This document shows positions 1 through 64,000 of a stretch of DNA of 64,000 nucleotides, one piece after another. The notes beneath the pieces were generated by a model that saw only the letters and a list, made by a program, of their open reading frames with translations, had not been told where the DNA came from and searched no databases. Position numbers and translations under genes: made by a program. Positions within the stretch are counted from its first letter, which is position 1; each line of letters starts with the position of its first letter. Source of the DNA: an uncultured archaeon (lineage in GTDB: Archaea; Asgardarchaeota; Lokiarchaeia; Sigyniarchaeales; SOKP01); NCBI GenBank assembly GCA_964486045.1, contig CAZALK010000008.1:96001-160000 (forward strand), read 5' to 3'.

Positions 1-126
1 CTTGGTATTGCTCAATAAATTTACCACATAGAAAATTAGTGAAGTAAAATTCAAGCTAAAATTTTTCTTTAAATATGATAGGTTACAATTCTATACATTC
101 AGTATAAATCAAAAAAGAGATAGAAT

Positions 127-600
127 ATGAAAACAAAATTGAAGAAAAAGTCGTTAGAATTACTCCTTACGATATTGGGATGTGATCAAGAGATGTTAGA
201 ACTAGTCCTACATCTCTTTGAAAGGTTTAAAGCTGAGTTTGGGAAAGATATCCTACATAATGTTGTTAAGGATTTAAAGGAAACGGATGGGAGATGTCAT
301 TTTGAAAATTTAATACTAGGTGTTTTGTTGGAGGTATTAGATGAAATAAATAGAAAATATATGCTAGAGTTTGATTGCTCTTGCTTAGAACAAAAAAGGT
401 ATTATCAGAAGGATTATAATGGAGTTACGTACCCTTCCAGAAATATAATTATGTTGTTAGGAGGTAGCACTGATATTAATGCAAAAGAATGGTGTAGTAC
501 TATAACCCATGAAATATTACATTTTATCTTTTACAATTTTGGCATCGCCTACCAATGGATTAACGAAAGAATGGTAAAAAGTTTAATGAAAGATACTTAA
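127..600 (+). CDS. Hypothetical protein with HExxH motif (putative zincin-like metallopeptidase)
   Basis: 157-aa ORF; 'TITHEILHFIF' near the C-terminus. Confidence 0.5.
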   Translation: MKTKLKKKSLELLLTILGCDQEMLELVLHLFERFKAEFGKDILHNVVKDLKETDGRCHFENLILGVLLEVLDEINRKYMLEFDCSCLEQKRYYQKDYNGVTYPSRNIIMLLGGSTDINAKEWCSTITHEILHFIFYNFGIAYQWINERMVKSLMKDT

Positions 601-684
601 AAGTTTCTATAGCTAAATTTTAATATGTAACTTCATTAATCACTATGCAGCCAAGAGTATAAAAATATTCGGATATGATCGAAA

Positions 685-2061
685 TTGCCTATAAAATCCA
701 CCTTATTAGATACGTTTAAGAAAAACGTGGACGGTTTAAAGAGAAAGCAGTCAAAGTTTGTCTATGGGATAACGATTTCCTCATTCCAACCTTTCAATCC
801 AGAGAGGTTTCTCGTCGGTCGAGTTACTTTTCAACCTGTAGGGAAAGGAAATATTGACGTACCACTGTTAATAAGTAAATCCCTTGAAATTTTAAGAGAA
901 ACTACAGAATTTCTTTTTGATATATCAATTCAAAAAACTATAGCTCTCTTTAACGGAGATTTTTACGGTTTTTCTTATTTTGAGGATGAGACTTCCACTA
1001 AAAAAAAAGGCAAGGTTAGTTTTGAGTTAAAGGCTTTAATAGAAGATTCCTATCAAGATTGTTTCGTTATAGAATTACCAGAGTCCGACTTTAACTTTAA
1101 TGACACCAGACCAATATATGTCCAACTTCTAACGGCTTCATTGACAAAAAAAGAACGGGATAGTTCTGCTTGGCTTCATAATGCGAACATATCCGAAACT
1201 TATGATTTCGAAGAAGAGTTTTCATTGATGAGTCCCCGCCCTAGAAAGCCGCCTATTGCATTAGGATTGAACGATTTAGGTATGATTGAGGACATTGATC
1301 TTGAACACAGAGTTTTTATGGTAGAACACGAAACCGTATCCGAAATATCTAGAAGCAAATCACCAGATTTACAAGATAAAGTATTACAGGAGTTTAAGAT
1401 AAACAAACATATAACGTTAAAATTACTCGACAATGCAACATTAGGGAAGAAGTCAACACGTATTTTTATTGATAATAGTCCCTTTTTACAATGTATGTAT
1501 ATAATGTTAAATAATCCTCAAGAAAATCCCCTACAATCAGAAATTGATTCAATCGATGAGGCGACGGAAAAATTAGATAGTCGATTAGAATTCTTCTTTA
1601 GTCCTCCCACCCCCATCTCCCCCGAGTCTATATTTTGGGCTCATTGCTCAAATCTCCAAGTATGGTATGAACTCGGATATGATTCCAGAATTCTTCACAG
1701 TAATTTATCTTTTCCACTTCTAAAGAAATTGGTTGATGTTGGAGATCCTAAAGCTAAACAAGTTTTTAAAGAAGAGATAGCGAAACGTATATTAGATCAA
1801 TATCTTCCTGTAACTATTTACTTGTTAGACGAACGATATTTGGATTATCTAAATGACTCTGAAATTGAATATATATTCCACACACTGTCTGAACAAATTA
1901 TGATTCCGAATTCTGAACTTAAAAACGAAAAATTTGCCAACGTTCTACTCAAAACTGGATCTTCCTATCTAAAGAAGGGCGTATATGCAGGACATCTAGC
2001 TATTGATCTATGTATAAAACTCAGAAACCTTCTTAACAGCCATCCTAGTAGGGAAAAATAA
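685..2061 (+). CDS. Hypothetical protein with C-terminal Lokiarchaeal FWxHCSNLQ domain (usually LRR-associated)
   Basis: EFKINKHITLKL...QC..I..IDE..EKLD...FWAHCSNLQVWYE.GYD.R.LH.NL.FPLL..L...GD..AKQVFK.EIA.R aligns with the N-terminus of the LRR protein at 55328-56599; TTG start uncertain. Confidence 0.75.
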   Translation: MPIKSTLLDTFKKNVDGLKRKQSKFVYGITISSFQPFNPERFLVGRVTFQPVGKGNIDVPLLISKSLEILRETTEFLFDISIQKTIALFNGDFYGFSYFEDETSTKKKGKVSFELKALIEDSYQDCFVIELPESDFNFNDTRPIYVQLLTASLTKKERDSSAWLHNANISETYDFEEEFSLMSPRPRKPPIALGLNDLGMIEDIDLEHRVFMVEHETVSEISRSKSPDLQDKVLQEFKINKHITLKLLDNATLGKKSTRIFIDNSPFLQCMYIMLNNPQENPLQSEIDSIDEATEKLDSRLEFFFSPPTPISPESIFWAHCSNLQVWYELGYDSRILHSNLSFPLLKKLVDVGDPKAKQVFKEEIAKRILDQYLPVTIYLLDERYLDYLNDSEIEYIFHTLSEQIMIPNSELKNEKFANVLLKTGSSYLKKGVYAGHLAIDLCIKLRNLLNSHPSREK

Positions 2062-2656
2062 GTATAAAGGATAAATAAAACCCTTTAAAATTTTCTATAA
2101 TAATTCTAAATCATCATTTATTATTGTAGTAACTCTTGTATTATCTACCAACCTTAGTCTTCTAGATAACCCAAGACCACACCCCCTGCACACTTTTCCT
2201 TCATAATCAATTATATTACCACAATTTTTTTATCTTTTTTAATAAATAATTAAAATTCTCATAATCTTTAAGTTATTGACAAATTTACGAAAATCAGTAA
2301 TTCTTTCGCCCATTTACAATTTAATTTCCTAAACTATTATATTTTTTAGGTGAAACATAAATCTTATAGGGAATTGGATTTTTGTCTTAAAACTCTTTCT
2401 CAATATCTCCTATAATGTTCGCGTCACCTTCTTTTTTCTTAAAGAGTTTTTATTTTTCTTGAAGTTCACTCCGAATGAACATAACAGTTACTAATTCCCC
2501 TAAAGGCTCATTATCACCGAGAATGGAAGACAGCTTCTCAAGGCTATACTTGATGAGTTGAGTTGAAATCATAAAATCTTCTGCCCCCAAACACAATTAA
2601 ATGGTTACAGTCATAAATAGCATTGAAGACAAACTCAAAGGTTGATGAAATAAATA

Positions 2657-3115
2657 ATGAGCAAGTCCAGACTAATTGATAGAGCAGAACAGCTAATAAA
2701 AAACAATCACGGAATCCTGTATAAACGATGTATTTCAATCTTAGAAACGGGGATAAAACGAGCCACAAATCTACTCGATTATTCCGATTTAGAGGATTTT
2801 GTGCCGATATTTGAGAAAAAATACATGCGATTAAAATTCCAACTTGAACAGGAAAATCGTCAAAGTAAAGAAAAAAAAATTCAAAACATAACCCTTCTAT
2901 TCAAGTCCTATACAAAAGAAATGCTATTCAAACAATTGGAGAACTGCACAAAAGAAAGCTTAAAGTTAAAGATAAAATGGGATTCACTCCGAAGAGATGA
3001 GAGAACTCAAAGAAAGGCTACTAGATCAAATCGAGTAGATGCAAATGCAAAAGAAATGATGTTGATTCAAGACGCACTTAATTCTCTTAAAAAAAATGGT
3101 TTGTCTCAAATTTAA
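2657..3115 (+). CDS. Hypothetical basic helical protein
   Basis: 152-aa ATG ORF, no recognisable motif. Confidence 0.55.
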   Translation: MSKSRLIDRAEQLIKNNHGILYKRCISILETGIKRATNLLDYSDLEDFVPIFEKKYMRLKFQLEQENRQSKEKKIQNITLLFKSYTKEMLFKQLENCTKESLKLKIKWDSLRRDERTQRKATRSNRVDANAKEMMLIQDALNSLKKNGLSQI

Positions 3116-3480
3116 AAAGTGTTAAAAATGATTGAAATAACAGAAAATAAGACTTTTGAGAATTTTATGGTAGATTATCATTATAGTAAAAACAGGAGTG
3201 ATTTTGTAATAATTAAAAACATTAATTCCGAACCTTATACCATTCTACATTTTTTTTAAATTCATTTTCCAAACCTTATAATCATTTGAATATTTAATTG
3301 AGGAATATGTGTCCCAATTCTCTCAGTTTAATTCAGATTTATTAGTATTACCTATTTTATTCTTTTATCCTTAGAAGGTACTCTTTCTTTTATAATTCAA
3401 TTCAAAAATCTTTCAATTTCAAAAAATCATCACTCTTATCTAACATATATAAGAAAGACTCTTTCTAAATCAAGAGAAAC

Positions 3481-3753
3481 ATGACTGAATTACGAACAGA
3501 AAATAAGTGGTTAGAAAGCCTCCACAACCTAATGCATAAAGCATATTCAAGAAGGAATTTAGTCCAGCTTGATAAGATAATAGAAGGTATTTCCAGCTTA
3601 ATAGAAGAAAACGCTAATTATCAGAGGAGAAATAAGGGGAAAAGGCTTAGGTCAGCAAAGTATGAAAGAAAGAAATATTTTGGCTTTATTGCTGAAATTC
3701 AAGATCTTCAGTACCGGATTAAGCAAAGAGCAGAAAAAAGGAAAGATTCTTAA
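3481..3753 (+). CDS. Hypothetical basic protein
   Basis: 90-aa ATG ORF, K/R-rich. Confidence 0.5.
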   Translation: MTELRTENKWLESLHNLMHKAYSRRNLVQLDKIIEGISSLIEENANYQRRNKGKRLRSAKYERKKYFGFIAEIQDLQYRIKQRAEKRKDS

Positions 3754-3796
3754 TAGTAATCAGTCGTAGTTTTATAGAAAATTAACAGGTGAAAGA

Positions 3797-3934
3797 ATGG
3801 AAAAATTAAATTTTAACAATTGGTTTAAAGGATTTTTAGAGGAAAAAGGACTTTCTAAGAAGATGAGTATTTCACATTTTCTGGAACATCTTGGAAATTG
3901 GATCATAACAGGTGAGGGTGAACTAACCAGATGA
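3797..3934 (+). CDS. Small hypothetical protein (45 aa), possibly a gene remnant
   Basis: AGGTGA RBS upstream; MEKLNFNNWFKGFLEEKGL...; ATGA overlap with the next ORF. Confidence 0.4.
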   Translation: MEKLNFNNWFKGFLEEKGLSKKMSISHFLEHLGNWIITGEGELTR

Positions 3935-4119
3935 CTGAGATCAAAACGCCAGAATATTGGGAAGAATTATCAAAGAAAGGAAATATCCAAAGCAAAATCA
4001 CTTTTGAAATTGAGGAGTCAATAAAGGAATACACGAAAAGATCCCCGTCGGAGATTTTCATTTCGCATAATTCTAGAAGCATATTTAGTGATGAGTTTAC
4101 CAATGAATTACTTTATTAA
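3931..4119 (+). CDS. Small hypothetical protein, possibly truncated
   Basis: 62-aa ORF, translationally coupled to 3797-3934; overlaps the 3' end of the convergent DUF47 gene. Confidence 0.4.
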   Translation: MTEIKTPEYWEELSKKGNIQSKITFEIEESIKEYTKRSPSEIFISHNSRSIFSDEFTNELLY

Positions 4120-4681
4120 TATAAATGAATGTTCTCGACAAATAATCCATCTCGTAATTATAAAGTCGATTTATAAGTTGCCATTCTTCTTTTCTCATCT
4201 TTCGCCGTTCTTCCTTGACTTCTTCACAAATATCATGAGCTTTACTTAAATCAGATCCTATTAATTTAACAGCATTTGAAAGCTTATTTGAAATTAATTT
4301 TAAAGATTTTAACACACTTCGAATTTGTAATTTAAATTTTTCATCCGGGAATACAGCTCTATAAAGGAGTAATTTGTTGGCTATAAATTCCCCGATGTTT
4401 TTAATTTCATTGATTTTAGCAAAGAGTTTTAGTCTATCTGCTTTTGAAAACATTAATTTTGACTTAAATATTTTAGATTCAAACCGTTTTTTAATTCTGA
4501 CTTCAGAAACGGATTCTATAACATACTGTAAATTTCTTTCAAAACTATCGAAATTCTCCTCCACAAGAAACTCAATTCCTTCAATTAGCTTTAAGTTTTG
4601 CTCATTGATCGCGTCCATAAATAAATGAGTTAAATCATCTATGTTTAGTTTATTTAACTCTTTCTCCTCTATCTCTCTCAT
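4097..4681 (-). CDS. DUF47/PhoU-like phosphate transport regulator, probably C-terminally truncated
   Basis: Two helical-bundle repeats (KADRLKLFAKINEIKNIGE; AHDICEEVKEE...EEWQLINRLY); the final helix of the second repeat appears missing. Confidence 0.6.
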   Translation of the reverse strand: MREIEEKELNKLNIDDLTHLFMDAINEQNLKLIEGIEFLVEENFDSFERNLQYVIESVSEVRIKKRFESKIFKSKLMFSKADRLKLFAKINEIKNIGEFIANKLLLYRAVFPDEKFKLQIRSVLKSLKLISNKLSNAVKLIGSDLSKAHDICEEVKEERRKMRKEEWQLINRLYNYEMDYLSRTFIYINKVIHW

Positions 4682-5016
4682 TTAAATCAAAAATAATTGC
4701 TATTTTATTAAGTATTAATTTCATGACTTTTAAGCAGAATGTTAATTATTTCTATAGATCTATATAGTTCACAAATTTTATTAATGGGTTATTAATCTTT
4801 AACAAATTTGTGGTAAAAAATTCAATCATTTATAATTTAGAAATGAATATGCAAAATTATTTTTCAATTTTTGCTAAATTATGAGTTATAAGGGTTCAAA
4901 ATTACGAATCTGTGGAATATTAATGGGTTAATAATTAACATTAATGCCTATTGATCAAAAAGAATTAATTTAAATATAAGTTCCATTGTAACTCATTTGT
5001 GTCAGAAGAAGAAATA

Positions 5017-5160
5017 ATGTCGGAAATCGCATATGATATAAGACTAGAAAAAAAATTGGATGAAGTTAAACTACAAATTTGGCTGAATGAGGAACTCCAG
5101 TTACAGCCTGAAAATTTACGTAACTCATTAATTGAGAAGTTTAATCAAATTAATTCTTAA
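5017..5160 (+). CDS. Small hypothetical protein (47 aa)
   Basis: MSEIAYDIRLEKKLDEVKLQIWLNEELQLQPENLRNSLIEKFNQINS*, followed by a T-rich tract; alternative GTG start at 4999. Confidence 0.35.
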   Translation: MSEIAYDIRLEKKLDEVKLQIWLNEELQLQPENLRNSLIEKFNQINS

Positions 5161-5391
5161 ACTTTCCCTTTTCTTTTGCTGTTGATTATATTCTCAGAGA
5201 ATCATAATAGCAGGAAGAATTTGGGAAGAGAATAGCTTTTATCTTTCCCACTGTATCTTTTTCTTCTAATTTATTGCACAAAGTAACATTTAGAAAAAAA
5301 AAAAATTTTAGAAATATTAAGTTAAGAATTAAATTAGTTTGGCACAAATTTTAGATTCGACCGAAACAAAATCATAAAAAAATTATTCAAA

Positions 5392-5453
5392 ACTATTTTG
5401 AACTAATAAATCGAGGTAAGTTACTATTTTGAACTAACAAGTCGAGTTTAATT
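5392..5453. repeat. Two-copy 31-bp imperfect tandem repeat
   Basis: actattttgaactaataaatcgaggtaagtt / actattttgaactaacaagtcgagtttaatt. Confidence 0.7.
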
Positions 5454-5514
5454 GTAACAACTTCTTTATTTCCACCTTAATTTTAAGAATATTAATGTTT
5501 GCACTAGATAATCT

Positions 5515-6342
5515 TTATTTCCCTTGCCACACTGGTTTTTTCTTTTGAATTCTAGCCATAACACCGTTCATAAAATCTTTTGAAGTTAACAGTTGAGAAT
5601 TTACAAGTCCCTCCAATTCTAAACCAAATTCAAGATTTTGGCCATAAATATTATCAATTAGCTTCTTACCTAAACCTACTGCTAAAGGGGCACTCCCAAT
5701 TAATTCGTCAGAGTATTTTTTCACCAATGCGTCTAAATCTTCTCTACTTTTTGCTACACCGTTTACTACACCCATTCTAAATGCTTCAATGCCATCAAAA
5801 ATCCTACCGGTTAATGCGATATCTTTAGCATGCGATACACCACAGAGACGAGTAAGTCTTGTTGTCCCGGAAACATCAGGAATAATTCCTACCTTAACTT
5901 CTGGCATACTGAAGCTAGCATTTTCTAGGGAAAATCGGAAATCACAAGCAAGTGCTAACTCAAAACCAAGACCAAAGCAGAATCCTTCAATTCTTGCGAT
6001 GGATGGCTTCTCAATTTTCCCAATCTTTAATACTAAAGGATGAAATCTCGTATTTAAGAAATATCGGAAATGGGGTGGTGTATTCAAATCAGGACCTCTT
6101 TCCCCTCCAGAACTGTCTTGACCTGCTAGAGTCTTCAAGTCAATTCCCGCGCTAAAATAATCCGTAGCCCCTGTAATAATAATAACTCTTGTAGTTGAAC
6201 GTTCTGCTTTTTCAATTGCTTCTTCTAAACCGTTTATAACATCCCAATTTAACGCATTTCTTTTCTCTAAGCGATTCAATTTAATTGTTGTTATTGTTTG
6301 TTCATCATTTTCTTCGACTAACACATAATTTTTTTCACTCAT
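5515..6342 (-). CDS. Enoyl-CoA hydratase/isomerase (crotonase superfamily)
   Basis: LNRLEKRNAL, FSAGIDL, GFCFGLGFELALACDFR, MPEVKVGIIPD motifs; ATG at 6342 with GGAGTG RBS preferred over the ORF-track start 6456. Confidence 0.95.
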   Translation of the reverse strand: MSEKNYVLVEENDEQTITTIKLNRLEKRNALNWDVINGLEEAIEKAERSTTRVIIITGATDYFSAGIDLKTLAGQDSSGGERGPDLNTPPHFRYFLNTRFHPLVLKIGKIEKPSIARIEGFCFGLGFELALACDFRFSLENASFSMPEVKVGIIPDVSGTTRLTRLCGVSHAKDIALTGRIFDGIEAFRMGVVNGVAKSREDLDALVKKYSDELIGSAPLAVGLGKKLIDNIYGQNLEFGLELEGLVNSQLLTSKDFMNGVMARIQKKKPVWQGK

Positions 6343-6597
6343 TTTTTTCACTCCTAATGTTGATTCAATTTGAATTGAGTAATTAAGGGAATTAAAGTAA
6401 ATAGAAATAAAAGTATTGTTCAGAAGTCCAAAAAAAGTCTCAAATGTTAAATTCAAAGTCTGAATTCAATGAAAATTTCTAGATAATAAAATTAAAATGC
6501 ATTACAAAGATAATATTTTTTAAATTGAAAGCTATTATTAGTTATTAGATATTTTTAATTCTAGAAAGTAGTTCTTTAGAAAAAAAAGGTAATTTAA

Positions 6598-7248
6598 ATG
6601 ACTTTGTCAAATAATAAATCTACCGAAGATTGGTCGGTTGAAAAATTACAGAAATTGACTCGTGATGAATGTGTTGAATTATTTAAAACATTATTTCCCC
6701 CAGATTTTGAAGAATTAAATGGTGAATATGCTGCTACTTTACTAGGTGAGAATTTAGAGTACGGAGAATGGTATATGTATAAAACAGAATTAGGTCGCTG
6801 GTTAGGAAAGGCGTACACACCTACTCCTACAGAAGAAAGAACAGGTTTTAGAGGGGAAGGATACAATTTTTGGATCATCGATGGAAAAAAAGCTTATCAT
6901 TCTCGATTCGCAACTCATATAGGTGTTTCAGTAATAGACGAAAAACCAATATTCAGAATGCAATATGATGTTTTTAAAAGTTTTTATGGACAAGAAAGGA
7001 TGATAGATGAAATCCGTAGACTTAAACCAGGATTATACCTGTGCTTCGGAATGCCCAGACCAATTAATATACCTGGACCATTTTGTTTGTCAGGACCAAA
7101 AGAACCTTATAACAACAATCCTAAGTGGTATTTTGGGGATGAAGTCTCAAAACCGGTTAAACTTAAATTTTCATTTAAAGATTATCCCGATCCTGATGCA
7201 ATTAATACAAAAGAATTCAGAGAATATTGGAAAGATCATTTTGATTAA
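6598..7248 (+). CDS. Conserved hypothetical protein (weak resemblance to GXWXG/DUF4334-like proteins)
   Basis: LF..L.PPDFEELNGEY, GRWLGKAY, MIDEIRRL..GLYL motifs. Confidence 0.6.
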   Translation: MTLSNNKSTEDWSVEKLQKLTRDECVELFKTLFPPDFEELNGEYAATLLGENLEYGEWYMYKTELGRWLGKAYTPTPTEERTGFRGEGYNFWIIDGKKAYHSRFATHIGVSVIDEKPIFRMQYDVFKSFYGQERMIDEIRRLKPGLYLCFGMPRPINIPGPFCLSGPKEPYNNNPKWYFGDEVSKPVKLKFSFKDYPDPDAINTKEFREYWKDHFD

Positions 7249-7343
7249 TGATACTGAAGGTTATATTCTGTAGTTGAACCTATTTACATTTTTTCACAAT
7301 TTCCTTTGAAATTGTATCAGAAAGGCGAATAATTACAAATTAT

Positions 7344-8441
7344 TTAATTTGCTTCTACTTTTTTAGGAGGAATAAACACATCTCTTGGGCCAGTTCTTTT
7401 TAAGTGTATCGCATCATCAGAGCACTGACGAGTACATACCCCACATCCAATGCATTTTTCTGTGTTAACAATGGCTATATTATCTTCAGCATAAATTGTT
7501 TCCATTGGGCACATTTCAATGCAAGTTCCACATCCCACACATAATTCTTCATCTACTTCAGCAAGATAAGAAGATATAGTGTGTAATGGCATAAATCCAC
7601 CTCGGTACATCCCGATAATGCCGCAACAGCATTTGCAACAATTGCAAATGGCTTCTATACCTCGATTTATATCAGAATGCACGTGAATAACCTTATGAAT
7701 CAACCCTTGATCTTCCGCTTCTCGGAAAATTTTCATAGCTTCTTCTTTCGATACTTTTCTTCCAAAATTCTTATCTATCGCAAATACAGCACTCTTATCA
7801 AAAAGGAAGCAATTTTTCTTTGACGCGCCTAATTTACATGGATCATCTACGAGGTCTTTAGCATGGCGACAATAACAATGTGCTACAGCTATATCATCGT
7901 ATTCATCCACGTATTTTTTAACTTGTTCATATGGCATTACCATCTCGGTTCCAACTTCTACTTCTTGTTCAACGGGAAGTGTTCTATCAATTGCGGGTAA
8001 AGATTTAAACGTTTTGATGGTAGCCTCATAGTTCGCCTGAGTACCTCCTCTTAATTCTGAAAACTGTTTTGCAAATAACCGTGCTAACTTTTTATGTTTC
8101 TCATCTGTCTCTCCTCTTAAATTTGTGTACTCGAATATGCCTGGAAATGGGCCCATAAGCCTGTAAACCATCACTTCCGCGCTTCTACTCATTGCCCCGA
8201 TTATAATACCGTTGTACATTAGCTTATCAAGCATTTGAAGGATGTTTTCTTCATCCATCTCAGTTTTCTGTTTGATTTGCTCAAGTGTCATTGAAGGTTT
8301 TTTGAAGATCAACATGAATTTAGCTTGCTCTTCAGTTACTAGATTTTGGAGAATTTCTATTAGATATTCATTTACAGGAAAAGGAAAAATTCCTGCTTTT
8401 GCAACTGTTCTTGCTACTTTATACCAAAATTTATCGACCAT
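7344..8441 (-). CDS. 4Fe-4S dicluster protein with N-terminal HTH-like region and Cys-rich motif
   Basis: CYCR, CNCCKCCC, CVGCGTCIEMCP, CIGCGVCTRQC. Confidence 0.9.
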   Translation of the reverse strand: MVDKFWYKVARTVAKAGIFPFPVNEYLIEILQNLVTEEQAKFMLIFKKPSMTLEQIKQKTEMDEENILQMLDKLMYNGIIIGAMSRSAEVMVYRLMGPFPGIFEYTNLRGETDEKHKKLARLFAKQFSELRGGTQANYEATIKTFKSLPAIDRTLPVEQEVEVGTEMVMPYEQVKKYVDEYDDIAVAHCYCRHAKDLVDDPCKLGASKKNCFLFDKSAVFAIDKNFGRKVSKEEAMKIFREAEDQGLIHKVIHVHSDINRGIEAICNCCKCCCGIIGMYRGGFMPLHTISSYLAEVDEELCVGCGTCIEMCPMETIYAEDNIAIVNTEKCIGCGVCTRQCSDDAIHLKRTGPRDVFIPPKKVEAN

Positions 8442-8621
8442 TTAAATCCCTAAATCATGAATTACATTGCTTTTAAATTATATTTTAAAAAATTCCATAG
8501 TTTAATTATATTACGAGAAAATGTCATAAAGAAGGATATAATTGAGGTGAAATCCAAAAAATCCAAAGACTCATCTAAAATTTAACCTAGAGTTCTCTAT
8601 TACTAATATTATTGGTAAGAG

Positions 8622-8822
8622 ATGTGGGATGAAAAGATGGGAGAAAAAATCCAAGAAAGAATAGATTTGCTAGAGAATTATGTATCGCTTTTAGAAGCGA
8701 TCTTAAAAAATTATGGAATTCAGAATGAATCTAAACCTCTTAACCGTATTCAAGATAGAATTAGATCATATAAGCTTGAACTTCAAATACACAAAGATTA
8801 TCACTTTGAAAATTTAAATTGA
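8622..8822 (+). CDS. Small coiled-coil hypothetical protein
   Basis: 66-aa ORF filling the intergenic gap; heptad pattern. Confidence 0.45.
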   Translation: MWDEKMGEKIQERIDLLENYVSLLEAILKNYGIQNESKPLNRIQDRIRSYKLELQIHKDYHFENLN

Positions 8823-8847
8823 GTTTTAAAGAACAAAAATTATTATA

Positions 8848-10236
8848 TTACAAATTAAGTTCGATAATTCTATTTTGGTGTAGTTTAACTTTATCTGGTG
8901 TTAAATCATAATATTTCCAAAAGATTAGTGTAGCAATGAGCATAAAAATCACGGGAATTAGAGCGAAATGAACATGTATTCCCCATAATGCTGAAGGTGG
9001 TTGAACTCCAACCCCTCCTCCTTCAACAAATCCTGTTATAGTATGTATTGATGCGAAACTTATCGCTTGCACCAATATAGCTAATCGTCCAAAAAATTGT
9101 AAGAATCCATTGAAAACACCCTCTTGACGCTTTTGGTTATTAACTACTGACTCATTTATAACATCTGCAAATACTGGTGCTAACATTGTCCAATAACCCC
9201 CAAGACCAAAACCCCAAAAAATCATCACTATCAATGCTACGATAACGCTATTAAGAAAAATAAAAGGAATCGTGAATATAGTCAACAGAAAGCTATTTAT
9301 TAACATGATTTTTTTATTATTATCTGTTTTTTGAGCGACATAAGCCCATATTGGTGAGGAGATTAGTGCCCCAACGAGAAATCCAGCAGAAAGTAACGTT
9401 TGAGCCCTTTCCTGCAAAATAAACTCAACAAAAAATGGGATAGATGCTTGGAAAGATATTATAAGGGATCTGTAGAGCGTATAGGAAATTATGAAGAATA
9501 AGAAAGATTTTTGCTTTAGAGTTAATTTTAATGTTTTAAAGAATGAAGTTCTGTCTTCAGTATCATGTTTTTCGAGATAGCGATCAATTGTAACTTGATC
9601 CTCTCGACAACCAGGGATTGAAAGCATTAATACTATTATTCCTATTAATATTACTAATCCAGCGTTAATAAAGAATGTAGCAGAATCACCACTATCTATT
9701 ATCAATGGAGGTAATAAAGCACCGAGAGCTACACCAACTATACCAATAGGAGTTTGTATTCCTGTTGCTTTCCTACGCTCTTTTACATAACGAAATTTAT
9801 CAGGAAAAAGGGACACAAAATTAACAAAAAATATGGAATTAAAAGTATCAAAAATAGCTGTAGAGACAATGAACCAAATAAAAAAAATCCAGGCTCCTGA
9901 GTTAGGATCTACGTCTGGGGGTGTAAATATTAGAACATAACTCAATATATATGCAATACCACCAATTATTATCCAAGGAAATCTCCGTCCCCATTTTTTA
10001 GTGAATTTAAAAGGTCGATTTGTTAAATATCCTACAAGAGGGTCATTCACAGCATTCCAAATAGCATATATTATTACAGCTAAACCAATGATCAATGAAT
10101 CAACACCAATAGTCCTTACATAGAAAGAGTATAACCAAACTGTAAATGCCATCTCCATAAATTCCGTTAAGAATTTACCAAATCCGTATGAGGCTATATT
10201 CAGTTTTGAATGTTCAATTTCCATTACTTCACCCAT
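8848..10236 (-). CDS. MFS transporter, GPH (Na+/melibiose-like) family
   Basis: IWNAVNDPLVGYL, KWGRRFPWI, ADVINE...RQEGVFNG; about 12 hydrophobic segments. Confidence 0.92.
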   Translation of the reverse strand: MGEVMEIEHSKLNIASYGFGKFLTEFMEMAFTVWLYSFYVRTIGVDSLIIGLAVIIYAIWNAVNDPLVGYLTNRPFKFTKKWGRRFPWIIIGGIAYILSYVLIFTPPDVDPNSGAWIFFIWFIVSTAIFDTFNSIFFVNFVSLFPDKFRYVKERRKATGIQTPIGIVGVALGALLPPLIIDSGDSATFFINAGLVILIGIIVLMLSIPGCREDQVTIDRYLEKHDTEDRTSFFKTLKLTLKQKSFLFFIISYTLYRSLIISFQASIPFFVEFILQERAQTLLSAGFLVGALISSPIWAYVAQKTDNNKKIMLINSFLLTIFTIPFIFLNSVIVALIVMIFWGFGLGGYWTMLAPVFADVINESVVNNQKRQEGVFNGFLQFFGRLAILVQAISFASIHTITGFVEGGGVGVQPPSALWGIHVHFALIPVIFMLIATLIFWKYYDLTPDKVKLHQNRIIELNL

Positions 10237-10594
10237 AATGAATCACTAGTCTTATAATTAAATTAATAAAATTAGATAAGAATTAGTTGTTTCTCTTTTT
10301 ATAGGTAATGCAATTTCAAAAAAAAATCAAATTTAAATCTTAAAATCTTTCATCAATTCTCAAAGGATATATTAATCATTATTTTTTTCTTAAATTCGTC
10401 TTTAGATCCAAAAGAATATGAAAAAAAGTTATAAAAGGAAACTTAGCTTAAGCTACAAAATTCTCTTCAATTCTCCTTTTTTAGTTTGTACCTAATGTTA
10501 AAGCATTTTAGATGATTGATACAAAAAATTTTTATCGTTTTAAAAATGATTTAGTTTACATATTTAACAAACTTATGATGATTAGGTGACCCAT

Positions 10595-11776
10595 ATGAAA
10601 TTGGAGTACGCGGAAAGGGTAAAAAGCTTACCAAAATATATTTTTGTGCAAATCGAACAACTAATTGCTGAAAAGCGCAAGGAAGGGATCGATTTTATCC
10701 CGTTAGGAATAGGTGATCCAGATTTAACAACTCCTGATATAATAGTTCAGGAGATGGTTGAACAAGCAAGAATTCCAGATAACCAGAACTATCCGTCGAG
10801 TATGGGAGAAGAATTTTTCCGAGTAGAGGTTGCACGATGGATTAAAGTAAGATATGGAGTGGATTTGAATCCTAAAACAGAAGTCACACATGTGATGGGT
10901 GGCAAAGAAGGAGTTGCTAATGTTGCACGAGCTTTTATTAATCCTGGGGATACAGTATTATGTCCAAATCCCGGCTATCCTGTGTATATTAATGGTGCAT
11001 CCAAGCTCTGTGATGGTAAACCATATCTAATGCCCTTAACAAAAGAAAATGGTTTTCTTCCAGATTTAGAGGAAATTGACAGACTAATTCTTAAGAAAGC
11101 TAAATTAATGTATTTAAATTATCCAAATAATCCAACGGGTGCTATAGCACCAATAGAATTTTTGAAAAAAGTTGCTGATTATGCAGAAGACTATAATTTT
11201 ATCATTGTATTTGATAATCCTTATTCTGAATTTACTTTTGACGATTATATTGCTCCGAGTATATTACAAGTAAATAATAACCATGTTGAAATAAACAGCG
11301 CTTCAAAAATGTTCAATATGACTGGCTTTCGCTGCGGCTGGGTTGCTGGAAATGCAGTAATAATAGAAGGCTTACGAAAAATTAAATCTCAAATCGACTC
11401 TGGTGGTCCTATGTTTATCCAGAAGGCTGTGACCAAGGGATTAAAAGAATATAAATCTGAGAAAAAACCAGATATCGTTGCTAAAAGCATAAAAATATAC
11501 GAAAGACGTAGAAATCTTCTTGTTGACGGGTTAAATAAAATTGGATGGAAAACTGATTTACCAAAGGCTACTTTTTATGTGTGGACGCAAATTCCTGAGA
11601 AATTCTGTGAGATGACTTGTTTTAATTTTGTGAAAAAGTTAATAGATATAGGGGTAATAATCACACCAGGGACAGGATTTGGGCAATATGGAGAAGGATT
11701 TGTAAGATTTGCGTTAACCCAACCTGAAGAAAGAATTAAAGAAGCTTTAGAGAGAATAGAAACATTAATCAAATAA
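10595..11776 (+). CDS. dapL: LL-diaminopimelate aminotransferase-like PLP-dependent class I/II aminotransferase
   Basis: LGIGDPDL, GGKEG, PGYPVY, YLNYPNNPTGA, SASKMFNMTGFRCG, PGTGFGQYGEGFVRFAL; ATG 10595 with AGGTGA RBS. Confidence 0.8.
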   Translation: MKLEYAERVKSLPKYIFVQIEQLIAEKRKEGIDFIPLGIGDPDLTTPDIIVQEMVEQARIPDNQNYPSSMGEEFFRVEVARWIKVRYGVDLNPKTEVTHVMGGKEGVANVARAFINPGDTVLCPNPGYPVYINGASKLCDGKPYLMPLTKENGFLPDLEEIDRLILKKAKLMYLNYPNNPTGAIAPIEFLKKVADYAEDYNFIIVFDNPYSEFTFDDYIAPSILQVNNNHVEINSASKMFNMTGFRCGWVAGNAVIIEGLRKIKSQIDSGGPMFIQKAVTKGLKEYKSEKKPDIVAKSIKIYERRRNLLVDGLNKIGWKTDLPKATFYVWTQIPEKFCEMTCFNFVKKLIDIGVIITPGTGFGQYGEGFVRFALTQPEERIKEALERIETLIK

Positions 11777-11903
11777 AAAAAGTATTAAAATAATTAGGTT
11801 TAATTTAATTAAGGAATTTTGATTATTTTTATTAAAATAATAGAAATTAATAAGCTACATTATTTATAAGAGAAATAAAAATATTTCAGATAAGTGATTG
11901 ATC

Positions 11904-12374
11904 ATGTTTAAAGGATTACATCATATAGGAGTAATATATAAAGATTTTACAAAAATAGTAGAAATTATTAAAGATTTATTTGGAATGCCACATATACCTG
12001 TTGTTGAATCAGATGTTAAGGTCAATACATATATTAAAGAACTTACTGAACCCTTAAAAATTAAAGTAGGATTTGCTAGTTTTGGGGGCACAATGATAGA
12101 ACTATTTGAACCATTAGATGATAACTCAATTTATTCTGAGTTTCTGGAAACGCATCCTGAGGGAGGAATTCATCACGTTGGTATATTGGTTGAAAATATT
12201 GATGAGGAACTTAAGAAATGGGATTCAAAGGGAATAAAACGGATGATTAGTGGTATTCTTCCGACAACTAGTTTTGTATATTATGATACTAGAGATATGT
12301 TTGGGTATGTTACTGAACTTTTAGATAACGTTCCGCCCCCAACTAAGTTATTATATCGCAATAAAGAGCTTTAG
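11904..12374 (+). CDS. VOC family protein (methylmalonyl-CoA epimerase/glyoxalase-like)
   Basis: HHIGV, IELFEP, GGIHHVG, YYDT...ELL metal-ligand pattern. Confidence 0.88.
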   Translation: MFKGLHHIGVIYKDFTKIVEIIKDLFGMPHIPVVESDVKVNTYIKELTEPLKIKVGFASFGGTMIELFEPLDDNSIYSEFLETHPEGGIHHVGILVENIDEELKKWDSKGIKRMISGILPTTSFVYYDTRDMFGYVTELLDNVPPPTKLLYRNKEL

Positions 12375-13042
12375 ATAGAAGTAGGTAAAAGATTTGGTAA
12401 AAAAAAATATAAAAAAAATTTTATTTATATTTTCAAATTGGTTATAAAAATCCGATTAGGAATCAGGATTTATTATGTTTCATTCTAAGATACCCCAATT
12501 TCTTTTGGTCGACATTTTCAATATTTTCAGTGAAATTTGAATTGTCCAACACCAACATAACTGGAGCCTTAGAAGAATCCCAATTTTTATAATAATCTAA
12601 AACCTGATCCATTGAATCTAGGTCTTCCTCCAACATTTTTTCACCTCGTTTTTTTTTTTTTTTGACATGAAGGAGAATAAAGACTACTCTTGACCTAATT
12701 CGAATAAATTTTATTGAACAGTATTCATAACAGAGAACAAATCAGTAAAAAGTATAAGAAAAAGGTCGGAGCGATTTATTCTCTCTTAATAATACTACGA
12801 ATAACCGGCTTTACTACACATAATAATGTGGTAAAACCAAAAGTATGATCCATAGTATTATACTGTGTCATCAAATAAAAAGTGTAAGAAGTTATATTTA
12901 AATTTTACCCAGATAATTCCCACTTGTTTTGTTTATATGTAAAAATTGTATGAAATTTTTTTAACTATTCATAACAATTCTTTAAATTCACTCTTCGTTT
13001 ATTTACCTAATTACTTTTATATTTGAAATAGCGATGTAACTC

Positions 13043-14365
13043 ATGGAAAAGAGGATTGTTTTAGTAGGAGCAGGATCTACTTCTTTTGGACCTGCTATGT
13101 TTAATGATATCTATCTAAGCGATGTTTTGGCAGGTTCTACAGTTGTTCTTCATGATATCAATAAAGAAAAGCTAGAAATGATTTATGATCTTTTACAAGC
13201 TGAAAATGAAAGAATAGATAATAAATTCAATCTTGAGAGGACGACTAATAGATCAACGGCATTTAAAGGCGCAGATTTCATAATTAATTCAATAGAGGTG
13301 GGTGATCGGTTTACGTTATGGAGACAAGATTATGAAATTCCTAGAAAACATGGTTCACATCAGATTTTAGGTGAGTGTGGAGGCCCTGGAGGCACGTTTC
13401 ATGCGTGGAGGATTATTCCACCAATTGTAGAAATTGCTAAGGATGCTGAAAAAATTTGCCCTGAAGCATTCTTAATTAATTTCTCAAATCCAGTATCTCG
13501 AGTTTGTTTAGCAATTAAAAGAAGCGTAAAAAACCTAAAATTTATCGGATTATGTCATCAAATTAGATTTATGAACAGGCATTTACCAGAGATGTTGAAT
13601 ATTCCAATAAGACAACTTAAAATGGAGATTGGCGGATTAAATCATTTTGCTTTTCTATTGGGTTTGGAAAACAAAATAACAGGCCAAGATTTGATGTCCA
13701 TGTTTAATAAACAAGCTTTAGGGTATTTTACCGAAACTGAAAACCGTTTTGAATTCTCCAAGTTAACGTTTGAATTCTACAAAAGATTTGGATATTTTCC
13801 TTTTGTAGGGGATAACCATTTAGGGGAATTTCTTCAGTTTGGTGAGGAATTCACACAAACTAAAGATATGGTGGATTGGATCGATTTAAATGATAAAGAG
13901 GGACAAGATGTTAATAGGAAATTTCTTAACAATCACAAACTGCTTAAAGGAGGAAAATATCCTAAGAAGGGGATATTGTTTAGAAGACGTTCAGGAGAGA
14001 GGGCAATCCCAATAATTGAGGAAATTATAAATGACAAAAATTATTATGAATTTGCAGTAAATATCCCAAATGATGAGATTATTCAAAACCTCCCCCAGGA
14101 TTTAATTCTTGAATGTTCGGCAGTTGTGAATAAGCAAGGAGTTCAGGGAGTTAAGATTGGAATATTACCTAAGAACATTGCAGCATTACTTCGTATTGAA
14201 GCTACAATACAGGATTTGTGTGTTGAAGCTGTATTGACAAAATCTAGAGAACTAGCAATTGCGTGTTTAGCTATTGATCCTAATGTTGGTAGCTTTGAGA
14301 TGGCGGAAAACATGTTTAATGAGATGATTGAGTTGCAGAAAATTCATTTACCGGAATTCAAATAA
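13043..14365 (+). CDS. Family 4 glycoside hydrolase (NAD-dependent alpha-galactosidase/alpha-glucosidase)
   Basis: IVLVGAGS, GECGGPGG, INFSNP, GLCH, GLNH motifs. Confidence 0.93.
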   Translation: MEKRIVLVGAGSTSFGPAMFNDIYLSDVLAGSTVVLHDINKEKLEMIYDLLQAENERIDNKFNLERTTNRSTAFKGADFIINSIEVGDRFTLWRQDYEIPRKHGSHQILGECGGPGGTFHAWRIIPPIVEIAKDAEKICPEAFLINFSNPVSRVCLAIKRSVKNLKFIGLCHQIRFMNRHLPEMLNIPIRQLKMEIGGLNHFAFLLGLENKITGQDLMSMFNKQALGYFTETENRFEFSKLTFEFYKRFGYFPFVGDNHLGEFLQFGEEFTQTKDMVDWIDLNDKEGQDVNRKFLNNHKLLKGGKYPKKGILFRRRSGERAIPIIEEIINDKNYYEFAVNIPNDEIIQNLPQDLILECSAVVNKQGVQGVKIGILPKNIAALLRIEATIQDLCVEAVLTKSRELAIACLAIDPNVGSFEMAENMFNEMIELQKIHLPEFK

Positions 14366-14620
14366 TTAAGAATTCTTAGTACATTGATTACGATTAAAAT
14401 CTTGATAATAGATCAACTTAACATTATGTTGAATTATCGAAATAGTTTTGCTGGTAATTCGTTAAATTTTACCACTAAAACATTTGGTTTACCGTTATTT
14501 TTTGACTATTAGTTAAATAGAAATAAAAATCATTTTATATCAAGACGATCAAATTTCTGATATATTTATTAATCTGAGTTTCTATTAATCCCAAGATCCA
14601 ATTAAAAATAGGATCGAGTT

Positions 14621-17600
14621 ATGAAATCTAAAAATAGCGATAAATCCGAAGAGAGCTTTAAGAAAGCTACTGAATTTCTCCAAAAAATTTGGTGGTTTAG
14701 TTTTTTAGTAGTTATAGCTCCATTAGCAACAGGATTAACAGGTTATTTGATTTTTCGTTTTTTTCAACAGAATTTTTACATAGAATTATCTTTTACAGTA
14801 ATTACGTATATGTTCGCATTACTCTTTTTCTATAAAGCCTTTGATAAGTATAGAAAAAACCCCTTTTTTCTAAATAAAGAAAATAATCTGGTTGCTCGGA
14901 TTCACATCGTCTATTTAATATCTATTCTGGCACTTATTGTTACCCCAATTTTTGTATACATTTCTCCCGCAGATTCATTTTTACTGCTCCCAGTAATAAG
15001 TTTTGTACCTCTTTATAATATAGTATACTATTACTATCGTTTCCAGCCCATTGGTTTTTTCAATAAGGCAGAGGGAGAATTCAAACATGCTACTAATTTC
15101 TTAATATTAGTTAAGCAACCTTATAATTTGATAATCTTCGTTAACTACATTGCTCAAATCATTTTCCTTTCACTTACTTTTTTCACAGAATTCTCGTGGC
15201 TCTTCGCTTTATTAAATAATTTAGCATTTTATCTCATCACATTTACAGTAACGCGAAAAATTTCTCGTGAGATTAACAAGTCTATTAAGGAAAATAAACC
15301 GTTTCTGCAAGATTTAACAAAGTATAAACAGCGGTTTGTTATTTCAATTACAAGCTTGATTTTCATACTCTTAATTCAGATGCCCTTTGTTATAATGGGT
15401 CTTTCAGGTGTTCAATATACAGGTTTAGAATTAATGACTGGTTCTTTTTTAAGTATCATTTTTGTATTGATTTACGTTAAAACTTTATTTTATATTAACT
15501 ATTATTATAACTCTTTACTTAGCATCTATAAAGATCCTACGAAGAGTGATGATTCTGAAGAAGAGATACCCACCCAAGGCATTAAATATCAAAAATATAA
15601 TACTTTTTTATCTGGAGTCTTAATTGGATCTATAACATTTTTTTGTTTTCTAATAAGAGTGCACTGGATATTGTTAATAGTTTTACCATTTTTCTTTATT
15701 TTTGCCTATTATGAACAGAAAGCAAAAATGTACCCAAAACAATATAGTAAATATATTTACCTATTAAATTCTATAAGTATATTAATAGCAATTTCCTTTG
15801 GGCTTTTTTCAAATATATTTTTCCTAAATATCCAATTAATAATATTTTTGATATCACTTTATTTCACTCTACAAATTCTTGTAAGAAATAAGTATTTCAT
15901 AAAGGAAAACATAGTTATTATCCAGAATTTTTTGGCTATTGCAAGTTTTACTATTATAACATATTCAATTTTCGGATATACATCATTTGAAAACCTAATT
16001 GTTTTTGAATTAGCGATATTCCCATCAAATCCCGTAGTAACATTCATTTCTAACATTCTATTACATGGAATATTGATTTCAATTATTTCCTTAGTTTCCT
16101 TTTACTTTTTATTTGTTCGCGTATTCTCCATAAAGCGTTCAAAACTTTTCCGGTTTAGTGTATTTGGCCATGTTTTCCTCATTGAGCTCTTTATCTTTAT
16201 TCTGGTTAATTTAAGGGGCTTTTCCTTGTTTGAAGGAATTATAGCATTAAAACTTCTACTCCTGTCTAGCTTATTATTTCCTTCAATTTTCATATTGTTT
16301 ATATTTGCAAATTATCTATTGGGTCTACTTTCTCGAAAGCACTTTTCGCAATTAATTTACTACTTTTTATGGGTTTTAATAGCAGATATCTTCCTAGTTA
16401 TAATTTTCGTCTTTTTTAATAATACTGTTCTGCCAGTTATGTTAACTTTAGATTTCTTATTTTTGTCAATTTTTTGTCAATTTAATTTGAAATTTGGGTT
16501 GAATTTAGGAAAGGTAAAGGATTCTACATTTGAGCGTTATGTCAAAATAAATCCCTATATTTTGACTCTTGAGTTGTTTGCTCTGTTTTTCTTTTCATTT
16601 TATTCTGTTATATTAATAGATTTAGCATGGTTCGATAAAATCATTTTCTCATCATATTTTTCTTTATTAGTGATGACCTTTTTGATAAACATACTTTCAA
16701 GAAGAAACCGGGTATTTTCAGCCTCAATAGCCTTTAAAATTAACCTAATATTCTTAATGTTTAGTGCTGGTTTGGCTTTTTATTATTCATTCTATTACAC
16801 TCTGAGCACTTTCTACGTATTTGTAACTCCTTTTTTAAGTTTGTTCTCAATCTTATTTTTTCCAATATACTACATGTATAGAAAGAAGATTCACCTACCC
16901 TTAGAAAAAAAATATCAAGAAGAAGAAAAAGGAGAAGAAGATCAAAGAGAAGGAGACGGAGAAGAAAAAGTAGAAAAAGAAGAAGAAAGAGAAGAAGAGA
17001 AAGAAGAAAATGTAATGCGAAAATTTTTAATAGCTGACTGCATAATTTTAGCTATTTTTATAACATTAATACCTAGTATTATCAGCTTAGAGATCTACCG
17101 TTTAGGATTAAGTGTCAATATTTTACCAACTATCAGTTTTACGATACTAATTTTACCATCAATCCTGATTTTTTTTGTATTTGTTAATCATTTATTAGGG
17201 GTGTTTTCTCGAAAACAATTTTTGCTAATAAATCATAATGTACTTTGGTTTTTAATAACCAACATATTTGTTGCAATCTTTCTTACCTTTCTAAGTAATT
17301 TTGTAATTTTAGCTTTAGATTTTCTATTTTTTTCCATTTTTATTCAACTAAATTTAAAGTTTGGATTAAAATTAGGAAGAGTAAAGGAGACTATATTTAA
17401 GAGATTTTCTAATCTTAATTCTTATGTTATGGCAGTAGAACTCTTTATATTGTTCTTCTTCTTCTTTTACTTTCTTATTTTAATTAATTTAGCATTTTAT
17501 GATAACCTTATACTGTCTATTTATTTATCACTGTTAGTTATAACTATTTTGGGTAATTTATTCTCCAAAAAGGAATTAATATTTTCTAATTCAATGAGCA

Positions 17601-20600
17601 TTAAAATTAATATAACCACCTTAATATTTAGTGCTGGTACTGCTTTCTATTATTCGTTTTTATTTACCTTTAGCACTTTCTATGTATTTTTAATCCCGTT
17701 CTTATGCTTATTCTCAATATTATTTTTTCCATTTTACTATCTAATAAAAATGAAGAGATATGAAAATCTGACACGCAAGATTTTAGTAATAGATTGCATC
17801 TTGATCGCCATTTTCCTGACATTCATACCTAGTATTCTAGGGTTGGATTTATATTTTCGCTTGGGAGAACTTGTAGATGTTATTTCATTCTTGAATTTCA
17901 CATTCTATATAGCCATTAGCCTTTTAATCTTCATTTATTATTTAGTAGAGCATTATGGGATGAAGGATAAATACCAACTAGGAGTTTTAAAATCTCAAGT
18001 TATAATTGAAATTTGTTTGACCGGAACGACGGCATTCTATTATATTTTTATGCTATTATCGGGAACGATGTATGGGTTTCTTATTCCTTTTATTGCAGCA
18101 TCATGTTTCTTTTATCTCCCAATTTTATTTTCTTATAAAAAACGACTTTTTAATGTAAATCTTGTAAAAAACACTATATTTGTTAATAGTCTACTCCTTT
18201 CTGGATTAATAGTTTTAATCCCGACTTTTGTAGGATTAGAAATATCAAGTTTAGGGTTAGGAGCGAGAATTGATTTTTTCATGGTTACTGTGTTAACCTT
18301 AATCTTATTGTTTGTTATTTTAAAATTCTTAGATTTTGTTTGTATAAAATTTAAAATATTAGAAAAGATAATAAAACACTTAAAATTACTTGAAATTCTT
18401 GCTTGGTTTTCATTTTCACTTTTTACGGCTTTATGGATCTTCCCTTATCTATTAACAGAATTATCATTTAGTTTGACAATTTTTACATTTTTTATGTTAA
18501 ATATCTATACTTTAAGGTTGTTATCTGATTATTCTAAAGAACTGAAAATCAGTAACTATTTACTTGAAAGTATTCTATATGGCATTGTTTTTTCGTTTTC
18601 TTATTTATTAGTATCTTTAATTCAGATCACATTTATTCTAAACTTCCTCCCATCAGGATTAACTTCATTAAATATCGTGTGGTATCTTGGGCTATTTTTC
18701 TTATTTAGCTTAATTTTCATCAGGTTAAAATTAATAAAACCAAGATTTGAATCGCTTAGAAATTGGGTTGAATTGATTTCTTGGTTTTCATTTAAGATTT
18801 TTGTGAGCCTTTTCATATCCGTGGTTCTTCCCCTTTCAATTTTAACTCAGATAATCATCTTTATATTAATTTTCTCAATTTTAAGCCCTGTAACACTAAT
18901 ATATTTCAAAAAATTGAAAATAATTTCAGAGGTTGCTCAGTTCTTTACAAAAAAAATACTTCTAGCCTTATTTATTATCTCAAGTTTAAGTCTATATTTG
19001 GATCTTTTCAATAATTTTACAAGGCCCATTCTTTCATTTAATATTTCTAATTTTATTCCTCTTACTGTTATTATAGCTAACCTGTTTTTGTTTGTTTATT
19101 TCTGCTTATTGCGATATAATTCGGTTATCGAAAATTATTCGATTACGCAATTGACTAGATTTTATCTTTCATCTTTCTTATTACTAATTAGCCTATTTTT
19201 TATGTATTTTCCATTACCGATATTCTCTTTCTTTACGTTAATTCTTATTATATCGAGACGTAGTATAATAAACATCTTTAGATTTCTTGCTTATCTAATT
19301 CTAGGATATATATTGTTTATAGCAATAACAGCATTTCCGTTTGGTGGATTTATTTATGTGAATTCATTTGATTTAAATTTGTTAGGTTATTATAGCCAAA
19401 TTTATTTATCAGCCTTATCGATTGTTTTACTTTTTTCAATATGGCTAAATATTAAAAAAAATAATATTCTCGAAAAGTTTACTCTATATTCAACTTTCTC
19501 TCTTCTGTCTTTTGTAGTACTGTTCTCCTATTCTTTAATCCCTTTAATCTACAACATTACGATATCACTCTTTATATTTTTATTTTTCATGGGAATTTAT
19601 TTCTATCGACTGAAAAATGTATTATATAAGTGGTTTATTAAGCCTTGTGTTTTATTAGCAGTTTTTGATCTAATGAGTTTCATATCATATTTCTTGCTCT
19701 TTAATCAACCACCTTACAATCAACTCCCTTACGTTGGGCTAAACCAAATACTTACCTTTACGTTGACAATAGGCATAACAGGATTTGTATTTTTGTTTTT
19801 GTTTAACAAAGCTCCTGCAAATTTTAGGAAAAAATCATTTTATTTCGTTCTGTTCGCGATAATATTATGCATACCCACATTTTTGTATTTCCTCATAGTT
19901 TCTTCATTTTCTATACCCTTTGAGGATCCGGTACCGATAATATTTAGTATTAACGTGGGGGTTTTTCTTTTCTATCTTTGCGTGGGAATTTATCAGGGGA
20001 GAGTTTCTTGGGCAATTTGGAAATCAGGTTGGTATGTGTGGAACATTTTACCTTTTGTTAATTTTATAATTATATATAAAAGTTTAAGTGGGGTTGATGT
20101 TATTAAAGATTCTATAAGTCTTTTTGGGTCTAATGGGTTTACAGGTTCATCAATTTTGTCCATAATTATTTGTTCCCTATTTTTCTTACCTGTTATCTAC
20201 GCTAAAATAAAGAAACATTTTTTAAAAATCATCTTTATCGTTTGGGGGGAAAGTCTATTTCTGTTATATTGGATTTCCCAAAATCTATTTTTGAGTGATT
20301 TTTTGTTAAGAAATCTTTTATTTGTTCTTTTTACGGTTCTCTTACTAATGCCCATCTTAATTGGATTGAAATATTGGAAGATCGTATCTATTTTTTGGAT
20401 AACGCTGATAGTCATCAATGCTTTATTTTTGCTCTTTTATTTAGTTTCAATAGGAATTTCATTAGAAGTGACGATTTCAATTGATATCTTAGTAATTGGG
20501 TTATTATTGATTATTTATTCCTTTTTTCCAAATGTTAGATCAATCGGGATTATCTTGATTATCAGTTATTTTATAGTTCTCACCGGTATTTTTATCACAG

Positions 20601-23600
20601 TCTATTTCGTTATTTTGTCAGTAGTTCAAAATTATATTTTCTCTGTGAATATAAGTCTAATGGTAGTAGGATTCAGCTTATTTTCATCAAAATCCATAAA
20701 ATTATCACACAGAATAATTGATTTATGCCTTTCTTGGATTTTAATATTCAATTTCGCGTGGTTAACATTTAATACATTTAGTTTAGTTCCGCAATTGGTA
20801 TTATTTGCCTTCTTTTTAGCATTGACCGTTTTGGGATGTTCCTTTTTTATCTTTAATAAATATAAATTAAAATTTCATCTAAATCGCGCAATTCCATTGT
20901 TCATTGTTGCAATTGGAGCATCATCCTCTATAACATCATTGTTTTCTGTTTTCTTGGGTGCTTCACCTTATATTTTAATTAGCATATTTTCAGGGGTTTT
21001 TGTAATTTTTCTCTATTTTATAATTATTGAATACAGATATTTCCTTTGGTCTTTAATTCCTATTCCGTTGGCATTACCGGTCTTTGAATTGTTTTTATCA
21101 ATTGAAGCAATTCTCTCCTTGTGGTTTTTAGCTTTTTTGACCTTTTCAATAATTTATATCACCTTTTTTCAAGTAATATTTAATCTTTTTAAGAATTATG
21201 AAAGGGATGATACAAAAGAAATGAAGTATGAAGGGGACGATAAAATAGAAATGAAGAACAGTATGAAGAAGATTTTTCAAGATAAAAATCAAATTAAGCT
21301 AGTAAATTTCACATGTTTTATTCTCAATTCCCTATTTATCTCATTATTCATCTCAATTCTGGTCCCAGTTCTGCAAAATCAATTTTTATTCAATCAAATT
21401 ATTTTTGTCTATCAAATTATGGATTTTCTAATAATCTGGCCGATCTTTATATTATTTAGTTTAAAATATATCGAAAAATCAGAAATTAAAATAAAATTAA
21501 GAGATCCGCTCCTTTACTTCAATAAGATTTGTCGTGGCATATACTTACTAATTCCTACAGCTATGATTATTAACCTACTACTTTTTATGATTTATGCACA
21601 CATTGATACCATTATAATTTTCTACTCAATCGCTCTAATTTTTAGTGGTGTTATATTTTTTGAGTCATATGTTATCGACAGAAGATTTTTCTATTATTTA
21701 CTAAATTCCACGAGGGATAAGTTTAGCTTTTGGTCTTTAAGTGCGTTTATTAATTTATTAGCTTTTTTCTTCTTTATGTACCATCAAAACATATTCTTAC
21801 TAATAGTAACAATATCGCTTTTAAATCAGCTATGTTTCAATTTCCTCTCCCACCTAGACGTTTCAAAAGAAAAGATCTCCAATGGGCGAGTAATCCTATA
21901 TTATATTCTCTTCATTTCGGGATCATTCTATTTAGGTTCATTGATATCTAATGGAATTATGATAATCTTCGGAGTGTTGAGTGATTTGACATATTACCTA
22001 CTTATATTTCAAAATTCTTTTCTAATTTTATTTATTTTGAGTTACTTTCTCATAAAAGAAGATGTAAAGTTAAAAAGAGCAATTGAGATGATTCTTTTAA
22101 TGGTGTTTCAAGGATTATTGGCCATCAATTTCATGACTATCTTCAACTTATTCAACATTTTAAATATTTTCTCAACAATTTTAATTATTTTAATAGAAAC
22201 ATGCCTTAGTTTTCAAACTATTAAATATATTAATTCTCTCTTCTATAAAGGAAGGAAACCAGAATTCTTGACAAGAGCTTTTTCATTACTAATAATCCTA
22301 TTGTATTTTGAAACGAGTCTATTGTTTTATGGGTTGATAATTATTTTTACAGGAATTTTTGAAAGTATTTTGGTTTCTCAGTTGATATTTTTTGGATTAA
22401 CATTATTAGATATTTATTCACTTAAGAAAATAAAGAGGGGCTATGCACAATTAATCCATACATTTAGTTTCTTTGTGATTTCATTAATGGTTTTAATAAT
22501 TTTAAATACTTCAGCTGCAATTTTCCAAATATTACTGAGTTTGGAGGTGCTGTTGTTTATGTTAATGCAGTTTTATACCAATTATTCTTTTTTTGTTTCA
22601 TGGCATCAATTATACCCAAATAAAAAAGAGTTAATTGATAAAAGGAGATCAGAGATAACACGAGTTTTAGGAATTATTTTCTATACTAATTTATTTATCC
22701 TTTTACTCCAAGGATTATTAATATTCAGTCTCGATCTGCAATTAATTTTTTTACTTTTAAGTCTACTGGTTCACATCTTGATGATTATTGATACCTATGT
22801 TTTGAAATTTATAGGAAAAGTTTCTAATTACCTCAAGGTATTTTCTTGGGTTTTCATAATGACTTTTACAACAATTTATCTTATTTGGATTTATCTTCTA
22901 TATTTCTTTTCCTATTTAGCTACTTCTATACCTCTCCTCATTTTTATCTTACTATTTGAAACAGCTTACCTCTTTAAACTGTTAGATTTTTCAAAATATG
23001 TAATTTCAAATAAGAAGAAGATTAAAAAAATTCTCCTCTATATTTTATACTTAGATTTTATAACTTGGCCGGTATATAATGCAACATTAAATCCATTCTA
23101 TTCATTAAATCTGATGCTTGCTTCAGTAGGAATCTTGTTTATTTTAACTTATGTTGATAAATATTTAATTGGTGTATTTAATGAGAAACAGCAGGTAAAA
23201 CTTCGAAAAATTTCGTTTTTAACAATTGGAATCTTATTATCCTTTGATATATTCATCTCCTTAGGATTTATTCTGTCTCTCAATTTGTTCTTCACGTTAA
23301 GTGTAGCATTATTTACATTTGTAATTTTCTTAGGGATAATAATAAAACCATTTAAAGAACATTCCTCTATTGCCTTAGCTTTTTGGGCAGCTATTTTTTC
23401 TTTGTTAAGCTTGATAATATTCTTTTCCTCAAACTTGTTGGGAATCAGTGTAGCTATTTTTGTTATTACGGTTATTATTTACCCCTTTGTGTTTCTGTTG
23501 GAAGAATTACGTGAGCTCTTCAACAATTTTGTTGATGTCCTTATTAAAACCTTTAAAAAAATCAATCGACTAATAATAAATTTTCTAAAAACAGTTTTCA

Positions 23601-24088
23601 ACTTTGTAAAAATCCATTTCAAAGTAATTTGGACAATAATTAGTGCTTTTCTGGGGATATTTTTTGGTGTTCTTATATCCGATATTTCATCAATCTTCCC
23701 ATTTCTGTTTTCACTAGGTTACCTGAATCCAGTTCATTCTGTTTTACTAGCATTGGCAATTTTTGGTTTGCTTTATTTAATTATCCCGTACGCTCAAACG
23801 GATGATCCAGATATAATCTTCAAAAGAAGGATATTACGCTTATCCATCGGTTGGGGAAGTGTAATAGGGTTGTTGTTTATTGTAGTTACACCAGTTTGGT
23901 ATATTTTTACAGTTTTAATATCAATTGCAGTCGTAGGTTCCATAATATTAGTTTATATTGGTAGAAAGGAAGAGAGAGAGAAAATTTCAGTGAAATGGAG
24001 ATTTTACACACTCCTTTCTCTTTTCATATTATTAATACTTTTTTTGGTTTTATTCGTTTATCAACAACTCTCTATTAATCCTATCTAG
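14621..24088 (+). CDS. Giant polytopic membrane protein (3155 aa) of unknown function
   Basis: Uninterrupted 9.5-kb ORF; continuous hydrophobic helices with short basic loops; internal duplication. Confidence 0.88.
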   Translation: MKSKNSDKSEESFKKATEFLQKIWWFSFLVVIAPLATGLTGYLIFRFFQQNFYIELSFTVITYMFALLFFYKAFDKYRKNPFFLNKENNLVARIHIVYLISILALIVTPIFVYISPADSFLLLPVISFVPLYNIVYYYYRFQPIGFFNKAEGEFKHATNFLILVKQPYNLIIFVNYIAQIIFLSLTFFTEFSWLFALLNNLAFYLITFTVTRKISREINKSIKENKPFLQDLTKYKQRFVISITSLIFILLIQMPFVIMGLSGVQYTGLELMTGSFLSIIFVLIYVKTLFYINYYYNSLLSIYKDPTKSDDSEEEIPTQGIKYQKYNTFLSGVLIGSITFFCFLIRVHWILLIVLPFFFIFAYYEQKAKMYPKQYSKYIYLLNSISILIAISFGLFSNIFFLNIQLIIFLISLYFTLQILVRNKYFIKENIVIIQNFLAIASFTIITYSIFGYTSFENLIVFELAIFPSNPVVTFISNILLHGILISIISLVSFYFLFVRVFSIKRSKLFRFSVFGHVFLIELFIFILVNLRGFSLFEGIIALKLLLLSSLLFPSIFILFIFANYLLGLLSRKHFSQLIYYFLWVLIADIFLVIIFVFFNNTVLPVMLTLDFLFLSIFCQFNLKFGLNLGKVKDSTFERYVKINPYILTLELFALFFFSFYSVILIDLAWFDKIIFSSYFSLLVMTFLINILSRRNRVFSASIAFKINLIFLMFSAGLAFYYSFYYTLSTFYVFVTPFLSLFSILFFPIYYMYRKKIHLPLEKKYQEEEKGEEDQREGDGEEKVEKEEEREEEKEENVMRKFLIADCIILAIFITLIPSIISLEIYRLGLSVNILPTISFTILILPSILIFFVFVNHLLGVFSRKQFLLINHNVLWFLITNIFVAIFLTFLSNFVILALDFLFFSIFIQLNLKFGLKLGRVKETIFKRFSNLNSYVMAVELFILFFFFFYFLILINLAFYDNLILSIYLSLLVITILGNLFSKKELIFSNSMSIKINITTLIFSAGTAFYYSFLFTFSTFYVFLIPFLCLFSILFFPFYYLIKMKRYENLTRKILVIDCILIAIFLTFIPSILGLDLYFRLGELVDVISFLNFTFYIAISLLIFIYYLVEHYGMKDKYQLGVLKSQVIIEICLTGTTAFYYIFMLLSGTMYGFLIPFIAASCFFYLPILFSYKKRLFNVNLVKNTIFVNSLLLSGLIVLIPTFVGLEISSLGLGARIDFFMVTVLTLILLFVILKFLDFVCIKFKILEKIIKHLKLLEILAWFSFSLFTALWIFPYLLTELSFSLTIFTFFMLNIYTLRLLSDYSKELKISNYLLESILYGIVFSFSYLLVSLIQITFILNFLPSGLTSLNIVWYLGLFFLFSLIFIRLKLIKPRFESLRNWVELISWFSFKIFVSLFISVVLPLSILTQIIIFILIFSILSPVTLIYFKKLKIISEVAQFFTKKILLALFIISSLSLYLDLFNNFTRPILSFNISNFIPLTVIIANLFLFVYFCLLRYNSVIENYSITQLTRFYLSSFLLLISLFFMYFPLPIFSFFTLILIISRRSIINIFRFLAYLILGYILFIAITAFPFGGFIYVNSFDLNLLGYYSQIYLSALSIVLLFSIWLNIKKNNILEKFTLYSTFSLLSFVVLFSYSLIPLIYNITISLFIFLFFMGIYFYRLKNVLYKWFIKPCVLLAVFDLMSFISYFLLFNQPPYNQLPYVGLNQILTFTLTIGITGFVFLFLFNKAPANFRKKSFYFVLFAIILCIPTFLYFLIVSSFSIPFEDPVPIIFSINVGVFLFYLCVGIYQGRVSWAIWKSGWYVWNILPFVNFIIIYKSLSGVDVIKDSISLFGSNGFTGSSILSIIICSLFFLPVIYAKIKKHFLKIIFIVWGESLFLLYWISQNLFLSDFLLRNLLFVLFTVLLLMPILIGLKYWKIVSIFWITLIVINALFLLFYLVSIGISLEVTISIDILVIGLLLIIYSFFPNVRSIGIILIISYFIVLTGIFITVYFVILSVVQNYIFSVNISLMVVGFSLFSSKSIKLSHRIIDLCLSWILIFNFAWLTFNTFSLVPQLVLFAFFLALTVLGCSFFIFNKYKLKFHLNRAIPLFIVAIGASSSITSLFSVFLGASPYILISIFSGVFVIFLYFIIIEYRYFLWSLIPIPLALPVFELFLSIEAILSLWFLAFLTFSIIYITFFQVIFNLFKNYERDDTKEMKYEGDDKIEMKNSMKKIFQDKNQIKLVNFTCFILNSLFISLFISILVPVLQNQFLFNQIIFVYQIMDFLIIWPIFILFSLKYIEKSEIKIKLRDPLLYFNKICRGIYLLIPTAMIINLLLFMIYAHIDTIIIFYSIALIFSGVIFFESYVIDRRFFYYLLNSTRDKFSFWSLSAFINLLAFFFFMYHQNIFLLIVTISLLNQLCFNFLSHLDVSKEKISNGRVILYYILFISGSFYLGSLISNGIMIIFGVLSDLTYYLLIFQNSFLILFILSYFLIKEDVKLKRAIEMILLMVFQGLLAINFMTIFNLFNILNIFSTILIILIETCLSFQTIKYINSLFYKGRKPEFLTRAFSLLIILLYFETSLLFYGLIIIFTGIFESILVSQLIFFGLTLLDIYSLKKIKRGYAQLIHTFSFFVISLMVLIILNTSAAIFQILLSLEVLLFMLMQFYTNYSFFVSWHQLYPNKKELIDKRRSEITRVLGIIFYTNLFILLLQGLLIFSLDLQLIFLLLSLLVHILMIIDTYVLKFIGKVSNYLKVFSWVFIMTFTTIYLIWIYLLYFFSYLATSIPLLIFILLFETAYLFKLLDFSKYVISNKKKIKKILLYILYLDFITWPVYNATLNPFYSLNLMLASVGILFILTYVDKYLIGVFNEKQQVKLRKISFLTIGILLSFDIFISLGFILSLNLFFTLSVALFTFVIFLGIIIKPFKEHSSIALAFWAAIFSLLSLIIFFSSNLLGISVAIFVITVIIYPFVFLLEELRELFNNFVDVLIKTFKKINRLIINFLKTVFNFVKIHFKVIWTIISAFLGIFFGVLISDISSIFPFLFSLGYLNPVHSVLLALAIFGLLYLIIPYAQTDDPDIIFKRRILRLSIGWGSVIGLLFIVVTPVWYIFTVLISIAVVGSIILVYIGRKEEREKISVKWRFYTLLSLFILLILFLVLFVYQQLSINPI
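16274..17866 (+). repeat. Internal tandem duplication (~250 aa x2) within the giant membrane protein
   Basis: LDFLFLSIFCQFNLKFGLNLGKVK / LDFLFFSIFIQLNLKFGLKLGRVK; FSAGLAFYYSF / FSAGTAFYYSF; DCIILAIF / DCILIAIF; limits approximate. Confidence 0.85.
21197..21256 (+). repeat. 30-bp in-frame tandem duplication
   Basis: tatgaaagggatgatacaaaagaaatgaag / tatgaaggggacgataaaatagaaatgaag (YERDDTKEMK / YEGDDKIEMK). Confidence 0.8.
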
Positions 24089-24339
24089 GGATCATCCTGA
24101 AAGAAGAAGTGATTCATTTTCTTAATTTTGATATCTAAATCTTAGTTTTAGAGATCTCAACTTAAATTTAAATTTTTCTCACTGGTTTTTTTAGCTTGAA
24201 GCTTTTTTAGAATTTTTTTTCTTTCTTAGAAATATTCTTATTTAGTTGGAGAAAAATTATAAAATTTATATATGTGTTAAAATGAACTATTATAGACTAT
24301 CTAAAAAAAAAAAATATAATATAAAAAGTGATCACAAAT

Positions 24340-25743
24340 ATGGAATCTTTAACAAAAAGAATTCTAGCTATTGTTATTGTTGCTGTCGTTGTTACAGGTG
24401 TTGGACTCGGAGCATGGTTTTTTCTATTAGCTCCTGGTGCTAGTTATTACGAATGGAGTCTTTCTGATACTCCTGGCGCACCATCTAATGTTAACGCAAG
24501 TCAAATAATTAGAGTAGGTGTAATCGGAGATACAGAACGAATACAAGGTCAGGGATCAAAGAACGGAGCATGGCTTGCAGCATACGAAATAAATTCTGCA
24601 GGTGGAGTCACGGTTGGTGGTGAAGTATACTATATCGGAATATCAAGTGAAAATTCAGATGAAGCTAATCCTGTATTAGATACAGCTGTTGCAGTCTCTG
24701 CAGCAAAGAAACTTATTAATTTCAAAAGAGTTCAATTCGCAACAGGTGGATTTAGAACAGAAGCAGGATTGGCATATCAAGATCTGTGGATGGAAAAGAA
24801 AATTATTTTCTTTAATACAGGAGCTGCTACTGCTGGTCTAACTCAAAAAGTTCTGGATAATTATGCTACCTATAAATACTTTTTCCAACCTAGTCCTTTG
24901 AACACAACTGCTTTAGCAATAGAATTAATAACCTTAGTAATCTCTACAGCGTCGTACCAATCTACAGTTACAGGTCATAATATTTCAAGATTTTCGTTTT
25001 TGAGAGAAGATTATGATTGGACTGCTGGTTTTGCAGGCCTCATGATACCTGCTTTAGAAGCTTATAACTTAACCTTTACCGGTTCAAGCATTGCGTTTGC
25101 TCCAGATGCCACAGCGTTACAATTGGAGGCACATTGGAATACTATCAATAGTTCCAAAACCCAAATAGTAATTCCTCTAATTTCTGGCCCAATAGGATTA
25201 ACATATATGAATTCGTATGCTTCAATTCAGCCACAATGTATCCCAATTGGCATTAACGTTGTAGCACAAGACGGTGACTTCTATACTGACTCGAATGGAG
25301 ATGCTGCTTACGGTGTTACTCTTGAATCAGTATTCGAAACAAACAAGACATCATTAACTCTTGGTTTTTGGAATAACTACCTTACTAATTTTTCCACATC
25401 GCCAATATATACTGCGACTGGTTCTTATGATGCGATATACCAATTAGCATGGGCACTTGAAGGAGCTGATTCATTCGATTCTGATGATCTTGTCACACAA
25501 TTAGAGACATTAAAAATGGGAGCTGGTCTTGAAGGGGCTGGTGGAATCGGCGCTTATGACCAGAGTCATAGTCCTCATTATGGTTGGCCATATGGAATCG
25601 GTCTTGCCGTTCAATGGCAAGATGACGGAACTAAGAGATTAGTTCCAGCACCAGGTATTTATCCTAGTGGAGTTTATGAACCAGCACTTCAAAATATGGA
25701 TCCCCTCCAATTACCAGCTTGGGGTCTATATTATTTCGATTAA
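24340..25743 (+). CDS. livK: Branched-chain amino acid-type ABC transporter substrate-binding protein
   Basis: N-terminal membrane anchor; IRVGVIG...GAWLAAYEINSAGGV; GGFRTE; YDAIY; upstream of permease and ATPase genes. Confidence 0.88.
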   Translation: MESLTKRILAIVIVAVVVTGVGLGAWFFLLAPGASYYEWSLSDTPGAPSNVNASQIIRVGVIGDTERIQGQGSKNGAWLAAYEINSAGGVTVGGEVYYIGISSENSDEANPVLDTAVAVSAAKKLINFKRVQFATGGFRTEAGLAYQDLWMEKKIIFFNTGAATAGLTQKVLDNYATYKYFFQPSPLNTTALAIELITLVISTASYQSTVTGHNISRFSFLREDYDWTAGFAGLMIPALEAYNLTFTGSSIAFAPDATALQLEAHWNTINSSKTQIVIPLISGPIGLTYMNSYASIQPQCIPIGINVVAQDGDFYTDSNGDAAYGVTLESVFETNKTSLTLGFWNNYLTNFSTSPIYTATGSYDAIYQLAWALEGADSFDSDDLVTQLETLKMGAGLEGAGGIGAYDQSHSPHYGWPYGIGLAVQWQDDGTKRLVPAPGIYPSGVYEPALQNMDPLQLPAWGLYYFD

Positions 25744-25780
25744 ACGACAATCTAAGAAAAATCTAAAATAATAATAAATT

Positions 25781-25807
25781 TCCTTTTTTTTTGTTTTTTT
25801 TTTTTTT
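25781..25807 (+). terminator. Oligo-T tract, putative intrinsic terminator/attenuator after livK
   Basis: Long T run about 40 nt downstream of the livK stop. Confidence 0.5.
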
Positions 25808-26076
25808 ACATCCTATTATGTAATGTATATCCGTTGTAGTGTTTGCTTGATTAACCCGCGAGCATTTAAAATTCAGCTCTTTAATAATATACTAATTTGT
25901 AGTATTACATCTTAATATCTTTAAACTTGCGAATTAAAAAATAAGAATAATAAGCTTTTTATAGAATAAAAGCAAAATATCAATAAAATTATGATATTTA
26001 TTATGACAGTTCTTCAGATAAATTGATGTAACCTAAAAAAAAATTGAATATTTGATCTAAGGAGAGGGGATTTCGT

Positions 26077-26946
26077 TTGGTTGTTATAGAAATAATAATT
26101 TTTGGCACTGTACAAGGAGTTATTTTTGCCTTACTTGCTTTAGGTTACTCTTTAGTTTATGGTGTCGGTGGTATTTTGAATTTGGGCCATGGTGCCTATT
26201 ACTTAATCGCATCATATACATTCTATTTGACTTGGATAATAGTTGGTGGAACAGTTGGGTTTTTTTTAGGGATAATTTATTCCTTGATTGTCGCCATGCT
26301 AGTAGGTGTAGCTTCTTACCTTTTTATAATTAAACCCTTGCAAGAAATGCCAATAAGCATCTTGATTGGTACCTTTTCAGTAGGTTTTTTTATTGAACAA
26401 TTAGTGATGGTTATGGTTGATCGTAAACTCCATTCAATTCCCCCACTATTTGATTTTAGTATAAATATACTAGGCATTAATCTGCAAATACAGTATCTTT
26501 TTATTCTTTTTTTCTCAGCATTAATAATAATTACAGTAATAATTTTTATTAATAAATCCAAACTTGGGAAATCTATTCGAGCAGTTTCTCAAGATCGTGA
26601 GGCTGCTATGCTCATGGGTATAAATGCGGATAGAGTTCTTATGTATACAGTTATGATATCCGCACTTCTGGCTGGAATGGCTGCTGTTTTATTTACCCCT
26701 GTTGACGTCGTAGCTCCTTATAAAGGCTGGCCTATATTAACTAGTGCAATTGCGGTAGTAACTCTTGGTGGGATGGGAAGTCTCTCTGGAAGTGTGGTTG
26801 GAGCCTTTATTTTGGGGTATGCAAGACTTGCTACCGATTACCTTATCAACCCGGTTTATTCCTCTTTAATCCCAGTAGTAATTATTATTTTAATACTTGT
26901 AATTAGACCACGTGGTCTCTTCGGTAAAAAAGAAATGAATAAGTGA
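26077..26946 (+). CDS. livH: Branched-chain amino acid ABC permease
   Basis: ALGYSLVYGVGGILNLGHG, GKSIRAVSQDREAAMLMGIN, LGGMGSL, RPRGLFG. Confidence 0.93.
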   Translation: MVVIEIIIFGTVQGVIFALLALGYSLVYGVGGILNLGHGAYYLIASYTFYLTWIIVGGTVGFFLGIIYSLIVAMLVGVASYLFIIKPLQEMPISILIGTFSVGFFIEQLVMVMVDRKLHSIPPLFDFSINILGINLQIQYLFILFFSALIIITVIIFINKSKLGKSIRAVSQDREAAMLMGINADRVLMYTVMISALLAGMAAVLFTPVDVVAPYKGWPILTSAIAVVTLGGMGSLSGSVVGAFILGYARLATDYLINPVYSSLIPVVIIILILVIRPRGLFGKKEMNK

Positions 26947-26989
26947 TATAAATGAGAATTACATCATAGAATTTTAAATAATTTTAAAT

Positions 26990-28057
26990 GTGAAAACAGT
27001 GGCACTAAAGATACGTGAAAAATTTATCGGTGTTCCGAGTTATTTGAAGGATTGGGCATTAACTTTCAAAGGTGGGGTAACTATTTTCTGTTTGTTCGTA
27101 CTCTTTTGTATCCCACTTCTTACTCAGCAGGTTTACTACTTAGGGATTATAAGTCTAGCGATGATTTATTCAATTTTTGCTGCTTCCTGGGATTTCTTAG
27201 CAGGATATACAGGTCAGGTTAGCTTTGGACATTCTATTTTCTTTGGGTTATCAGGTTATATAACTAGCGCTATTCTTGTTGAGGTTTTCGTAACACCAAT
27301 TGGTCAAAGCACCAATTGGTGGTGGTTAGCTCTAATTCTTGGAGTCCTTGTCGCGGTGGGTGTTGGTTTCATAGTAGGAATTATATGTTTAAGATTGAAA
27401 GGCCCCTACTTAGCTTTAGGTACCTTGACAATTGCTTTACTATTGATGAATTTATTTAGAATTGGCACACTAAAAGATATTTTATGGGGGGATGAAGGGA
27501 TTTCAGGTGTCCCAGCGTTACACACCAACTCAAATGTAGTTTTTTATGTCACATTGATTTTTATGATTATTTCTCTAACAGCAATGATCCATATCAGTAA
27601 GTCAAACATGGGCACTATTTTTAAATCTATTCGCGATGATGAAAAAGGATCAGAATCTTCAGGTATTAACACAACAAAATATAAAGTTATTGCGTTTGTG
27701 ATTAGTAGCCTTTTTGCTGGACTTGCTGGTGGTCTTTTTGTTATGTATAATAGAAGTGTAAATCCTTTAATTTTTCAACCTTATTATTCATTTATTGTGT
27801 TAATTATGGCGGCCTTAGGGGGAATTGCTACAGTCTCTGGATCAGCCTTAGGTGCTTTCACCTTTATTTTATTAAACGAGATTCTTAGAGATTTACAAGA
27901 AATAGATTCATCAAACCCATTCTTAGCGGCTTTTACTACTCCAGCATTTGTTTTTTCTATCCTGTTAATACTTATAATTCGATTTGCATCAGAGGGAATT
28001 TTAAAAGCTGCTTTAGAAAAATTAAAAGATTTTTGGGATGTTCTACTTGGAAGATAA
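26990..28057 (+). CDS. livM: Branched-chain amino acid ABC permease
   Basis: GYTGQVSFGHSIFFG, LRLKGPYLALGTL, SIRDDE...GIN, LGGIAT. Confidence 0.93.
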   Translation: MKTVALKIREKFIGVPSYLKDWALTFKGGVTIFCLFVLFCIPLLTQQVYYLGIISLAMIYSIFAASWDFLAGYTGQVSFGHSIFFGLSGYITSAILVEVFVTPIGQSTNWWWLALILGVLVAVGVGFIVGIICLRLKGPYLALGTLTIALLLMNLFRIGTLKDILWGDEGISGVPALHTNSNVVFYVTLIFMIISLTAMIHISKSNMGTIFKSIRDDEKGSESSGINTTKYKVIAFVISSLFAGLAGGLFVMYNRSVNPLIFQPYYSFIVLIMAALGGIATVSGSALGAFTFILLNEILRDLQEIDSSNPFLAAFTTPAFVFSILLILIIRFASEGILKAALEKLKDFWDVLLGR

Positions 28058-28098
28058 TAGATATTGAAAAAATTGAAACTATAGCGGAATGTAAGAAT

Positions 28099-28839
28099 AT
28101 GGGAGTAATTTTAGAAGTTAAAAATTTAACGAAAAAGTTTGGAGGATTAACAGCGGTTAACGATTTCAGTTTTGAAATCAGGAGAGGAGAATTTGTTGGT
28201 TTAATTGGACCAAATGGTGCAGGTAAAACAACTTTATTTAATCTAATATCGGGATTCGATAAACCTAGCTCAGGATCAATCCGGTTTGATGGTGTTGATA
28301 TCACTGGTTTAAAACCCTTCAAAATTGTAAATTTGGGACTTGCGCGAACATTCCAACTAGTTAAATCATTTAAATTTCTCAGCCTTCTCGATAATATAGC
28401 AGTTTCGTGCCTTTCAGATAGAGGGAGAATTGTTTCAAAAAAAGTTGGAATTGATGAATATGCAAGCTCAATTCTCACATCAGTTGGTCTTGTGGATAAA
28501 GCTAGAGTACCACCTGTAATTTTACCTCACGGTGATTTGAGAAGATTACAGATTGGCAAGGCTATTGCTACAAACCCAGAACTACTTCTACTTGATGAGC
28601 CATTTAGTGGTCTTTCATTCGAAGCGAAATTATGGATAACTGATCTAATTAAAAAATTAAATGAGATGGGTGTTACAATTTTTATAACTGGTCATGTTTT
28701 GCGAGAACTTATGTCATTGGTACCCAGGGTGATTGCCATGCATCAAGGAAAATTTATTGCTGATGATTCTCCTCAAAAAATTGTTAAAAATAAAATTGTG
28801 CTTGAAGCATATTTAGGAGGAAGTACAGAATTTGCTTGA
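28099..28839 (+). CDS. livG: Branched-chain amino acid ABC ATP-binding protein
   Basis: KKFGGLTAV, GPNGAGKTT, ARTFQ, LLDEP, EAYLG; ATG 28099 preferred. Confidence 0.93.
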   Translation: MGVILEVKNLTKKFGGLTAVNDFSFEIRRGEFVGLIGPNGAGKTTLFNLISGFDKPSSGSIRFDGVDITGLKPFKIVNLGLARTFQLVKSFKFLSLLDNIAVSCLSDRGRIVSKKVGIDEYASSILTSVGLVDKARVPPVILPHGDLRRLQIGKAIATNPELLLLDEPFSGLSFEAKLWITDLIKKLNEMGVTIFITGHVLRELMSLVPRVIAMHQGKFIADDSPQKIVKNKIVLEAYLGGSTEFA

Positions 28840-29536
28840 ATTAAAAAAAGTGTATCATTATTATGGGAAGGCAAAGATCCTAGAAGAACTAAATCTAAAA
28901 CTTGAAGAAGGAAATCTAGATTCTGTTATCGGCCCAAATGGAGCGGGTAAATCAACAATTCTCAGAGTAATTTCTGGTTTAGAAGAAATTGAAAGAGGAA
29001 AAGTAGTATTTTTAGGAAAGAGAATTGACGATTTTAAAGCTCATAAAATTGCAAGAATGGGAATTTCTCAATGCCCAGAGCGTCGTAGATTATTTTATGA
29101 TATGAGTGTTGCGGATAACCTCAAAATGGGAACTTATTTAAGTAAAAATAAAAAAAGATCGAAGGAATTAAAAAAGTTTATTTTTGAAATATTTCCACGC
29201 CTTAAAGAACGATTGAAACAACGAGCTGGAACTTTAAGTGGTGGAGAACAACAAATGCTTGCCATAGCACGAGCACTTTTATCTAATCCTAAAGTACTTT
29301 TAATGGATGAACCCTCTATAGGTTTAGCTCCAAAGATTAAGAAAAATATATTTAATGCCATTGTTAAAATAAAAAAGGAGGGTAAAACCATATTGCTGGT
29401 TGAACAGGATGCAGTATTAGCTTTGGCCATTTCAGATACAGTCCATGTTCTTGAGGAGGGTAAAATTGAAATGAGAGGATCAAAAGAAGAATTAGAGAGA
29501 GAACCTCGAATAAGAGAAATATATCTTGGAATTTAA
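28832..29536 (+). CDS. livF: Branched-chain amino acid ABC ATP-binding protein
   Basis: GPNGAGKST, LSGGEQQMLAIARAL, MDEPS, LLVEQ, YLG. Confidence 0.93.
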   Translation: MLELKKVYHYYGKAKILEELNLKLEEGNLDSVIGPNGAGKSTILRVISGLEEIERGKVVFLGKRIDDFKAHKIARMGISQCPERRRLFYDMSVADNLKMGTYLSKNKKRSKELKKFIFEIFPRLKERLKQRAGTLSGGEQQMLAIARALLSNPKVLLMDEPSIGLAPKIKKNIFNAIVKIKKEGKTILLVEQDAVLALAISDTVHVLEEGKIEMRGSKEELEREPRIREIYLGI

Positions 29537-29544
29537 GGTGATTA

Positions 29545-30972
29545 ATGATGTCAGCACCATTAGAAAAACTGTTAAGAGATGCAAGAATAGATTTAGTTTT
29601 ATCAAGAATTGAAAAGGATCCAACAGTTATTAATGAAGTAATTAAGAATTTAGATAGTGATATTAGATCTATTAAATTCAATTCCATTAATGTTTTAGGG
29701 GAATTAGGCCAACAATCAGCAGATGCGATCCCAAAAATAATGAGTTGCTTAGAAGATGAGGATTGGAGCATATGTCGGGAAGCAGCTCGATCCTTGGGTA
29801 AAATTGGTGATAGCGCGAAAGAAGCAATACCACAAATATCAAAAATGTTAGAAGATCCAGAAGAATCGATCCGAAAAGAGGCTGCGATTGCTCTTGGTAA
29901 AATTAGAAAATCTACACCCGAATCAATTTCTAGTTTAATTAAAGCAGTAGATGACGATAGTGATACTGTCAGAACTGAAGCAATAAAAGCACTTGGAGAG
30001 CTAGGGCCGGATGCGTATGAAGCCATTCCTTCTATAATGAATGGACTTAAAGATGTAAGTTGGACAGTTAGAACTGCCTCAGCTCAGTCAATTTCCTTGA
30101 TTGGTAAAGATTCTACTAAAGCTATTCCAAGTTTGATAAATGCAATTGACGATGCAGATTGGAGAGTGCGCAGTATGGTTATAAATGCCCTTGTAGAGGC
30201 AGGGGAATCGGCAATTCCACCGTTAGTTGAGATTTTAAAACTTAAAAATGATTTAGCAAGAAAAGAAGCACTAGATTGCTTAGGAGAATTGAAAATTACC
30301 GACCCTGAAATAATTGCAATTATTTCACAATTATTAAACACTAGCTCTGAACATGTTAGGGGAAAAGCAGCAGATGCTCTTAGAAGTATTGGTACCCCCG
30401 CTATTCCCGCTTTATTAAAGGAATATAAAAATGTTAAGTCTAAAATGAAAGTTGCTATCATTTCTAGCATTGGAGGGATTGGTAAAGAAGCTAAGGAAGC
30501 AACACCTACGATCATTAATATCTTAAATATTCCGGAACAAGAGAAAGAATATAGCGCCTCAGTTCCCAATAGGATAAAAAGAACATTATTAGCTTTTTTA
30601 AATGATCCGCTAGGAAAATCAGCCTCGATTAGAGCAGAAGCGGCACGAACGTTAGGTAAAATAGGAACTGATTCAGAAAATTCTGTAACTTCACTTGAAC
30701 TTGCTTTAAACGATCCAAAAAAAATTGTACGTCGTGAAGTCGCACTTTCTTTAGGTAAATTAGGCACAATAGCCAAAAGTGCAATCCCATCTCTGATAAT
30801 AGCATTGAAAGATGCAAATCCAGATGTGAGATGGAGATCCTCTGAAGCACTAGGAGTAATAGGAGTAAATACAGAAGAAGTTATTTCTAGTTTAGATACT
30901 CTTATACATGATAAATGTGATTATGTATGTGAATCTGCAATAACTGCACTTGATACTTTAATGGAAGAATAA
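29545..30972 (+). CDS. HEAT (PBS lyase-type) repeat protein
   Basis: Many repeats of the form D.D..VR..AA.ALG.IG..A..AIP.L. Confidence 0.92.
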   Translation: MMSAPLEKLLRDARIDLVLSRIEKDPTVINEVIKNLDSDIRSIKFNSINVLGELGQQSADAIPKIMSCLEDEDWSICREAARSLGKIGDSAKEAIPQISKMLEDPEESIRKEAAIALGKIRKSTPESISSLIKAVDDDSDTVRTEAIKALGELGPDAYEAIPSIMNGLKDVSWTVRTASAQSISLIGKDSTKAIPSLINAIDDADWRVRSMVINALVEAGESAIPPLVEILKLKNDLARKEALDCLGELKITDPEIIAIISQLLNTSSEHVRGKAADALRSIGTPAIPALLKEYKNVKSKMKVAIISSIGGIGKEAKEATPTIINILNIPEQEKEYSASVPNRIKRTLLAFLNDPLGKSASIRAEAARTLGKIGTDSENSVTSLELALNDPKKIVRREVALSLGKLGTIAKSAIPSLIIALKDANPDVRWRSSEALGVIGVNTEEVISSLDTLIHDKCDYVCESAITALDTLMEE

Positions 30973-31041
30973 CTTTAATTAAAATTAACTTTTTTTAAGA
31001 ATAACATATTATTTAAAATTGAATTAAAAATAAAGAGGTCT

Positions 31042-32745
31042 TTGAATAAAATGAGTGAAAATCCATATGCGGCAAAACCTTGGTTAGCGCATTATGATGA
31101 AGGTGTACCCCATGAAATCGAGTTTCCAGAGATGAATGTCTATGAATTTCTCGATAACTCCACAAAGGAATTTGGTGGTAGAACTGCGATTTGGTTTATG
31201 AAAAATAAAATTTCCTATAAGAAATTTAAGGATATTACTGAAAGGTTAGCTACTGTACTTGTAAATTTAGGAGTGAAAAAGGGTGACGTTGTTGCTCTAA
31301 TGTTACCCAATATGCCTCAATTCATGTTTAGTTTTTATGCTATCCAAAAAGCAGGAGGAATTGTCACAGCCTGCAGCGTGCTTCACACTGAGCACGAATT
31401 AGCTTACCAGTTAAATGATTCTGGTGCTGAGATTATCATTGCATGGGATGCTCAACTAGAGAAAATTAGTCTCATTAAAGATAGGACACGCCTCAGACAT
31501 GTAATAATTACAAACGTTTTTGATTATGCTCCGCTGGCAAATCCATTAGGCCAAAGTGAACCACCAGAAATAGCGGACACTAAACAACTTTTTAATCTAA
31601 TTAATAATACAAAACCTAATCCCCCTAAAATTGAGACATCTGCTAGTGATATAGCAGTTCTCCAATACACAGGAGGAACAACGGGTTTACCTAAAGGAGC
31701 AATGCTTACACACGGTAATTTAGTAGCAAATTGTTATCAGATGTATGAATGGACAAAAGGTGTAGCGGAAAGAGGGAAAGCTACAGCACTTACAACTCTA
31801 CCATTATTCCATATCTATGGAATGCAAATTTGCATGAATTTATTCATTTTTAACGGTTTTACCATCGCGTTACATCCTGATCCTCGAGACCAAAAGGGAT
31901 TGTTTGAAGTCATTAAAGCAACCCATCCTACTTTTTTTCCTGGGGTACCTACGATGTATATGCGTTTATTAGAACGTGATGATCTTGAAGACTATGCTAA
32001 AGACCTCAAATCCATTAAAGTCTGCAACACTGGTGCTGCTCCTATGCCCCCGGAGGTTCTTAAAGAGTTTGAAGAGAGAACAGGTGCTCGAGTAGTAGAA
32101 GGATATGGTATGACAGAAGCCTCACCTGCAACGCACGTTAATCCATACAAAGGGACAAGGAAAATTGGTTCGGTAGGCTTGGCAATACCTAACACTGAAT
32201 ACAAAATCGTTGATATTGATGATTACACAAAGATAGTACCTCAGGGTGAATCGGGGGAAATAATGATTAAAGGCCCACAGATCATGAAAGGCTATTGGAA
32301 CAAACCAGAAGAAACTGCATTTCAATTAAAAGGTGAATGGTTATTAACCGGTGATATTGGAAGAATGGATGATGATGGCTATTTATTTATTGTAGATCGT
32401 AAAAAAGATATGATAAATATCAGCGGGTTCAAAGTTTATCCAAGAGAAGTCGAAGATGTGCTATTTGAAAACGAAGCAGTTGAAAATGCTGCGGTAATAG
32501 GTATCCCTAATCCAGAAATAGCAGGTAATGAAATAGTAAAGGCGTTCATAGTATTAAAAGATGGATTTAAAGAATCTGAAGAGATGAAAAGTGAGATAAA
32601 GGAGTTTCTTAGAAAAAATGTGGCACCCTATAAAGTTCCAAAGTTGATAGATTTCAGGAAGGAACTCCCAGAGACACTTGTAGGTAAGGTTTTGAGAAAA
32701 GAGTTAAAAGACATTGAAGCTAGGAATAGAGGAGAAGAAGTTTAA
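31042..32745 (+). CDS. fadD: Long-chain fatty acid-CoA ligase
   Basis: YTGGTTGLPKG, EGYGMTE, TGDIG, DRKKDMI, LPETLVGKVL. Confidence 0.93.
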   Translation: MNKMSENPYAAKPWLAHYDEGVPHEIEFPEMNVYEFLDNSTKEFGGRTAIWFMKNKISYKKFKDITERLATVLVNLGVKKGDVVALMLPNMPQFMFSFYAIQKAGGIVTACSVLHTEHELAYQLNDSGAEIIIAWDAQLEKISLIKDRTRLRHVIITNVFDYAPLANPLGQSEPPEIADTKQLFNLINNTKPNPPKIETSASDIAVLQYTGGTTGLPKGAMLTHGNLVANCYQMYEWTKGVAERGKATALTTLPLFHIYGMQICMNLFIFNGFTIALHPDPRDQKGLFEVIKATHPTFFPGVPTMYMRLLERDDLEDYAKDLKSIKVCNTGAAPMPPEVLKEFEERTGARVVEGYGMTEASPATHVNPYKGTRKIGSVGLAIPNTEYKIVDIDDYTKIVPQGESGEIMIKGPQIMKGYWNKPEETAFQLKGEWLLTGDIGRMDDDGYLFIVDRKKDMINISGFKVYPREVEDVLFENEAVENAAVIGIPNPEIAGNEIVKAFIVLKDGFKESEEMKSEIKEFLRKNVAPYKVPKLIDFRKELPETLVGKVLRKELKDIEARNRGEEV

Positions 32746-32879
32746 GTGTTACTTATCTTTTTATAACAAATTCTTTTTAATTTATATTTCAAAAATACTT
32801 GTTCTTACTTACTATAAAGTTCCTTTAACGTTTTGAATATTAGCTAACTTTATTTCTTTCATACAATTTAAATAATATT

Positions 32880-35474
32880 ATGTTTATTTTTTTAGAGAAT
32901 TTAGTTAAAACCGAAGGGACAAATGAAGAAATATTCTTAATCCCCCAACCTCGGTATATTAAAGCTATTAATTCTCTTAAAATGAAAATTAATGAAAAGA
33001 CAAGAGTAAGTACTGATTTAGGAGAAGGAGATCATTTTATTATTGAACGTCTGCAAGACACATTATTTGGTTTTAGTTTAAAAGAAAGATTAAATGTTGA
33101 TAGGGTTCAAAACCTAGATAAAAATCCTGAAGTAACAACCTTTTTAAACAAAAATATTACTCTTTTTCCAGAACCATTATATAATGTAATAACAGAAAAA
33201 AAGAATTATAAGGATCAAGGTTATCTATTGATTTCTAGGGATTCTAAATTGCTTATTGATGCAAATTCCATACTAGGTGTTTATTATGGTGTTCAGACTC
33301 TTATTCAGTTATTGAATTCAAGTCAAGAAAAGCTTTCGATAAATGAATTAATCATATTAGATTTTCCTGCTTTAGAAATTCGTGGTGTTTCTGATGATGT
33401 TTCAAGAGGTCAAGCACCTACTATTGAAAATTTGAAGAAATTCATCAAAACTTTAAGCCATTATAAGATTAATCAATATTATTTAGTGTATATGCAAGAT
33501 ATGATAATGTATGATAATTATCCTGATATTGGAAACAACAGGGGTGCCTATTCAAAAGAAGAATTAAATGAATTAATTAAATTTGCTGAAAAACATTTTG
33601 TCGAAATAATTCCAATTTTTCAAACAATAGGGCACTGGGATAATATTTTGCATAATCCTAATTACTGGAAATATGGAGAATTTCCTGGTTCAAATAGTTT
33701 AAATATTGCTAATGATGAAATCTATAAAATTTTAGATGATTTAATAAGTGAATTTCGAGAAATTTTTCCTTCTGATTATTTCCATATTGGTGCTGACGAG
33801 AGTTGGGATGTTGGAAAAGGTAGCTCAAAACAATATGTGAATGAAATTGGTCTTGGGAATGCCTATCTTACACATTATAAAAAAGTATATAATATAGCAA
33901 AGAAGCATGGGTATTCTAAAATTGTAATTTATCATGATATTCTCTATAAATTCAGAGAAGTTTTGGAAGGTTTAGCTAAAGACATTACAGTGATGTATTG
34001 GAACTATACTACGAAAACTAAAAATCCAATATTAGATAAGATTAAGAAGTTTGATTTTCCAATTATTGTCAGCCCTTCAATTATGGATTTTAATCGAATA
34101 TTTCCCTCTATTAAGAAATATGAACAAAATATAATGAATTTAACTAAATATGGGTTTAATAATGGAGTAATTGGTGAGGTTACGTCAAGTTGGGGTGATT
34201 ATAGGAATAAAGAATTAAGAGAGAATAGGATTTATGGGTTTATATTTTCAGCCTTAGTTGGATGGGATCCTATTAAAGAGATCAATTTATTAAAATTCTG
34301 GAAAGGATTATTCATCCATTTTTTCGGCATAACCGATCGACGGTTAATAGAGATATTTAGCAAGTATCGTTTAATTCAAGATAAGAATTTATTACATACT
34401 CGACCTTCGGCTTATTACAATCATTTTTTTGCTCAACCCTTTAATAAAATGACCTCGAGATACAGAAAAAATTTAAAAACTAAGGGATTTGATAATATAA
34501 TTTCCGACATGGACGAAATGATTAAAAAATGTGAAGAATTGGAGAAAATTGTCGTGAAAAATACGATTAATATTAGAAATCTTGCTTTTATAGCTAAACA
34601 TATTAGATTTTATTGCAGGAAAAGAATTAACTCAAAAAAAAATGTTGATATAAACATAAATAAAATTAAAAAAGATCAAAAAGATCGAATAATTCAAGAA
34701 CTCGTAGATTTGAAAGGAGAACTTACTGATCTATTAGAGGAGTATGAGGATTTATGGTTAAAGAGCTCTAAGAAAGAGGGATTTAAATCAATAAAGCAAA
34801 AATATCTATTTCTAAATAGATTTTATGATGATAAAATAGATGAAATAAGGGCAAACCGTAAATGGAAGGATCCAAATATTCCAAGTGAACTAATTTATTT
34901 AGATTCCAGTAATATCCATAGCAATTATTCAACATTCTATAAAAAGCTCATTCACGTTGATGAAGAGATAGATCAAGCATACTTACAAGTAATAGCTGGT
35001 ACATTTGCTAAAGTTTATGTAAATAATCAATATCTAGGGCATGTTATTACAAGGAGAACACTAAATTGGGTTGGTATTGAAAATAATATTCAAATTTTTA
35101 ACGTAAAAGAATACATTCAAAAAGGTGAGAATTCGTTAGAAATTGAAAATATTGATTATATTGGAGGGGTAGGTCCTATTAATGTATATGGAATTATCAA
35201 ACTAAGATCAGGGAAGTTAATTCAGATTAAAACAGATAAAACTTGGTTAGGTTCAAATAAAAAAAAAGATGATTGGAAAAAAGTTAGAAGTTTTGGAAAA
35301 CCGCCTAAAGCTACTGGTGGCTTAAATTACCCCGATTTTGAGAATAATATCCCATCGAAAGCCGATGATTCCATGCCATTTTTAAACACACTAATTAGTA
35401 AGATGTCTAAAAAGTATTTTTGGTTTGTGAAACTAATTGTTAAACTCTTTAATCGATATGATATTATTGAATGA
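32880..35474 (+). CDS. Glycoside hydrolase family 20 (beta-N-acetylhexosaminidase) with C-terminal beta-sandwich domain
   Basis: [27 protein letters not shown], catalytic HIGADE; no signal peptide seen. Confidence 0.9.
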
Positions 35475-35552
35475 ATGAGTTTTTAAAATCATATTCAAAC
35501 AAATTAGAAATTCTAAAATCATTGAAAACTTAACAGTAAAAAAAAATGTGAT

Positions 35553-35720
35553 TCAGTTCAAATTTTTTTCTTTCCAACTTGAAAGAAATTCTTTAAAATT
35601 ACCTTTAGGGATCCCTATGGTATTGAAAGATTTGCTATCATTTAGCTTATCCTCATTGGAAGGAGTATCTTTTCTTTTAAATGATAGTTCCCAATCATAA
35701 TAAGAAATTGCTTTAGACAT
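35553..35720 (-). CDS. Small hypothetical protein (55 aa)
   Basis: MSKAISYYDWELSFKRK...GIPKGNFKEFLSSWKEKNLN*; below the ORF-track length cutoff. Confidence 0.35.
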   Translation of the reverse strand: MSKAISYYDWELSFKRKDTPSNEDKLNDSKSFNTIGIPKGNFKEFLSSWKEKNLN

Positions 35721-36044
35721 AATTTAATATTTGAATTTTATTAAGTTAAATCAACACAGACTACAAGTTTTCTAATGACTGGAAAAATAATACAAATTTG
35801 TCTATTTAGATTTATGGCTTATAATCCATAATACGTACCGAAAGAACATAATGATAAAAACTACAAAGGTTTTTTAGGATTAAGTTCAATATTTCTCTTC
35901 GACGGAGGTATCCGACAAAAATATTTGACTATAAATTTTTAAAAAAAGAGGAGTCATTAATTTAAAACAATAAATTCACAATGTTATGAAATCTTCACCA
36001 CATTTTTTAACCATTTTTATTAATAGGCAAAAATTATACTATTC

Positions 36045-37145
36045 ATGACTGAAGATGTACATCGGGAATTACAGAAACATCTGGATAAGATGCCAATTGG
36101 GTATCCTCCAACCGAATCTGGTGTTGAAATTAGGGTTTTGAAGCACCTTTTTACTCCAGAAGAAGCTCAACTTGCATTGAAATTAAATTTCCAAGTAGAA
36201 CCATTAATTCAAATCTATAAAAAAGTAGAAAGTGATGGAACATCAATAGAAGGACTTGAACAGATGTTAGATGACATGTATTTTAAGGGATTGATCAATC
36301 GCTGGAAACAAAAATTTGATGATGGTGAAGTCAAGCATTATAGTAATGCCTTTTTAGTTGTTGGGATGTTTGAATACCAGTTGGGGAAATTAACTAAAGA
36401 ATTCGTAGAAGATTTTCACGAATATTTGGAAGAAGCATTTTTTGAAGATAGTATGGCAGCTGGAATCCCACAATTACGGACCATTCCAATAGGGCAAACC
36501 ATCGAACACGAACAGGGAATTGCTTCGTATGATGATTTAAGATCTATTGTGAAAAATGCGGGGGGTCCATTTGCTGTGCAGGAATGTATTTGTCGTCAAG
36601 GTCAAGAAGTCCTTGGTAATCCTTGCCAAAAAACAAAGTTAGTTGACTCATGTTTACTTTTTCGAACGAATGCTAAAATAGCTATTGAAAAAGGGCACGC
36701 AAAGGAAATTTCGGAACAAGAATTACTAAAAGTTCTAGAAGACGGTGAAAAAAATGGATTAGTTCTTCAACCGGGTAATTCTCAGAGACCGGGTAACATA
36801 TGTATGTGTTGCGGATGTTGTTGTGAAATACTTACCAACACAAAAAGATTTCAGGATCCTGCGCGATTGTTTGCTACGAACTTTATTGCCGTCGTTGATG
36901 AAGATGTATGTTCTGGTTGTGGGACCTGCGAAACTCGTTGCAACATGGAAGCGGTACAAGTTGGTGATGATATTGCCGAAGTTGACATAAACAGATGCAT
37001 AGGTTGTGGGGTATGCGTTCCGACCTGCACGACAGAAGCAATGAGCCTTCAGAAAAAAGACAAAGAAACTATTCCACCTATAAATACTGTCGCGACGTAC
37101 ACAGCCATAATGATGAAAAGAGCAGAGTTATCAAAAGAGAAATAA
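36045..37145 (+). CDS. 4Fe-4S dicluster protein (paralogue of 7344-8441)
   Basis: CICR, CMCCGCCC, CSGCGTCETRC, CIGCGVCVPTC. Confidence 0.9.
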   Translation: MTEDVHRELQKHLDKMPIGYPPTESGVEIRVLKHLFTPEEAQLALKLNFQVEPLIQIYKKVESDGTSIEGLEQMLDDMYFKGLINRWKQKFDDGEVKHYSNAFLVVGMFEYQLGKLTKEFVEDFHEYLEEAFFEDSMAAGIPQLRTIPIGQTIEHEQGIASYDDLRSIVKNAGGPFAVQECICRQGQEVLGNPCQKTKLVDSCLLFRTNAKIAIEKGHAKEISEQELLKVLEDGEKNGLVLQPGNSQRPGNICMCCGCCCEILTNTKRFQDPARLFATNFIAVVDEDVCSGCGTCETRCNMEAVQVGDDIAEVDINRCIGCGVCVPTCTTEAMSLQKKDKETIPPINTVATYTAIMMKRAELSKEK

Positions 37146-37356
37146 AAAAAGGATATTGTTTATAGGAAAAAATGGAAAACAGATCAAATAGCATTAGAAC
37201 CTTAAATAAGGTAAGTTTCTTTAGTGATGGCCTTTAAAAGGTTCATCTGATTGTTTATAATTTTATATCTTTATAAACATAAGAAAAATGTAAAATTCTA
37301 GATAAATTCTCCATTTGTAGATTCTCCACAAATTATTTTTAAGATTTCAGATAATC

Positions 37357-37764
37357 TTATGGTTCCTTATAGTCCAATTGCCCAAACTCTAACATATGCC
37401 CAAGAATGTCTGTTGTATCGTAATAAACAAATTTATTTGATCCAATTTTACTTAAAATAACTTGTTTGAATCCCATCAAATCCCATTCTTTTATTTTTTC
37501 ATCCACATCTTCAACTTGAAATCCGATATGATGAAGACCACTATTACCTTCTTCTAAAAACGTATAAAATATAGATTCGGTATCTTGAGGTTCAATCAAG
37601 TCTATTCGTAAATTTGATTGTTTTCCGATCATAAATCTTGCTCCTTTAACTACAACATAATCAAACCGCATAGCTTTGTCTATTCCAAAAATTTTTTTGA
37701 AATTTTTAAGTGCTTCTTCAACATCTTTAAATACATACCCGATATGATCAATCTCACCAAACAC
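37357..37764 (-). CDS. VOC family protein (paralogue of 11904-12374)
   Basis: IDHIG, LIEP, GLHHIGF, FVYYDT...LEF; GTG start with GGAGTG RBS. Confidence 0.85.
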   Translation of the reverse strand: MFGEIDHIGYVFKDVEEALKNFKKIFGIDKAMRFDYVVVKGARFMIGKQSNLRIDLIEPQDTESIFYTFLEEGNSGLHHIGFQVEDVDEKIKEWDLMGFKQVILSKIGSNKFVYYDTTDILGHMLEFGQLDYKEP

Positions 37765-37903
37765 TGATTAAACTCACTCCTTACACTTTAATTATTTAAA
37801 AACAATATTATAACTAATTCCAACTCTAGTTTTGAAAATTATCTTTTCTTGAATTTCCAGTCCACTTTTTTTTCAGGATAATATTGACAATTTATAAGAA
37901 AAT

Positions 37904-39115
37904 CTAAAACCAGAAGTCCACCGCTTTTTCTGATCCATCTCCAATTTCCCTATTAAATCCTTTATAAATATCCTTTTGAATAATATGCTTCATGATCTCA
38001 TCAGTACCTCCACCTATTCGGTGGAGCCTTATATCTCGCAATAAACGTTCCACAGGATATTTGTTTGTGTATCCAATGCCACCCATAATCTGTAATGCAT
38101 CATCACAAATCTTGTGGGTACTTGTAACAATAAACAGTTTGCATGCTGCAGCAACTGCGGGGATATGCGCTTTTGTAGCGGATTTTTCATATAAAGCTTT
38201 TCCTGCTTGGTAGTTTGCAATCATTTCAGCAACTTTAAAACTTATTCCCTCAAATTCACTTATAGGTTTTCTAAACTGAACTCTTTCCTGAGAATATTTT
38301 ATTACGATTTCAATTGCTCGTTTAGCTACTGCCAAGGCTTGTAATGACATACCAACCCTTTCTGGACCAAGAAATTGTTGCATGCTTGAAATTGCAGATG
38401 TTCTCTTCTTCTGAGCTCCTTCGGTTGAGGATTTCAATTCTCTGTAAAACAGTTCGTTCTCTTTGGGAAGTTTTACATTGGTAAACTTCAGATGTCCCAA
38501 GTTAAGACCGTGAAGGCCCATTAACTTGTATTCTTCAAGCATTTCAAATCCTTCTCGATCGGATTCAACTATAAATGCCCCGTTTCGGGCATAGACAACC
38601 ATTATATCTGCTACACTACCGTTAGTTATAAACCTCTTTTCTCCATTAAGTATAAAATCACCATCTTTGTCCTTTTCATAAAGAGTTTTCATCCTTGAAA
38701 GATCAGATCCCGCATCAGGTTCGGTAAAACAAAAACATCCTTTTTTTTCGCCAGTTACTAAAGGTTTTTCATATTTTCCAAGAGTTTTCTCTTTTCTAAA
38801 GGTTCTTATCAAACTTGCAGGGTATGTACTTGAACCCCGAACCATATCATAAACTAAACTCTCATATGATAACGCCTCTGTTAATAACATTTCTTGAAGA
38901 TAAGAACCACCCCGACCCCCCATTTCTTTTGGATACCTTAATCCAAGTAATCCTCTTTTTCCTAATGGTTCCAAAACATCCCAAACATTAATTTTACCAT
39001 CCTCTAAATCTTGGGTTTTAGGGGCGACATCTGATGCAATTATTTCATCAATTTCGTTTTTAAACGCAACATCCTCTTCACTGAGGTGTTCAAGATCAAT
39101 AACAATTCTTTTCAT
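37904..39115 (-). CDS. Acyl-CoA dehydrogenase
   Basis: TEPDAGSDL, LNGEKRFITNG, RVQFRKPI, LQIMGGIGY, RIGGGTDEI. Confidence 0.95.
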   Translation of the reverse strand: MKRIVIDLEHLSEEDVAFKNEIDEIIASDVAPKTQDLEDGKINVWDVLEPLGKRGLLGLRYPKEMGGRGGSYLQEMLLTEALSYESLVYDMVRGSSTYPASLIRTFRKEKTLGKYEKPLVTGEKKGCFCFTEPDAGSDLSRMKTLYEKDKDGDFILNGEKRFITNGSVADIMVVYARNGAFIVESDREGFEMLEEYKLMGLHGLNLGHLKFTNVKLPKENELFYRELKSSTEGAQKKRTSAISSMQQFLGPERVGMSLQALAVAKRAIEIVIKYSQERVQFRKPISEFEGISFKVAEMIANYQAGKALYEKSATKAHIPAVAAACKLFIVTSTHKICDDALQIMGGIGYTNKYPVERLLRDIRLHRIGGGTDEIMKHIIQKDIYKGFNREIGDGSEKAVDFWF

Positions 39116-39501
39116 TTTTCATCAATACGCTTTAGCTTTAATACCAGATTGCTCAATTTTCAATAATAATTTGAATAAACCAAATTATATAATCTTTCTC
39201 ACAGTTAAAGAGGTAAGAAATTGAGGAGAAGAAGTTTAAAGTATATGTGTTTGTGGGTGAAGGTTGGTATTGAAGATAGTTAAAAAAAAAATTGGTTATC
39301 TCAAAATGTGTTCTCAAATATGCTCCATTAAAAAGGAAATATTTTTTTTAATAATTGAATATACGTGTTTTGGTCGACTTACGTTATTATTTAGGAAGAA
39401 AAGATATCGAACACATCAACTTATATTAGAAATTTAATTAAACAGTATAATTAACGAAAATTTTTTCATTTGACAATTTAACAGATAATCAATAACTATA
39501 C

Positions 39502-40377
39502 TTGGTGAGTGTAATAGAATTAGGAATAAGTTCAATGGGGCACATTTTCGATTGTATTCGCTCCAATGAATTTAATAATTTAATAGATATATTATTAGAA
39601 TCTATAAAAGCTAGTCTTGAATATGCAGAACAAAAAAATCTAAGTGTTTGTGAGTTAATGCTAGAACCACCAGAAATCTTTTCGAGTGAAAATCAACAGA
39701 AAATTATTGATATCTGCAACTCGTATTCAATTAAAAAGCAAATTCATGCCCCTTTCATAGATCTTAAAATGTGTTCCTATAATCAACGTATATCTAAAGC
39801 GAGTATGGAATCTTGTGTTGAAGCAGCAAAAATTTGTGACCAGATCGATTCAGAAATATTAGTTATACACCCCGGTACCGTATTTGGGGGAAAATTTTTT
39901 AGAATGATAAGTAATGAAAAGTTAATCGAGAGGGTGAAGGATCTATTAAATGTAGTTACTCAAATGTACCCAAATCTTAAAATTTGCATTGAAAACATGC
40001 CTAAAAGAACAAATTATTTTATATCTGTGGAAGAGATTGAAATATTCTTGAATGATTTAAATAGAGAGAATATATTTTTAATATGGGATACGAGCCATTC
40101 GTGGACTTGCGACGTAAATCTTGAAGACTTTTGGGAAAAATTCCACAAGATCATAAAAAATATTCATCTTGCAGACAATGACAATAAAGAGAGCGATATG
40201 CATCCCACCTTAGGGTCCGGTAAGGTAAATTTTCCTGAGATTTTTGATTTAATTAAGAAATATAATTACAAGAATTCACTAATTGTAGAAATTAGTTCTG
40301 CTCAAGACCTTTCAAATAGTCTTGAATACGTAAAAAAACTCTTACAGATAAAAAAAATTAAAATAAAGCTTAATTAA
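39502..40377 (+). CDS. Sugar phosphate isomerase/epimerase (xylose isomerase-like TIM barrel)
   Basis: IHAPFIDL, IHPG, CIENMP, DTSH, IHLADN...DMH..LGSG. Confidence 0.88.
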   Translation: MVSVIELGISSMGHIFDCIRSNEFNNLIDILLESIKASLEYAEQKNLSVCELMLEPPEIFSSENQQKIIDICNSYSIKKQIHAPFIDLKMCSYNQRISKASMESCVEAAKICDQIDSEILVIHPGTVFGGKFFRMISNEKLIERVKDLLNVVTQMYPNLKICIENMPKRTNYFISVEEIEIFLNDLNRENIFLIWDTSHSWTCDVNLEDFWEKFHKIIKNIHLADNDNKESDMHPTLGSGKVNFPEIFDLIKKYNYKNSLIVEISSAQDLSNSLEYVKKLLQIKKIKIKLN

Positions 40378-40420
40378 TCGTTGAGTTAATTTTTAATAAT
40401 ATTAGAATATGTGAATTATT

Positions 40421-41341
40421 ATGATGAAGAGTCATTTCCACCAAAAAAGCAAATTGAAGAAAAGTAAATTAATAATTATTTTTATTCTGAGTGTAATACT
40501 TCTTTCCCCTTCAGTAAACTCCTCCTCAGTCGCACCAGCTCCGGCTGTTGAAGTAAAAGCGGGCGAAAGTTATAATTGGTTTTTAAAGGTAAATATTAGT
40601 AATTATATTGAGCTTTTAACTAATACAGGAGGACCTATATCAACTGAATTATTAGCACTAAATTTAATGGGGGATAGTGATGGACTTATTACGTTAACAG
40701 CAAAATTTGAAATACTATATATTCCAGATAATTTTGTTATTGATTCATTCTTTGATATAACCTTCACGATAGTTGAAGGAGAGTTTACTCTTGTTCCAGA
40801 TTACAATATATCCACAGCACCTATTTTTTACCCTCTGAATTTTTCAATATCTCCTACTTTGTCTAGGACCAATTTTTCAATTTTAAAGGGGGATACTCCT
40901 AGCTACTTTTCCGCACATAATGGGAATAATTATCCAAAGGGAACTTATCATGGGTTCTACCTGATCGTTCCAACTGATTTAGATTGGACTGTGACAGCAG
41001 CACAATTACAAACAGAAATAGGATCTTATTTTCGGAATAATTTTAATATTACGGATGCCAGTGTATCACCACAAAGTAATGGATTAAGGGTAGTTTCTCC
41101 CGCAGATACAACTATCCTTGCTACTGAACTTAATTTAAACTATAACACAAATGGAGTTCTCGAAACCGCATCTGGAAAATATGGAGGGACGACACTGTTT
41201 TCTTTAGAACTAACGAGTGACGAAACTATTGCTTTTGAGCTTCCGTTTCTCTTAAGCATCTTTGCTATCGCTACTGTTATACTACTAATTAGAAATAGGA
41301 AAAATCATAAATTGAGGACTGATAAAATAACATCAACTTAG
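40421..41341 (+). CDS. Secreted/surface protein with signal peptide and C-terminal TM anchor plus basic tail
   Basis: Basic then hydrophobic N-terminus; many NxS/T sequons; IAFELPFLLSIFAIATVILLIRNRK C-terminus. Confidence 0.75.
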   Translation: MMKSHFHQKSKLKKSKLIIIFILSVILLSPSVNSSSVAPAPAVEVKAGESYNWFLKVNISNYIELLTNTGGPISTELLALNLMGDSDGLITLTAKFEILYIPDNFVIDSFFDITFTIVEGEFTLVPDYNISTAPIFYPLNFSISPTLSRTNFSILKGDTPSYFSAHNGNNYPKGTYHGFYLIVPTDLDWTVTAAQLQTEIGSYFRNNFNITDASVSPQSNGLRVVSPADTTILATELNLNYNTNGVLETASGKYGGTTLFSLELTSDETIAFELPFLLSIFAIATVILLIRNRKNHKLRTDKITST

Positions 41342-41566
41342 CTTTTTTCATATAACTCTTAATTTGTGATCTTAATTTGTTGTTGTTAGATCGATATATC
41401 GGGTATTTTGAAATCGAAAACATTGGGGATTTCTTAAAGAATAAACCTCCTGCAGAAATGATAGAAACGATAGAACAAGCTTCGAAGGTCTGTTCGAATA
41501 CAAAAGAATGGATCGGTGAACAAATTGCCACAAATACCAATTAATGATCTTAGGTTGTAAAGAATT

Positions 41567-42190
41567 ATGCCAGCAAAAATAGATTTTAAAAAAAAGTTTA
41601 AAGAACTGTATCAACCAAGTGCAAAGGAAGTAGTTATAGTTAACGTTCCAGAAATGCAATTTCTCATGATTGATGGAATGGGCTCACCTGGTGATTCCCA
41701 AGAATACCAAGACGCACTCGCTACACTCTATCCTGTAGCATTTAAAACTAAATTCTTAAGTAAAGCAAAAGGTAAAGACTATGTTGTTCCACCCTCAGAG
41801 GGTTTATGGTGGGCTGATGACATGAATGACTATACGGGGGGAAATCGCGATAAATGGAAATGGACAATGATGATAATGCAGCCTGATTGGATTACTCAAA
41901 AAATGATTGATGAAGTAATCACGATTACAAATGACAAAAAACCTGAGCTTTCAGAATTATTACCTAAACTCAGACTAGAGAAATATACTGAAGGTAAGGC
42001 CGCTCAAATAATGCATATAGGCCCATATTCGGAGGAAGGTTCCACAGTTCAAAAAATTCATGAGTTCATCCAGAAGGAAGATGGAATATTCGACGGTCAA
42101 AATAATAAACACCATGAAATATATCTTAGTGATCCGAGAAAGGGTAATCCAGCGACCATGAAAACTGTTATAAGACAACCTTTTATCTAA
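41567..42190 (+). CDS. GyrI-like small-molecule-binding domain protein
   Basis: KIDFKK..KELY.P, FLMIDG.G.P, EGLWWADD, W.WTMMIMQP, HIGPY, HHEIYLSDPR, TVIRQP. Confidence 0.9.
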   Translation: MPAKIDFKKKFKELYQPSAKEVVIVNVPEMQFLMIDGMGSPGDSQEYQDALATLYPVAFKTKFLSKAKGKDYVVPPSEGLWWADDMNDYTGGNRDKWKWTMMIMQPDWITQKMIDEVITITNDKKPELSELLPKLRLEKYTEGKAAQIMHIGPYSEEGSTVQKIHEFIQKEDGIFDGQNNKHHEIYLSDPRKGNPATMKTVIRQPFI

Positions 42191-42314
42191 CTTTTTTTCC
42201 TTTTTTTGAATTATTTCAAATTATTTTAAATTTTATTCGTTAAGACAAGATCCCAATCTTTATATTCTGGCGCTTTTGTAATTTTAATTAATAAAAAATT
42301 AATAGGTAAAAATT

Positions 42315-42863
42315 ATGAGTAATGAAGAAAAAAAGCAGATCAATGTAAGAGATTGGATTACGCTTAGTACAGTCATGATAGGAGCTGTTTTAACGATTTT
42401 GGCTCTAATTTGGCAACTTCCTCCTACAACTGGGGGAATTGGAACCGTAACGTTTCTTCTACTGCTTTCATTTATTCTCTTTGTGAATTCAGTCAGCGCA
42501 AATTCAAAAGCCAATTATGAAGCTAATTTAAGAATGGTAAATGAAAAACGTGTAGACCGGTTTGTCTCATTCGCGGAATACACATTTGGGTTAGCTTTCA
42601 CACTAGTTATCTTTGCTTTCGCGATTCTTGGTTATAAATATTTATTGATATCAACCAATATCGGTCGTACAATTGTCACATTAATGCTTCCAATAACTTT
42701 CCTTGTAGTCGCATGGGCATTGATTTTTATTTATAATACTATAAATTACTCAGGAGTCCTTAGCGCTTTAAAAAGCTTAAAAAGAAACATTTGGATTCTT
42801 CTAGAATTTATTTGTTTATTGTTTATCCTCGGTGATTTTTTCGAAATTTTTTCGATTCCTTAA
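42315..42863 (+). CDS. Conserved membrane protein (about 5 TM)
   Basis: Hydrophobic 182-aa ORF with an oligo-T tract after the stop. Confidence 0.75.
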   Translation: MSNEEKKQINVRDWITLSTVMIGAVLTILALIWQLPPTTGGIGTVTFLLLLSFILFVNSVSANSKANYEANLRMVNEKRVDRFVSFAEYTFGLAFTLVIFAFAILGYKYLLISTNIGRTIVTLMLPITFLVVAWALIFIYNTINYSGVLSALKSLKRNIWILLEFICLLFILGDFFEIFSIP

Positions 42864-43152
42864 TCTTTTTTTTTTTTAATCCTTGGATTTCCACTAAATT
42901 TGAAAACATAATAGAGTATAATTTTCTTAATTATGGTTATTAGTATGACATAGAAGATGTATTTTTTCTGCCAATAGAAAGAATAAATAGATTTTCATAA
43001 GCTTAAGAATTAAATATTGTTTTCCCCTATCAATTTATAAATTAGGTTATTAAAAAAAGATCTAATTTATTAGTAGAACTTTAGCGTTTAGATATATACA
43101 ACATTTCTATAATTTTAAAATAAAAATTAAAAAAAATTAGACGTGATAAATA

Positions 43153-43761
43153 ATGGGACGTGGTGGAGCAGTTTTAGGGATAATAGGAATAGTTTTAGCT
43201 GCTGGAGCTGGTGGGTTTGCATTTGTGGGGTGGAATGGCCAAAACATCGCTAATTCAGAGATTAATAATTTGACAAATGAGCTTAATAATTTGACGGACG
43301 AACTAAATAATTTGTCGAGGATTATTGTTGTAGGAACATGGAATACGCTTGAAGACAATCTAAATTTTGCACCTCATAATTCACAAAATGATTGGCTTTT
43401 AGAATTTGGAGAAAATAACGTGAGTAATATTGATTATTTTTCTACTACGAACAATACTCGTATTACACTATTAAAGCCTGGTTGGTATCGAATTCACCTC
43501 TCTGTGTTATTGATGAATATTAATCCTTCGAGTACTTATTGGATTAGGCTCTACGTTAATGGTACGATGACAAATTATATGGCTCGTCATGAGACATCAG
43601 CAGCTAGTCCAATTTTTCATCATATTGATGTATCTGCATTTGTATATTGTGATGCGTTAAATTATATCGAAATTAATGGATATTCTACTTTTGATAATTT
43701 TGATGTAGCAGCCTCTGACGATAAATTTAATCAACTAACGATTGAGTATCTAGATATTTAG
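43153..43761 (+). CDS. Membrane-anchored protein with coiled-coil stalk and putative C1q/TNF/BclA-C-like beta domain
   Basis: N-terminal TM; heptad repeats (INNLTNE LNNLTDE LNNLS); TRITLLKPGWYRIHLS strand motif; fold is inferred. Confidence 0.7.
   Translation: MGRGGAVLGIIGIVLAAGAGGFAFVGWNGQNIANSEINNLTNELNNLTDELNNLSRIIVVGTWNTLEDNLNFAPHNSQNDWLLEFGENNVSNIDYFSTTNNTRITLLKPGWYRIHLSVLLMNINPSSTYWIRLYVNGTMTNYMARHETSAASPIFHHIDVSAFVYCDALNYIEINGYSTFDNFDVAASDDKFNQLTIEYLDI
43261..43317 (+). repeat. 21-bp heptad-coding tandem repeat (about 2.7 copies)
   Basis: attaataatttgacaaatgag / cttaataatttgacggacgaa / ctaaataatttgtcg. Confidence 0.75.
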
Positions 43762-43902
43762 TGGAAGATTTTTAATACTTAACTCTTTTTTTTTTCAATT
43801 CTTCATAAGCAGGGATTTCCATCTCAGAAAGTTTAAAAATTAAATAAATAATTTAATATCTAGTAAACGAAAATTAAGAAATTGAGTAAAATAGTTAGTT
43901 GA

Positions 43903-44784
43903 GTGAAAATGATCGCTAAACAGAAATTTGGTAACACCGGACATATGAGTACCAGAATTATTTTTGGAGCTGCGGCGCTCAGTAATGTTACACAAGCTGA
44001 AGCAGATCAAACATTTGAAGTACTTCTTAAGTTTGGAATAAATCATATCGACACTGCTGCGGGTTATGGGGAGTCAGAGTTACGAATCGGTCCTTGGATG
44101 GAAAAACATCGCAATAAATTCTTCCTTGCTACAAAAGTATTTAGGCGTTCCTATCAAGAAGCCCTTGATCAGATACATAGTTCACTTGAACGAATGCGTG
44201 TATCTTCAATCGACTTAATTCAATTTCATAATTTGACATCTCCTAATAGCTGGAAAAAAGTAATGGGTGAAGATGGAGCCTTAAAGGCCGCCGTTGAAGC
44301 CCGTGAACAAGGAGTGGTAAAAAACATTGGTGTAACAGGGCACGGATATACTGTAGCTGCCATGCATAAACAAAGCTTAGAGCATTTTGAATTTGATACG
44401 GTTCTATTACCATACAACTACATGATGGTACAAAATTCGGAGTATGCTGCAGATTTTGAAAGCCTTTTGAAACTATGTAAGGAACGAAATGTGGCAGTTC
44501 AGACAATAAAATCTCTCGCACGCCGTCCTTGGGGTGGGAGCAAAAGGATCCGAACCACGTGGTACGAACCTTTTGAGGATCAGGTTGATATAGACCGTGC
44601 AGTTCATTGGGTTTTAAAAAAAGAAGGAATTTTCCTCAATACAAGCGGTGATATTCATATTTTGCCCAAAATACTTGATGCTGCCAGTCGTTTCAATATC
44701 GGACCCCCCGAAGAGGAAATGCAGGAAAAAGCTACTCAGCTAGAGATGAAACCAATATTTGATGGAAGATCCTTAATTTTATAA
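43903..44784 (+). CDS. Aldo/keto reductase
   Basis: [23 protein letters not shown]....IDLIQFH, IGVTGH. Confidence 0.93.
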
Positions 44785-44974
44785 TGAGTAATACTTTTTT
44801 TTAGCCCATTAAATGAGAGTTTTATTTACCTTCTAAGAGTTTTATACAGTTTAAAACAACTGGAAGAAGTAGACATTCATAAAATTAAATTTCTTAATAG
44901 CAATAAAATCATCAATTCTCTTGTAAGAAGAAAGAAAAAAAGAAAAAAAAGAGTTAAGGGTTAAAAATCTTATG

Positions 44975-45532
44975 CTAAATAGCTACAAACTCAATCGTTA
45001 GTTGATTAAACAAATCGTCAGCACGAACAAAAAAGTTATTATCTCCTAATAAAGACTCTCCGTTAATTTCTATATAATTTGTACCATTACTATATACAAA
45101 CGCAAATGAATCAACAGAATGGTATTGGGAATTCATTGCTAATGATGTCTCATAATAATCTAAAAAAAATTCGGTAATACCATCTTTTAATAATTTTATC
45201 GTATAAATACTAGCAGGATTGATATCCATCAATACCATAGAGAGGTGGATTCGATACCAACCAGGTTTTAATAAAGTAATACGAGTATTAGTGTTTGAAA
45301 CAGAGATAAAGTTAGGATTACTCAAGCTATTGTCTCCAAATTCTATAAGCCAATTATCTAGCGCATTATGAGGGGGATAACCTTGATTGTCCGCAAGCGA
45401 ATCCCATACTCCCACAACGATAGTCATATTATTAGTGGTATTTTGACCGTTCCACACTACAAATGTAAATCCTATTGCTCCAGCGGCTAAGATTATCCCT
45501 ATAACCCCTAAAACTGCTCCACCACGTCCCAT
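44975..45532 (-). CDS. Paralogue of 43153-43761 lacking the coiled-coil stalk
   Basis: Same MGRGGAVLG start, TRITLLKPGWYRIHLS and FNQLTIE motifs. Confidence 0.75.
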   Translation of the reverse strand: MGRGGAVLGVIGIILAAGAIGFTFVVWNGQNTTNNMTIVVGVWDSLADNQGYPPHNALDNWLIEFGDNSLSNPNFISVSNTNTRITLLKPGWYRIHLSMVLMDINPASIYTIKLLKDGITEFFLDYYETSLAMNSQYHSVDSFAFVYSNGTNYIEINGESLLGDNNFFVRADDLFNQLTIEFVAI

Positions 45533-45840
45533 TATTTATCACTCATAATTTTTTTTTAATTTCATTTTTTAAATATTAGTTAAGAATTGGATTATATTTC
45601 TAAATATTTTAAAATTATACTAATAAATTAGAACTTTTTTAGAAAAAAGTTATGAAATAAAGCTAAATTCAGCTTCTATGACGAACAAACTTTAACGATT
45701 AAACAGAGCACATTTAATAAAGTTTAATATCATTACGAATCAAAACCTTATTTTTAACCTACATCAAAAATACTATTATCAAATTTAGGTCAAGTCATGA
45801 TTGTGAAACTATCGAGATCTTCAGCAATTTCATTCAAAGA

Positions 45841-46146
45841 TCACGAAAGATTTTGAAAAGAAATTAAATCCATCTGAATTGATCTATGGTTAATATTTGA
45901 GACTAGGTCTTCAAGATCAGGGAACTCAAAAGGGAAGATGTTTTCAAAAGCTCTTTTTAACAATTCAACGTACTTCTTCTTGTCATATTTGTGCTTTTTA
46001 TCATCAAATAAGTCTGAAAGGATAACCTTTTTTTCAGGAAAACTTGGATCCGCATCGGCATTAAGAATAATATATCTTACGTTTTTACCTGCTGATGCAA
46101 TAACACCAGAGCGTTCTAACTGTCTTGCGGCAACTGCCTGGTAACT
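45841..46146 (-). pseudogene. polB2: Orphan 3' fragment of a polB2 gene (101 codons plus stop, no start)
   Basis: Translates SYQAVAARQLERSGVIASAGKNVRYIILNADADPSFPEKK...QMDLISFQNLS*; 83/98 aa identical by hand alignment to the C-terminus of 56904-59327; in-frame TAA seven codons upstream. Confidence 0.9.
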
Positions 46147-46711
46147 AGTTTTCCCTTCTCTAAGTTAATCTGAGTTTAGGTTTTGCGAAGAAAAACTTAT
46201 GTAATAAACCCTCGAATGCTTTCCTCTAAAATAATACTGTGCCTTTTATAAGAGGGAGAAATAGAAAAGAAGTGCAAGGAAAAAAAGCTAAAAACTTGGA
46301 ATTGCTTAAAGATAATTAAAATAAAATCACGAGATTATCTTGACTTTTTTCTTCAATATTCTGAGTAAAATAAGAGAGAAAAAAAAAATGCTCGGGAGTT
46401 TGTTCAGCTGCGGGTGGGATAACTATAATCATAACACCATTCGATAAATATTTTAATATGCGTTTATCAATTGCATGGATCTTAATAAACTCAAGAAATT
46501 ATCTTTGGCCAAAATAACCATCATTAAACAAAATGAGCTATTCAATGCAAATAGTAAAAGGTACAGAGCTTTTAGGGGAAAACTGTGACAATATTCTCAA
46601 ATGTATTAAAAAAATAGAAGAACCGTATTATAAGACAGAAACTCTATCAAGTTAAATTATTCCCTAATAGTTAAAAGATGATTTCAACACCCTCTATAAT
46701 ATCTAGATTTA

Positions 46712-48769
46712 CTATTTTATTGAAGCCATGAATTTCAAAATAGTATCCATAATAGGAAGAGAGTTACAAATTATTCCAATTCTTTTAGCCCGAAAATCAA
46801 AGGCTTTCCTTCCAATAGGTGCGAGGTATGGATAATTGGAGATAATTATTACTTCATCTCCAGCCAGTATTGCATTAAATTTAACATTTTTACTCAATTC
46901 AAGGAAATTACAATTTTCACATTCTTTTGTTATCATTTCTAATTTTCTTATCCCCTCTTCCCATTGAATTGAGCTTTTTATAAGTTCCGTCTTATTTAAT
47001 AATATAGAGAAAGAAGGGATCTCTTCTAGGTGTGATTGAAATATTGGACCAATTCTTTTCTGACTTAGCTTTTCAGTAATTAATTGGAATGGCGCTTGTA
47101 TCTCTCTCATAGCATCTATTAGTATATCTTCATGTTCATAATCATATAATAATGATATACATTCTATATTCACCAAAGTGTTAATTTTTTCTTTGATTTC
47201 ATATAGTAAACCATTTGTACTCTCTATATTCTCGTTTAATATAAAAAATTCAAGGTCCTCAATTTTTTTTTCAAAAAAATTGATAATATTAATTCTGTAA
47301 TCGGACAAATTATTACAATAGACTTGAGTGGATTTTGCTAAGTATTTGTTTAAAACTTTTTTTCTATCAAATGAATCAGGTAAAAAATCGATAACAAATT
47401 GCAAAAGGCTTAAAGGTGTCTTTCCGCCCTCTAAATAAATGTTTGGAGTAATTAAACCCTCCTCGTTGTAATTATAACCAAGGAATGATAAACAATTGTA
47501 AAAGACTTTGTTGTTATCAATGATTAAAAAATTTGCATCAATCATATTATCCGATATAGTAAAAAATACTCTATTTTTATCTTTTCTTTCTAGTCCAGAA
47601 GATACTCCCAGTCTAAACTCCTTGATCTTTTCACGCTGTTCGCTAGGTGAGATCTCTTCTACACCCCCCCAAATAAACGTAATAGGTACTTCATTTTGAC
47701 TAGATTCATATATAATACTCTGAAGAAATGATAAATTGTTTAAGTTTAAATTATCAGAACAGATAACAATAAAATCTTGTGCATTTTTAACGTGTTCAAT
47801 AATAAGATTTTTTACTTCTAAATTTTGATATTTAAATACTATTTTATTTACACTTTCAATTCGTTCTTTTAAAATTTTAAAATCTTTTTTTATTCTATCA
47901 AACCTATCCTCTAACAATATTTGAAGGCTCAAATTCTCTTCAAGATTATTAAAAGAGTTAATTTCTTCCTGTAAAAAGTTAAGGTTGAATAGAATTTGGG
48001 TTATAAATTTTTTATTTGACAAAATAATCGGTGTTTCAAGAGTTAAATCTTCTTCTATTTCTTCTGATTCCATAAGTTTTGATTCAAAAGCTTTCTGCCA
48101 ATATTTTTGGACGACTCTGGGGAATATATCAAAATCCAGATTAAATAAAATACCTTCTTCCTTTTTAATTGGAATATATAATTTATCTCGATGTAAGGGA
48201 TATAAGAAATTAATTTTTTCGACATTTTCTAAATCTCTAACTCTTGATTTAACACATTGAGTATATTTTAGTAAAGAATAACTATATATATGTTGAAATG
48301 TCTCTGAAGGTGAAGATTTTAAATCAATGAAATTCGTTTTATCAGGATTAGGTGTCTTTAAATAATCATTAACATCATTTTGAATAAAGAGTTCCCCCCC
48401 AATTTTTTCTTGAAGAATTATTACGGGATATTTATAGACAGTAGTATCAACATCCAAAAATTCATCTAGTTTATCTTTTTCAACATATTCAATAATCTTT
48501 TCGCTAAGTGTTACTAATCCACTATTTAAATCAATATGGATTAATCCTGAATATATTAATGGTGTTAATATATAATTCATAATATGTTTTCCAACATTAA
48601 AGGCTTTAACTATGTTTATTAGTGAATTATCTTTACTTATTAATTTTAAAACTAATTTCTCAAGATGAGAAAGCATCTTACTTTTACGAATCACAATTTC
48701 ACATTTTTCCATTTGAATTGGAACAGTAATAACATCATCTTTTTTAACCTCCAGATTTTCCTCAGACAT
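46712..48769 (-). CDS. mkoB: Mokosh type I MkoB-like protein: N-terminal wHTH-like region and two degenerate PLD-like domains
   Basis: Starts 1 nt after the kinase-helicase stop; 'AQDFIVICS', 'VPITFIWG', 'IDANFLIIDNNKVFYNCLSFL' and 'KFNAILAGDEVIIISNYPYL' follow the PLD layout but lack HxK. Confidence 0.62.
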   Translation of the reverse strand: MSEENLEVKKDDVITVPIQMEKCEIVIRKSKMLSHLEKLVLKLISKDNSLINIVKAFNVGKHIMNYILTPLIYSGLIHIDLNSGLVTLSEKIIEYVEKDKLDEFLDVDTTVYKYPVIILQEKIGGELFIQNDVNDYLKTPNPDKTNFIDLKSSPSETFQHIYSYSLLKYTQCVKSRVRDLENVEKINFLYPLHRDKLYIPIKKEEGILFNLDFDIFPRVVQKYWQKAFESKLMESEEIEEDLTLETPIILSNKKFITQILFNLNFLQEEINSFNNLEENLSLQILLEDRFDRIKKDFKILKERIESVNKIVFKYQNLEVKNLIIEHVKNAQDFIVICSDNLNLNNLSFLQSIIYESSQNEVPITFIWGGVEEISPSEQREKIKEFRLGVSSGLERKDKNRVFFTISDNMIDANFLIIDNNKVFYNCLSFLGYNYNEEGLITPNIYLEGGKTPLSLLQFVIDFLPDSFDRKKVLNKYLAKSTQVYCNNLSDYRINIINFFEKKIEDLEFFILNENIESTNGLLYEIKEKINTLVNIECISLLYDYEHEDILIDAMREIQAPFQLITEKLSQKRIGPIFQSHLEEIPSFSILLNKTELIKSSIQWEEGIRKLEMITKECENCNFLELSKNVKFNAILAGDEVIIISNYPYLAPIGRKAFDFRAKRIGIICNSLPIMDTILKFMASIK

Positions 48770-48770
48770 T

Positions 48771-51700
48771 TTAATATGGAACCTCGTCGTGTGAGATTAT
48801 TTTTCCTTCTTTTTGAAAAAAGACTGCCACCTTACTAAATTTTTCCATAATTGGATTTCTACGATGATTTAAACACATTTTTAAATCACCTACAATTATT
48901 TCTACTTTTCTCGCTCTTGAGAGCATTACATTTAGTCTTTGAGGATCAGGAATAAAACCCCAAGCTGATCTGATTCCTTCTTTATTGTTACTTCGAACAA
49001 GTGATATAATCACTAAATCTGCCTCTTGACCCTGAAAACTATCAACAGTATAACAAGAATTTTTAATATTTATCCCCCCCAAGTTTGGAAGGTTGTTTGG
49101 TAAGTGAGTCTTTAAAACATTTACTTGCTCATTATAAGGGCTTAAAATAGCCAAGGAGAATTGGATATACTTCTTATTAACTCTAATTTTTTTTAATATT
49201 CTATTAATTAATTTAACTTCAGAAATGTTGTAAAAATCTGTACCAGCCCGTTTTTCTCCATAGATTCTTTCATTTTTTGTATTGATCCAAATTAATTGTT
49301 CATTTGACATCATAGTTGGTTCTAAAATTAAATCATCTATTTCATGAATTTCTTGTCTAAAAGCTCTGTCATAGAAAATTGTTGAAATCATTTTACTAAT
49401 TTTTGAAGGAAGTCTATGTTGGCCTATGAGTGTATTACAAGATCTCCTTTCATCAGCAGAATCATATGAAGGGCTTATTTTTTTAAATCGTTCGAACATA
49501 GATTGGAAGATTTTTACTTCTCTAATTGTTAACTTTCTAAATTCTAAGAAATCTCTTTCATTAAAGGTTATTTCTTCTTTAGATTCCTCTTCTATTTCAT
49601 CTAATTCTTCATTGATTAGTTCAATAATATCATTTAGTTTAAATGGAGGGAGTTGGTTTTGATCTCCAATTAGGACCCACTTATTCCCTAGCTGCAAAGG
49701 TCGGAATAATTCAGAAGGATATGTTTTAGCAGCCTCCTCGATTATTACTAAATCAAAATTAGGTCTTGATTCCAGTTTACTCAAATCATTAGACGTACTA
49801 GTACAGAAAACTAAGTTTGAACTCTCTCTAATACTATCTGTCCATTCACGACTTGGTGCTTTACCTTCGTATTTTATTATGTTTTCAATTTCGGCTAAAA
49901 TGTCATCATATTTTTTAAGATTAGGATTCCATTTTTCAATATTCTCTAACATTTTAATAGCCATTTGTTTAGGAAAATGCTTAAAGGCTATTGATCCTGG
50001 CGGATAATTACGTTCTCTAAATGGATTAATTAGTCGAACAATTTTAGGTTTTGGATTAATGTTTAATTCCTTGCACATGTCATAAGTCTTCTCTAGAAGG
50101 TCATCTAAAGCCGCATGCTCTTTACTTGAGACTAGAATCCTTTTATAAGGGTCTCTTTCAAGAGTTAATCTAATTAATTCCTTTGCAGACCATGTTTTTC
50201 CCGTTCCTGGAGGTCCTTGAAGAAGGAATATTGGAAAAGTGTAGAAAATAAAATTTACGATATCACTCTTATTGTCTTTCAAAAAATATTGATGTATCGC
50301 AGCTGGATTTAAAATCGCATCAATTAAATAATCTTTATCTTCTAAATTTTGAATAGTCATAAATTTCCTTTTTAATAGATGCAATGTTGGTTTTAAATCC
50401 CAAAAACGCAAATAACCATTTAAAGAAGGACTATCATTTTTTCTAACTTCTTCCCATTTTACAACAATATTGAAATCATCAGGTTCATCAATAATTTCAA
50501 TAAATTTCCATTTTCTTCGTTCTTTAAACCTTTGTTTTAAATCTGGTGAATCTGTTAGTTCTACAGTTTGAGTTTGAGAATTTCTTAAGACTTGTATGAA
50601 CCGGGTCCTTTCAGCTTTGTTAAAAATGTTTATACTAATTTGTCGTTTACTTTTTTTTGGACTCTCTTTATCGAATGAATCGTTTATAAGTTCATATTCG
50701 AATATGTATCTTTTTTCAATATTTTGCTCTACTTTAGTAATAAGTTTTAATGCTTCTAACCATCTTTTCTTATCTAGTTCATAATCTGATGGTTCTTCAT
50801 CAATAGTTCTTATTTGTGTTAAAGCATTTGCAAATATCCGATCCCAAGTAGAATATGATTTTTCTTTAAGATCTTGCCAATATAACTCATTTACTTTACA
50901 GACACAAATATCATTTTTCAATCCAAAACTTCTCTCTTCATTTTTATTTAATAAACTTACTATTGCAATTTTTCTATTATTACGACCCCTCTGAAATTTA
51001 TACTTTCCATTTTTACCAATTGCCCATAAGGGCCAATCTCTATTATTCGTTAAATAAAAAGATAATTCTGAAAATTCATTTTTTAAAAAAGCATCTGGAT
51101 ATTCTCGAATACCTTGAATATTTACATCAACCTTCCGAGCAATCCAGTTGAGAAAATGACTATCTCGGTCTATATTGAAGTATATTGGTAATTTAGGTGT
51201 TGTAATTGTGAGATATTTAAGTTCGTTCACAAAATCTCTAATCTTTTCTACAAATTCATCAATGCTTTCAAATCTGTCTTCGTGATTCAATTCGGTTGCT
51301 TTTAAAATTATTTCTTTTTCTTGTTGTAATCCCTCTTGAAAATGTATATTATCACGGATTTCATTGTATAATCTAGCTCTATCTGAAAACTCAGTGTCTT
51401 CATATTCAATCATATCTAAATCAAAAATTAGAAAAGCCATTACTAATCCTAAAGAAAAAATGTCTGATTTAAAAGTCTCCATCTCTAAGCACTCAGGTGC
51501 TCTAAAAAAATGCAAGTTATTTTGAATAATATTTTTTGTAATCTCATCAGAGATTAGATTAGATATTGAATATAAATAAATACTCCAGTTAAAATCACCT
51601 AATCTAAAGATATGATCTTCACCTTCTCGATAAGCTTCCCTGTTAAAATAAACCGTATCAAGAGAGATGTTTCTATGTAGGAGTCCTGCGTTATGAATCG

Positions 51701-52160
51701 CAAGTAATCCCTCTGATAATTTTAAAATTCCTTCCCAAATTTTTTTTTTTGAAAGATTTGAATTCTTTAATTGATCAAATAGTTCGATATCTTCATTCTC
51801 CTTTTTAGATAAGAGAATCTCCCTTAAACTTGAACCTCCTGCCTCAGTTATTAAAATAAAACAATTCTCCTCCTTATCGTACTCACCATCAATTAATTTT
51901 AGTAATGTATTTCCTCTAGAAATATTAATTGCTCTTTGATTTAAAGAAATTTCATAATGCCATAGATATTGAGCTAACTCTTGAATACGAGGGTCCTCTT
52001 TAACGTTAATTTTTTTTAATATAACTCTCTGTTGTAGACCACGATCTTCGGCGATATATTGATTTATTTCAATCTTATCACTAAAAGGGATCGCAATATT
52101 GCCTGTAATTTCTTCAATAATTCTATATCTTGTTTTCCATGAATCATAAATTGAGGTCAT
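48771..52160 (-). CDS. mkoA: Mokosh type I MkoA-like protein: N-terminal Ser/Thr kinase-like domain fused to a UPF1/DNA2-like SF1 helicase
   Basis: Kinase: VILKK, HRNISLDTV, LGDFNWS, APE, SDIFSLG. Helicase: QGPPGTGKT, IIEEAAK, LIGDQNQLPP, QHRLP, ILSPY..Q, TVDSFQGQEAD, RLNVMLSRAR. Confidence 0.8.
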   Translation of the reverse strand: MTSIYDSWKTRYRIIEEITGNIAIPFSDKIEINQYIAEDRGLQQRVILKKINVKEDPRIQELAQYLWHYEISLNQRAINISRGNTLLKLIDGEYDKEENCFILITEAGGSSLREILLSKKENEDIELFDQLKNSNLSKKKIWEGILKLSEGLLAIHNAGLLHRNISLDTVYFNREAYREGEDHIFRLGDFNWSIYLYSISNLISDEITKNIIQNNLHFFRAPECLEMETFKSDIFSLGLVMAFLIFDLDMIEYEDTEFSDRARLYNEIRDNIHFQEGLQQEKEIILKATELNHEDRFESIDEFVEKIRDFVNELKYLTITTPKLPIYFNIDRDSHFLNWIARKVDVNIQGIREYPDAFLKNEFSELSFYLTNNRDWPLWAIGKNGKYKFQRGRNNRKIAIVSLLNKNEERSFGLKNDICVCKVNELYWQDLKEKSYSTWDRIFANALTQIRTIDEEPSDYELDKKRWLEALKLITKVEQNIEKRYIFEYELINDSFDKESPKKSKRQISINIFNKAERTRFIQVLRNSQTQTVELTDSPDLKQRFKERRKWKFIEIIDEPDDFNIVVKWEEVRKNDSPSLNGYLRFWDLKPTLHLLKRKFMTIQNLEDKDYLIDAILNPAAIHQYFLKDNKSDIVNFIFYTFPIFLLQGPPGTGKTWSAKELIRLTLERDPYKRILVSSKEHAALDDLLEKTYDMCKELNINPKPKIVRLINPFRERNYPPGSIAFKHFPKQMAIKMLENIEKWNPNLKKYDDILAEIENIIKYEGKAPSREWTDSIRESSNLVFCTSTSNDLSKLESRPNFDLVIIEEAAKTYPSELFRPLQLGNKWVLIGDQNQLPPFKLNDIIELINEELDEIEEESKEEITFNERDFLEFRKLTIREVKIFQSMFERFKKISPSYDSADERRSCNTLIGQHRLPSKISKMISTIFYDRAFRQEIHEIDDLILEPTMMSNEQLIWINTKNERIYGEKRAGTDFYNISEVKLINRILKKIRVNKKYIQFSLAILSPYNEQVNVLKTHLPNNLPNLGGINIKNSCYTVDSFQGQEADLVIISLVRSNNKEGIRSAWGFIPDPQRLNVMLSRARKVEIIVGDLKMCLNHRRNPIMEKFSKVAVFFQKEGKIISHDEVPY

Positions 52161-52451
52161 AATTATCCTTTTTTTGTCTCTAATAAGTATTAATATTTGT
52201 TTTGTATTTCAGCTGTATTTTATTCGTTTTTCGACTTTAAAAACCTTAGCTTAATTTTTGGTATTTGGTGTTGGTAATATATGAAATGTTGGGTTTTAGA
52301 TCTCTAAGCACAAAACCATAGCCATTCAAGCCTACGGCGCCTTCCTTAAAGTTATCCTTTCCTCCCGCCGCGTCTGTTGCGAGTTTAATAATTTGCTCGA
52401 TTCTCATCTCTTAAAGATAAACAAAGTAACCCATCAATTTAAATTTATGGA

Positions 52452-55331
52452 TTGACATTGATTAACGATTTATTAAAATTCTTCTATACTGAACCAAGCG
52501 ATTTAGACTATTCTCCTGGTAATGAGATGACGACAGCATTTATTTATGACGAAATTCGAGAAATTGGAGATAACATTTTTACATCTAATATAGATCCTAA
52601 ATTTTATAAAGAGACCGCTGAAATATTCTTAAAAGACATTGATACTCTATTACAAGATACTCCGGATGGGAAAAGATTAGTATGGGAAGAATCATTAGTG
52701 GCACATCTACCCGCTTTGGACGAGAATGGTGATCAAATTATTTTAAGACCTTCAATGCTACCTTCTAAAGATACCGGCTTCTTTATCTGGGATGAAGGAA
52801 AAAAGAAATCCTCTGACGAATTAACAGATCAATGGGGAAACGAAGGCGGATGGGGTTATTTTCAGGGAAAAGGCTCCCCATTTATTTTTGTTCACGATGA
52901 CGATGGCAATAATGGAATTATGCCCGTAAGTTTAATGGGTGATACCATGCCTGAAGGAATAAATCTAGGATATAAGAGTTCAGGTACAGGAGATGTGATA
53001 AAAGGAGTGTATCTAAGCGACGAAGGAGGAGGACTTTTACTATCACAAATTGGGCTCATATCTGAAACGTTCTATGCTAAGGGTAAGGAATGGTTCAAAG
53101 ATCCATTAGCCATCCCAAATCACATTAACCCGAATTATGAAATAGAAATAAATGGTAAGGTTGTCATGGTTCCTAGACTAATTTATTACAGATCTTCTAC
53201 GAGACAGACTGGTAACCATATCCATGGATTCCTTCAGAAGGTAGTATCCACTATGGTACCTCGGAACACGTACAAACCGCTCATAAAGGCTGAAGTTTCT
53301 CTAACAAGTAGACTGAAAAGCATCTTAAAAAGTAGCGAGTTTTCTTATCGGTTTGAATTCGATAGGGATTTCTCATCTAAGCAATTATTCGAAATACTTA
53401 GTTTACTTCCTACTGTTGCTCAGAAAGGCTCTTCAGGTGCGATTGATTCAACTGCTTTAAATTTACTTAAATATTTTAATGGTCGATTTATAGGTAAAAA
53501 AACATTGACGAATTTTATTCCAGGTCCAGACAAAATTGAAATTAATGACATGATTAGGGCGTTAGAATTCACTGCCTTAGAATTAAAGCGATTAGCATGG
53601 AAAAATAGTGATAATACTTTCATCGGGGCAAATCAATATCTTAAAGAATGGTTAATGTTAATCTATAATAAGATTATGACATACGATAAAACTCAACCCA
53701 ATGCTGACACTAGCATAATACGAGAGCAAGAAAAACTAACAGACCTCAGAGATAACCATGCCACAACTTATTCTGAACTAGTTACCTCAATTGAGCCAGA
53801 AAAATGTACTCCAAAGGAGTGGAATATGGCCATTAGTATTTTTGAGTCAGCATCAAAGTTATTTGGTCATGGGACAGTCAGATTAATGCTTTCAAATATG
53901 GTGAATTTCAATAAAGATAAGAGCATAAAAATATATAATACTCCTCCAAAAGGTGAACTCGCAGCAATTCATAATCATATAGGTTTTGCTTCTATGGGCA
54001 ATTTGCCAATTTCTGATTATACAACCATCGGTAACTTTTACGAACATATGGTTGGAATATTTCTTCTAGATTCTCATGTTATCATACCGAGGACTGATAT
54101 TATAATTAATTCAAAAGAAAACTCATACATATTTCCTTTCGGACCAATAACATTTAATAATCCGACCGAAATTGTCGAAGCCAATACCATAGGTTCATTT
54201 TCTTGGTCTTTAGCTAAAAAGATTTCTGGCGAATTCAAAATATATATGAATAGCAAAACGAAGATAGATAGTTTTATATCCTCACAAACAAATCTATATA
54301 ACGCCTTTTCTGATTTATTAGATGAACAAATAATAGATCAGAGACTCTATAACAACTTCAACACCCCTGAAAAGACTTGGAAGGAAAGGAAAGGAATGAA
54401 TATCTGGCTTTCTAGAAGAACCAAACAAGTCGCAAGGACAGAGCTCTTTTCTATTCAATCCGGTGGCTTAAGAAACAATATTGATGAATTTAGGGCATTA
54501 TTTGATTATTTAACTGACATACCATTTAATGTCCTTAAGGCGGGAGCTACTACTACATTCTCTCTATCACTAACTCAGCCATTTTTAGAAAATATAGACT
54601 ATTTGAGTTGGCCAAAGGACGCCATTGCCAAACTTATCGAGGATTCTTATCAACGTTTCAAAGATGAAAATATTGAAAACTTTTTTGACCAAACTAGAAA
54701 GATAATTTCAGAATTTGGAACCGACGGTAAGAAAGTGCTAATTCAACCTATATTTTCTACAAACGATCCAGATCTAGGATATCAACACCTAATATCTGCT
54801 GAAAATCTCGCTAAAAAGAGGTGGTTACCAAGAGAAAAAACGGTATTTGAAGTTGACCTTACCAAACCCGAGGAAGCACATTATGTTTTAGAACATATAG
54901 CTCATCTTATGGCTACATTTAATATCGCTTTTGTATTTAGAGAGTGGATTGACCTAGATACTGACCCCCGTTATAAAGATATTTATTTGAGGACAGAAAA
55001 AATGAAGAAATATTTTGAAGATAATCAAGAAGTAATTACAGCGGTTGATTTTGAGGGTTATTTACGCATTGACGAAATCTATTCAGGGTCTTCTTCTGGT
55101 GAACAAGTCTTACTTAATGGCTATACCACAAATTCAGAGGGAAAAACATTTTTTGATGCTGAAGTTTTTAAGACATACGATGAATGGGACAAAGTATGGA
55201 AACATAAAATGGGTTTCTTTTCGATTTCATTTGGTAAATTTAATTTTAACGCATTAATGTCTGGCACTTCTGATCAAGCGAATACCCTAAGAGAGATATT
55301 AGATCCAACAGGAACAAGATTTAGAAATTAG
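52452..55331 (+). CDS. Large orphan protein (959 aa), possibly N-terminally truncated
   Basis: Long open frame; TTG start lies three codons after an in-frame TAA with no evident RBS; first ATG at 52527; no recognisable motif. Confidence 0.7.
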   Translation: MTLINDLLKFFYTEPSDLDYSPGNEMTTAFIYDEIREIGDNIFTSNIDPKFYKETAEIFLKDIDTLLQDTPDGKRLVWEESLVAHLPALDENGDQIILRPSMLPSKDTGFFIWDEGKKKSSDELTDQWGNEGGWGYFQGKGSPFIFVHDDDGNNGIMPVSLMGDTMPEGINLGYKSSGTGDVIKGVYLSDEGGGLLLSQIGLISETFYAKGKEWFKDPLAIPNHINPNYEIEINGKVVMVPRLIYYRSSTRQTGNHIHGFLQKVVSTMVPRNTYKPLIKAEVSLTSRLKSILKSSEFSYRFEFDRDFSSKQLFEILSLLPTVAQKGSSGAIDSTALNLLKYFNGRFIGKKTLTNFIPGPDKIEINDMIRALEFTALELKRLAWKNSDNTFIGANQYLKEWLMLIYNKIMTYDKTQPNADTSIIREQEKLTDLRDNHATTYSELVTSIEPEKCTPKEWNMAISIFESASKLFGHGTVRLMLSNMVNFNKDKSIKIYNTPPKGELAAIHNHIGFASMGNLPISDYTTIGNFYEHMVGIFLLDSHVIIPRTDIIINSKENSYIFPFGPITFNNPTEIVEANTIGSFSWSLAKKISGEFKIYMNSKTKIDSFISSQTNLYNAFSDLLDEQIIDQRLYNNFNTPEKTWKERKGMNIWLSRRTKQVARTELFSIQSGGLRNNIDEFRALFDYLTDIPFNVLKAGATTTFSLSLTQPFLENIDYLSWPKDAIAKLIEDSYQRFKDENIENFFDQTRKIISEFGTDGKKVLIQPIFSTNDPDLGYQHLISAENLAKKRWLPREKTVFEVDLTKPEEAHYVLEHIAHLMATFNIAFVFREWIDLDTDPRYKDIYLRTEKMKKYFEDNQEVITAVDFEGYLRIDEIYSGSSSGEQVLLNGYTTNSEGKTFFDAEVFKTYDEWDKVWKHKMGFFSISFGKFNFNALMSGTSDQANTLREILDPTGTRFRN

Positions 55332-56599
55332 TGGATTTTTATCCCTTTTTTTTTTAATTTTTGAATAATGAGATTACCACTTTCTGTAAGGTTGTTTTCA
55401 TCAATAAATAAAGTTTTTAGATATTTTAGATTTAGCAAGTTTTTTGGTAAATCTCTAATTTTATTTCCCTTTAAATTAAGAAGTTCGAGATTTTCAAGTT
55501 TACCTATAGATTCAGTTATTTTTTTTATCCGATTCTTTTGTAGGTGCAATGTCTTTAAATTTCTTAACAAAAAGACGTTAACGGGTATTTGAGTTAAAAG
55601 ATTATTACCTAAATACAGATATTCAAGTCTTTTCAATTCGATAATTGAATCTGGAATTTCTTCAACCATATTACCCAGAGAAAATAATTTAAGCCTATTT
55701 AGAGCACCTATTCTTTTTGGGACAAATTTTAGACAAGCACTTCGGATTCTTAACTTTTCAATCTTGTATAGGTCAAATATTGAGTTTGGAAATTCCTCCA
55801 AAATACTACTTTCCACTGATAATTCTTGTAAATTCTTTAATTTTACAAATGTTTTCGGTATTGATGGTATTTTATCTCCAAAATAACGTAAAACTTGTAA
55901 ATTTTTAAAGTTAGAGACTGAACTCGGGAGGGGTTTTGCGGGTTTATTATACCAATATAACAGTAGTTTAATTACGGACTTATCTTTTACCATAAACTGT
56001 TGACTCTCATCCAAGCCGTCACCAGTGTCAAATTCCTCCCAATTTACCTTTTGGTTTATAGGCTCATCTGTAAACTTTTCAAGCTCAAGCAACGATTCAG
56101 CTTCCACAGGATTTAAAATAGACATAAAATATTGATCACGGTCTAAAAAATCGACATAATGTTCGCTGACTAAAAATTTAATAACTGAATCATTCCCTGA
56201 AGCGAGACGTGTTGCGATTTCTCCTTTAAAGACTTGTTTTGCGATTGCATCACCGGCTTTAGTGAGAGCGTGAAGTAGTGGAAATGCCAAATTTCGATGG
56301 AGCAGTCGTGTGTCATAATTGTTCTCATACCATACTTGTAAATTTGAACAGTGTGCCCAAAACTCAGTTCTAGGATCTATATAGACATCTTCTCGCTCAC
56401 CAGGGTGTTCTAGGGTATTATCAAGTTTTTCAGTGATTTCATCAAGAGACTTAAGTTCTTCAAGCGATTTAACTTTGTTAATTGGGATGTTTAAAAGTAA
56501 GAATTTGCATTGAATGAATCTCTTACCAGCAACATAAATAATTGTTCGAACACCCTCGACTTTTAGCGTTAAATATCTATTAATTCTAAATTCGCTCAT
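55328..56599 (-). CDS. Leucine-rich repeat protein with N-terminal Lokiarchaeal FWxHCSNLQ domain
   Basis: FWAHCSNLQVWYE; C-terminal LRRs (LEYLYLGNNLLTQIP, LKTLHLQKNRIKKI, LELLNLKGNKIRDLP); ATG 56599 with GAGGAG RBS. Confidence 0.9.
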   Translation of the reverse strand: MSEFRINRYLTLKVEGVRTIIYVAGKRFIQCKFLLLNIPINKVKSLEELKSLDEITEKLDNTLEHPGEREDVYIDPRTEFWAHCSNLQVWYENNYDTRLLHRNLAFPLLHALTKAGDAIAKQVFKGEIATRLASGNDSVIKFLVSEHYVDFLDRDQYFMSILNPVEAESLLELEKFTDEPINQKVNWEEFDTGDGLDESQQFMVKDKSVIKLLLYWYNKPAKPLPSSVSNFKNLQVLRYFGDKIPSIPKTFVKLKNLQELSVESSILEEFPNSIFDLYKIEKLRIRSACLKFVPKRIGALNRLKLFSLGNMVEEIPDSIIELKRLEYLYLGNNLLTQIPVNVFLLRNLKTLHLQKNRIKKITESIGKLENLELLNLKGNKIRDLPKNLLNLKYLKTLFIDENNLTESGNLIIQKLKKKGIKIH

Positions 56600-56903
56600 G
56601 ATCTCCTCAATATAAAGAAAAGTTGTCTTTATATAATTAATCGAAATCAAGACATAAAAAAATTATGTGTAAGTATATTTTTTGATTTTATAAATACCAA
56701 AAGAGCCAATATTAAATTTTTCTTTCTTATTGAAAATGTTATAAAAAAGCCATTAAAAGAGTTCAGACTAAAGGAAAAATACAAATTAACCAAAACTTGA
56801 CTAATCATTAAAATTATAGGAGAGATAATCTCAGAAATTTTTTTTATTTTTTTTAAATTTAACTTAAAATTCACTACCCAATGCACTTAATCTTTACATA
56901 ACT

Positions 56904-59327
56904 TTAAGTTTTTTTACGGGCGGTTTGAAATGACAGCAAATCCATTTGAGTTGATTTTTGGTTGAAGTTTGCTACTACTTCTTCAAGATCGGGAAAGCTA
57001 AATGGAAAAATGCTCTCAAAAGCCCTTTTTAATAGTTCTGTGTACTTCTTTTTATCATACTGGTGCTTCTTTGGATCATACAAATCCGAAAGGATCACTT
57101 TTTTTTCGGGAAAACTGGGGTCTGCTTCAGCGTTAAGGATAATATACCTTACATTCTTTCCCGCAGAAGCAATTACACCCGAGCGTTCTAGCTGTCTAGC
57201 CGCTACTGCTTGGTAAGAGTTCACCTTGTATTGTGAAGGTCGTCTTGAAATCTTTTGTTTTATCGTAAGCTCATCCCCCGATACATTACCACTTGTGATT
57301 TTGTTAATATATTCATAGAGCTTCTTTTTTGCTTCGGGAATTTTTTTCATAAACTCTTCGACGGAAACGACTCCTTGGAATACATCAAAAAAAGCATATT
57401 GGGCATCTTTGACGATCTTTGGTATATCTCTACGTCTCACCTCAACGCCTCTGACCTTTAGTTCTCCATTAGTTTTGATACCCCAATAATGAGTGAGGGC
57501 TGGAACGTTACGTTCGGCTCGAGAGGGCAGAAAAGCAATGACATTATAGCATCCATCCCAGCTCATCGGGACTCTAGTATGATCCGTTATTTCTTCAGCT
57601 ATCTTCTTAGTTACTTTTTCAAACTCCTCGGGAGTTCTTCCTTTCGTGTCTTTCACATAGATTGAATCAACAATTCCGTGAATAATCTTGCACCCGTGAC
57701 TTCCAGCGATTTCAGCCGCACGCATTAAAAATTCTCGGGCAAATGCACACACTGTTTGGTGTGCCTCAATTTTACCAAAACGCGCATTTTTGAAGCCTAA
57801 ATAACCAAAACTTACTACAAGCACCCATTTTAAAGCGATATCTGTGAACTTGTATCGAAGATCATCGTGTGTTTTGTTATATGCTTTGCACTCTAAACGT
57901 TTTCTAAGGGGTAGACTAATCGATTTTGAGATAATTCCTTCTCTTTTGGAACAGATATGAAAACCTCCTCCTCCGGGTACTCTAATTCCCGTTCCATCAT
58001 CTTTGCAACATTTGCAGTTAATTGTTTCAGATGAAACGTTAAGATTGGCCATAATGGAAGGATACATTGATGAAAAATCGAGTTCTACAACTTGATCAAA
58101 GACTCCGATTATTGGCTCGAATATATGGCCTCCCCGGTCATTAACGATCAGATCCATGCCATTTCTAAATCCTTCAGGACTTTTCTTGAAAGGTGGAATA
58201 AGATGACCTAGCTTGTAGGCATTATAATATTGTATCGACTGAAGCGCACCTCCAATTGTTATTCTACATAGTCTCTGCATCGCTACTCGAGAAATCCTCG
58301 CAACTTCAATAATTCCTGGTATATTTCCTTCACTAAAGTGCAAACTCCCATAAGAAGATGTATCCATATGAAAACGACCAGTCAAATACACTTGCGTTTT
58401 AGAGCGACGCATTATTATCCCATATGACATATAATGATCTGAGTTTCCTGAAAGGTTAAAAATACAGTTTTTTAGCGGTGTTTTATTCCGAGAAAGGTAG
58501 AGATCCTTTGATACTCGATTCACTGATGCCCGAGCAACTAAGTATGGAAATACGAATTCGTCTCCTCCACTAGTTAATATAATATCAGGATCTAATTTCT
58601 CGATTACTTTACTAATCATTTTAATGGTTTCTGCTTCATCAGCTTCATCGATAAGAATCGTTCTTTTTCTCTGACCGTCTGCCCTTGGCACATTATTTTC
58701 ATCATTTTCAACAATGCTCACCTCTGCGTATACCAAACAGTCGTTAAAATATGATCTCATCCCATGTTGTTCAACTTTTATATCCAGCCATACAGATTTT
58801 AACGGAGGTAATTCATAAAATAGTTCTTCGTTGTCATCTTTTAAATCTAAGGATACCAGCTGCATTGAGTGACCATCAGCATTTTTCTTCTTTTTAGGTT
58901 TGACCTTGAAACTGCAAAAAGACATAGGAAAGAGATCATTTACGTAGAAATACATCTGAGCGATTGGAAGATCGGTGTTATATAACGTAAACAGCCCAAT
59001 CCCATCAATAGCTTTAATAGTTTTCTTAAATACTGAAGGCTTCACCACAGAGACTCCAAAGATTTTTGTCTTCTTATGGTCTTCTAGCTTCACATATTTT
59101 TCGCAGATTCGTACACCTTTAACGTCGTGATGGGATAAAAGAATAGTCTCTAGCCTCCTAAAATCGTTACCCATGTGTTTCTTTGGCACAGCAAAAAATT
59201 CGGGGCAGAAATCATGAAATATTTTTACAATCTTTTGCTCTTTTGCAGTTTTCACCCAAAGAATGACTCCATTGCCATGAGTGGAGACATCAAAAAGCCA
59301 ACCGTCAAATTGTTCTTGAAAGCTCAA
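56904..59327 (-). CDS. polB2: Archaeal family B DNA polymerase, PolB2 group (Dpo2-like)
   Basis: Motif A LDFSSMYPSI; motif B ALKWVLVVSFGYLG; motif C HGIVDS (PolB2-type); KVRGVEVRRRD; degenerate exonuclease motifs; C-terminal PIP box QMDLLSF. Confidence 0.92.
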   Translation of the reverse strand: MSFQEQFDGWLFDVSTHGNGVILWVKTAKEQKIVKIFHDFCPEFFAVPKKHMGNDFRRLETILLSHHDVKGVRICEKYVKLEDHKKTKIFGVSVVKPSVFKKTIKAIDGIGLFTLYNTDLPIAQMYFYVNDLFPMSFCSFKVKPKKKKNADGHSMQLVSLDLKDDNEELFYELPPLKSVWLDIKVEQHGMRSYFNDCLVYAEVSIVENDENNVPRADGQRKRTILIDEADEAETIKMISKVIEKLDPDIILTSGGDEFVFPYLVARASVNRVSKDLYLSRNKTPLKNCIFNLSGNSDHYMSYGIIMRRSKTQVYLTGRFHMDTSSYGSLHFSEGNIPGIIEVARISRVAMQRLCRITIGGALQSIQYYNAYKLGHLIPPFKKSPEGFRNGMDLIVNDRGGHIFEPIIGVFDQVVELDFSSMYPSIMANLNVSSETINCKCCKDDGTGIRVPGGGGFHICSKREGIISKSISLPLRKRLECKAYNKTHDDLRYKFTDIALKWVLVVSFGYLGFKNARFGKIEAHQTVCAFAREFLMRAAEIAGSHGCKIIHGIVDSIYVKDTKGRTPEEFEKVTKKIAEEITDHTRVPMSWDGCYNVIAFLPSRAERNVPALTHYWGIKTNGELKVRGVEVRRRDIPKIVKDAQYAFFDVFQGVVSVEEFMKKIPEAKKKLYEYINKITSGNVSGDELTIKQKISRRPSQYKVNSYQAVAARQLERSGVIASAGKNVRYIILNAEADPSFPEKKVILSDLYDPKKHQYDKKKYTELLKRAFESIFPFSFPDLEEVVANFNQKSTQMDLLSFQTARKKT

Positions 59328-59602
59328 TCTTTAGTCTTTCCTTTTATCATTTCTTCTAATTTATTTACTTTCTTTTCTAGCATCTCAATTTTCTTTTCTT
59401 GTTCTACGGCAAAAGAAAGGAACAATATTTCTGATAGCATTGGACGTGCGCTCATGCTGCCAGCATCTGCATGTATTCGAGCATAATTCATTAATTTATT
59501 AAATATTTTTTGTCCTTCAGGCCTTAAAGCTCTTTTAAAGCCTTTCCAGCTTTCAATCTCATGTTCTAACGCAGGCCTGAAAGAAGGTACAGTTCTTCCC
59601 AT
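59324..59602 (-). CDS. PolB2-associated small helical protein (arCOG07300-like)
   Basis: MGRTVPSFR...W..FKRALR...F..L...AR.HADAG; its stop overlaps the polB2 start (TTGA). Confidence 0.85.
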   Translation of the reverse strand: MGRTVPSFRPALEHEIESWKGFKRALRPEGQKIFNKLMNYARIHADAGSMSARPMLSEILFLSFAVEQEKKIEMLEKKVNKLEEMIKGKTKD

Positions 59603-59780
59603 ATTAAAAACCAAGTAAAATAATTCGAATAGAAATTTAAGGGGAAATGGCATCGAAATTTTTTGATTTTCTGAAGAATTTTAAAATTTAATTTTGAATC
59701 AAGAGGGTTATAGATTTTTTTTAGTTAGCAAAAACTTTATTTAAGGGGTTAATTTACACTAGCTAAATTAGAGTTAGGTT

Positions 59781-60170
59781 TTGTTCTTGAGTGAAGAATT
59801 ATTACGATGGCATGCGCCTTGCGGAATTTTTTGTAAAAGATGTTTGGCTTCAGAACGCCTTGGATGCGAAGGTTGTAGGGAACGAGAAGGGAAAGTCTTG
59901 AAGGGCCCCCTATGTAAAACTTATGAATGTGTTACAAATAAAGGACACGAATTCTGTTATGAATGTAATGATTTCCCCTGTGAAATGCTCCAACCAATTG
60001 TCCATTTTGAACAGTTTCTTCCCCATAATTCAAAACTTTATAATTTATTAATGATACAAAAACTCGGTTTAGATGAGTGGAATAAAATGTGTGAGGAAAA
60101 ATCAACACTTTACTATAAAGGAAAGAAGATTAAACGTGGTGGCGATCCCCTTACACTTGAAAAAGATTAA
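59781..60170 (+). CDS. DUF3795 Cys-rich protein
   Basis: APCGIFCKRC, CEGC, CKTYEC, FCYECNDFPC. Confidence 0.85.
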   Translation: MFLSEELLRWHAPCGIFCKRCLASERLGCEGCREREGKVLKGPLCKTYECVTNKGHEFCYECNDFPCEMLQPIVHFEQFLPHNSKLYNLLMIQKLGLDEWNKMCEEKSTLYYKGKKIKRGGDPLTLEKD

Positions 60171-60252
60171 AAAAAAAGTCTCATTAATTATAGCAAAGTG
60201 TTCATAAATCTAATTTTAGCAAAATTTACACCAGAATTATCTGGGAACTATC

Positions 60253-60900
60253 ATGAATTCTAAAAAAGATAATTTTGGACCTTCAGCTGATGTTAAAAGT
60301 TATGTATTAGCATCAGGAGCAGATATCGTAGGGATTGCAGATCCTTTCAAATTAGCTGAGATTTCTGGAAAAAAAAGCCCATTTTCAGCCATGGAAAACA
60401 CCAAATCAGTAATTATTTTTGGAATTGCTATGCCAAAAGAAATTATTGAAGAAGCTCCTGAAGCAGAGTACCAGAGAAGGCTTGCAAATTACTTCGATAA
60501 ATTAAGAAGAATAGCTAAAAAAGTAGCAAGACAGCTTAAAGAACAAGGATTTAATAGCTATCCTTGCCATGATCAAGATAATATTGAACACAAAAAGGCA
60601 GCTGAGCTGGCTGGACTCGGTAGAGTAGGAAGTCATACTCTTTTGATTACACCCCTTTATGGCCCAAGGGTGCATTTAAACTCAGTATTAACTGATCAAA
60701 TTCTTCAATTTGATACTATTATAGAAACTAAAATTTGCGATCAATGCGACGAATGCATCAAAGGTTGCCCCCCTGCTGCTTTAAAAAAAGGTTTAGAAGT
60801 GGATCGCCAAAAATGCCTAAATTATCGTTACACAAAATTAAAAAGACGTTATTGTGGTTTATGCATGAAAATTTGCTGGGAACATCTTGGATGTCCTTAG
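60253..60900 (+). CDS. Epoxyqueuosine reductase/reductive dehalogenase-like 4Fe-4S protein
   Basis: GADIVGIA, HKKAAELAGLG, LLITPLYGPRVHL..VLTD, CDQCDECIKGCP, CGLCMKIC. Confidence 0.8.
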   Translation: MNSKKDNFGPSADVKSYVLASGADIVGIADPFKLAEISGKKSPFSAMENTKSVIIFGIAMPKEIIEEAPEAEYQRRLANYFDKLRRIAKKVARQLKEQGFNSYPCHDQDNIEHKKAAELAGLGRVGSHTLLITPLYGPRVHLNSVLTDQILQFDTIIETKICDQCDECIKGCPPAALKKGLEVDRQKCLNYRYTKLKRRYCGLCMKICWEHLGCP

Positions 60901-60967
60901 TATATTTTACCCCAACTCTAAATTTCTAAAGAAAATTTTTGATAGATTAAGGTTTTATCTCATAAAG

Positions 60968-61717
60968 CTAAATCCAACAATCTATCGTAGCATTTTTTAG
61001 AGGAATTTTCTTTTTTGATGTACGAGGCTTCCATTTTAATAACCGCTTTTCAGGCATGTAAGGATGCTGAAAGAGGGTGTATTCTGCATAACGTTCGTCA
61101 TCATTTATCATTACGAGCACACTCCCAAAATGAGAAAGAATTTTTCCCCCTTTTGGCCTGAAAAGAGAATGTTCATGTAAAGGTGCTGTTATAATAATGA
61201 GGGGATTTGTCTTCCAAAGGATCTTTCTAATCCCATCTAAGGTTCTTAGTAGATCTTCAAAAGTCTGTTTTTCGTAGGCCTCAAACAGAGTTGTAATTCC
61301 CGAGATCATCACAACTTTCACATCTTCAAGTATGGAAAGTTTGTTCTCTAAAATTTCAACCATTTGCTCCCAAGTGAAAGCTCTGCTTATGAGAATATTT
61401 TTCAAAACCTTTTGGGGGGACAGGTTTTGAGTAACTGCAAATTTACTTACATTATAAGGGTTAAATCGATTATTTCCATCGACAAATGCAACTTTGATAC
61501 CTTCTCCAAGTCCTCCATTACTAAACGCTTTTTGGGCAATAACGGCAGTTGTTAATAAAATATTTGTCGTTAATTTCTTGTCTCCATAAAGCAGATAGAC
61601 TAAATCTCGGTGAAATCCTCCGGAAAGCAACTCATCGAGAGTTTTATCTCCGCTTGAAATGAGAGGAGAATGAATATTCCTTTTGTACACCTTGAATCCT
61701 GAATCAAACGTCATCAT
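60968..61717 (-). CDS. RadA/RecA-fold protein with degenerate Walker A (PolB2-cassette component)
   Basis: SSGDKTLDELLSGGF; Walker A replaced by LYGDKKLTT; FVDGNNRFNPY; NILISRAFTWEQ; PKGGKILSH; PIP-like tail NATIDCWI; ATG 61717 preferred. Confidence 0.85.
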   Translation of the reverse strand: MMTFDSGFKVYKRNIHSPLISSGDKTLDELLSGGFHRDLVYLLYGDKKLTTNILLTTAVIAQKAFSNGGLGEGIKVAFVDGNNRFNPYNVSKFAVTQNLSPQKVLKNILISRAFTWEQMVEILENKLSILEDVKVVMISGITTLFEAYEKQTFEDLLRTLDGIRKILWKTNPLIIITAPLHEHSLFRPKGGKILSHFGSVLVMINDDERYAEYTLFQHPYMPEKRLLKWKPRTSKKKIPLKNATIDCWI

Positions 61718-61793
61718 ATGAAGAAACAATTCTTCAAAATAAAATAACAATACACCGACAATTTTCTGAAATTTATGGGTTTTGTCTAGAGTT

Positions 61794-61807
61794 AAACAAT
61801 ATTGTTT
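61794..61807. promoter_or_regulatory. Perfect 14-bp palindrome (possible operator) between divergent radA-like and fadD genes
   Basis: aaacaatattgttt; extra half-sites gaaacaa (61723) and ttgtttc (61844). Confidence 0.3.
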
Positions 61808-62022
61808 CCTTTTTAAGGATATAATGACCTTTTAAAAGTAAGGTTGTTTCATAGAGAGAGAGAGGGGGGTGATTGAAAATAAAAATTTAAGTAATAATAT
61901 AGAGAAAGCTTTGATATTATCGAAAAAATTCAGAAAGCAAGATTTTTGTATTTTTTATATCAAAAATTTTTATTTTATATCTTCAATATAAATTATTAAT
62001 ACTAATTTTAAGTGAATTTTTT

Positions 62023-63738
62023 ATGGAAAGTCCTTATACAAGTCGTTTTTGGAAGAAAAATTGGGATAGTTTCATTTCTGACTTAAAACCGGAGGAATAT
62101 GATACTACCATGGTCGATATGTTTAAACCCACATTTAAAGATTACCCGAATGTTATGGCTTTAGAATATTTTGGAAGAGAAATTACGTTCGCAGAATTAG
62201 ATAAATATTCTAATCAATTTGCGAGAATGCTAAGTGAAAACGGTTTTAAAAAAGGGGATATTGTTGGAATCAACTTACCCAATACACCTCAATATGTTAT
62301 AGCCGCTGTGGGAACATTAAAAGCTGATTGTATTATTTCTGGCGTTTCTCCCCTTTTAGCAGCAGTTCAGATGCAATACCAATTAAACGATTTAGGTACA
62401 AATGGAAAACAGGTTGCCTTGATAACCCTTGATTCAAGTTTTTCTAATAATGTAGTAAAAATCGCGGATTCTATTAAGCAACTAAATCTAGTTATTACGA
62501 CTAATGTAGCGAGTTTTCTCCCAACAATAACTGAAGAATTAATCAAATCTTATGGGGAAATTTCTGAAGTAGAAGTCCCCCAAATAGAAGGAAAGATGGT
62601 TCTAGACTTACATGATGATATTTTAAATGAAGTTTCGTCAAAACCGGTAAATACTGAAACGACTCCTGATGATATTGGATGGATTCAATATACAGGTGGG
62701 ACGACTGGTCCACCTAAGGGGGCGATGCTTACTCATAGAGGTCGGGCTTCAAATGTGATTAGTCTAGCAAGGTGGCTCCAATGGAAAAGGGCAGCAGAAA
62801 TAACTTGTTCAGGATTCCCTTTTTTTCATATCGCTGGAGTAAATACATCTGAGATCAGCATTTATACAGCAACCAGCCAGCTATTAGTTCTGAATCCACG
62901 CGATATTGATTATATTGTTAACCTTATAGAGAAATACCGTCCAACGAATCTATCAAATGTACCTTCGTTATACCAACTTTTAATGCGAAATCCCAGATTT
63001 AAAGAACTAGATCATTCTAATTTACGATTTTGCTTCTGTGCGGCATCACCTTTTCCAAAAGAATCCCAAGGGGAATTAGAAAGTATAATCGGCAAAAATA
63101 AGCTCATAGAAGTGTACGGAATGACTGAACTTTCACCTGTGGCGACAGTGAACCCCTTTATGGGTGTGAAAAAGCTAGGTACGGTTGGATTACCAATCCA
63201 AAATGTTGTGTTAAAGATTGTAGACCCAGAAACTGGAGAGGAGGTACCTATAGGAGAACCGGGAGAAATTCTCGCTGCAGGTCCACTAGTAATGCCCGGC
63301 TATCATAATAAACCAGAAGAAACTAAAAATGCTATAGACAAGGATGGTTATATGCACACAGGTGATGTAGGAATTATGGATGAGGATGGATACATCAAAA
63401 TAGTTGATCGTACAAAAGATATGATAATTGTTGGTGGGTTCAAGGTTTTTTCTGCTAAAATCGAAGATGTTTTATCTAAAAATCCCGCAGTAGGTACGAT
63501 CGCTTTGATTGGTACTCCCAACCCAAACCGCCCGGGTTCTGAAATTGTTAAAGCTTATATACAACTTCATCCGGAATATGAATATAGTGGAGACGACGAC
63601 GCTGTTAAAGAAGATATAATAAAGTTTGCTAAAGAGAATTGTGCTCCTTATGAAGTTCCAAAGATTATTGAGTTTGTTAAGGAATTACCGCTTACGCCTG
63701 TTGGGAAGATTGATAAAAAGGTCCTACGAAAAAGGTAG
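62023..63738 (+). CDS. fadD: Long-chain fatty acid-CoA ligase (paralogue of 31042-32745)
   Basis: YTGGTTGPPKG, EVYGMTE, HTGDVG, DRTKDMI, LPLTPVGKIDKK. Confidence 0.93.
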   Translation: MESPYTSRFWKKNWDSFISDLKPEEYDTTMVDMFKPTFKDYPNVMALEYFGREITFAELDKYSNQFARMLSENGFKKGDIVGINLPNTPQYVIAAVGTLKADCIISGVSPLLAAVQMQYQLNDLGTNGKQVALITLDSSFSNNVVKIADSIKQLNLVITTNVASFLPTITEELIKSYGEISEVEVPQIEGKMVLDLHDDILNEVSSKPVNTETTPDDIGWIQYTGGTTGPPKGAMLTHRGRASNVISLARWLQWKRAAEITCSGFPFFHIAGVNTSEISIYTATSQLLVLNPRDIDYIVNLIEKYRPTNLSNVPSLYQLLMRNPRFKELDHSNLRFCFCAASPFPKESQGELESIIGKNKLIEVYGMTELSPVATVNPFMGVKKLGTVGLPIQNVVLKIVDPETGEEVPIGEPGEILAAGPLVMPGYHNKPEETKNAIDKDGYMHTGDVGIMDEDGYIKIVDRTKDMIIVGGFKVFSAKIEDVLSKNPAVGTIALIGTPNPNRPGSEIVKAYIQLHPEYEYSGDDDAVKEDIIKFAKENCAPYEVPKIIEFVKELPLTPVGKIDKKVLRKR

Positions 63739-64000
63739 TTAAATAAAAAAATCATTCTATTGTCTTTGTAAGAAATGAGATACGGTAGCCAACAAAAATA
63801 ATCTAATATTCTTAAATAATCCTATCAAGAAAAGTAAAATAGTTGTTTTATAATTGAAAAAAAGTTATGAAAGCAATATTATGTCACAACTTTTAAATAT
63901 TAAAGGATAATATGTATTGGATGGGTGTAAAATAAAAAATTTCAACCTTAAATAGCATGTAGATAGCATAGTTTAAAGACTTTTCCTTTTTTGAATAGAA

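Follow-up and report, generated by a model that had tools for sequence, protein, structure and literature searches.

The stretch of DNA analysed here (the window; 64,000 nucleotides) carries a single giant gene at positions 14621..24088 of the + strand. The gene opens with ATG and encodes 3,155 amino acids plus a stop codon, with approximately 95 predicted transmembrane helices. An earlier note, written from the sequence alone, had described one 9.5-kb reading frame made mostly of membrane helices, and exactly the same coordinates were recovered. Leucine (17%), isoleucine (14.7%) and phenylalanine (13.3%) together make up 45% of the protein, and T is in excess on the coding strand (AT skew about -0.2). 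With a GC content of about 28%, about 8% of codons in random sequence would be stops, and chance alone could not keep a frame open for 3,155 codons.

Upstream of the gene, an AT-rich intergenic region of 255 nt (14366..14620, + strand) follows a GH4 gene and presumably holds the giant gene's own putative promoter. Downstream, 239 nt (24089..24327, + strand) lie ahead of a Liv-type ABC transporter operon and contain several oligo-T runs which, judged by eye, look like an archaeal terminator. The earlier claim that the gene stands alone is correct for this spacing on both sides but not for the upstream gene order. The order aminotransferase-GH4-giant gene is conserved among relatives whose giant proteins share as little as 32–35% identity, and the downstream Liv operon is retained in closer relatives only. 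Neighbours in cultured relatives include flotillin, His-pathway genes and an amidohydrolase; the flotillin gene adjoins the orthologue in MK-D1 and is not conserved in L. ossiferum or Harpocratesius. Several flanking open reading frames have no Pfam family. As annotated, the neighbours appear to serve sugar or amino-acid metabolism or uptake, with no evident link to the giant protein and no suggestion of its function.

Membrane topology and modules

The figure of 95 helices was computed with a dynamic-programming transmembrane model on the Hessa scale and ranged from 82 to 102 across nine parameter sets, in agreement with an earlier estimate by eye of 80–100. For aa 1130–2290, the same model gave 37 helices versus approximately 38 in an AlphaFold2 model. 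Of the 95 pairs of adjacent loops, 85 combine a K/R-rich with a K/R-poor loop, against 47.9 ± 4.8 (maximum 66) in 10,000 shuffles. The median length is 3 residues for K/R-free loops and 16 residues for K/R-rich loops. The helices pair into approximately 47 hairpins, with K/R-rich loops on the cytoplasmic side and K/R-free loops of about three residues on the outside. The short basic loops noted earlier are therefore every second loop, the others being tiny and uncharged. At the N terminus, 22 hydrophilic basic residues precede helix 1, which fits a predicted N-in topology. Only 24 charged residues (4 K/R and 20 D/E) occur among the 1,891 residues of the predicted helices. The longest non-membrane run is an acidic low-complexity linker of 59 aa, and the median of this value over 136 family members is 34 aa. 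With this run and no Pfam-A family at E<=1 on the whole protein, the absence of a soluble catalytic domain was upheld.

Five modules can be distinguished: an N module, an N arm, a core, a C arm and a C module. The N module (14621..15550, + strand; aa 1–310) contains 8 helices, and its cytoplasmic loop at aa 71–95 is the best-conserved loop of the whole protein; a further conserved cytoplasmic loop lies at aa 137–169. It is fused to the giant protein of the window. At another locus (L047) it is a separate 313-aa open reading frame that overlaps a 2,540-aa frame by 8 nt, and the same offset is found at approximately 10 of 76 loci, L047 included. Stand-alone N-module-like proteins of 310–320 aa form at least 120 clusters, and a large clade encodes the N module separately. 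In rare relatives, a PAS-like or zinc-ribbon segment is inserted into one and the same loop of the N module, with scores below the Pfam cut-offs.

The N arm (15608..18007, + strand; aa 330–1129) consists of repeated helix blocks, and its length varies among relatives, as seen from hhalign repeats and from indels of 138, 255 and 290 aa. Its hhalign scores of 45–170 compare with a null maximum of 29. Within the arm lies a tandem duplication. Copy 1 (16271..17143, + strand; aa 551–841) terminates in an acidic E/K linker at aa ~755–800, and copy 2 (17147..18004, + strand; aa 843–1128) is a block of about 290 aa that is absent from 15 of 40 aligned relatives. The two copies share 47–57% identity, with E values down to 7e-58, in a segment-by-segment BLAST; blastp of the whole protein against itself had returned the identity match alone.

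Next follows a fixed middle (18008..21490, + strand; aa 1130–2290) of near-constant length among relatives. In the 52 loci whose alignment covers 85% or more of this region, it spans 1,135–1,200 aa; 5 other loci have a deletion of about 230 aa. The fixed middle contains the core (19388..21220, + strand; aa 1590–2200), the most conserved part of the protein, with approximately 21 helices. Core length is about 610 aa, and is 603–627 aa in three of the four copies from cultured species; the alignment of the fourth covered 547 aa only. One core helix (20006..20083, + strand; aa 1796–1821) bears a tryptophan ladder, W1797, W1800, W1804 and W1807, along one face, followed by P1811 and N1814. W1800, W1807, P1811 and N1814 are invariant in alignment A1. 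In the wider alignment A3, invariance is limited to W1800, with the remaining three of these residues conserved at 90% or more. The ladder helix leads into the sole well-conserved outer loop (20084..20152, + strand; aa 1822–1844), which contains an FG...GS motif and a short predicted beta hairpin (strands at residues 703–711 of the aa 1130–2290 model and 243–251 of the core model). This loop was assigned to the outside because the basic loops that flank it alternate.

A charged and poorly conserved cytoplasmic linker (21182..21307, + strand; aa 2188–2229) joins the core to the C arm (21308..23020, + strand; aa 2230–2800), which again consists of repeated helix blocks (hhalign scores 36.8 and 39.4 versus the null maximum of 29). 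The C arm is the chief site of insertion in relatives, with 250, 500 or 635 aa added after aa ~2640. The C module (23021..24085, + strand; aa 2801–3155) has approximately 10 helices, an amphipathic cytoplasmic segment of 41 aa (aa 2961–3001) and a conserved basic loop (aa 3114–3127). Across the whole protein, profile-profile repeats exceed a reversed-sequence null at aa ~400–1340 and ~2220–2800, and the same search found no internal repeat in the core. The earlier description of a repeat-built protein is thus accurate for the two arms and not for the core. Length steps among relatives, of approximately 130, 250–290, 500 and 635 aa, are confined to the arms.

Conservation and taxonomic range

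The gene is real, conserved and under purifying selection in Loki-type Asgard archaea. At least 98 full-length clusters of homologues were found, with scores from E=0 to 1e-185, and a full-length copy of 98% identity lies on another assembly. Closed genomes also contain full-length copies. Compared with a relative (L001), the whole gene has a dN/dS of 0.17 at a dS of 0.82; by region, dN/dS is 0.13–0.20 throughout and 0.13 in the core. Both the start and the end of the gene are conserved among relatives (alignment A1). The orthologue in the cultured MK-D1, DSAG12_00898, is transcribed with an RPKM of 152 (PMC7015854, Supplementary Table 3). Although the extreme composition and T-rich strand described above could arouse suspicion of a chance reading frame, a chimeric assembly or a gene in decay, such an artefact is ruled out, for practical purposes, by the relatives, the closed genomes, the dN/dS, the conserved gene ends and the transcription. 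The earlier note had named assembly fusion and lack of expression as outcomes that would overturn it; the at least 98 full-length relatives and the low dN/dS exclude the first, and transcription in MK-D1 speaks against the second.

W, P, F, Y, N, S and G are the residue types found at invariant positions, and conserved polar residues lie mostly at helix ends. The window protein, which is row one of alignments A1–A3, holds every invariant position. In the N module, the core and the C module, the cytoplasmic loops match the helices in conservation, with an identity of 0.47–0.50. Elsewhere, loop identity is 0.34–0.38 in the arms and 0.26–0.36 on the outer side.

A survey of 400 Asgard genomes with the core as query, a check that the earlier note had proposed, confined the family to the window's own order. 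This order includes the cultured P. syntrophicum MK-D1 and L. ossiferum. Searched against 1.84 billion representatives, a core profile matched only 58 proteins; all that could be identified are members of the giant family or fragments of them. In three genera of the same taxonomic family (g7, g10 and g11), several genomes at least 96% complete gave no match to the core query; therefore, the protein may be dispensable or more divergent there. A link to the membrane protrusions of Lokiarchaeia had also been proposed. It is weakened, because cultured Hodarchaeales form similar protrusions (bioRxiv 10.1101/2025.02.26.640444) and the family was not found outside the window's order.

Orthologues in cultured or closed Lokiarchaeia genomes are those of P. 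syntrophicum MK-D1 (DSAG12_00898; QEE15075.1; 3,940 aa), Ca. L. ossiferum (NEF87_002906; UYP46621.1; 3,146 aa) and Ca. Harpocratesius repetitus (MCF2139232.1; 4,296 aa). The giant gene is single-copy; L. ossiferum has in addition a 4,908-aa paralogue. These orthologues match the core at E values of 1e-19 to 7e-39 and share with the window protein the core length, the invariant W, P and F positions, the fused N terminus and a composition of nearly all membrane helices. They differ from it in a core identity of just 22–25% (alignment A3), much longer arms and another gene neighbourhood. All are annotated as 'hypothetical protein'. Searches with their locus tags and accessions found no paper naming them, and a search of the literature on giant Asgard membrane proteins found nothing relevant. 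NEF87_002906 is absent from the supplements searched of the L. ossiferum motility preprint.

Known families and possible functions

Searches for a characterised family, which the earlier note had held would refute it, gave no match. In addition to the Pfam-A search, NCBIfam returned nothing meaningful (a chance match of 11 bits), and a 41-homologue profile found no PDB sequence at E<=1. The modelling and fold searches suggested earlier were run on aa 1130–2290 (AlphaFold2 pLDDT 76.9, pTM 0.48) and on the core (pLDDT 84.3). The pTM was 0.48–0.55 over the two models, and local pLDDT was lower, about 56–74, around the ladder helix. Foldseek against the PDB returned nothing at E<=0.001 for either model. 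The wide VIA search gave best Z values of 8.9 and 9.5, all to generic helix bundles of 70–170 residues that represent the background for helical proteins, and a second VIA look gave a best Z of 8.3. Neither Piezo nor any transporter or channel was among the matches listed in the fold searches with these two large models. In a protein-language-model atlas, the core fell nearest to unnamed clusters (0.88–0.89), and the C-terminal 926 aa had no usable match. Judged by sequence searches and predicted models, the giant protein appears to belong to no described family or fold. The window protein, with its constant-length core, tryptophan-ladder helix and FG...GS outer loop, is a member of an undescribed giant Lokiarchaeial family.

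Soluble alpha-solenoids (HEAT, TPR and nucleoporin-type) likewise consist of successive antiparallel helix pairs that arose by repeat duplication, and they occupy the top, non-significant Foldseek rows for both models. Unlike the giant protein, they are water-soluble, and global superposition on soluble helical-repeat proteins fails (TM-score 0.1–0.18; rmsd 19–33 Å over more than 200 residues in VIA superposition). On these models, the likeness would be one of building principle and not of fold.

The topology, the modular build, the conservation, the restriction to one order and the absence of known relatives are documented; beyond them, we infer a scaffold function and a ribbon-like shape. 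The earlier note had proposed a scaffold, a mechanosensor or a membrane-shaping protein, and any of the three may apply. The reading that we tentatively favour is a length-adjustable intramembrane scaffold with cytoplasmic docking sites. The gene encodes one polypeptide predicted to lie almost wholly within the cytoplasmic membrane, where approximately 47 antiparallel helix pairs follow one another. The arms consist of 4- or 8-helix blocks, gained or lost in different lineages by tandem duplication, and would set the distance or membrane area between the N module, core and C module. These three modules would present conserved cytoplasmic loops for docking or assembly, as is suggested by loops conserved to the same degree as the helices and by the rare low-scoring PAS-like or zinc-ribbon inserts in the N-module loop. 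Rich in aromatic residues and bearing both the tryptophan ladder and the one conserved outer loop, the core may be a hub for assembly or lipid contact. An enzyme or transporter seems a poorer fit, because there is no Pfam or NCBIfam match, charged residues in the helices are few and the invariant positions are occupied by W, P, F, Y, N, S and G. A conserved core with a lone conserved outer loop would also be expected of a channel or sensor.

Piezo proteins are homotrimers with a central ion pore that carry a mechanically gated current. A Piezo-like mechanosensor, in which the core would be a gated pore or signalling hub, probably oligomeric, and the arms would be tension-sensing, membrane-bending levers, seems improbable here. 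Piezo1 and Piezo2 are, like the giant protein, very large and polytopic, and their peripheral tandem 4-helix units are attached to a conserved unique module. A review ranks Piezos first among known membrane proteins in number of passes and describes blades of nine 4-helix units (PMC9256749). The arms of the giant protein, with blocks of about 130 aa (approximately 4 helices), flank a conserved unique module, and the core has an invariant tryptophan-rich helix and the sole outer loop that is conserved. At this helix and loop, the AlphaFold2 model is least confident, as could occur at an oligomer interface. However, Piezo has 38 helices per chain versus approximately 95, and its extracellular cap, intracellular beam and C-terminal pore contrast with a giant protein that has no soluble part resembling a cap, beam or anchor and a unique module that is central. 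The core helices have no conserved charged or polar lining. No sequence match to Piezo was found (no Piezo family in Pfam at E<=1), and no Piezo chain appeared among the matches listed in the fold searches, a weak test for such large models.

A role in membrane-lipid homeostasis like that of the DUF2339 protein Arc3A is similarly improbable. Arc3A (PA5114), a massive polytopic protein that lacks catalytic residues, acts with Arc3B to protect the membrane by preventing the accumulation of lysophospholipids; it has 35 predicted transmembrane segments, a number that varies among relatives (PMC8926400). The giant protein is likewise massive and polytopic, lacks a catalytic signature and varies in segment number among relatives, and a conserved core of aromatic and small residues would suit lipid contacts. 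DUF2339 was also the nearest Pfam-bearing cluster to the core in the protein-language-model atlas (0.82, a lead only). In contrast to the giant protein, Arc3A is bacterial and works with a partner, and no profile among the annotated flanking genes suggests an Arc3B-like partner. PF10101 had no match at E<=1 on the giant protein or elsewhere in the window's genome, and its cut-off (33.6 bits) was reached in none of 400 Asgard genomes. Comparison by hhalign of 16 family segments with a single target, one weak DUF2339-like sequence (L081), gave a maximum of 21.3, against 21.7 for the reversed sequence of that target. On these sequence comparisons, kinship with DUF2339 is rejected.

It is highly unlikely that the giant protein is a very large transporter or ion translocator akin to fused antiporter-like subunits of Mrp or complex I, which are marked by a conserved mid-membrane Lys/Glu chain and a 14-helix antiporter fold. 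The local fold matches to small Mrp and complex-I membrane subunits that hint at it (Z 8–9 over 70–127 residues) are weak and at the background level for helical bundles, and the PDB profile search was empty. No such Lys/Glu chain appears among the conserved residues, charged residues in the helices are few, and arms that differ in block number between relatives suit a fixed transport cycle poorly.

The intramembrane scaffold may, in a bolder and rather unlikely form, be a transmembrane helical-repeat belt that runs for tens of nanometres in the plane of the membrane and represents a new structural class. The addition of 4- or 8-helix blocks would tune its length in evolution, cytoplasmic partners would hold both ends and the centre, and the belt would fence, measure or mechanically couple regions of the membrane. 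If this were true, an intramembrane 'solenoid' that organizes membranes would be a principle undescribed in any organism. Even as a pure scaffold, the protein would be the first case of a length-tunable repeat architecture within the bilayer. A single chain of approximately 95 passes goes far beyond the 38 of Piezo, and relatives of 4,300–4,900 aa may reach roughly 125–150 passes, as estimated from length. Such numbers challenge ideas on how these proteins are inserted and folded, and the family that has them is conserved in the order that contains the first cultured Asgard archaea.

Gene reality and membrane topology

The giant gene (window positions 14621–24088, + strand) was confirmed as one open reading frame of 3,155 codons with an ATG start, as the earlier note had read it. 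GC content in this region is about 27–28% and the coding strand is T-rich, because Leu, Ile and Phe make up 45% of the encoded protein. Stops would account for about 8% of random codons at this base composition, and thus an open frame of 3,155 codons is not due to chance. A full-length search identified 98 matching clusters of 1,750–3,750 aa (E values from 0 to 1e-185), including a 98%-identical copy in another assembly, and a scan of species-representative genomes found 111 relatives at 76 loci. Against L001, the closest of these loci, dS was 0.82 and dN/dS was 0.17, with 0.13 in the core and 0.17–0.19 elsewhere. The start of the protein (M.S.....SEE...KATE.L.K.WWF) and its C-terminal motifs are also conserved. 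The 5.18-Mb genome carries a single copy. The assembly fusion that the earlier note had allowed for is contradicted by the near-identical copy, the 98 clusters and the dN/dS ratio; the gene is real, and artefact retains practically no probability. The orthologue in Promethearchaeum syntrophicum MK-D1, DSAG12_00898, has an RPKM of 152, which is a transcript level for that orthologue and not for the window's gene or for any protein; its neighbouring genes have RPKM values of 203–317 (Imachi et al., 2020, Supplementary Table 3; PMC7015854).

A dynamic-programming model using the Hessa scale predicted 95 transmembrane helices, with a range of 82–102 across nine parameter sets, in agreement with the 80–100 segments previously estimated by eye. 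Between aa 1130 and 2290, 37 helices were predicted by this model and about 38 are seen in an AlphaFold2 model. The loops are of two kinds, K/R-rich (median 16 aa) and K/R-free (median 3 aa), and they alternate in 85 of 95 adjacent pairs, compared with 47.9 ± 4.8 (maximum 66) in 10,000 shuffles. This alternation is the positive-inside rule extended over about 47 helical hairpins, with a cytoplasmic N terminus. Only 4 K/R and 20 D/E residues lie inside predicted helices, and the longest non-membrane run is an acidic linker of 59 aa.

Modular architecture and conservation

The N module (aa 1–310) comprises eight helices. At locus L047 it has an ORF of its own (313 aa), which shares 8 nt with the 2,540-aa ORF that comes next, and the corresponding offset of about 915–946 nt was found at approximately ten loci. 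The break point falls in the acidic cytoplasmic loop past helix 8. Stand-alone N modules of 310–320 aa form at least 120 clusters. The N arm contains a tandem duplication (aa 551–841 and 843–1128, 47–57% identity), and weaker, profile-level repeats extend across aa ~400–1340. The middle (aa 1130–2290) is of fixed length, 1,135–1,200 aa in the 52 loci whose alignment covers 85% or more of it, with a deletion of about 230 aa in five further loci. Within it lies the core (aa 1590–2200), the best-conserved part of the protein, which is 22–25% identical in alignment to the copies from cultured species. Three of these four copies have a core of 603–627 aa, and the fourth aligned over 547 aa only. 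No repeats above the reversed-sequence null were detected in the core (scores up to about 27, null maximum 29), while the C arm (aa ~2230–2800) has repeats scoring 36.8–39.4. The C module is conserved. Relatives differ in length by steps of 138, 250–290, 500 and 635 aa, all located in the arms.

The invariant residues of the family are nearly all W, P, F, Y, N, S and G. In a tryptophan helix (aa 1796–1821), W1797, W1800, W1804 and W1807 share one face and are followed by P1811 and N1814. Directly after this helix is the sole well-conserved outer loop (aa 1822–1844), with an FG...GS motif and a predicted short beta hairpin. Conserved polar residues are mostly at helix ends, D1683 and K1392 being the few deeper ones. 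In the N module, core and C module, cytoplasmic loops are conserved to the same degree as the helices (identity to the query 0.47–0.50), compared with 0.34–0.38 for arm loops and 0.26–0.36 for outer loops; the most conserved loop is aa 71–95 (0.74), followed by aa 3114–3127. In two rare relatives the N module has an insert in its second cytoplasmic loop, either a PAS-like domain (E 5e-5, under the Pfam threshold) or a zinc ribbon. These inserts lie at aa ~144–271 of P0138 and aa ~138–217 of P0119, matching aa 137–169 of the window protein.

AlphaFold2 models were obtained for aa 1130–2290 (53 sequences; pLDDT 76.9, pTM 0.48) and for the core alone (68 sequences; pLDDT 84.3, pTM 0.55); thus local structure is confident but the global arrangement is not. 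Foldseek returned no matches at E ≤ 0.001 with either model, the top rows being soluble repeat proteins of the HEAT, TPR and nucleoporin types at TM-scores of 0.1–0.18. The best VIA scores against 48,161 chains, Z 8.9 and 9.5 over 70–170 residues, are background for helical proteins, and a second look by VIA gave no global superposition on solenoids (rmsd 19–33 Å). The picture of a solenoid inside the membrane is therefore drawn from sequence logic: since the outer loops are about three residues long, paired helices would pack side by side.

No Pfam domain was found in any of the 98 clusters, all of which are unnamed or 'hypothetical', and no paper on the protein was found. Piezo is described as the membrane protein with the most known passes, 38 per chain arranged as nine four-helix units and two pore helices (PMC9256749); the giant protein reaches some 2.5 times that number in one chain, and its relatives have even more. 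Membership in the known families with which it was compared could not be established.

Taxonomic range and gene neighbourhood

A 600-aa core query matched 117 of 400 Asgard genomes. With the window's own genome set aside, all but one belong to four families of its order: f1 (100/134), f2 (1/1), f3 (12/14) and f4 (2/4). The other 246 Asgard genomes, from 29 families, gave a single marginal match (E 5e-4). Several near-complete f1 genomes (genera g7, g10 and g11) had no match to this query. Searching 1.84 billion representative proteins with a profile of the core returned 58 matches only, of which the identifiable ones are giant family members or their fragments; the family is therefore sharp-edged. 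By exact look-up, copies occur in three closed f3 genomes: P. syntrophicum MK-D1 (3,940 aa), Ca. Harpocratesius repetitus (4,296 aa) and Ca. L. ossiferum B-35, which has two, NEF87_002906 (3,146 aa) and a longer paralogue (4,908 aa). The L. ossiferum pair (L077 3779–18505 and L078 4327–13767) lies about 240 kb apart.

Metagenome-assembled genomes at L008, L010, L015, L046 and L062 carry the giant gene at 35–55% identity (best segment) under titles including Hodarchaeota, Thorarchaeota, Hermodarchaeota, Odinarchaeota and even 'Nanopelagicaceae bacterium'. The window's synteny is shared by all of these except L062, and a GTDB-based search apparently places at least one of them, L008 (probably genome G205, judging by its 3,101-aa ORF), in the window's own genus. 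It seems that the titles are unreliable or that the contigs were binned wrongly.

Upstream of the giant gene are an MFS_2 sugar symporter (opposite strand), an aminotransferase, a glyoxalase-fold protein and a GH4 glycosidase, and downstream is a Liv-type ABC transporter operon. The order aminotransferase–GH4–giant gene is kept even where the giant protein is 32–35% identical; the Liv operon follows in closer relatives only. Cultured relatives have different neighbours. Those in L. ossiferum are genes of the His pathway together with either a GNAT acetyltransferase or a PlsC-type acyltransferase, the latter divergently upstream of the shorter paralogue. Flotillins are scaffolds of membrane microdomains. 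A flotillin/SPFH (Band_7) gene, DSAG12_00897 (L080 1207–2439, +), immediately precedes the giant gene of MK-D1 (L080 2712–14534), an adjacency absent from L. ossiferum and Harpocratesius. No functional link to the giant gene was seen among neighbours in the window, relatives or cultured species. Elsewhere in the window, a 475-aa all-HEAT-repeat protein (29545–30972, +) directly follows the Liv operon. Also, in a 1,128-aa fusion (48771–52160, −) a protein-kinase domain at the N terminus is joined to an Upf1/UvrD-like helicase (AAA_11/AAA_12); its flanking ORFs of 684 aa (46712–48769, −) and 959 aa (52452–55331, +) match no Pfam family.

Possible roles in the bilayer

A tension sensor resembling Piezo is improbable; it would share the plan of a unique module with arms of four-helix units, but the giant protein has no cap, beam or polar lining, and no match to Piezo was found. 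A lipid-homeostasis factor like Arc3A, the bacterial DUF2339 protein, is unlikely as well; both are massive polytopic proteins without catalytic residues (PMC8926400), yet no kinship between them is detectable. One Lokiarchaeial genome (G158) encodes a 972-aa polytopic protein (L081 196–3114, +) with a sub-threshold DUF2339 match of 25–28 bits, and an M48 peptidase gene (L081 3101–4003, +) overlaps and then follows it; as possible kin of the giant family it was rejected as unrelated. A transporter is very improbable.

The link to Lokiarchaeal protrusions suggested in the earlier note is weakened, as cultured Hodarchaeales form similar protrusions (bioRxiv 10.1101/2025.02.26.640444) and no family member was detected beyond its Lokiarchaeial order with the core query. 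The features of the giant protein speak against catalysis and classic transport and favour a structural or organising role in the bilayer: it has no soluble domain and few buried charges, its conservation is mostly of aromatic, proline and small residues, whole blocks can be gained or lost in its arms, and its cytoplasmic loops are conserved at both ends and in the centre, with a separable N module. On the leading reading, held tentatively and at somewhat less than even confidence, the giant protein may be a length-adjustable scaffold or spacer within the membrane.

Follow-up and report, generated by a model that had tools for sequence, protein, structure and literature searches.

Sequence evidence that an 11.6-kb foreign block with a Mokosh type I cassette recombined into polB2 of a Lokiarchaeal archaeon

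The polB2 locus and its cargo

The window analysed here is a 64,000-nucleotide stretch of contig CAZALK010000008.1 from an uncultured archaeon. An initial annotation of the window described a copy of the end of the DNA polymerase gene polB2 about 11 kb downstream of the gene itself, with a putative defence island between the two, and proposed that polB2 serves as an attachment site or homology anchor for the exchange of anti-viral cargo. The locus contains the following features (window coordinates).

41567–42863, plus strand: g41567 (GyrI-like) and g42315, neighbours conserved across the genus
43053–45640: resident-side flank, a reductase gene between the inverted paralogues g43153 (plus) and g44975 (minus)
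43909–44784, plus strand: aldo/keto reductase gene, 82–85% identical to genus homologues near polB2
45841–46146, minus strand: copy A, the displaced, start-less 3′ end of the resident polB2 (resident codons 703–802 and stop)
46147–46651: 505-nt spacer separating the right joint from the Mokosh cassette, no open frame longer than 60 codons
46652–52260, minus strand: Mokosh type I cassette, mkoA and mkoB plus 100 nt on the upstream and 60 nt on the downstream side
46712–48769, minus strand: mkoB (PADLOC 5.5e-21)
48771–52160, minus strand: mkoA, 1129 aa, kinase and SF1 helicase (PADLOC 1.5e-166, residues 33–1110)
52458–55331, plus strand: gene for a 957-aa protein of unknown function (initially annotated as a 959-aa orphan)
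55328–56599, minus strand: leucine-rich-repeat gene, 423 aa (Pfam LRR_14, 1.2e-21), ATG behind a GAGGAG site
56647–56886, minus strand: open frame of 79 codons just past the polB2 stop, low-complexity translation
56904–59327, minus strand: polB2, 807 aa (Pfam DNA_pol_B, 7.9e-27; exonuclease domain, 8.9e-11)
56904–57218, minus strand: copy B, the last ~100 codons of the intact polB2, within the foreign part of the gene
59324–59602, minus strand: gene for PPB2 (arCOG07300), the PolB2 partner; its stop overlaps the polB2 start
60968–61750, minus strand: RadA-like gene of the PolB2 cluster (Pfam Rad51, 8.8e-16)

PolB2 carries HGIVDS as motif C, and its best NCBIfam models are type B polymerase subfamilies, matched below their cut-offs. 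The adjacent PPB2 starts with MGRTVPSF, which includes the MGRT motif described for this protein, and with a Rad51-domain gene nearby the locus has the composition of a PolB2–PPB2–RadA-like cluster. The association of PolB2, PPB2 and iRadA has been described previously (PMC11791011).

The surroundings of the cluster are those of the genus. Synteny of g41567 and g42315, which adjoin polB2 in relatives, extends over at least 30 genus loci. We used P0002, the closest public PolB2 allele, as the reference for comparison. Its contig matches the flanks on both sides at 97–99% identity (177/182 residues for g42315 and 91/92 for PPB2) and also carries homologues of g40421, g60253 and g62023 at 90% identity or more. 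None of the cargo genes is present on that contig at ≥90% identity, the site being scored as empty from protein-cluster membership and not from coordinates. Across the genus, polB2 and the convergent g42315 lie 20–100 bp apart in 20 of 38 loci. The empty site anticipated in the initial annotation is thus found in relatives, including the closest public genome, but the variable anti-viral cargo expected behind polB2 is not; mostly metabolic genes lie there. On the resident side, the inverted repeat of g43153 and g44975 has 72–86% identity, and neither these genes nor the reductase have a relative at ≥90% in the public collection. The gene adjoining copy A, g44975, was considered as a hidden recombinase and rejected: it encodes a small membrane-anchored protein with a paralogue across the reductase gene.

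Between the two polB2 ends, MkoA and MkoB match their PADLOC models over nearly their full length and contain the Pfam domains Pkinase, AAA_11 and AAA_12; the pair is conserved in three other genomes (G089, G020 and G008). Mokosh type I is known from Asgard archaea (PMC11291487), and the systems share an MkoA with kinase and SF1 helicase beside MkoB, predicted from sequence. What distinguishes the pair described here is its occurrence as a sharp-ended 5.6-kb cassette in at least three genomic contexts: it is 92–96% identical at the nucleotide level to metagenome contigs L085, L086 and L090, with homology breaking off sharply at both ends. Its GC content is 26–30%, against 31–40% around it, and the GC profile singles out this cassette only, leaving the island ends unmarked. 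Judged by these matches, the Mokosh pair is a separately mobile cassette.

The remaining cargo is less familiar. The leucine-rich-repeat gene, for which an identical gene call is already in the public record, has no relative at ≥90% identity; it is convergent with the 957-aa gene, as it is in G005 and G124. The 957-aa protein has no match in Pfam, NCBIfam, PADLOC or the protein atlas. Its family is small (74 representative clusters) and includes members fused into proteins of 1600–3900 aa, which likewise have no Pfam match. The AF2 model of the 957-aa protein (pLDDT 81) has no Foldseek match in the PDB. The 79-codon frame is probably not a gene: it matches no family, and no locus contains a relative. 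PADLOC detected nothing in the leucine-rich-repeat and 957-aa genes, so that the Mokosh pair is the sole match to known defence families in the block, and the term defence island overstates its content.

No mobility gene was detected in the block. The initial annotation had noted that no recombinase is encoded inside, and Pfam searches of the island frames indeed found none; tblastn with the five tyrosine recombinases of this genome against 45500–57300 returned nothing below E = 0.4. Searches of the island and spacer for an integrase, a homing endonuclease or remnants of either were negative, as were searches of the island for a tRNA gene, target-site duplications, terminal inverted repeats and further terminal repeats. 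The 505-nt spacer shows no integrase similarity and no similarity elsewhere in the genome.

Two polB2 ends and a mosaic polymerase

The locus contains direct repeats of the polB2 3′ end, one within the gene and one start-less, in agreement with the initial annotation. Read from 46146 to 45841, copy A comprises 101 codons and a stop in an intact frame; a start codon is lacking, and 6 codons upstream the frame is closed by a stop. The two copies are identical at 83 of 101 residues (82%), including all of the first 30, with 75–77% nucleotide identity, and both retain the PIP-like tail QMDL(L/I)SF. Their homology sets in abruptly at the SYQAV codons and ends with the stop codons. The palindrome aactagtt straddles the joint 46146/46147, with no counterpart at the opposite end of the island and no hint of a function. 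There is no identical core at the inner repeat boundary, where identical runs measure 6, 5, 6 and 10 nt; at the boundary of another locus used for comparison, C15, the identical run is 21 nt long.

The divergence between the copies is predominantly synonymous: pS is saturated at 0.78–0.79 and pN is 0.09–0.11, with pN/pS of 0.12 and a distance of ~1 substitution per site. In simulation, a neutral 101-codon frame stayed free of stops with a probability of 0.17 at 10% divergence and 0.04 at 20%. Because a neutral frame so rarely remains open, at a distance this large most of the divergence between the copies is older than the displacement, and the saturated pS with low pN shows that both ends evolved within working genes. 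These values support the view, also argued in the initial annotation, that the two ends are old alleles under separate selection and not products of a recent duplication.

An old duplication within this lineage, with copy A as a decayed tandem paralogue, has a negligible probability in our estimate. It would agree with the derived tail that copies A and B have in common and with their grouping as a clade against 35 other genus species (UFBoot 100 and 93). However, with wider sampling copy A joins P0002 and not copy B, in the sister genome polB2 is intact with an end resembling copy A, the cargo being absent, and a start-less fragment could not have held its pN/pS over so large a distance; the wider tree and the frame simulation thus contradict this explanation, which the initial annotation had put forward against its own reading.

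Comparison with P0002 divides polB2 into parts of different ancestry:

57723–59327, minus strand: polB2 codons 1–535, resident part, 96.4% identical to P0002
57720–57866, minus strand: codons 488–536, left (homologous) crossover interval, switch from resident to foreign
56904–57722, minus strand: codons 536–807 and stop, foreign last third, 72–80% identical to P0002

Residues 161–535 are identical to P0002 at 370 of 375 positions, whereas identity is 72% at 536–702 and 80% at 703–807. The left breakpoint was placed at the protein level from this comparison: residues common only with P0002 stop near 487, and the first run of mismatches begins at 536. Nowhere else in polB2 is nucleotide conservation across the genus as high as in the crossover interval (mean identity 0.83–0.86). 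The foreign in-gene part extends 167 codons upstream of the repeat and therefore exceeds it, and a native copy of codons 536–702 is absent from the whole genome. Among 5.8 billion proteins the best match of the foreign end is 79% identical; with no closer relative, no circulating element lineage is visible.

Separate phylogenies of the polB2 parts, as proposed in the initial annotation, are in conflict with one another. In the tree of segment 1 this PolB2 is sister to P0002 (support 0.999), in that of segment 2 it lies on a long branch far from P0002, and in that of segment 3 it is copy A that is sister to P0002 (0.83). Copy A is 90–91% identical to the P0002 end, compared with 82% to copy B, and its 10 differences from P0002 are spread evenly, with no donor-like patch at the start. 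At the right joint, 46146/46147, homology begins abruptly at 46146. The mosaic against P0002, the sister position of copy A and the matching flanks without cargo thus indicate that an 11.6-kb segment entered by a crossover within 57720–57866. From these sequence comparisons we conclude that an 11.6-kb foreign block recombined into polB2, replacing the gene end as the initial annotation had supposed and leaving the old end as a dead fragment, and that the donor of codons ~536–807 was an unsampled lineage of the same clade, the host being Lokiarchaeal (Promethearchaeota).

Such a structure could in principle be an assembly chimera of two co-occurring strains, given that the genome is a metagenome-assembled one with a CheckM contamination of 7.8%, that two other such genomes of the genus (G019 and G063) contain polB2 contigs of two strains, and that the left switch falls in conserved sequence of the sort that lets assembly graphs cross. 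We consider a chimera very improbable: the right joint offers an assembler no shared sequence, segment 1 differs from P0002 by 19 mismatches, a divergence equal to that of both flanks, and the gene order on either side follows the genus synteny, with no Ns.

Routes of entry

The polB2 event was found in one genome only. No internal polB2 fragment occurs elsewhere in the genus (54 genomes searched, 44 with polB2), and none occurs among the matches listed for 400 Asgard genomes, second hits in G073 and G075 being left aside. Second polB2 hits in G019 and G063 were rejected as extra cases; they are contig-end pieces with synteny of their own, from another strain in the bin. The idea that polB2 is used repeatedly as an attachment site, with a breakpoint recurring at SYQAV, is therefore unsupported. 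Of the two roles initially proposed for polB2, that of a homology anchor fits better, because the foreign part reaches so far upstream of the repeat.

We tentatively favour, at somewhat under an even chance, a one-step homology-facilitated illegitimate recombination of the ~11.6-kb foreign segment into the resident polB2. The best-conserved stretch of polB2 would have let the incoming DNA pair with the chromosome, and at its left end a homologous crossover would have followed somewhere in codons 488–536. In the same step the right end would have been joined illegitimately a few hundred bases further into polB2, next to resident codon 703. Resident codons ~536–702, between the anchor and the joint, would have been lost, with codons 703–802 persisting as a dead fragment. 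The polymerase would have stayed an intact chimera because the donor piece brought its own gene end and PIP-like tail, and the presence of a defence system is probably why the cargo was retained. The Mokosh cassette, with its own history of mobility among Lokiarchaeal genomes, may have joined the block before or after the event.

This mechanism is known in Acinetobacter, Streptococcus pneumoniae, Pseudomonas stutzeri and Escherichia coli (PMC3240628; PMC5361080). PMC5361080 cites de Vries & Wackernagel 2002, Prudhomme 2002 and Meier & Wackernagel 2003, and proposes the same mechanism for displaced gene ends (effector 3′ ends) in T6SS and Rhs loci. The PolB2 block shares with the bacterial cases a single homologous anchor within a gene, a single, apparently non-homologous joint, the loss of recipient DNA between them, the gain of foreign cargo and an orphan old gene end downstream; the junction at the anchor lies in shared sequence, and no recipient copy of the intervening codons remains. 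The bacterial cases, however, are mostly laboratory ones with short inserts and near-identical anchors, whereas the present case concerns an Asgard archaeon, an 11.6-kb insert and an anchor diverged by 15–25%, with the process deduced from sequence only. One-step recombination also has its costs. The donor would need 10 kb of accessory cargo right behind polB2, an arrangement seen in none of the surveyed relatives; pairing at 20–25% difference and illegitimate joining are two rare steps combined; and footprints elsewhere in the genome are accompanied by mobility genes.

Such footprints, with saturated pS and low pN, lie at three other, unrelated genes of this genome. At a VWA gene, a tyrosine integrase lies beside the displaced fragment. 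The element at the main PolB contains a LAGLIDADG/HINT gene (homing-endonuclease-like) and is recurrent, being present in at least five species that have an element-type gene end in common; the ends cluster at 73–90% identity. For the main PolB itself, the nearest public match is at 100% or else no higher than 81% identity. The mobility genes at these two footprints raise the prior for a gene end borne by an element. The footprints at unrelated genes, together with the demonstration of DNA-damage induction and mutagenic synthesis for the PolB2 cluster in Sulfolobales only, also leave the initially proposed specific tie between a damage-inducible mutator locus and defence unsupported.

Accordingly, a decayed integrative or homing-type element is a serious, if somewhat unlikely, explanation. 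Such an element would have carried a polB2 end running from a core near codons 500–535 to the stop. Its entry could have been driven by a recombinase, encoded by the element or acting in trans, or by the host through a single crossover in the polB2 arm, and would have left codons ~536–807 displaced in full; a later deletion would then have fixed the island by removing displaced codons 536–702 together with the mobility gene and the right-hand site. This would account for cargo directly behind a foreign gene end, and it has parallels in e14 and in fungal mitochondria. As summarized in PMC13626634, citing Hill et al. 1989, e14 and phage 21 integrate into icd and leave the C-terminal pseudogene icdC. 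Shared with e14, as portrayed there, are the location of the element towards the 3′ end of a housekeeping gene, a substitute end whose differences are mainly silent, and a native end that survives beyond the element as a fragment without a start. But e14 has its own integrase, excises, and leaves the gene upstream of its core native, whereas at polB2 we found no recombinase, no identical core, no native sequence immediately upstream of the repeat, where 167 further foreign codons lie, and no reuse of the site in relatives. In fungal mitochondria, mORFs make gene hybrids in atp6 of Allomyces and in atp6, atp9, cox2 and nad3 of Glomus (PMC3630166). As in the PolB2 block, a foreign C-terminus is followed by cargo and then by the native C*-terminus, and the native piece matches the sister species while the inserted piece clusters elsewhere; mORF elements, however, are ~1–2 kb long and carry an endonuclease, which the PolB2 block lacks. 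The main PolB of this genome fits the mORF type. For polB2, an element would require the deletion as a second event, has left no recombinase remnant in the block, is seen at polB2 in no second genome and, unlike the main-PolB ends, has no related foreign end above 79%.

Entry, by two-sided homologous recombination, of an insertion already formed at codon 703 in another lineage appears quite improbable. The left crossover would have fallen near codon 510 and the right one in the conserved codons that open the displaced fragment. Transfer of islands via flanking homology is common, and this route would explain both why polB2 is already mosaic upstream of the repeat and why copy A is mostly native; it also agrees with the repeat being best conserved in its first 30 codons. 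Yet the right arm would have been shorter than 300 nt at 75–80% identity, the pre-formed structure was found in no lineage among the genomes searched, and the start of copy A bears no trace of a donor.

Gene-end replacement and gene flow in Asgard archaea

Thus, the polB2 structure is a single event of a known kind, for which we tentatively favour one-step illegitimate recombination, and not a dedicated docking site. It is the footprint of an Asgard archaeon gaining a defence system and further cargo from a relative diverged by ~25% with no mobility gene, its DNA polymerase being rebuilt in the process as a chimera between lineages. Such an event matters for the interpretation of mosaic Asgard genomes and of polymerase phylogenies derived from them. 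For the defence field, it adds a Mokosh pair that moves as a sharp-edged 5.6-kb cassette.

With four footprints in one genome, and a recurrent one at the main PolB, gene-end replacement looks like a regular route of gene flow. A wider possibility, which we regard as unlikely, is that Lokiarchaeal cargo is repeatedly captured by 3′ swaps of conserved genes, including both family-B polymerases, with the native fragment serving as the downstream homology arm. If so, islands that encode no recombinase could spread between species by host recombination alone, and would leave behind chimeric polymerases with the thumb and PCNA-binding end of another lineage.

Composition of polB2 and its displaced end

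The window, C8:96001–160000 of G000, comes from a metagenome-assembled genome of 5.18 Mb that is assigned to the Promethearchaeota/Lokiarchaeia by the organism names attached to close homologues. In it, two features share the 3' end of a polymerase gene:

56904–59327, minus strand: polB2, 807 aa, with family-B polymerase and exonuclease domains; its last ~100 codons (56904–57218) are copy B
46146–45841, read on the minus strand: copy A, 101 codons and a stop, aligning to PolB2 residues 703–802

The name polB2 used in the initial annotation is valid because a small gene whose stop overlaps the polB2 start begins with MGRT, the start motif reported for the PolB2 partner PPB2 (PMC11791011), and because a RadA-like gene lies nearby. 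Ten of the 54 species of the genus have no match to the copy-A query, residues 703–802 (G010, G011, G012, G020, G023, G056, G057, G060, G061, and G069). Some of these genomes are 96–99% complete and, given the absence of a match from such near-complete genomes, polB2 looks dispensable in the genus. One of the ten, G060, has a polB2 piece at a contig end (residues 536–722).

Copy A was confirmed to be a start-less, frame-intact copy of the polB2 end, with a stop six codons upstream. Copies A and B are identical over the initial 30 residues of the repeat and at 83 of 101 positions overall, with a nucleotide identity of 75–77%, pS of 0.78–0.79, pN of 0.09–0.11, and a distance of ~1 substitution per site. 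At 10% divergence, a simulated neutral frame of the size and composition of copy A remained open with a probability of 0.17, which fell to 0.04 at 20%. Given these substitution rates, the low odds of a neutral frame staying open, and the distance between the copies, both were therefore the ends of working genes during nearly all of their divergence, as had been claimed when they were described as functionally evolving alleles.

A search of 5.8 billion proteins with copy A identified P0002, the closest public PolB2 allele (804 aa), which is encoded on an 89.5-kb Logan/ENA contig and has an end 91% identical to copy A.

Identity of the window PolB2 to P0002
Residues 1–535 (segment 1): 96.4%
Residues 161–535: 370 of 375 residues
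Residues 536–702 (segment 2): 72%
Residues 703–807 (segment 3): 80%

Separate trees of the three segments agree with this profile. The window polB2 and P0002 are sisters in segment 1 (support 0.999). In segment 2, P0002 falls among its expected relatives (90% identity to G013), and the window gene, whose best match anywhere is 76.6%, forms a long branch. Copy A and P0002 are sisters in the segment-3 tree (support 0.83), and copy A is extremely unlikely to be an old paralogue. As judged from these sequences, polB2 is a mosaic of a native first part and a foreign end. Because residues exclusive to the window PolB2 and P0002 end near 487, and residues ~487–535, where nucleotide conservation is the highest of the gene, are invariant across all sequences compared, the native-to-foreign switch lies at 57720–57866, ~167 codons upstream of the repeat start.

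The polB2 of G022 (L046, G022:C17:7354–9601) matches residues 1–541 and 632–802, with ~100 nt between the pieces; this gap is an internal deletion or break, near the position of the allele switch in the window gene.

Contents and background of the block

The ~11.6-kb block starts at polB2 with the foreign end of that gene, followed by a 79-codon frame that probably does not represent a gene, the LRR and 957-aa genes, a Mokosh cassette, and a 505-nt spacer ending at the joint (46146/46147):

52458–56599: 957-aa gene and LRR gene, convergent
46652–52260: Mokosh type I cassette, 5.6 kb

The LRR/957-aa pair is also found in G005 (L078) and G124 (L080). The 957-aa family comprises only 74 representative clusters among 1.8 billion proteins, and some members form the C-terminal part of 1600–3900-aa proteins; a Foldseek search of the confident AF2 model (pLDDT 81) against the PDB gave no match.

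The Mokosh pair, MkoA and MkoB, strongly matches PADLOC models. Among the loci compared (L085, L086, L090, L091, L088, and L089), the sharp-edged cassette is 92–96% nucleotide-identical to three metagenome contigs, with unrelated flanks on both sides, and thus occurs in at least three contexts. In one metagenome context, the cassette is flanked by a complete HisRS gene on one side and by a diverged HisRS copy lacking its 5' part (only 50% protein identity) on the other, and the variant in L091 ends abruptly at MkoA residue 575. Because copies this similar occur in unrelated contexts and because G000, the source genome, contains a clean empty site of a more distant variant at C10:155261/155264, the cassette moves independently and may not have arrived together with the rest of the block.

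Relatives contain empty sites. The gene order PPB2, polB2, g42315, and g41567, the last two convergent with polB2 (window genes numbered by start), occurs in 38 polB2 loci of other species of the genus; the polB2 and g42315 stop codons are 20–100 bp apart in 20 of these and 14 kb apart in the window. Filled gaps in the genus span 0.5–2.9 kb and hold mostly metabolic genes, with an LRR gene once.

On the resident-side flank, an aldo/keto reductase gene is surrounded by an inverted repeat (43053–43793 and 44943–45640, 72–86% identity) made up of two small paralogues of 202 and 185 aa with their upstream regions. Each paralogue encodes a protein with a beta-rich domain and, at its N terminus, a membrane anchor; a third copy lies on contig C22. 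A 3155-codon open frame occupies 14621–24088 of the window, plus strand.

Cargo and flanks were compared with the P0002 contig by membership in 90% clusters. By this measure, the contig also encodes g40421, g42315 (177/182), PPB2 (91/92), g60253, and g62023. Cluster look-ups found no partner of at least 90% anywhere for the LRR gene, the 957-aa gene, the reductase, or the paralogue pair around it, and the partners of MkoA and MkoB sit on contigs other than that of P0002; the sister genome, from which P0002 derives, apparently lacks the cargo. At 97–99% identity to the sister, the two flanks share a single genomic background, and segment 1 of polB2 is equally diverged from P0002. These values speak against a chimera involving the strain of P0002, and we consider an assembly artefact very unlikely.

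Gene-end replacements and the origin of the block

Comparison of the genome with itself revealed the polB2-type footprint, namely, a full gene whose 3' end is repeated farther downstream, in the same orientation, as a diverged copy without a start, at three more genes:

G000:C23:49447–60116 (L093): VWA-domain gene; fragment 8 kb away, content including a tyrosine integrase
G000:C15:87406–91385 (L094): DUF362 gene; displaced 79-codon end 2.6 kb downstream, M28 peptidase gene between
C8:60611–63556: main PolB, 978 aa; fragment 6.2 kb away, LAGLIDADG/HINT gene directly after the stop; entire locus at G000:C8:54152–63556 (L092 4153–13545), outside the window

All gene-end footprints have saturated pS and low pN. 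The VWA-locus integrase (L093 10647–11888) adjoins the displaced fragment, and the two ends of the VWA gene share 97% protein identity with pS of 0.77. The DUF362 locus has a 21-nt identical run at the repeat boundary and no recombinase.

In the main-PolB element, the replaced 3' end precedes a free-standing gene of the LAGLIDADG/HINT type (495 aa), four unknown genes, and, last, a displaced native-type end. The element recurs in the genus, with endonuclease homologues in G049 and G043 (66–67% identical); main PolB is accompanied by other short cargo (2.4 kb) and decayed fragments with in-frame stops in G041 and G068, and is an empty site in G022. The in-gene ends of four species cluster together, apart from native-type ends and fragments; where the native type finishes in ...KKMDAFF, element-type ends have no such tail. 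The element matches both the gene hybrids that mobile endonuclease ORFs generate in the mitochondria of fungi (PMC3630166) and e14 at icd (PMC13626634).

No internal polB2 fragment was found in other genomes of the genus, and none is evident among the matches listed when 400 Asgard genomes were searched with the foreign part, for which no relative exceeds 79%. Among the genomes searched, the polB2 event is a one-off.

The locus has a homologous left joint and a non-homologous right joint, with resident codons ~536–702 lost and the native fragment left behind. That a pre-formed insertion entered through recombination on both sides is unlikely. We tentatively favor one-step illegitimate joining, because it explains every feature by one event: incoming DNA would have been anchored by polB2 homology, and its right end joined illegitimately in a single step. 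This also fits the lack of a mobility gene, an identical core, or an element lineage. A decayed element, which would have brought in the gene end from ~codon 536 onward before losing both its mobility gene and the start of the displaced copy, is a more doubtful source; it would accord with the similar footprints in the same genome and with the cargo directly behind the foreign gene end, but needs two events.

Thus, the initial observation stands, as does its interpretation as an end replacement. A recurrent attachment site in polB2 is not borne out, and the proposed tie of a mutator to defence looks coincidental; DNA-damage induction is documented for Sulfolobales only. The event is of a known kind, and its value lies mainly in a clear inter-lineage polymerase chimera and in the insight that it offers into Asgard gene flow.
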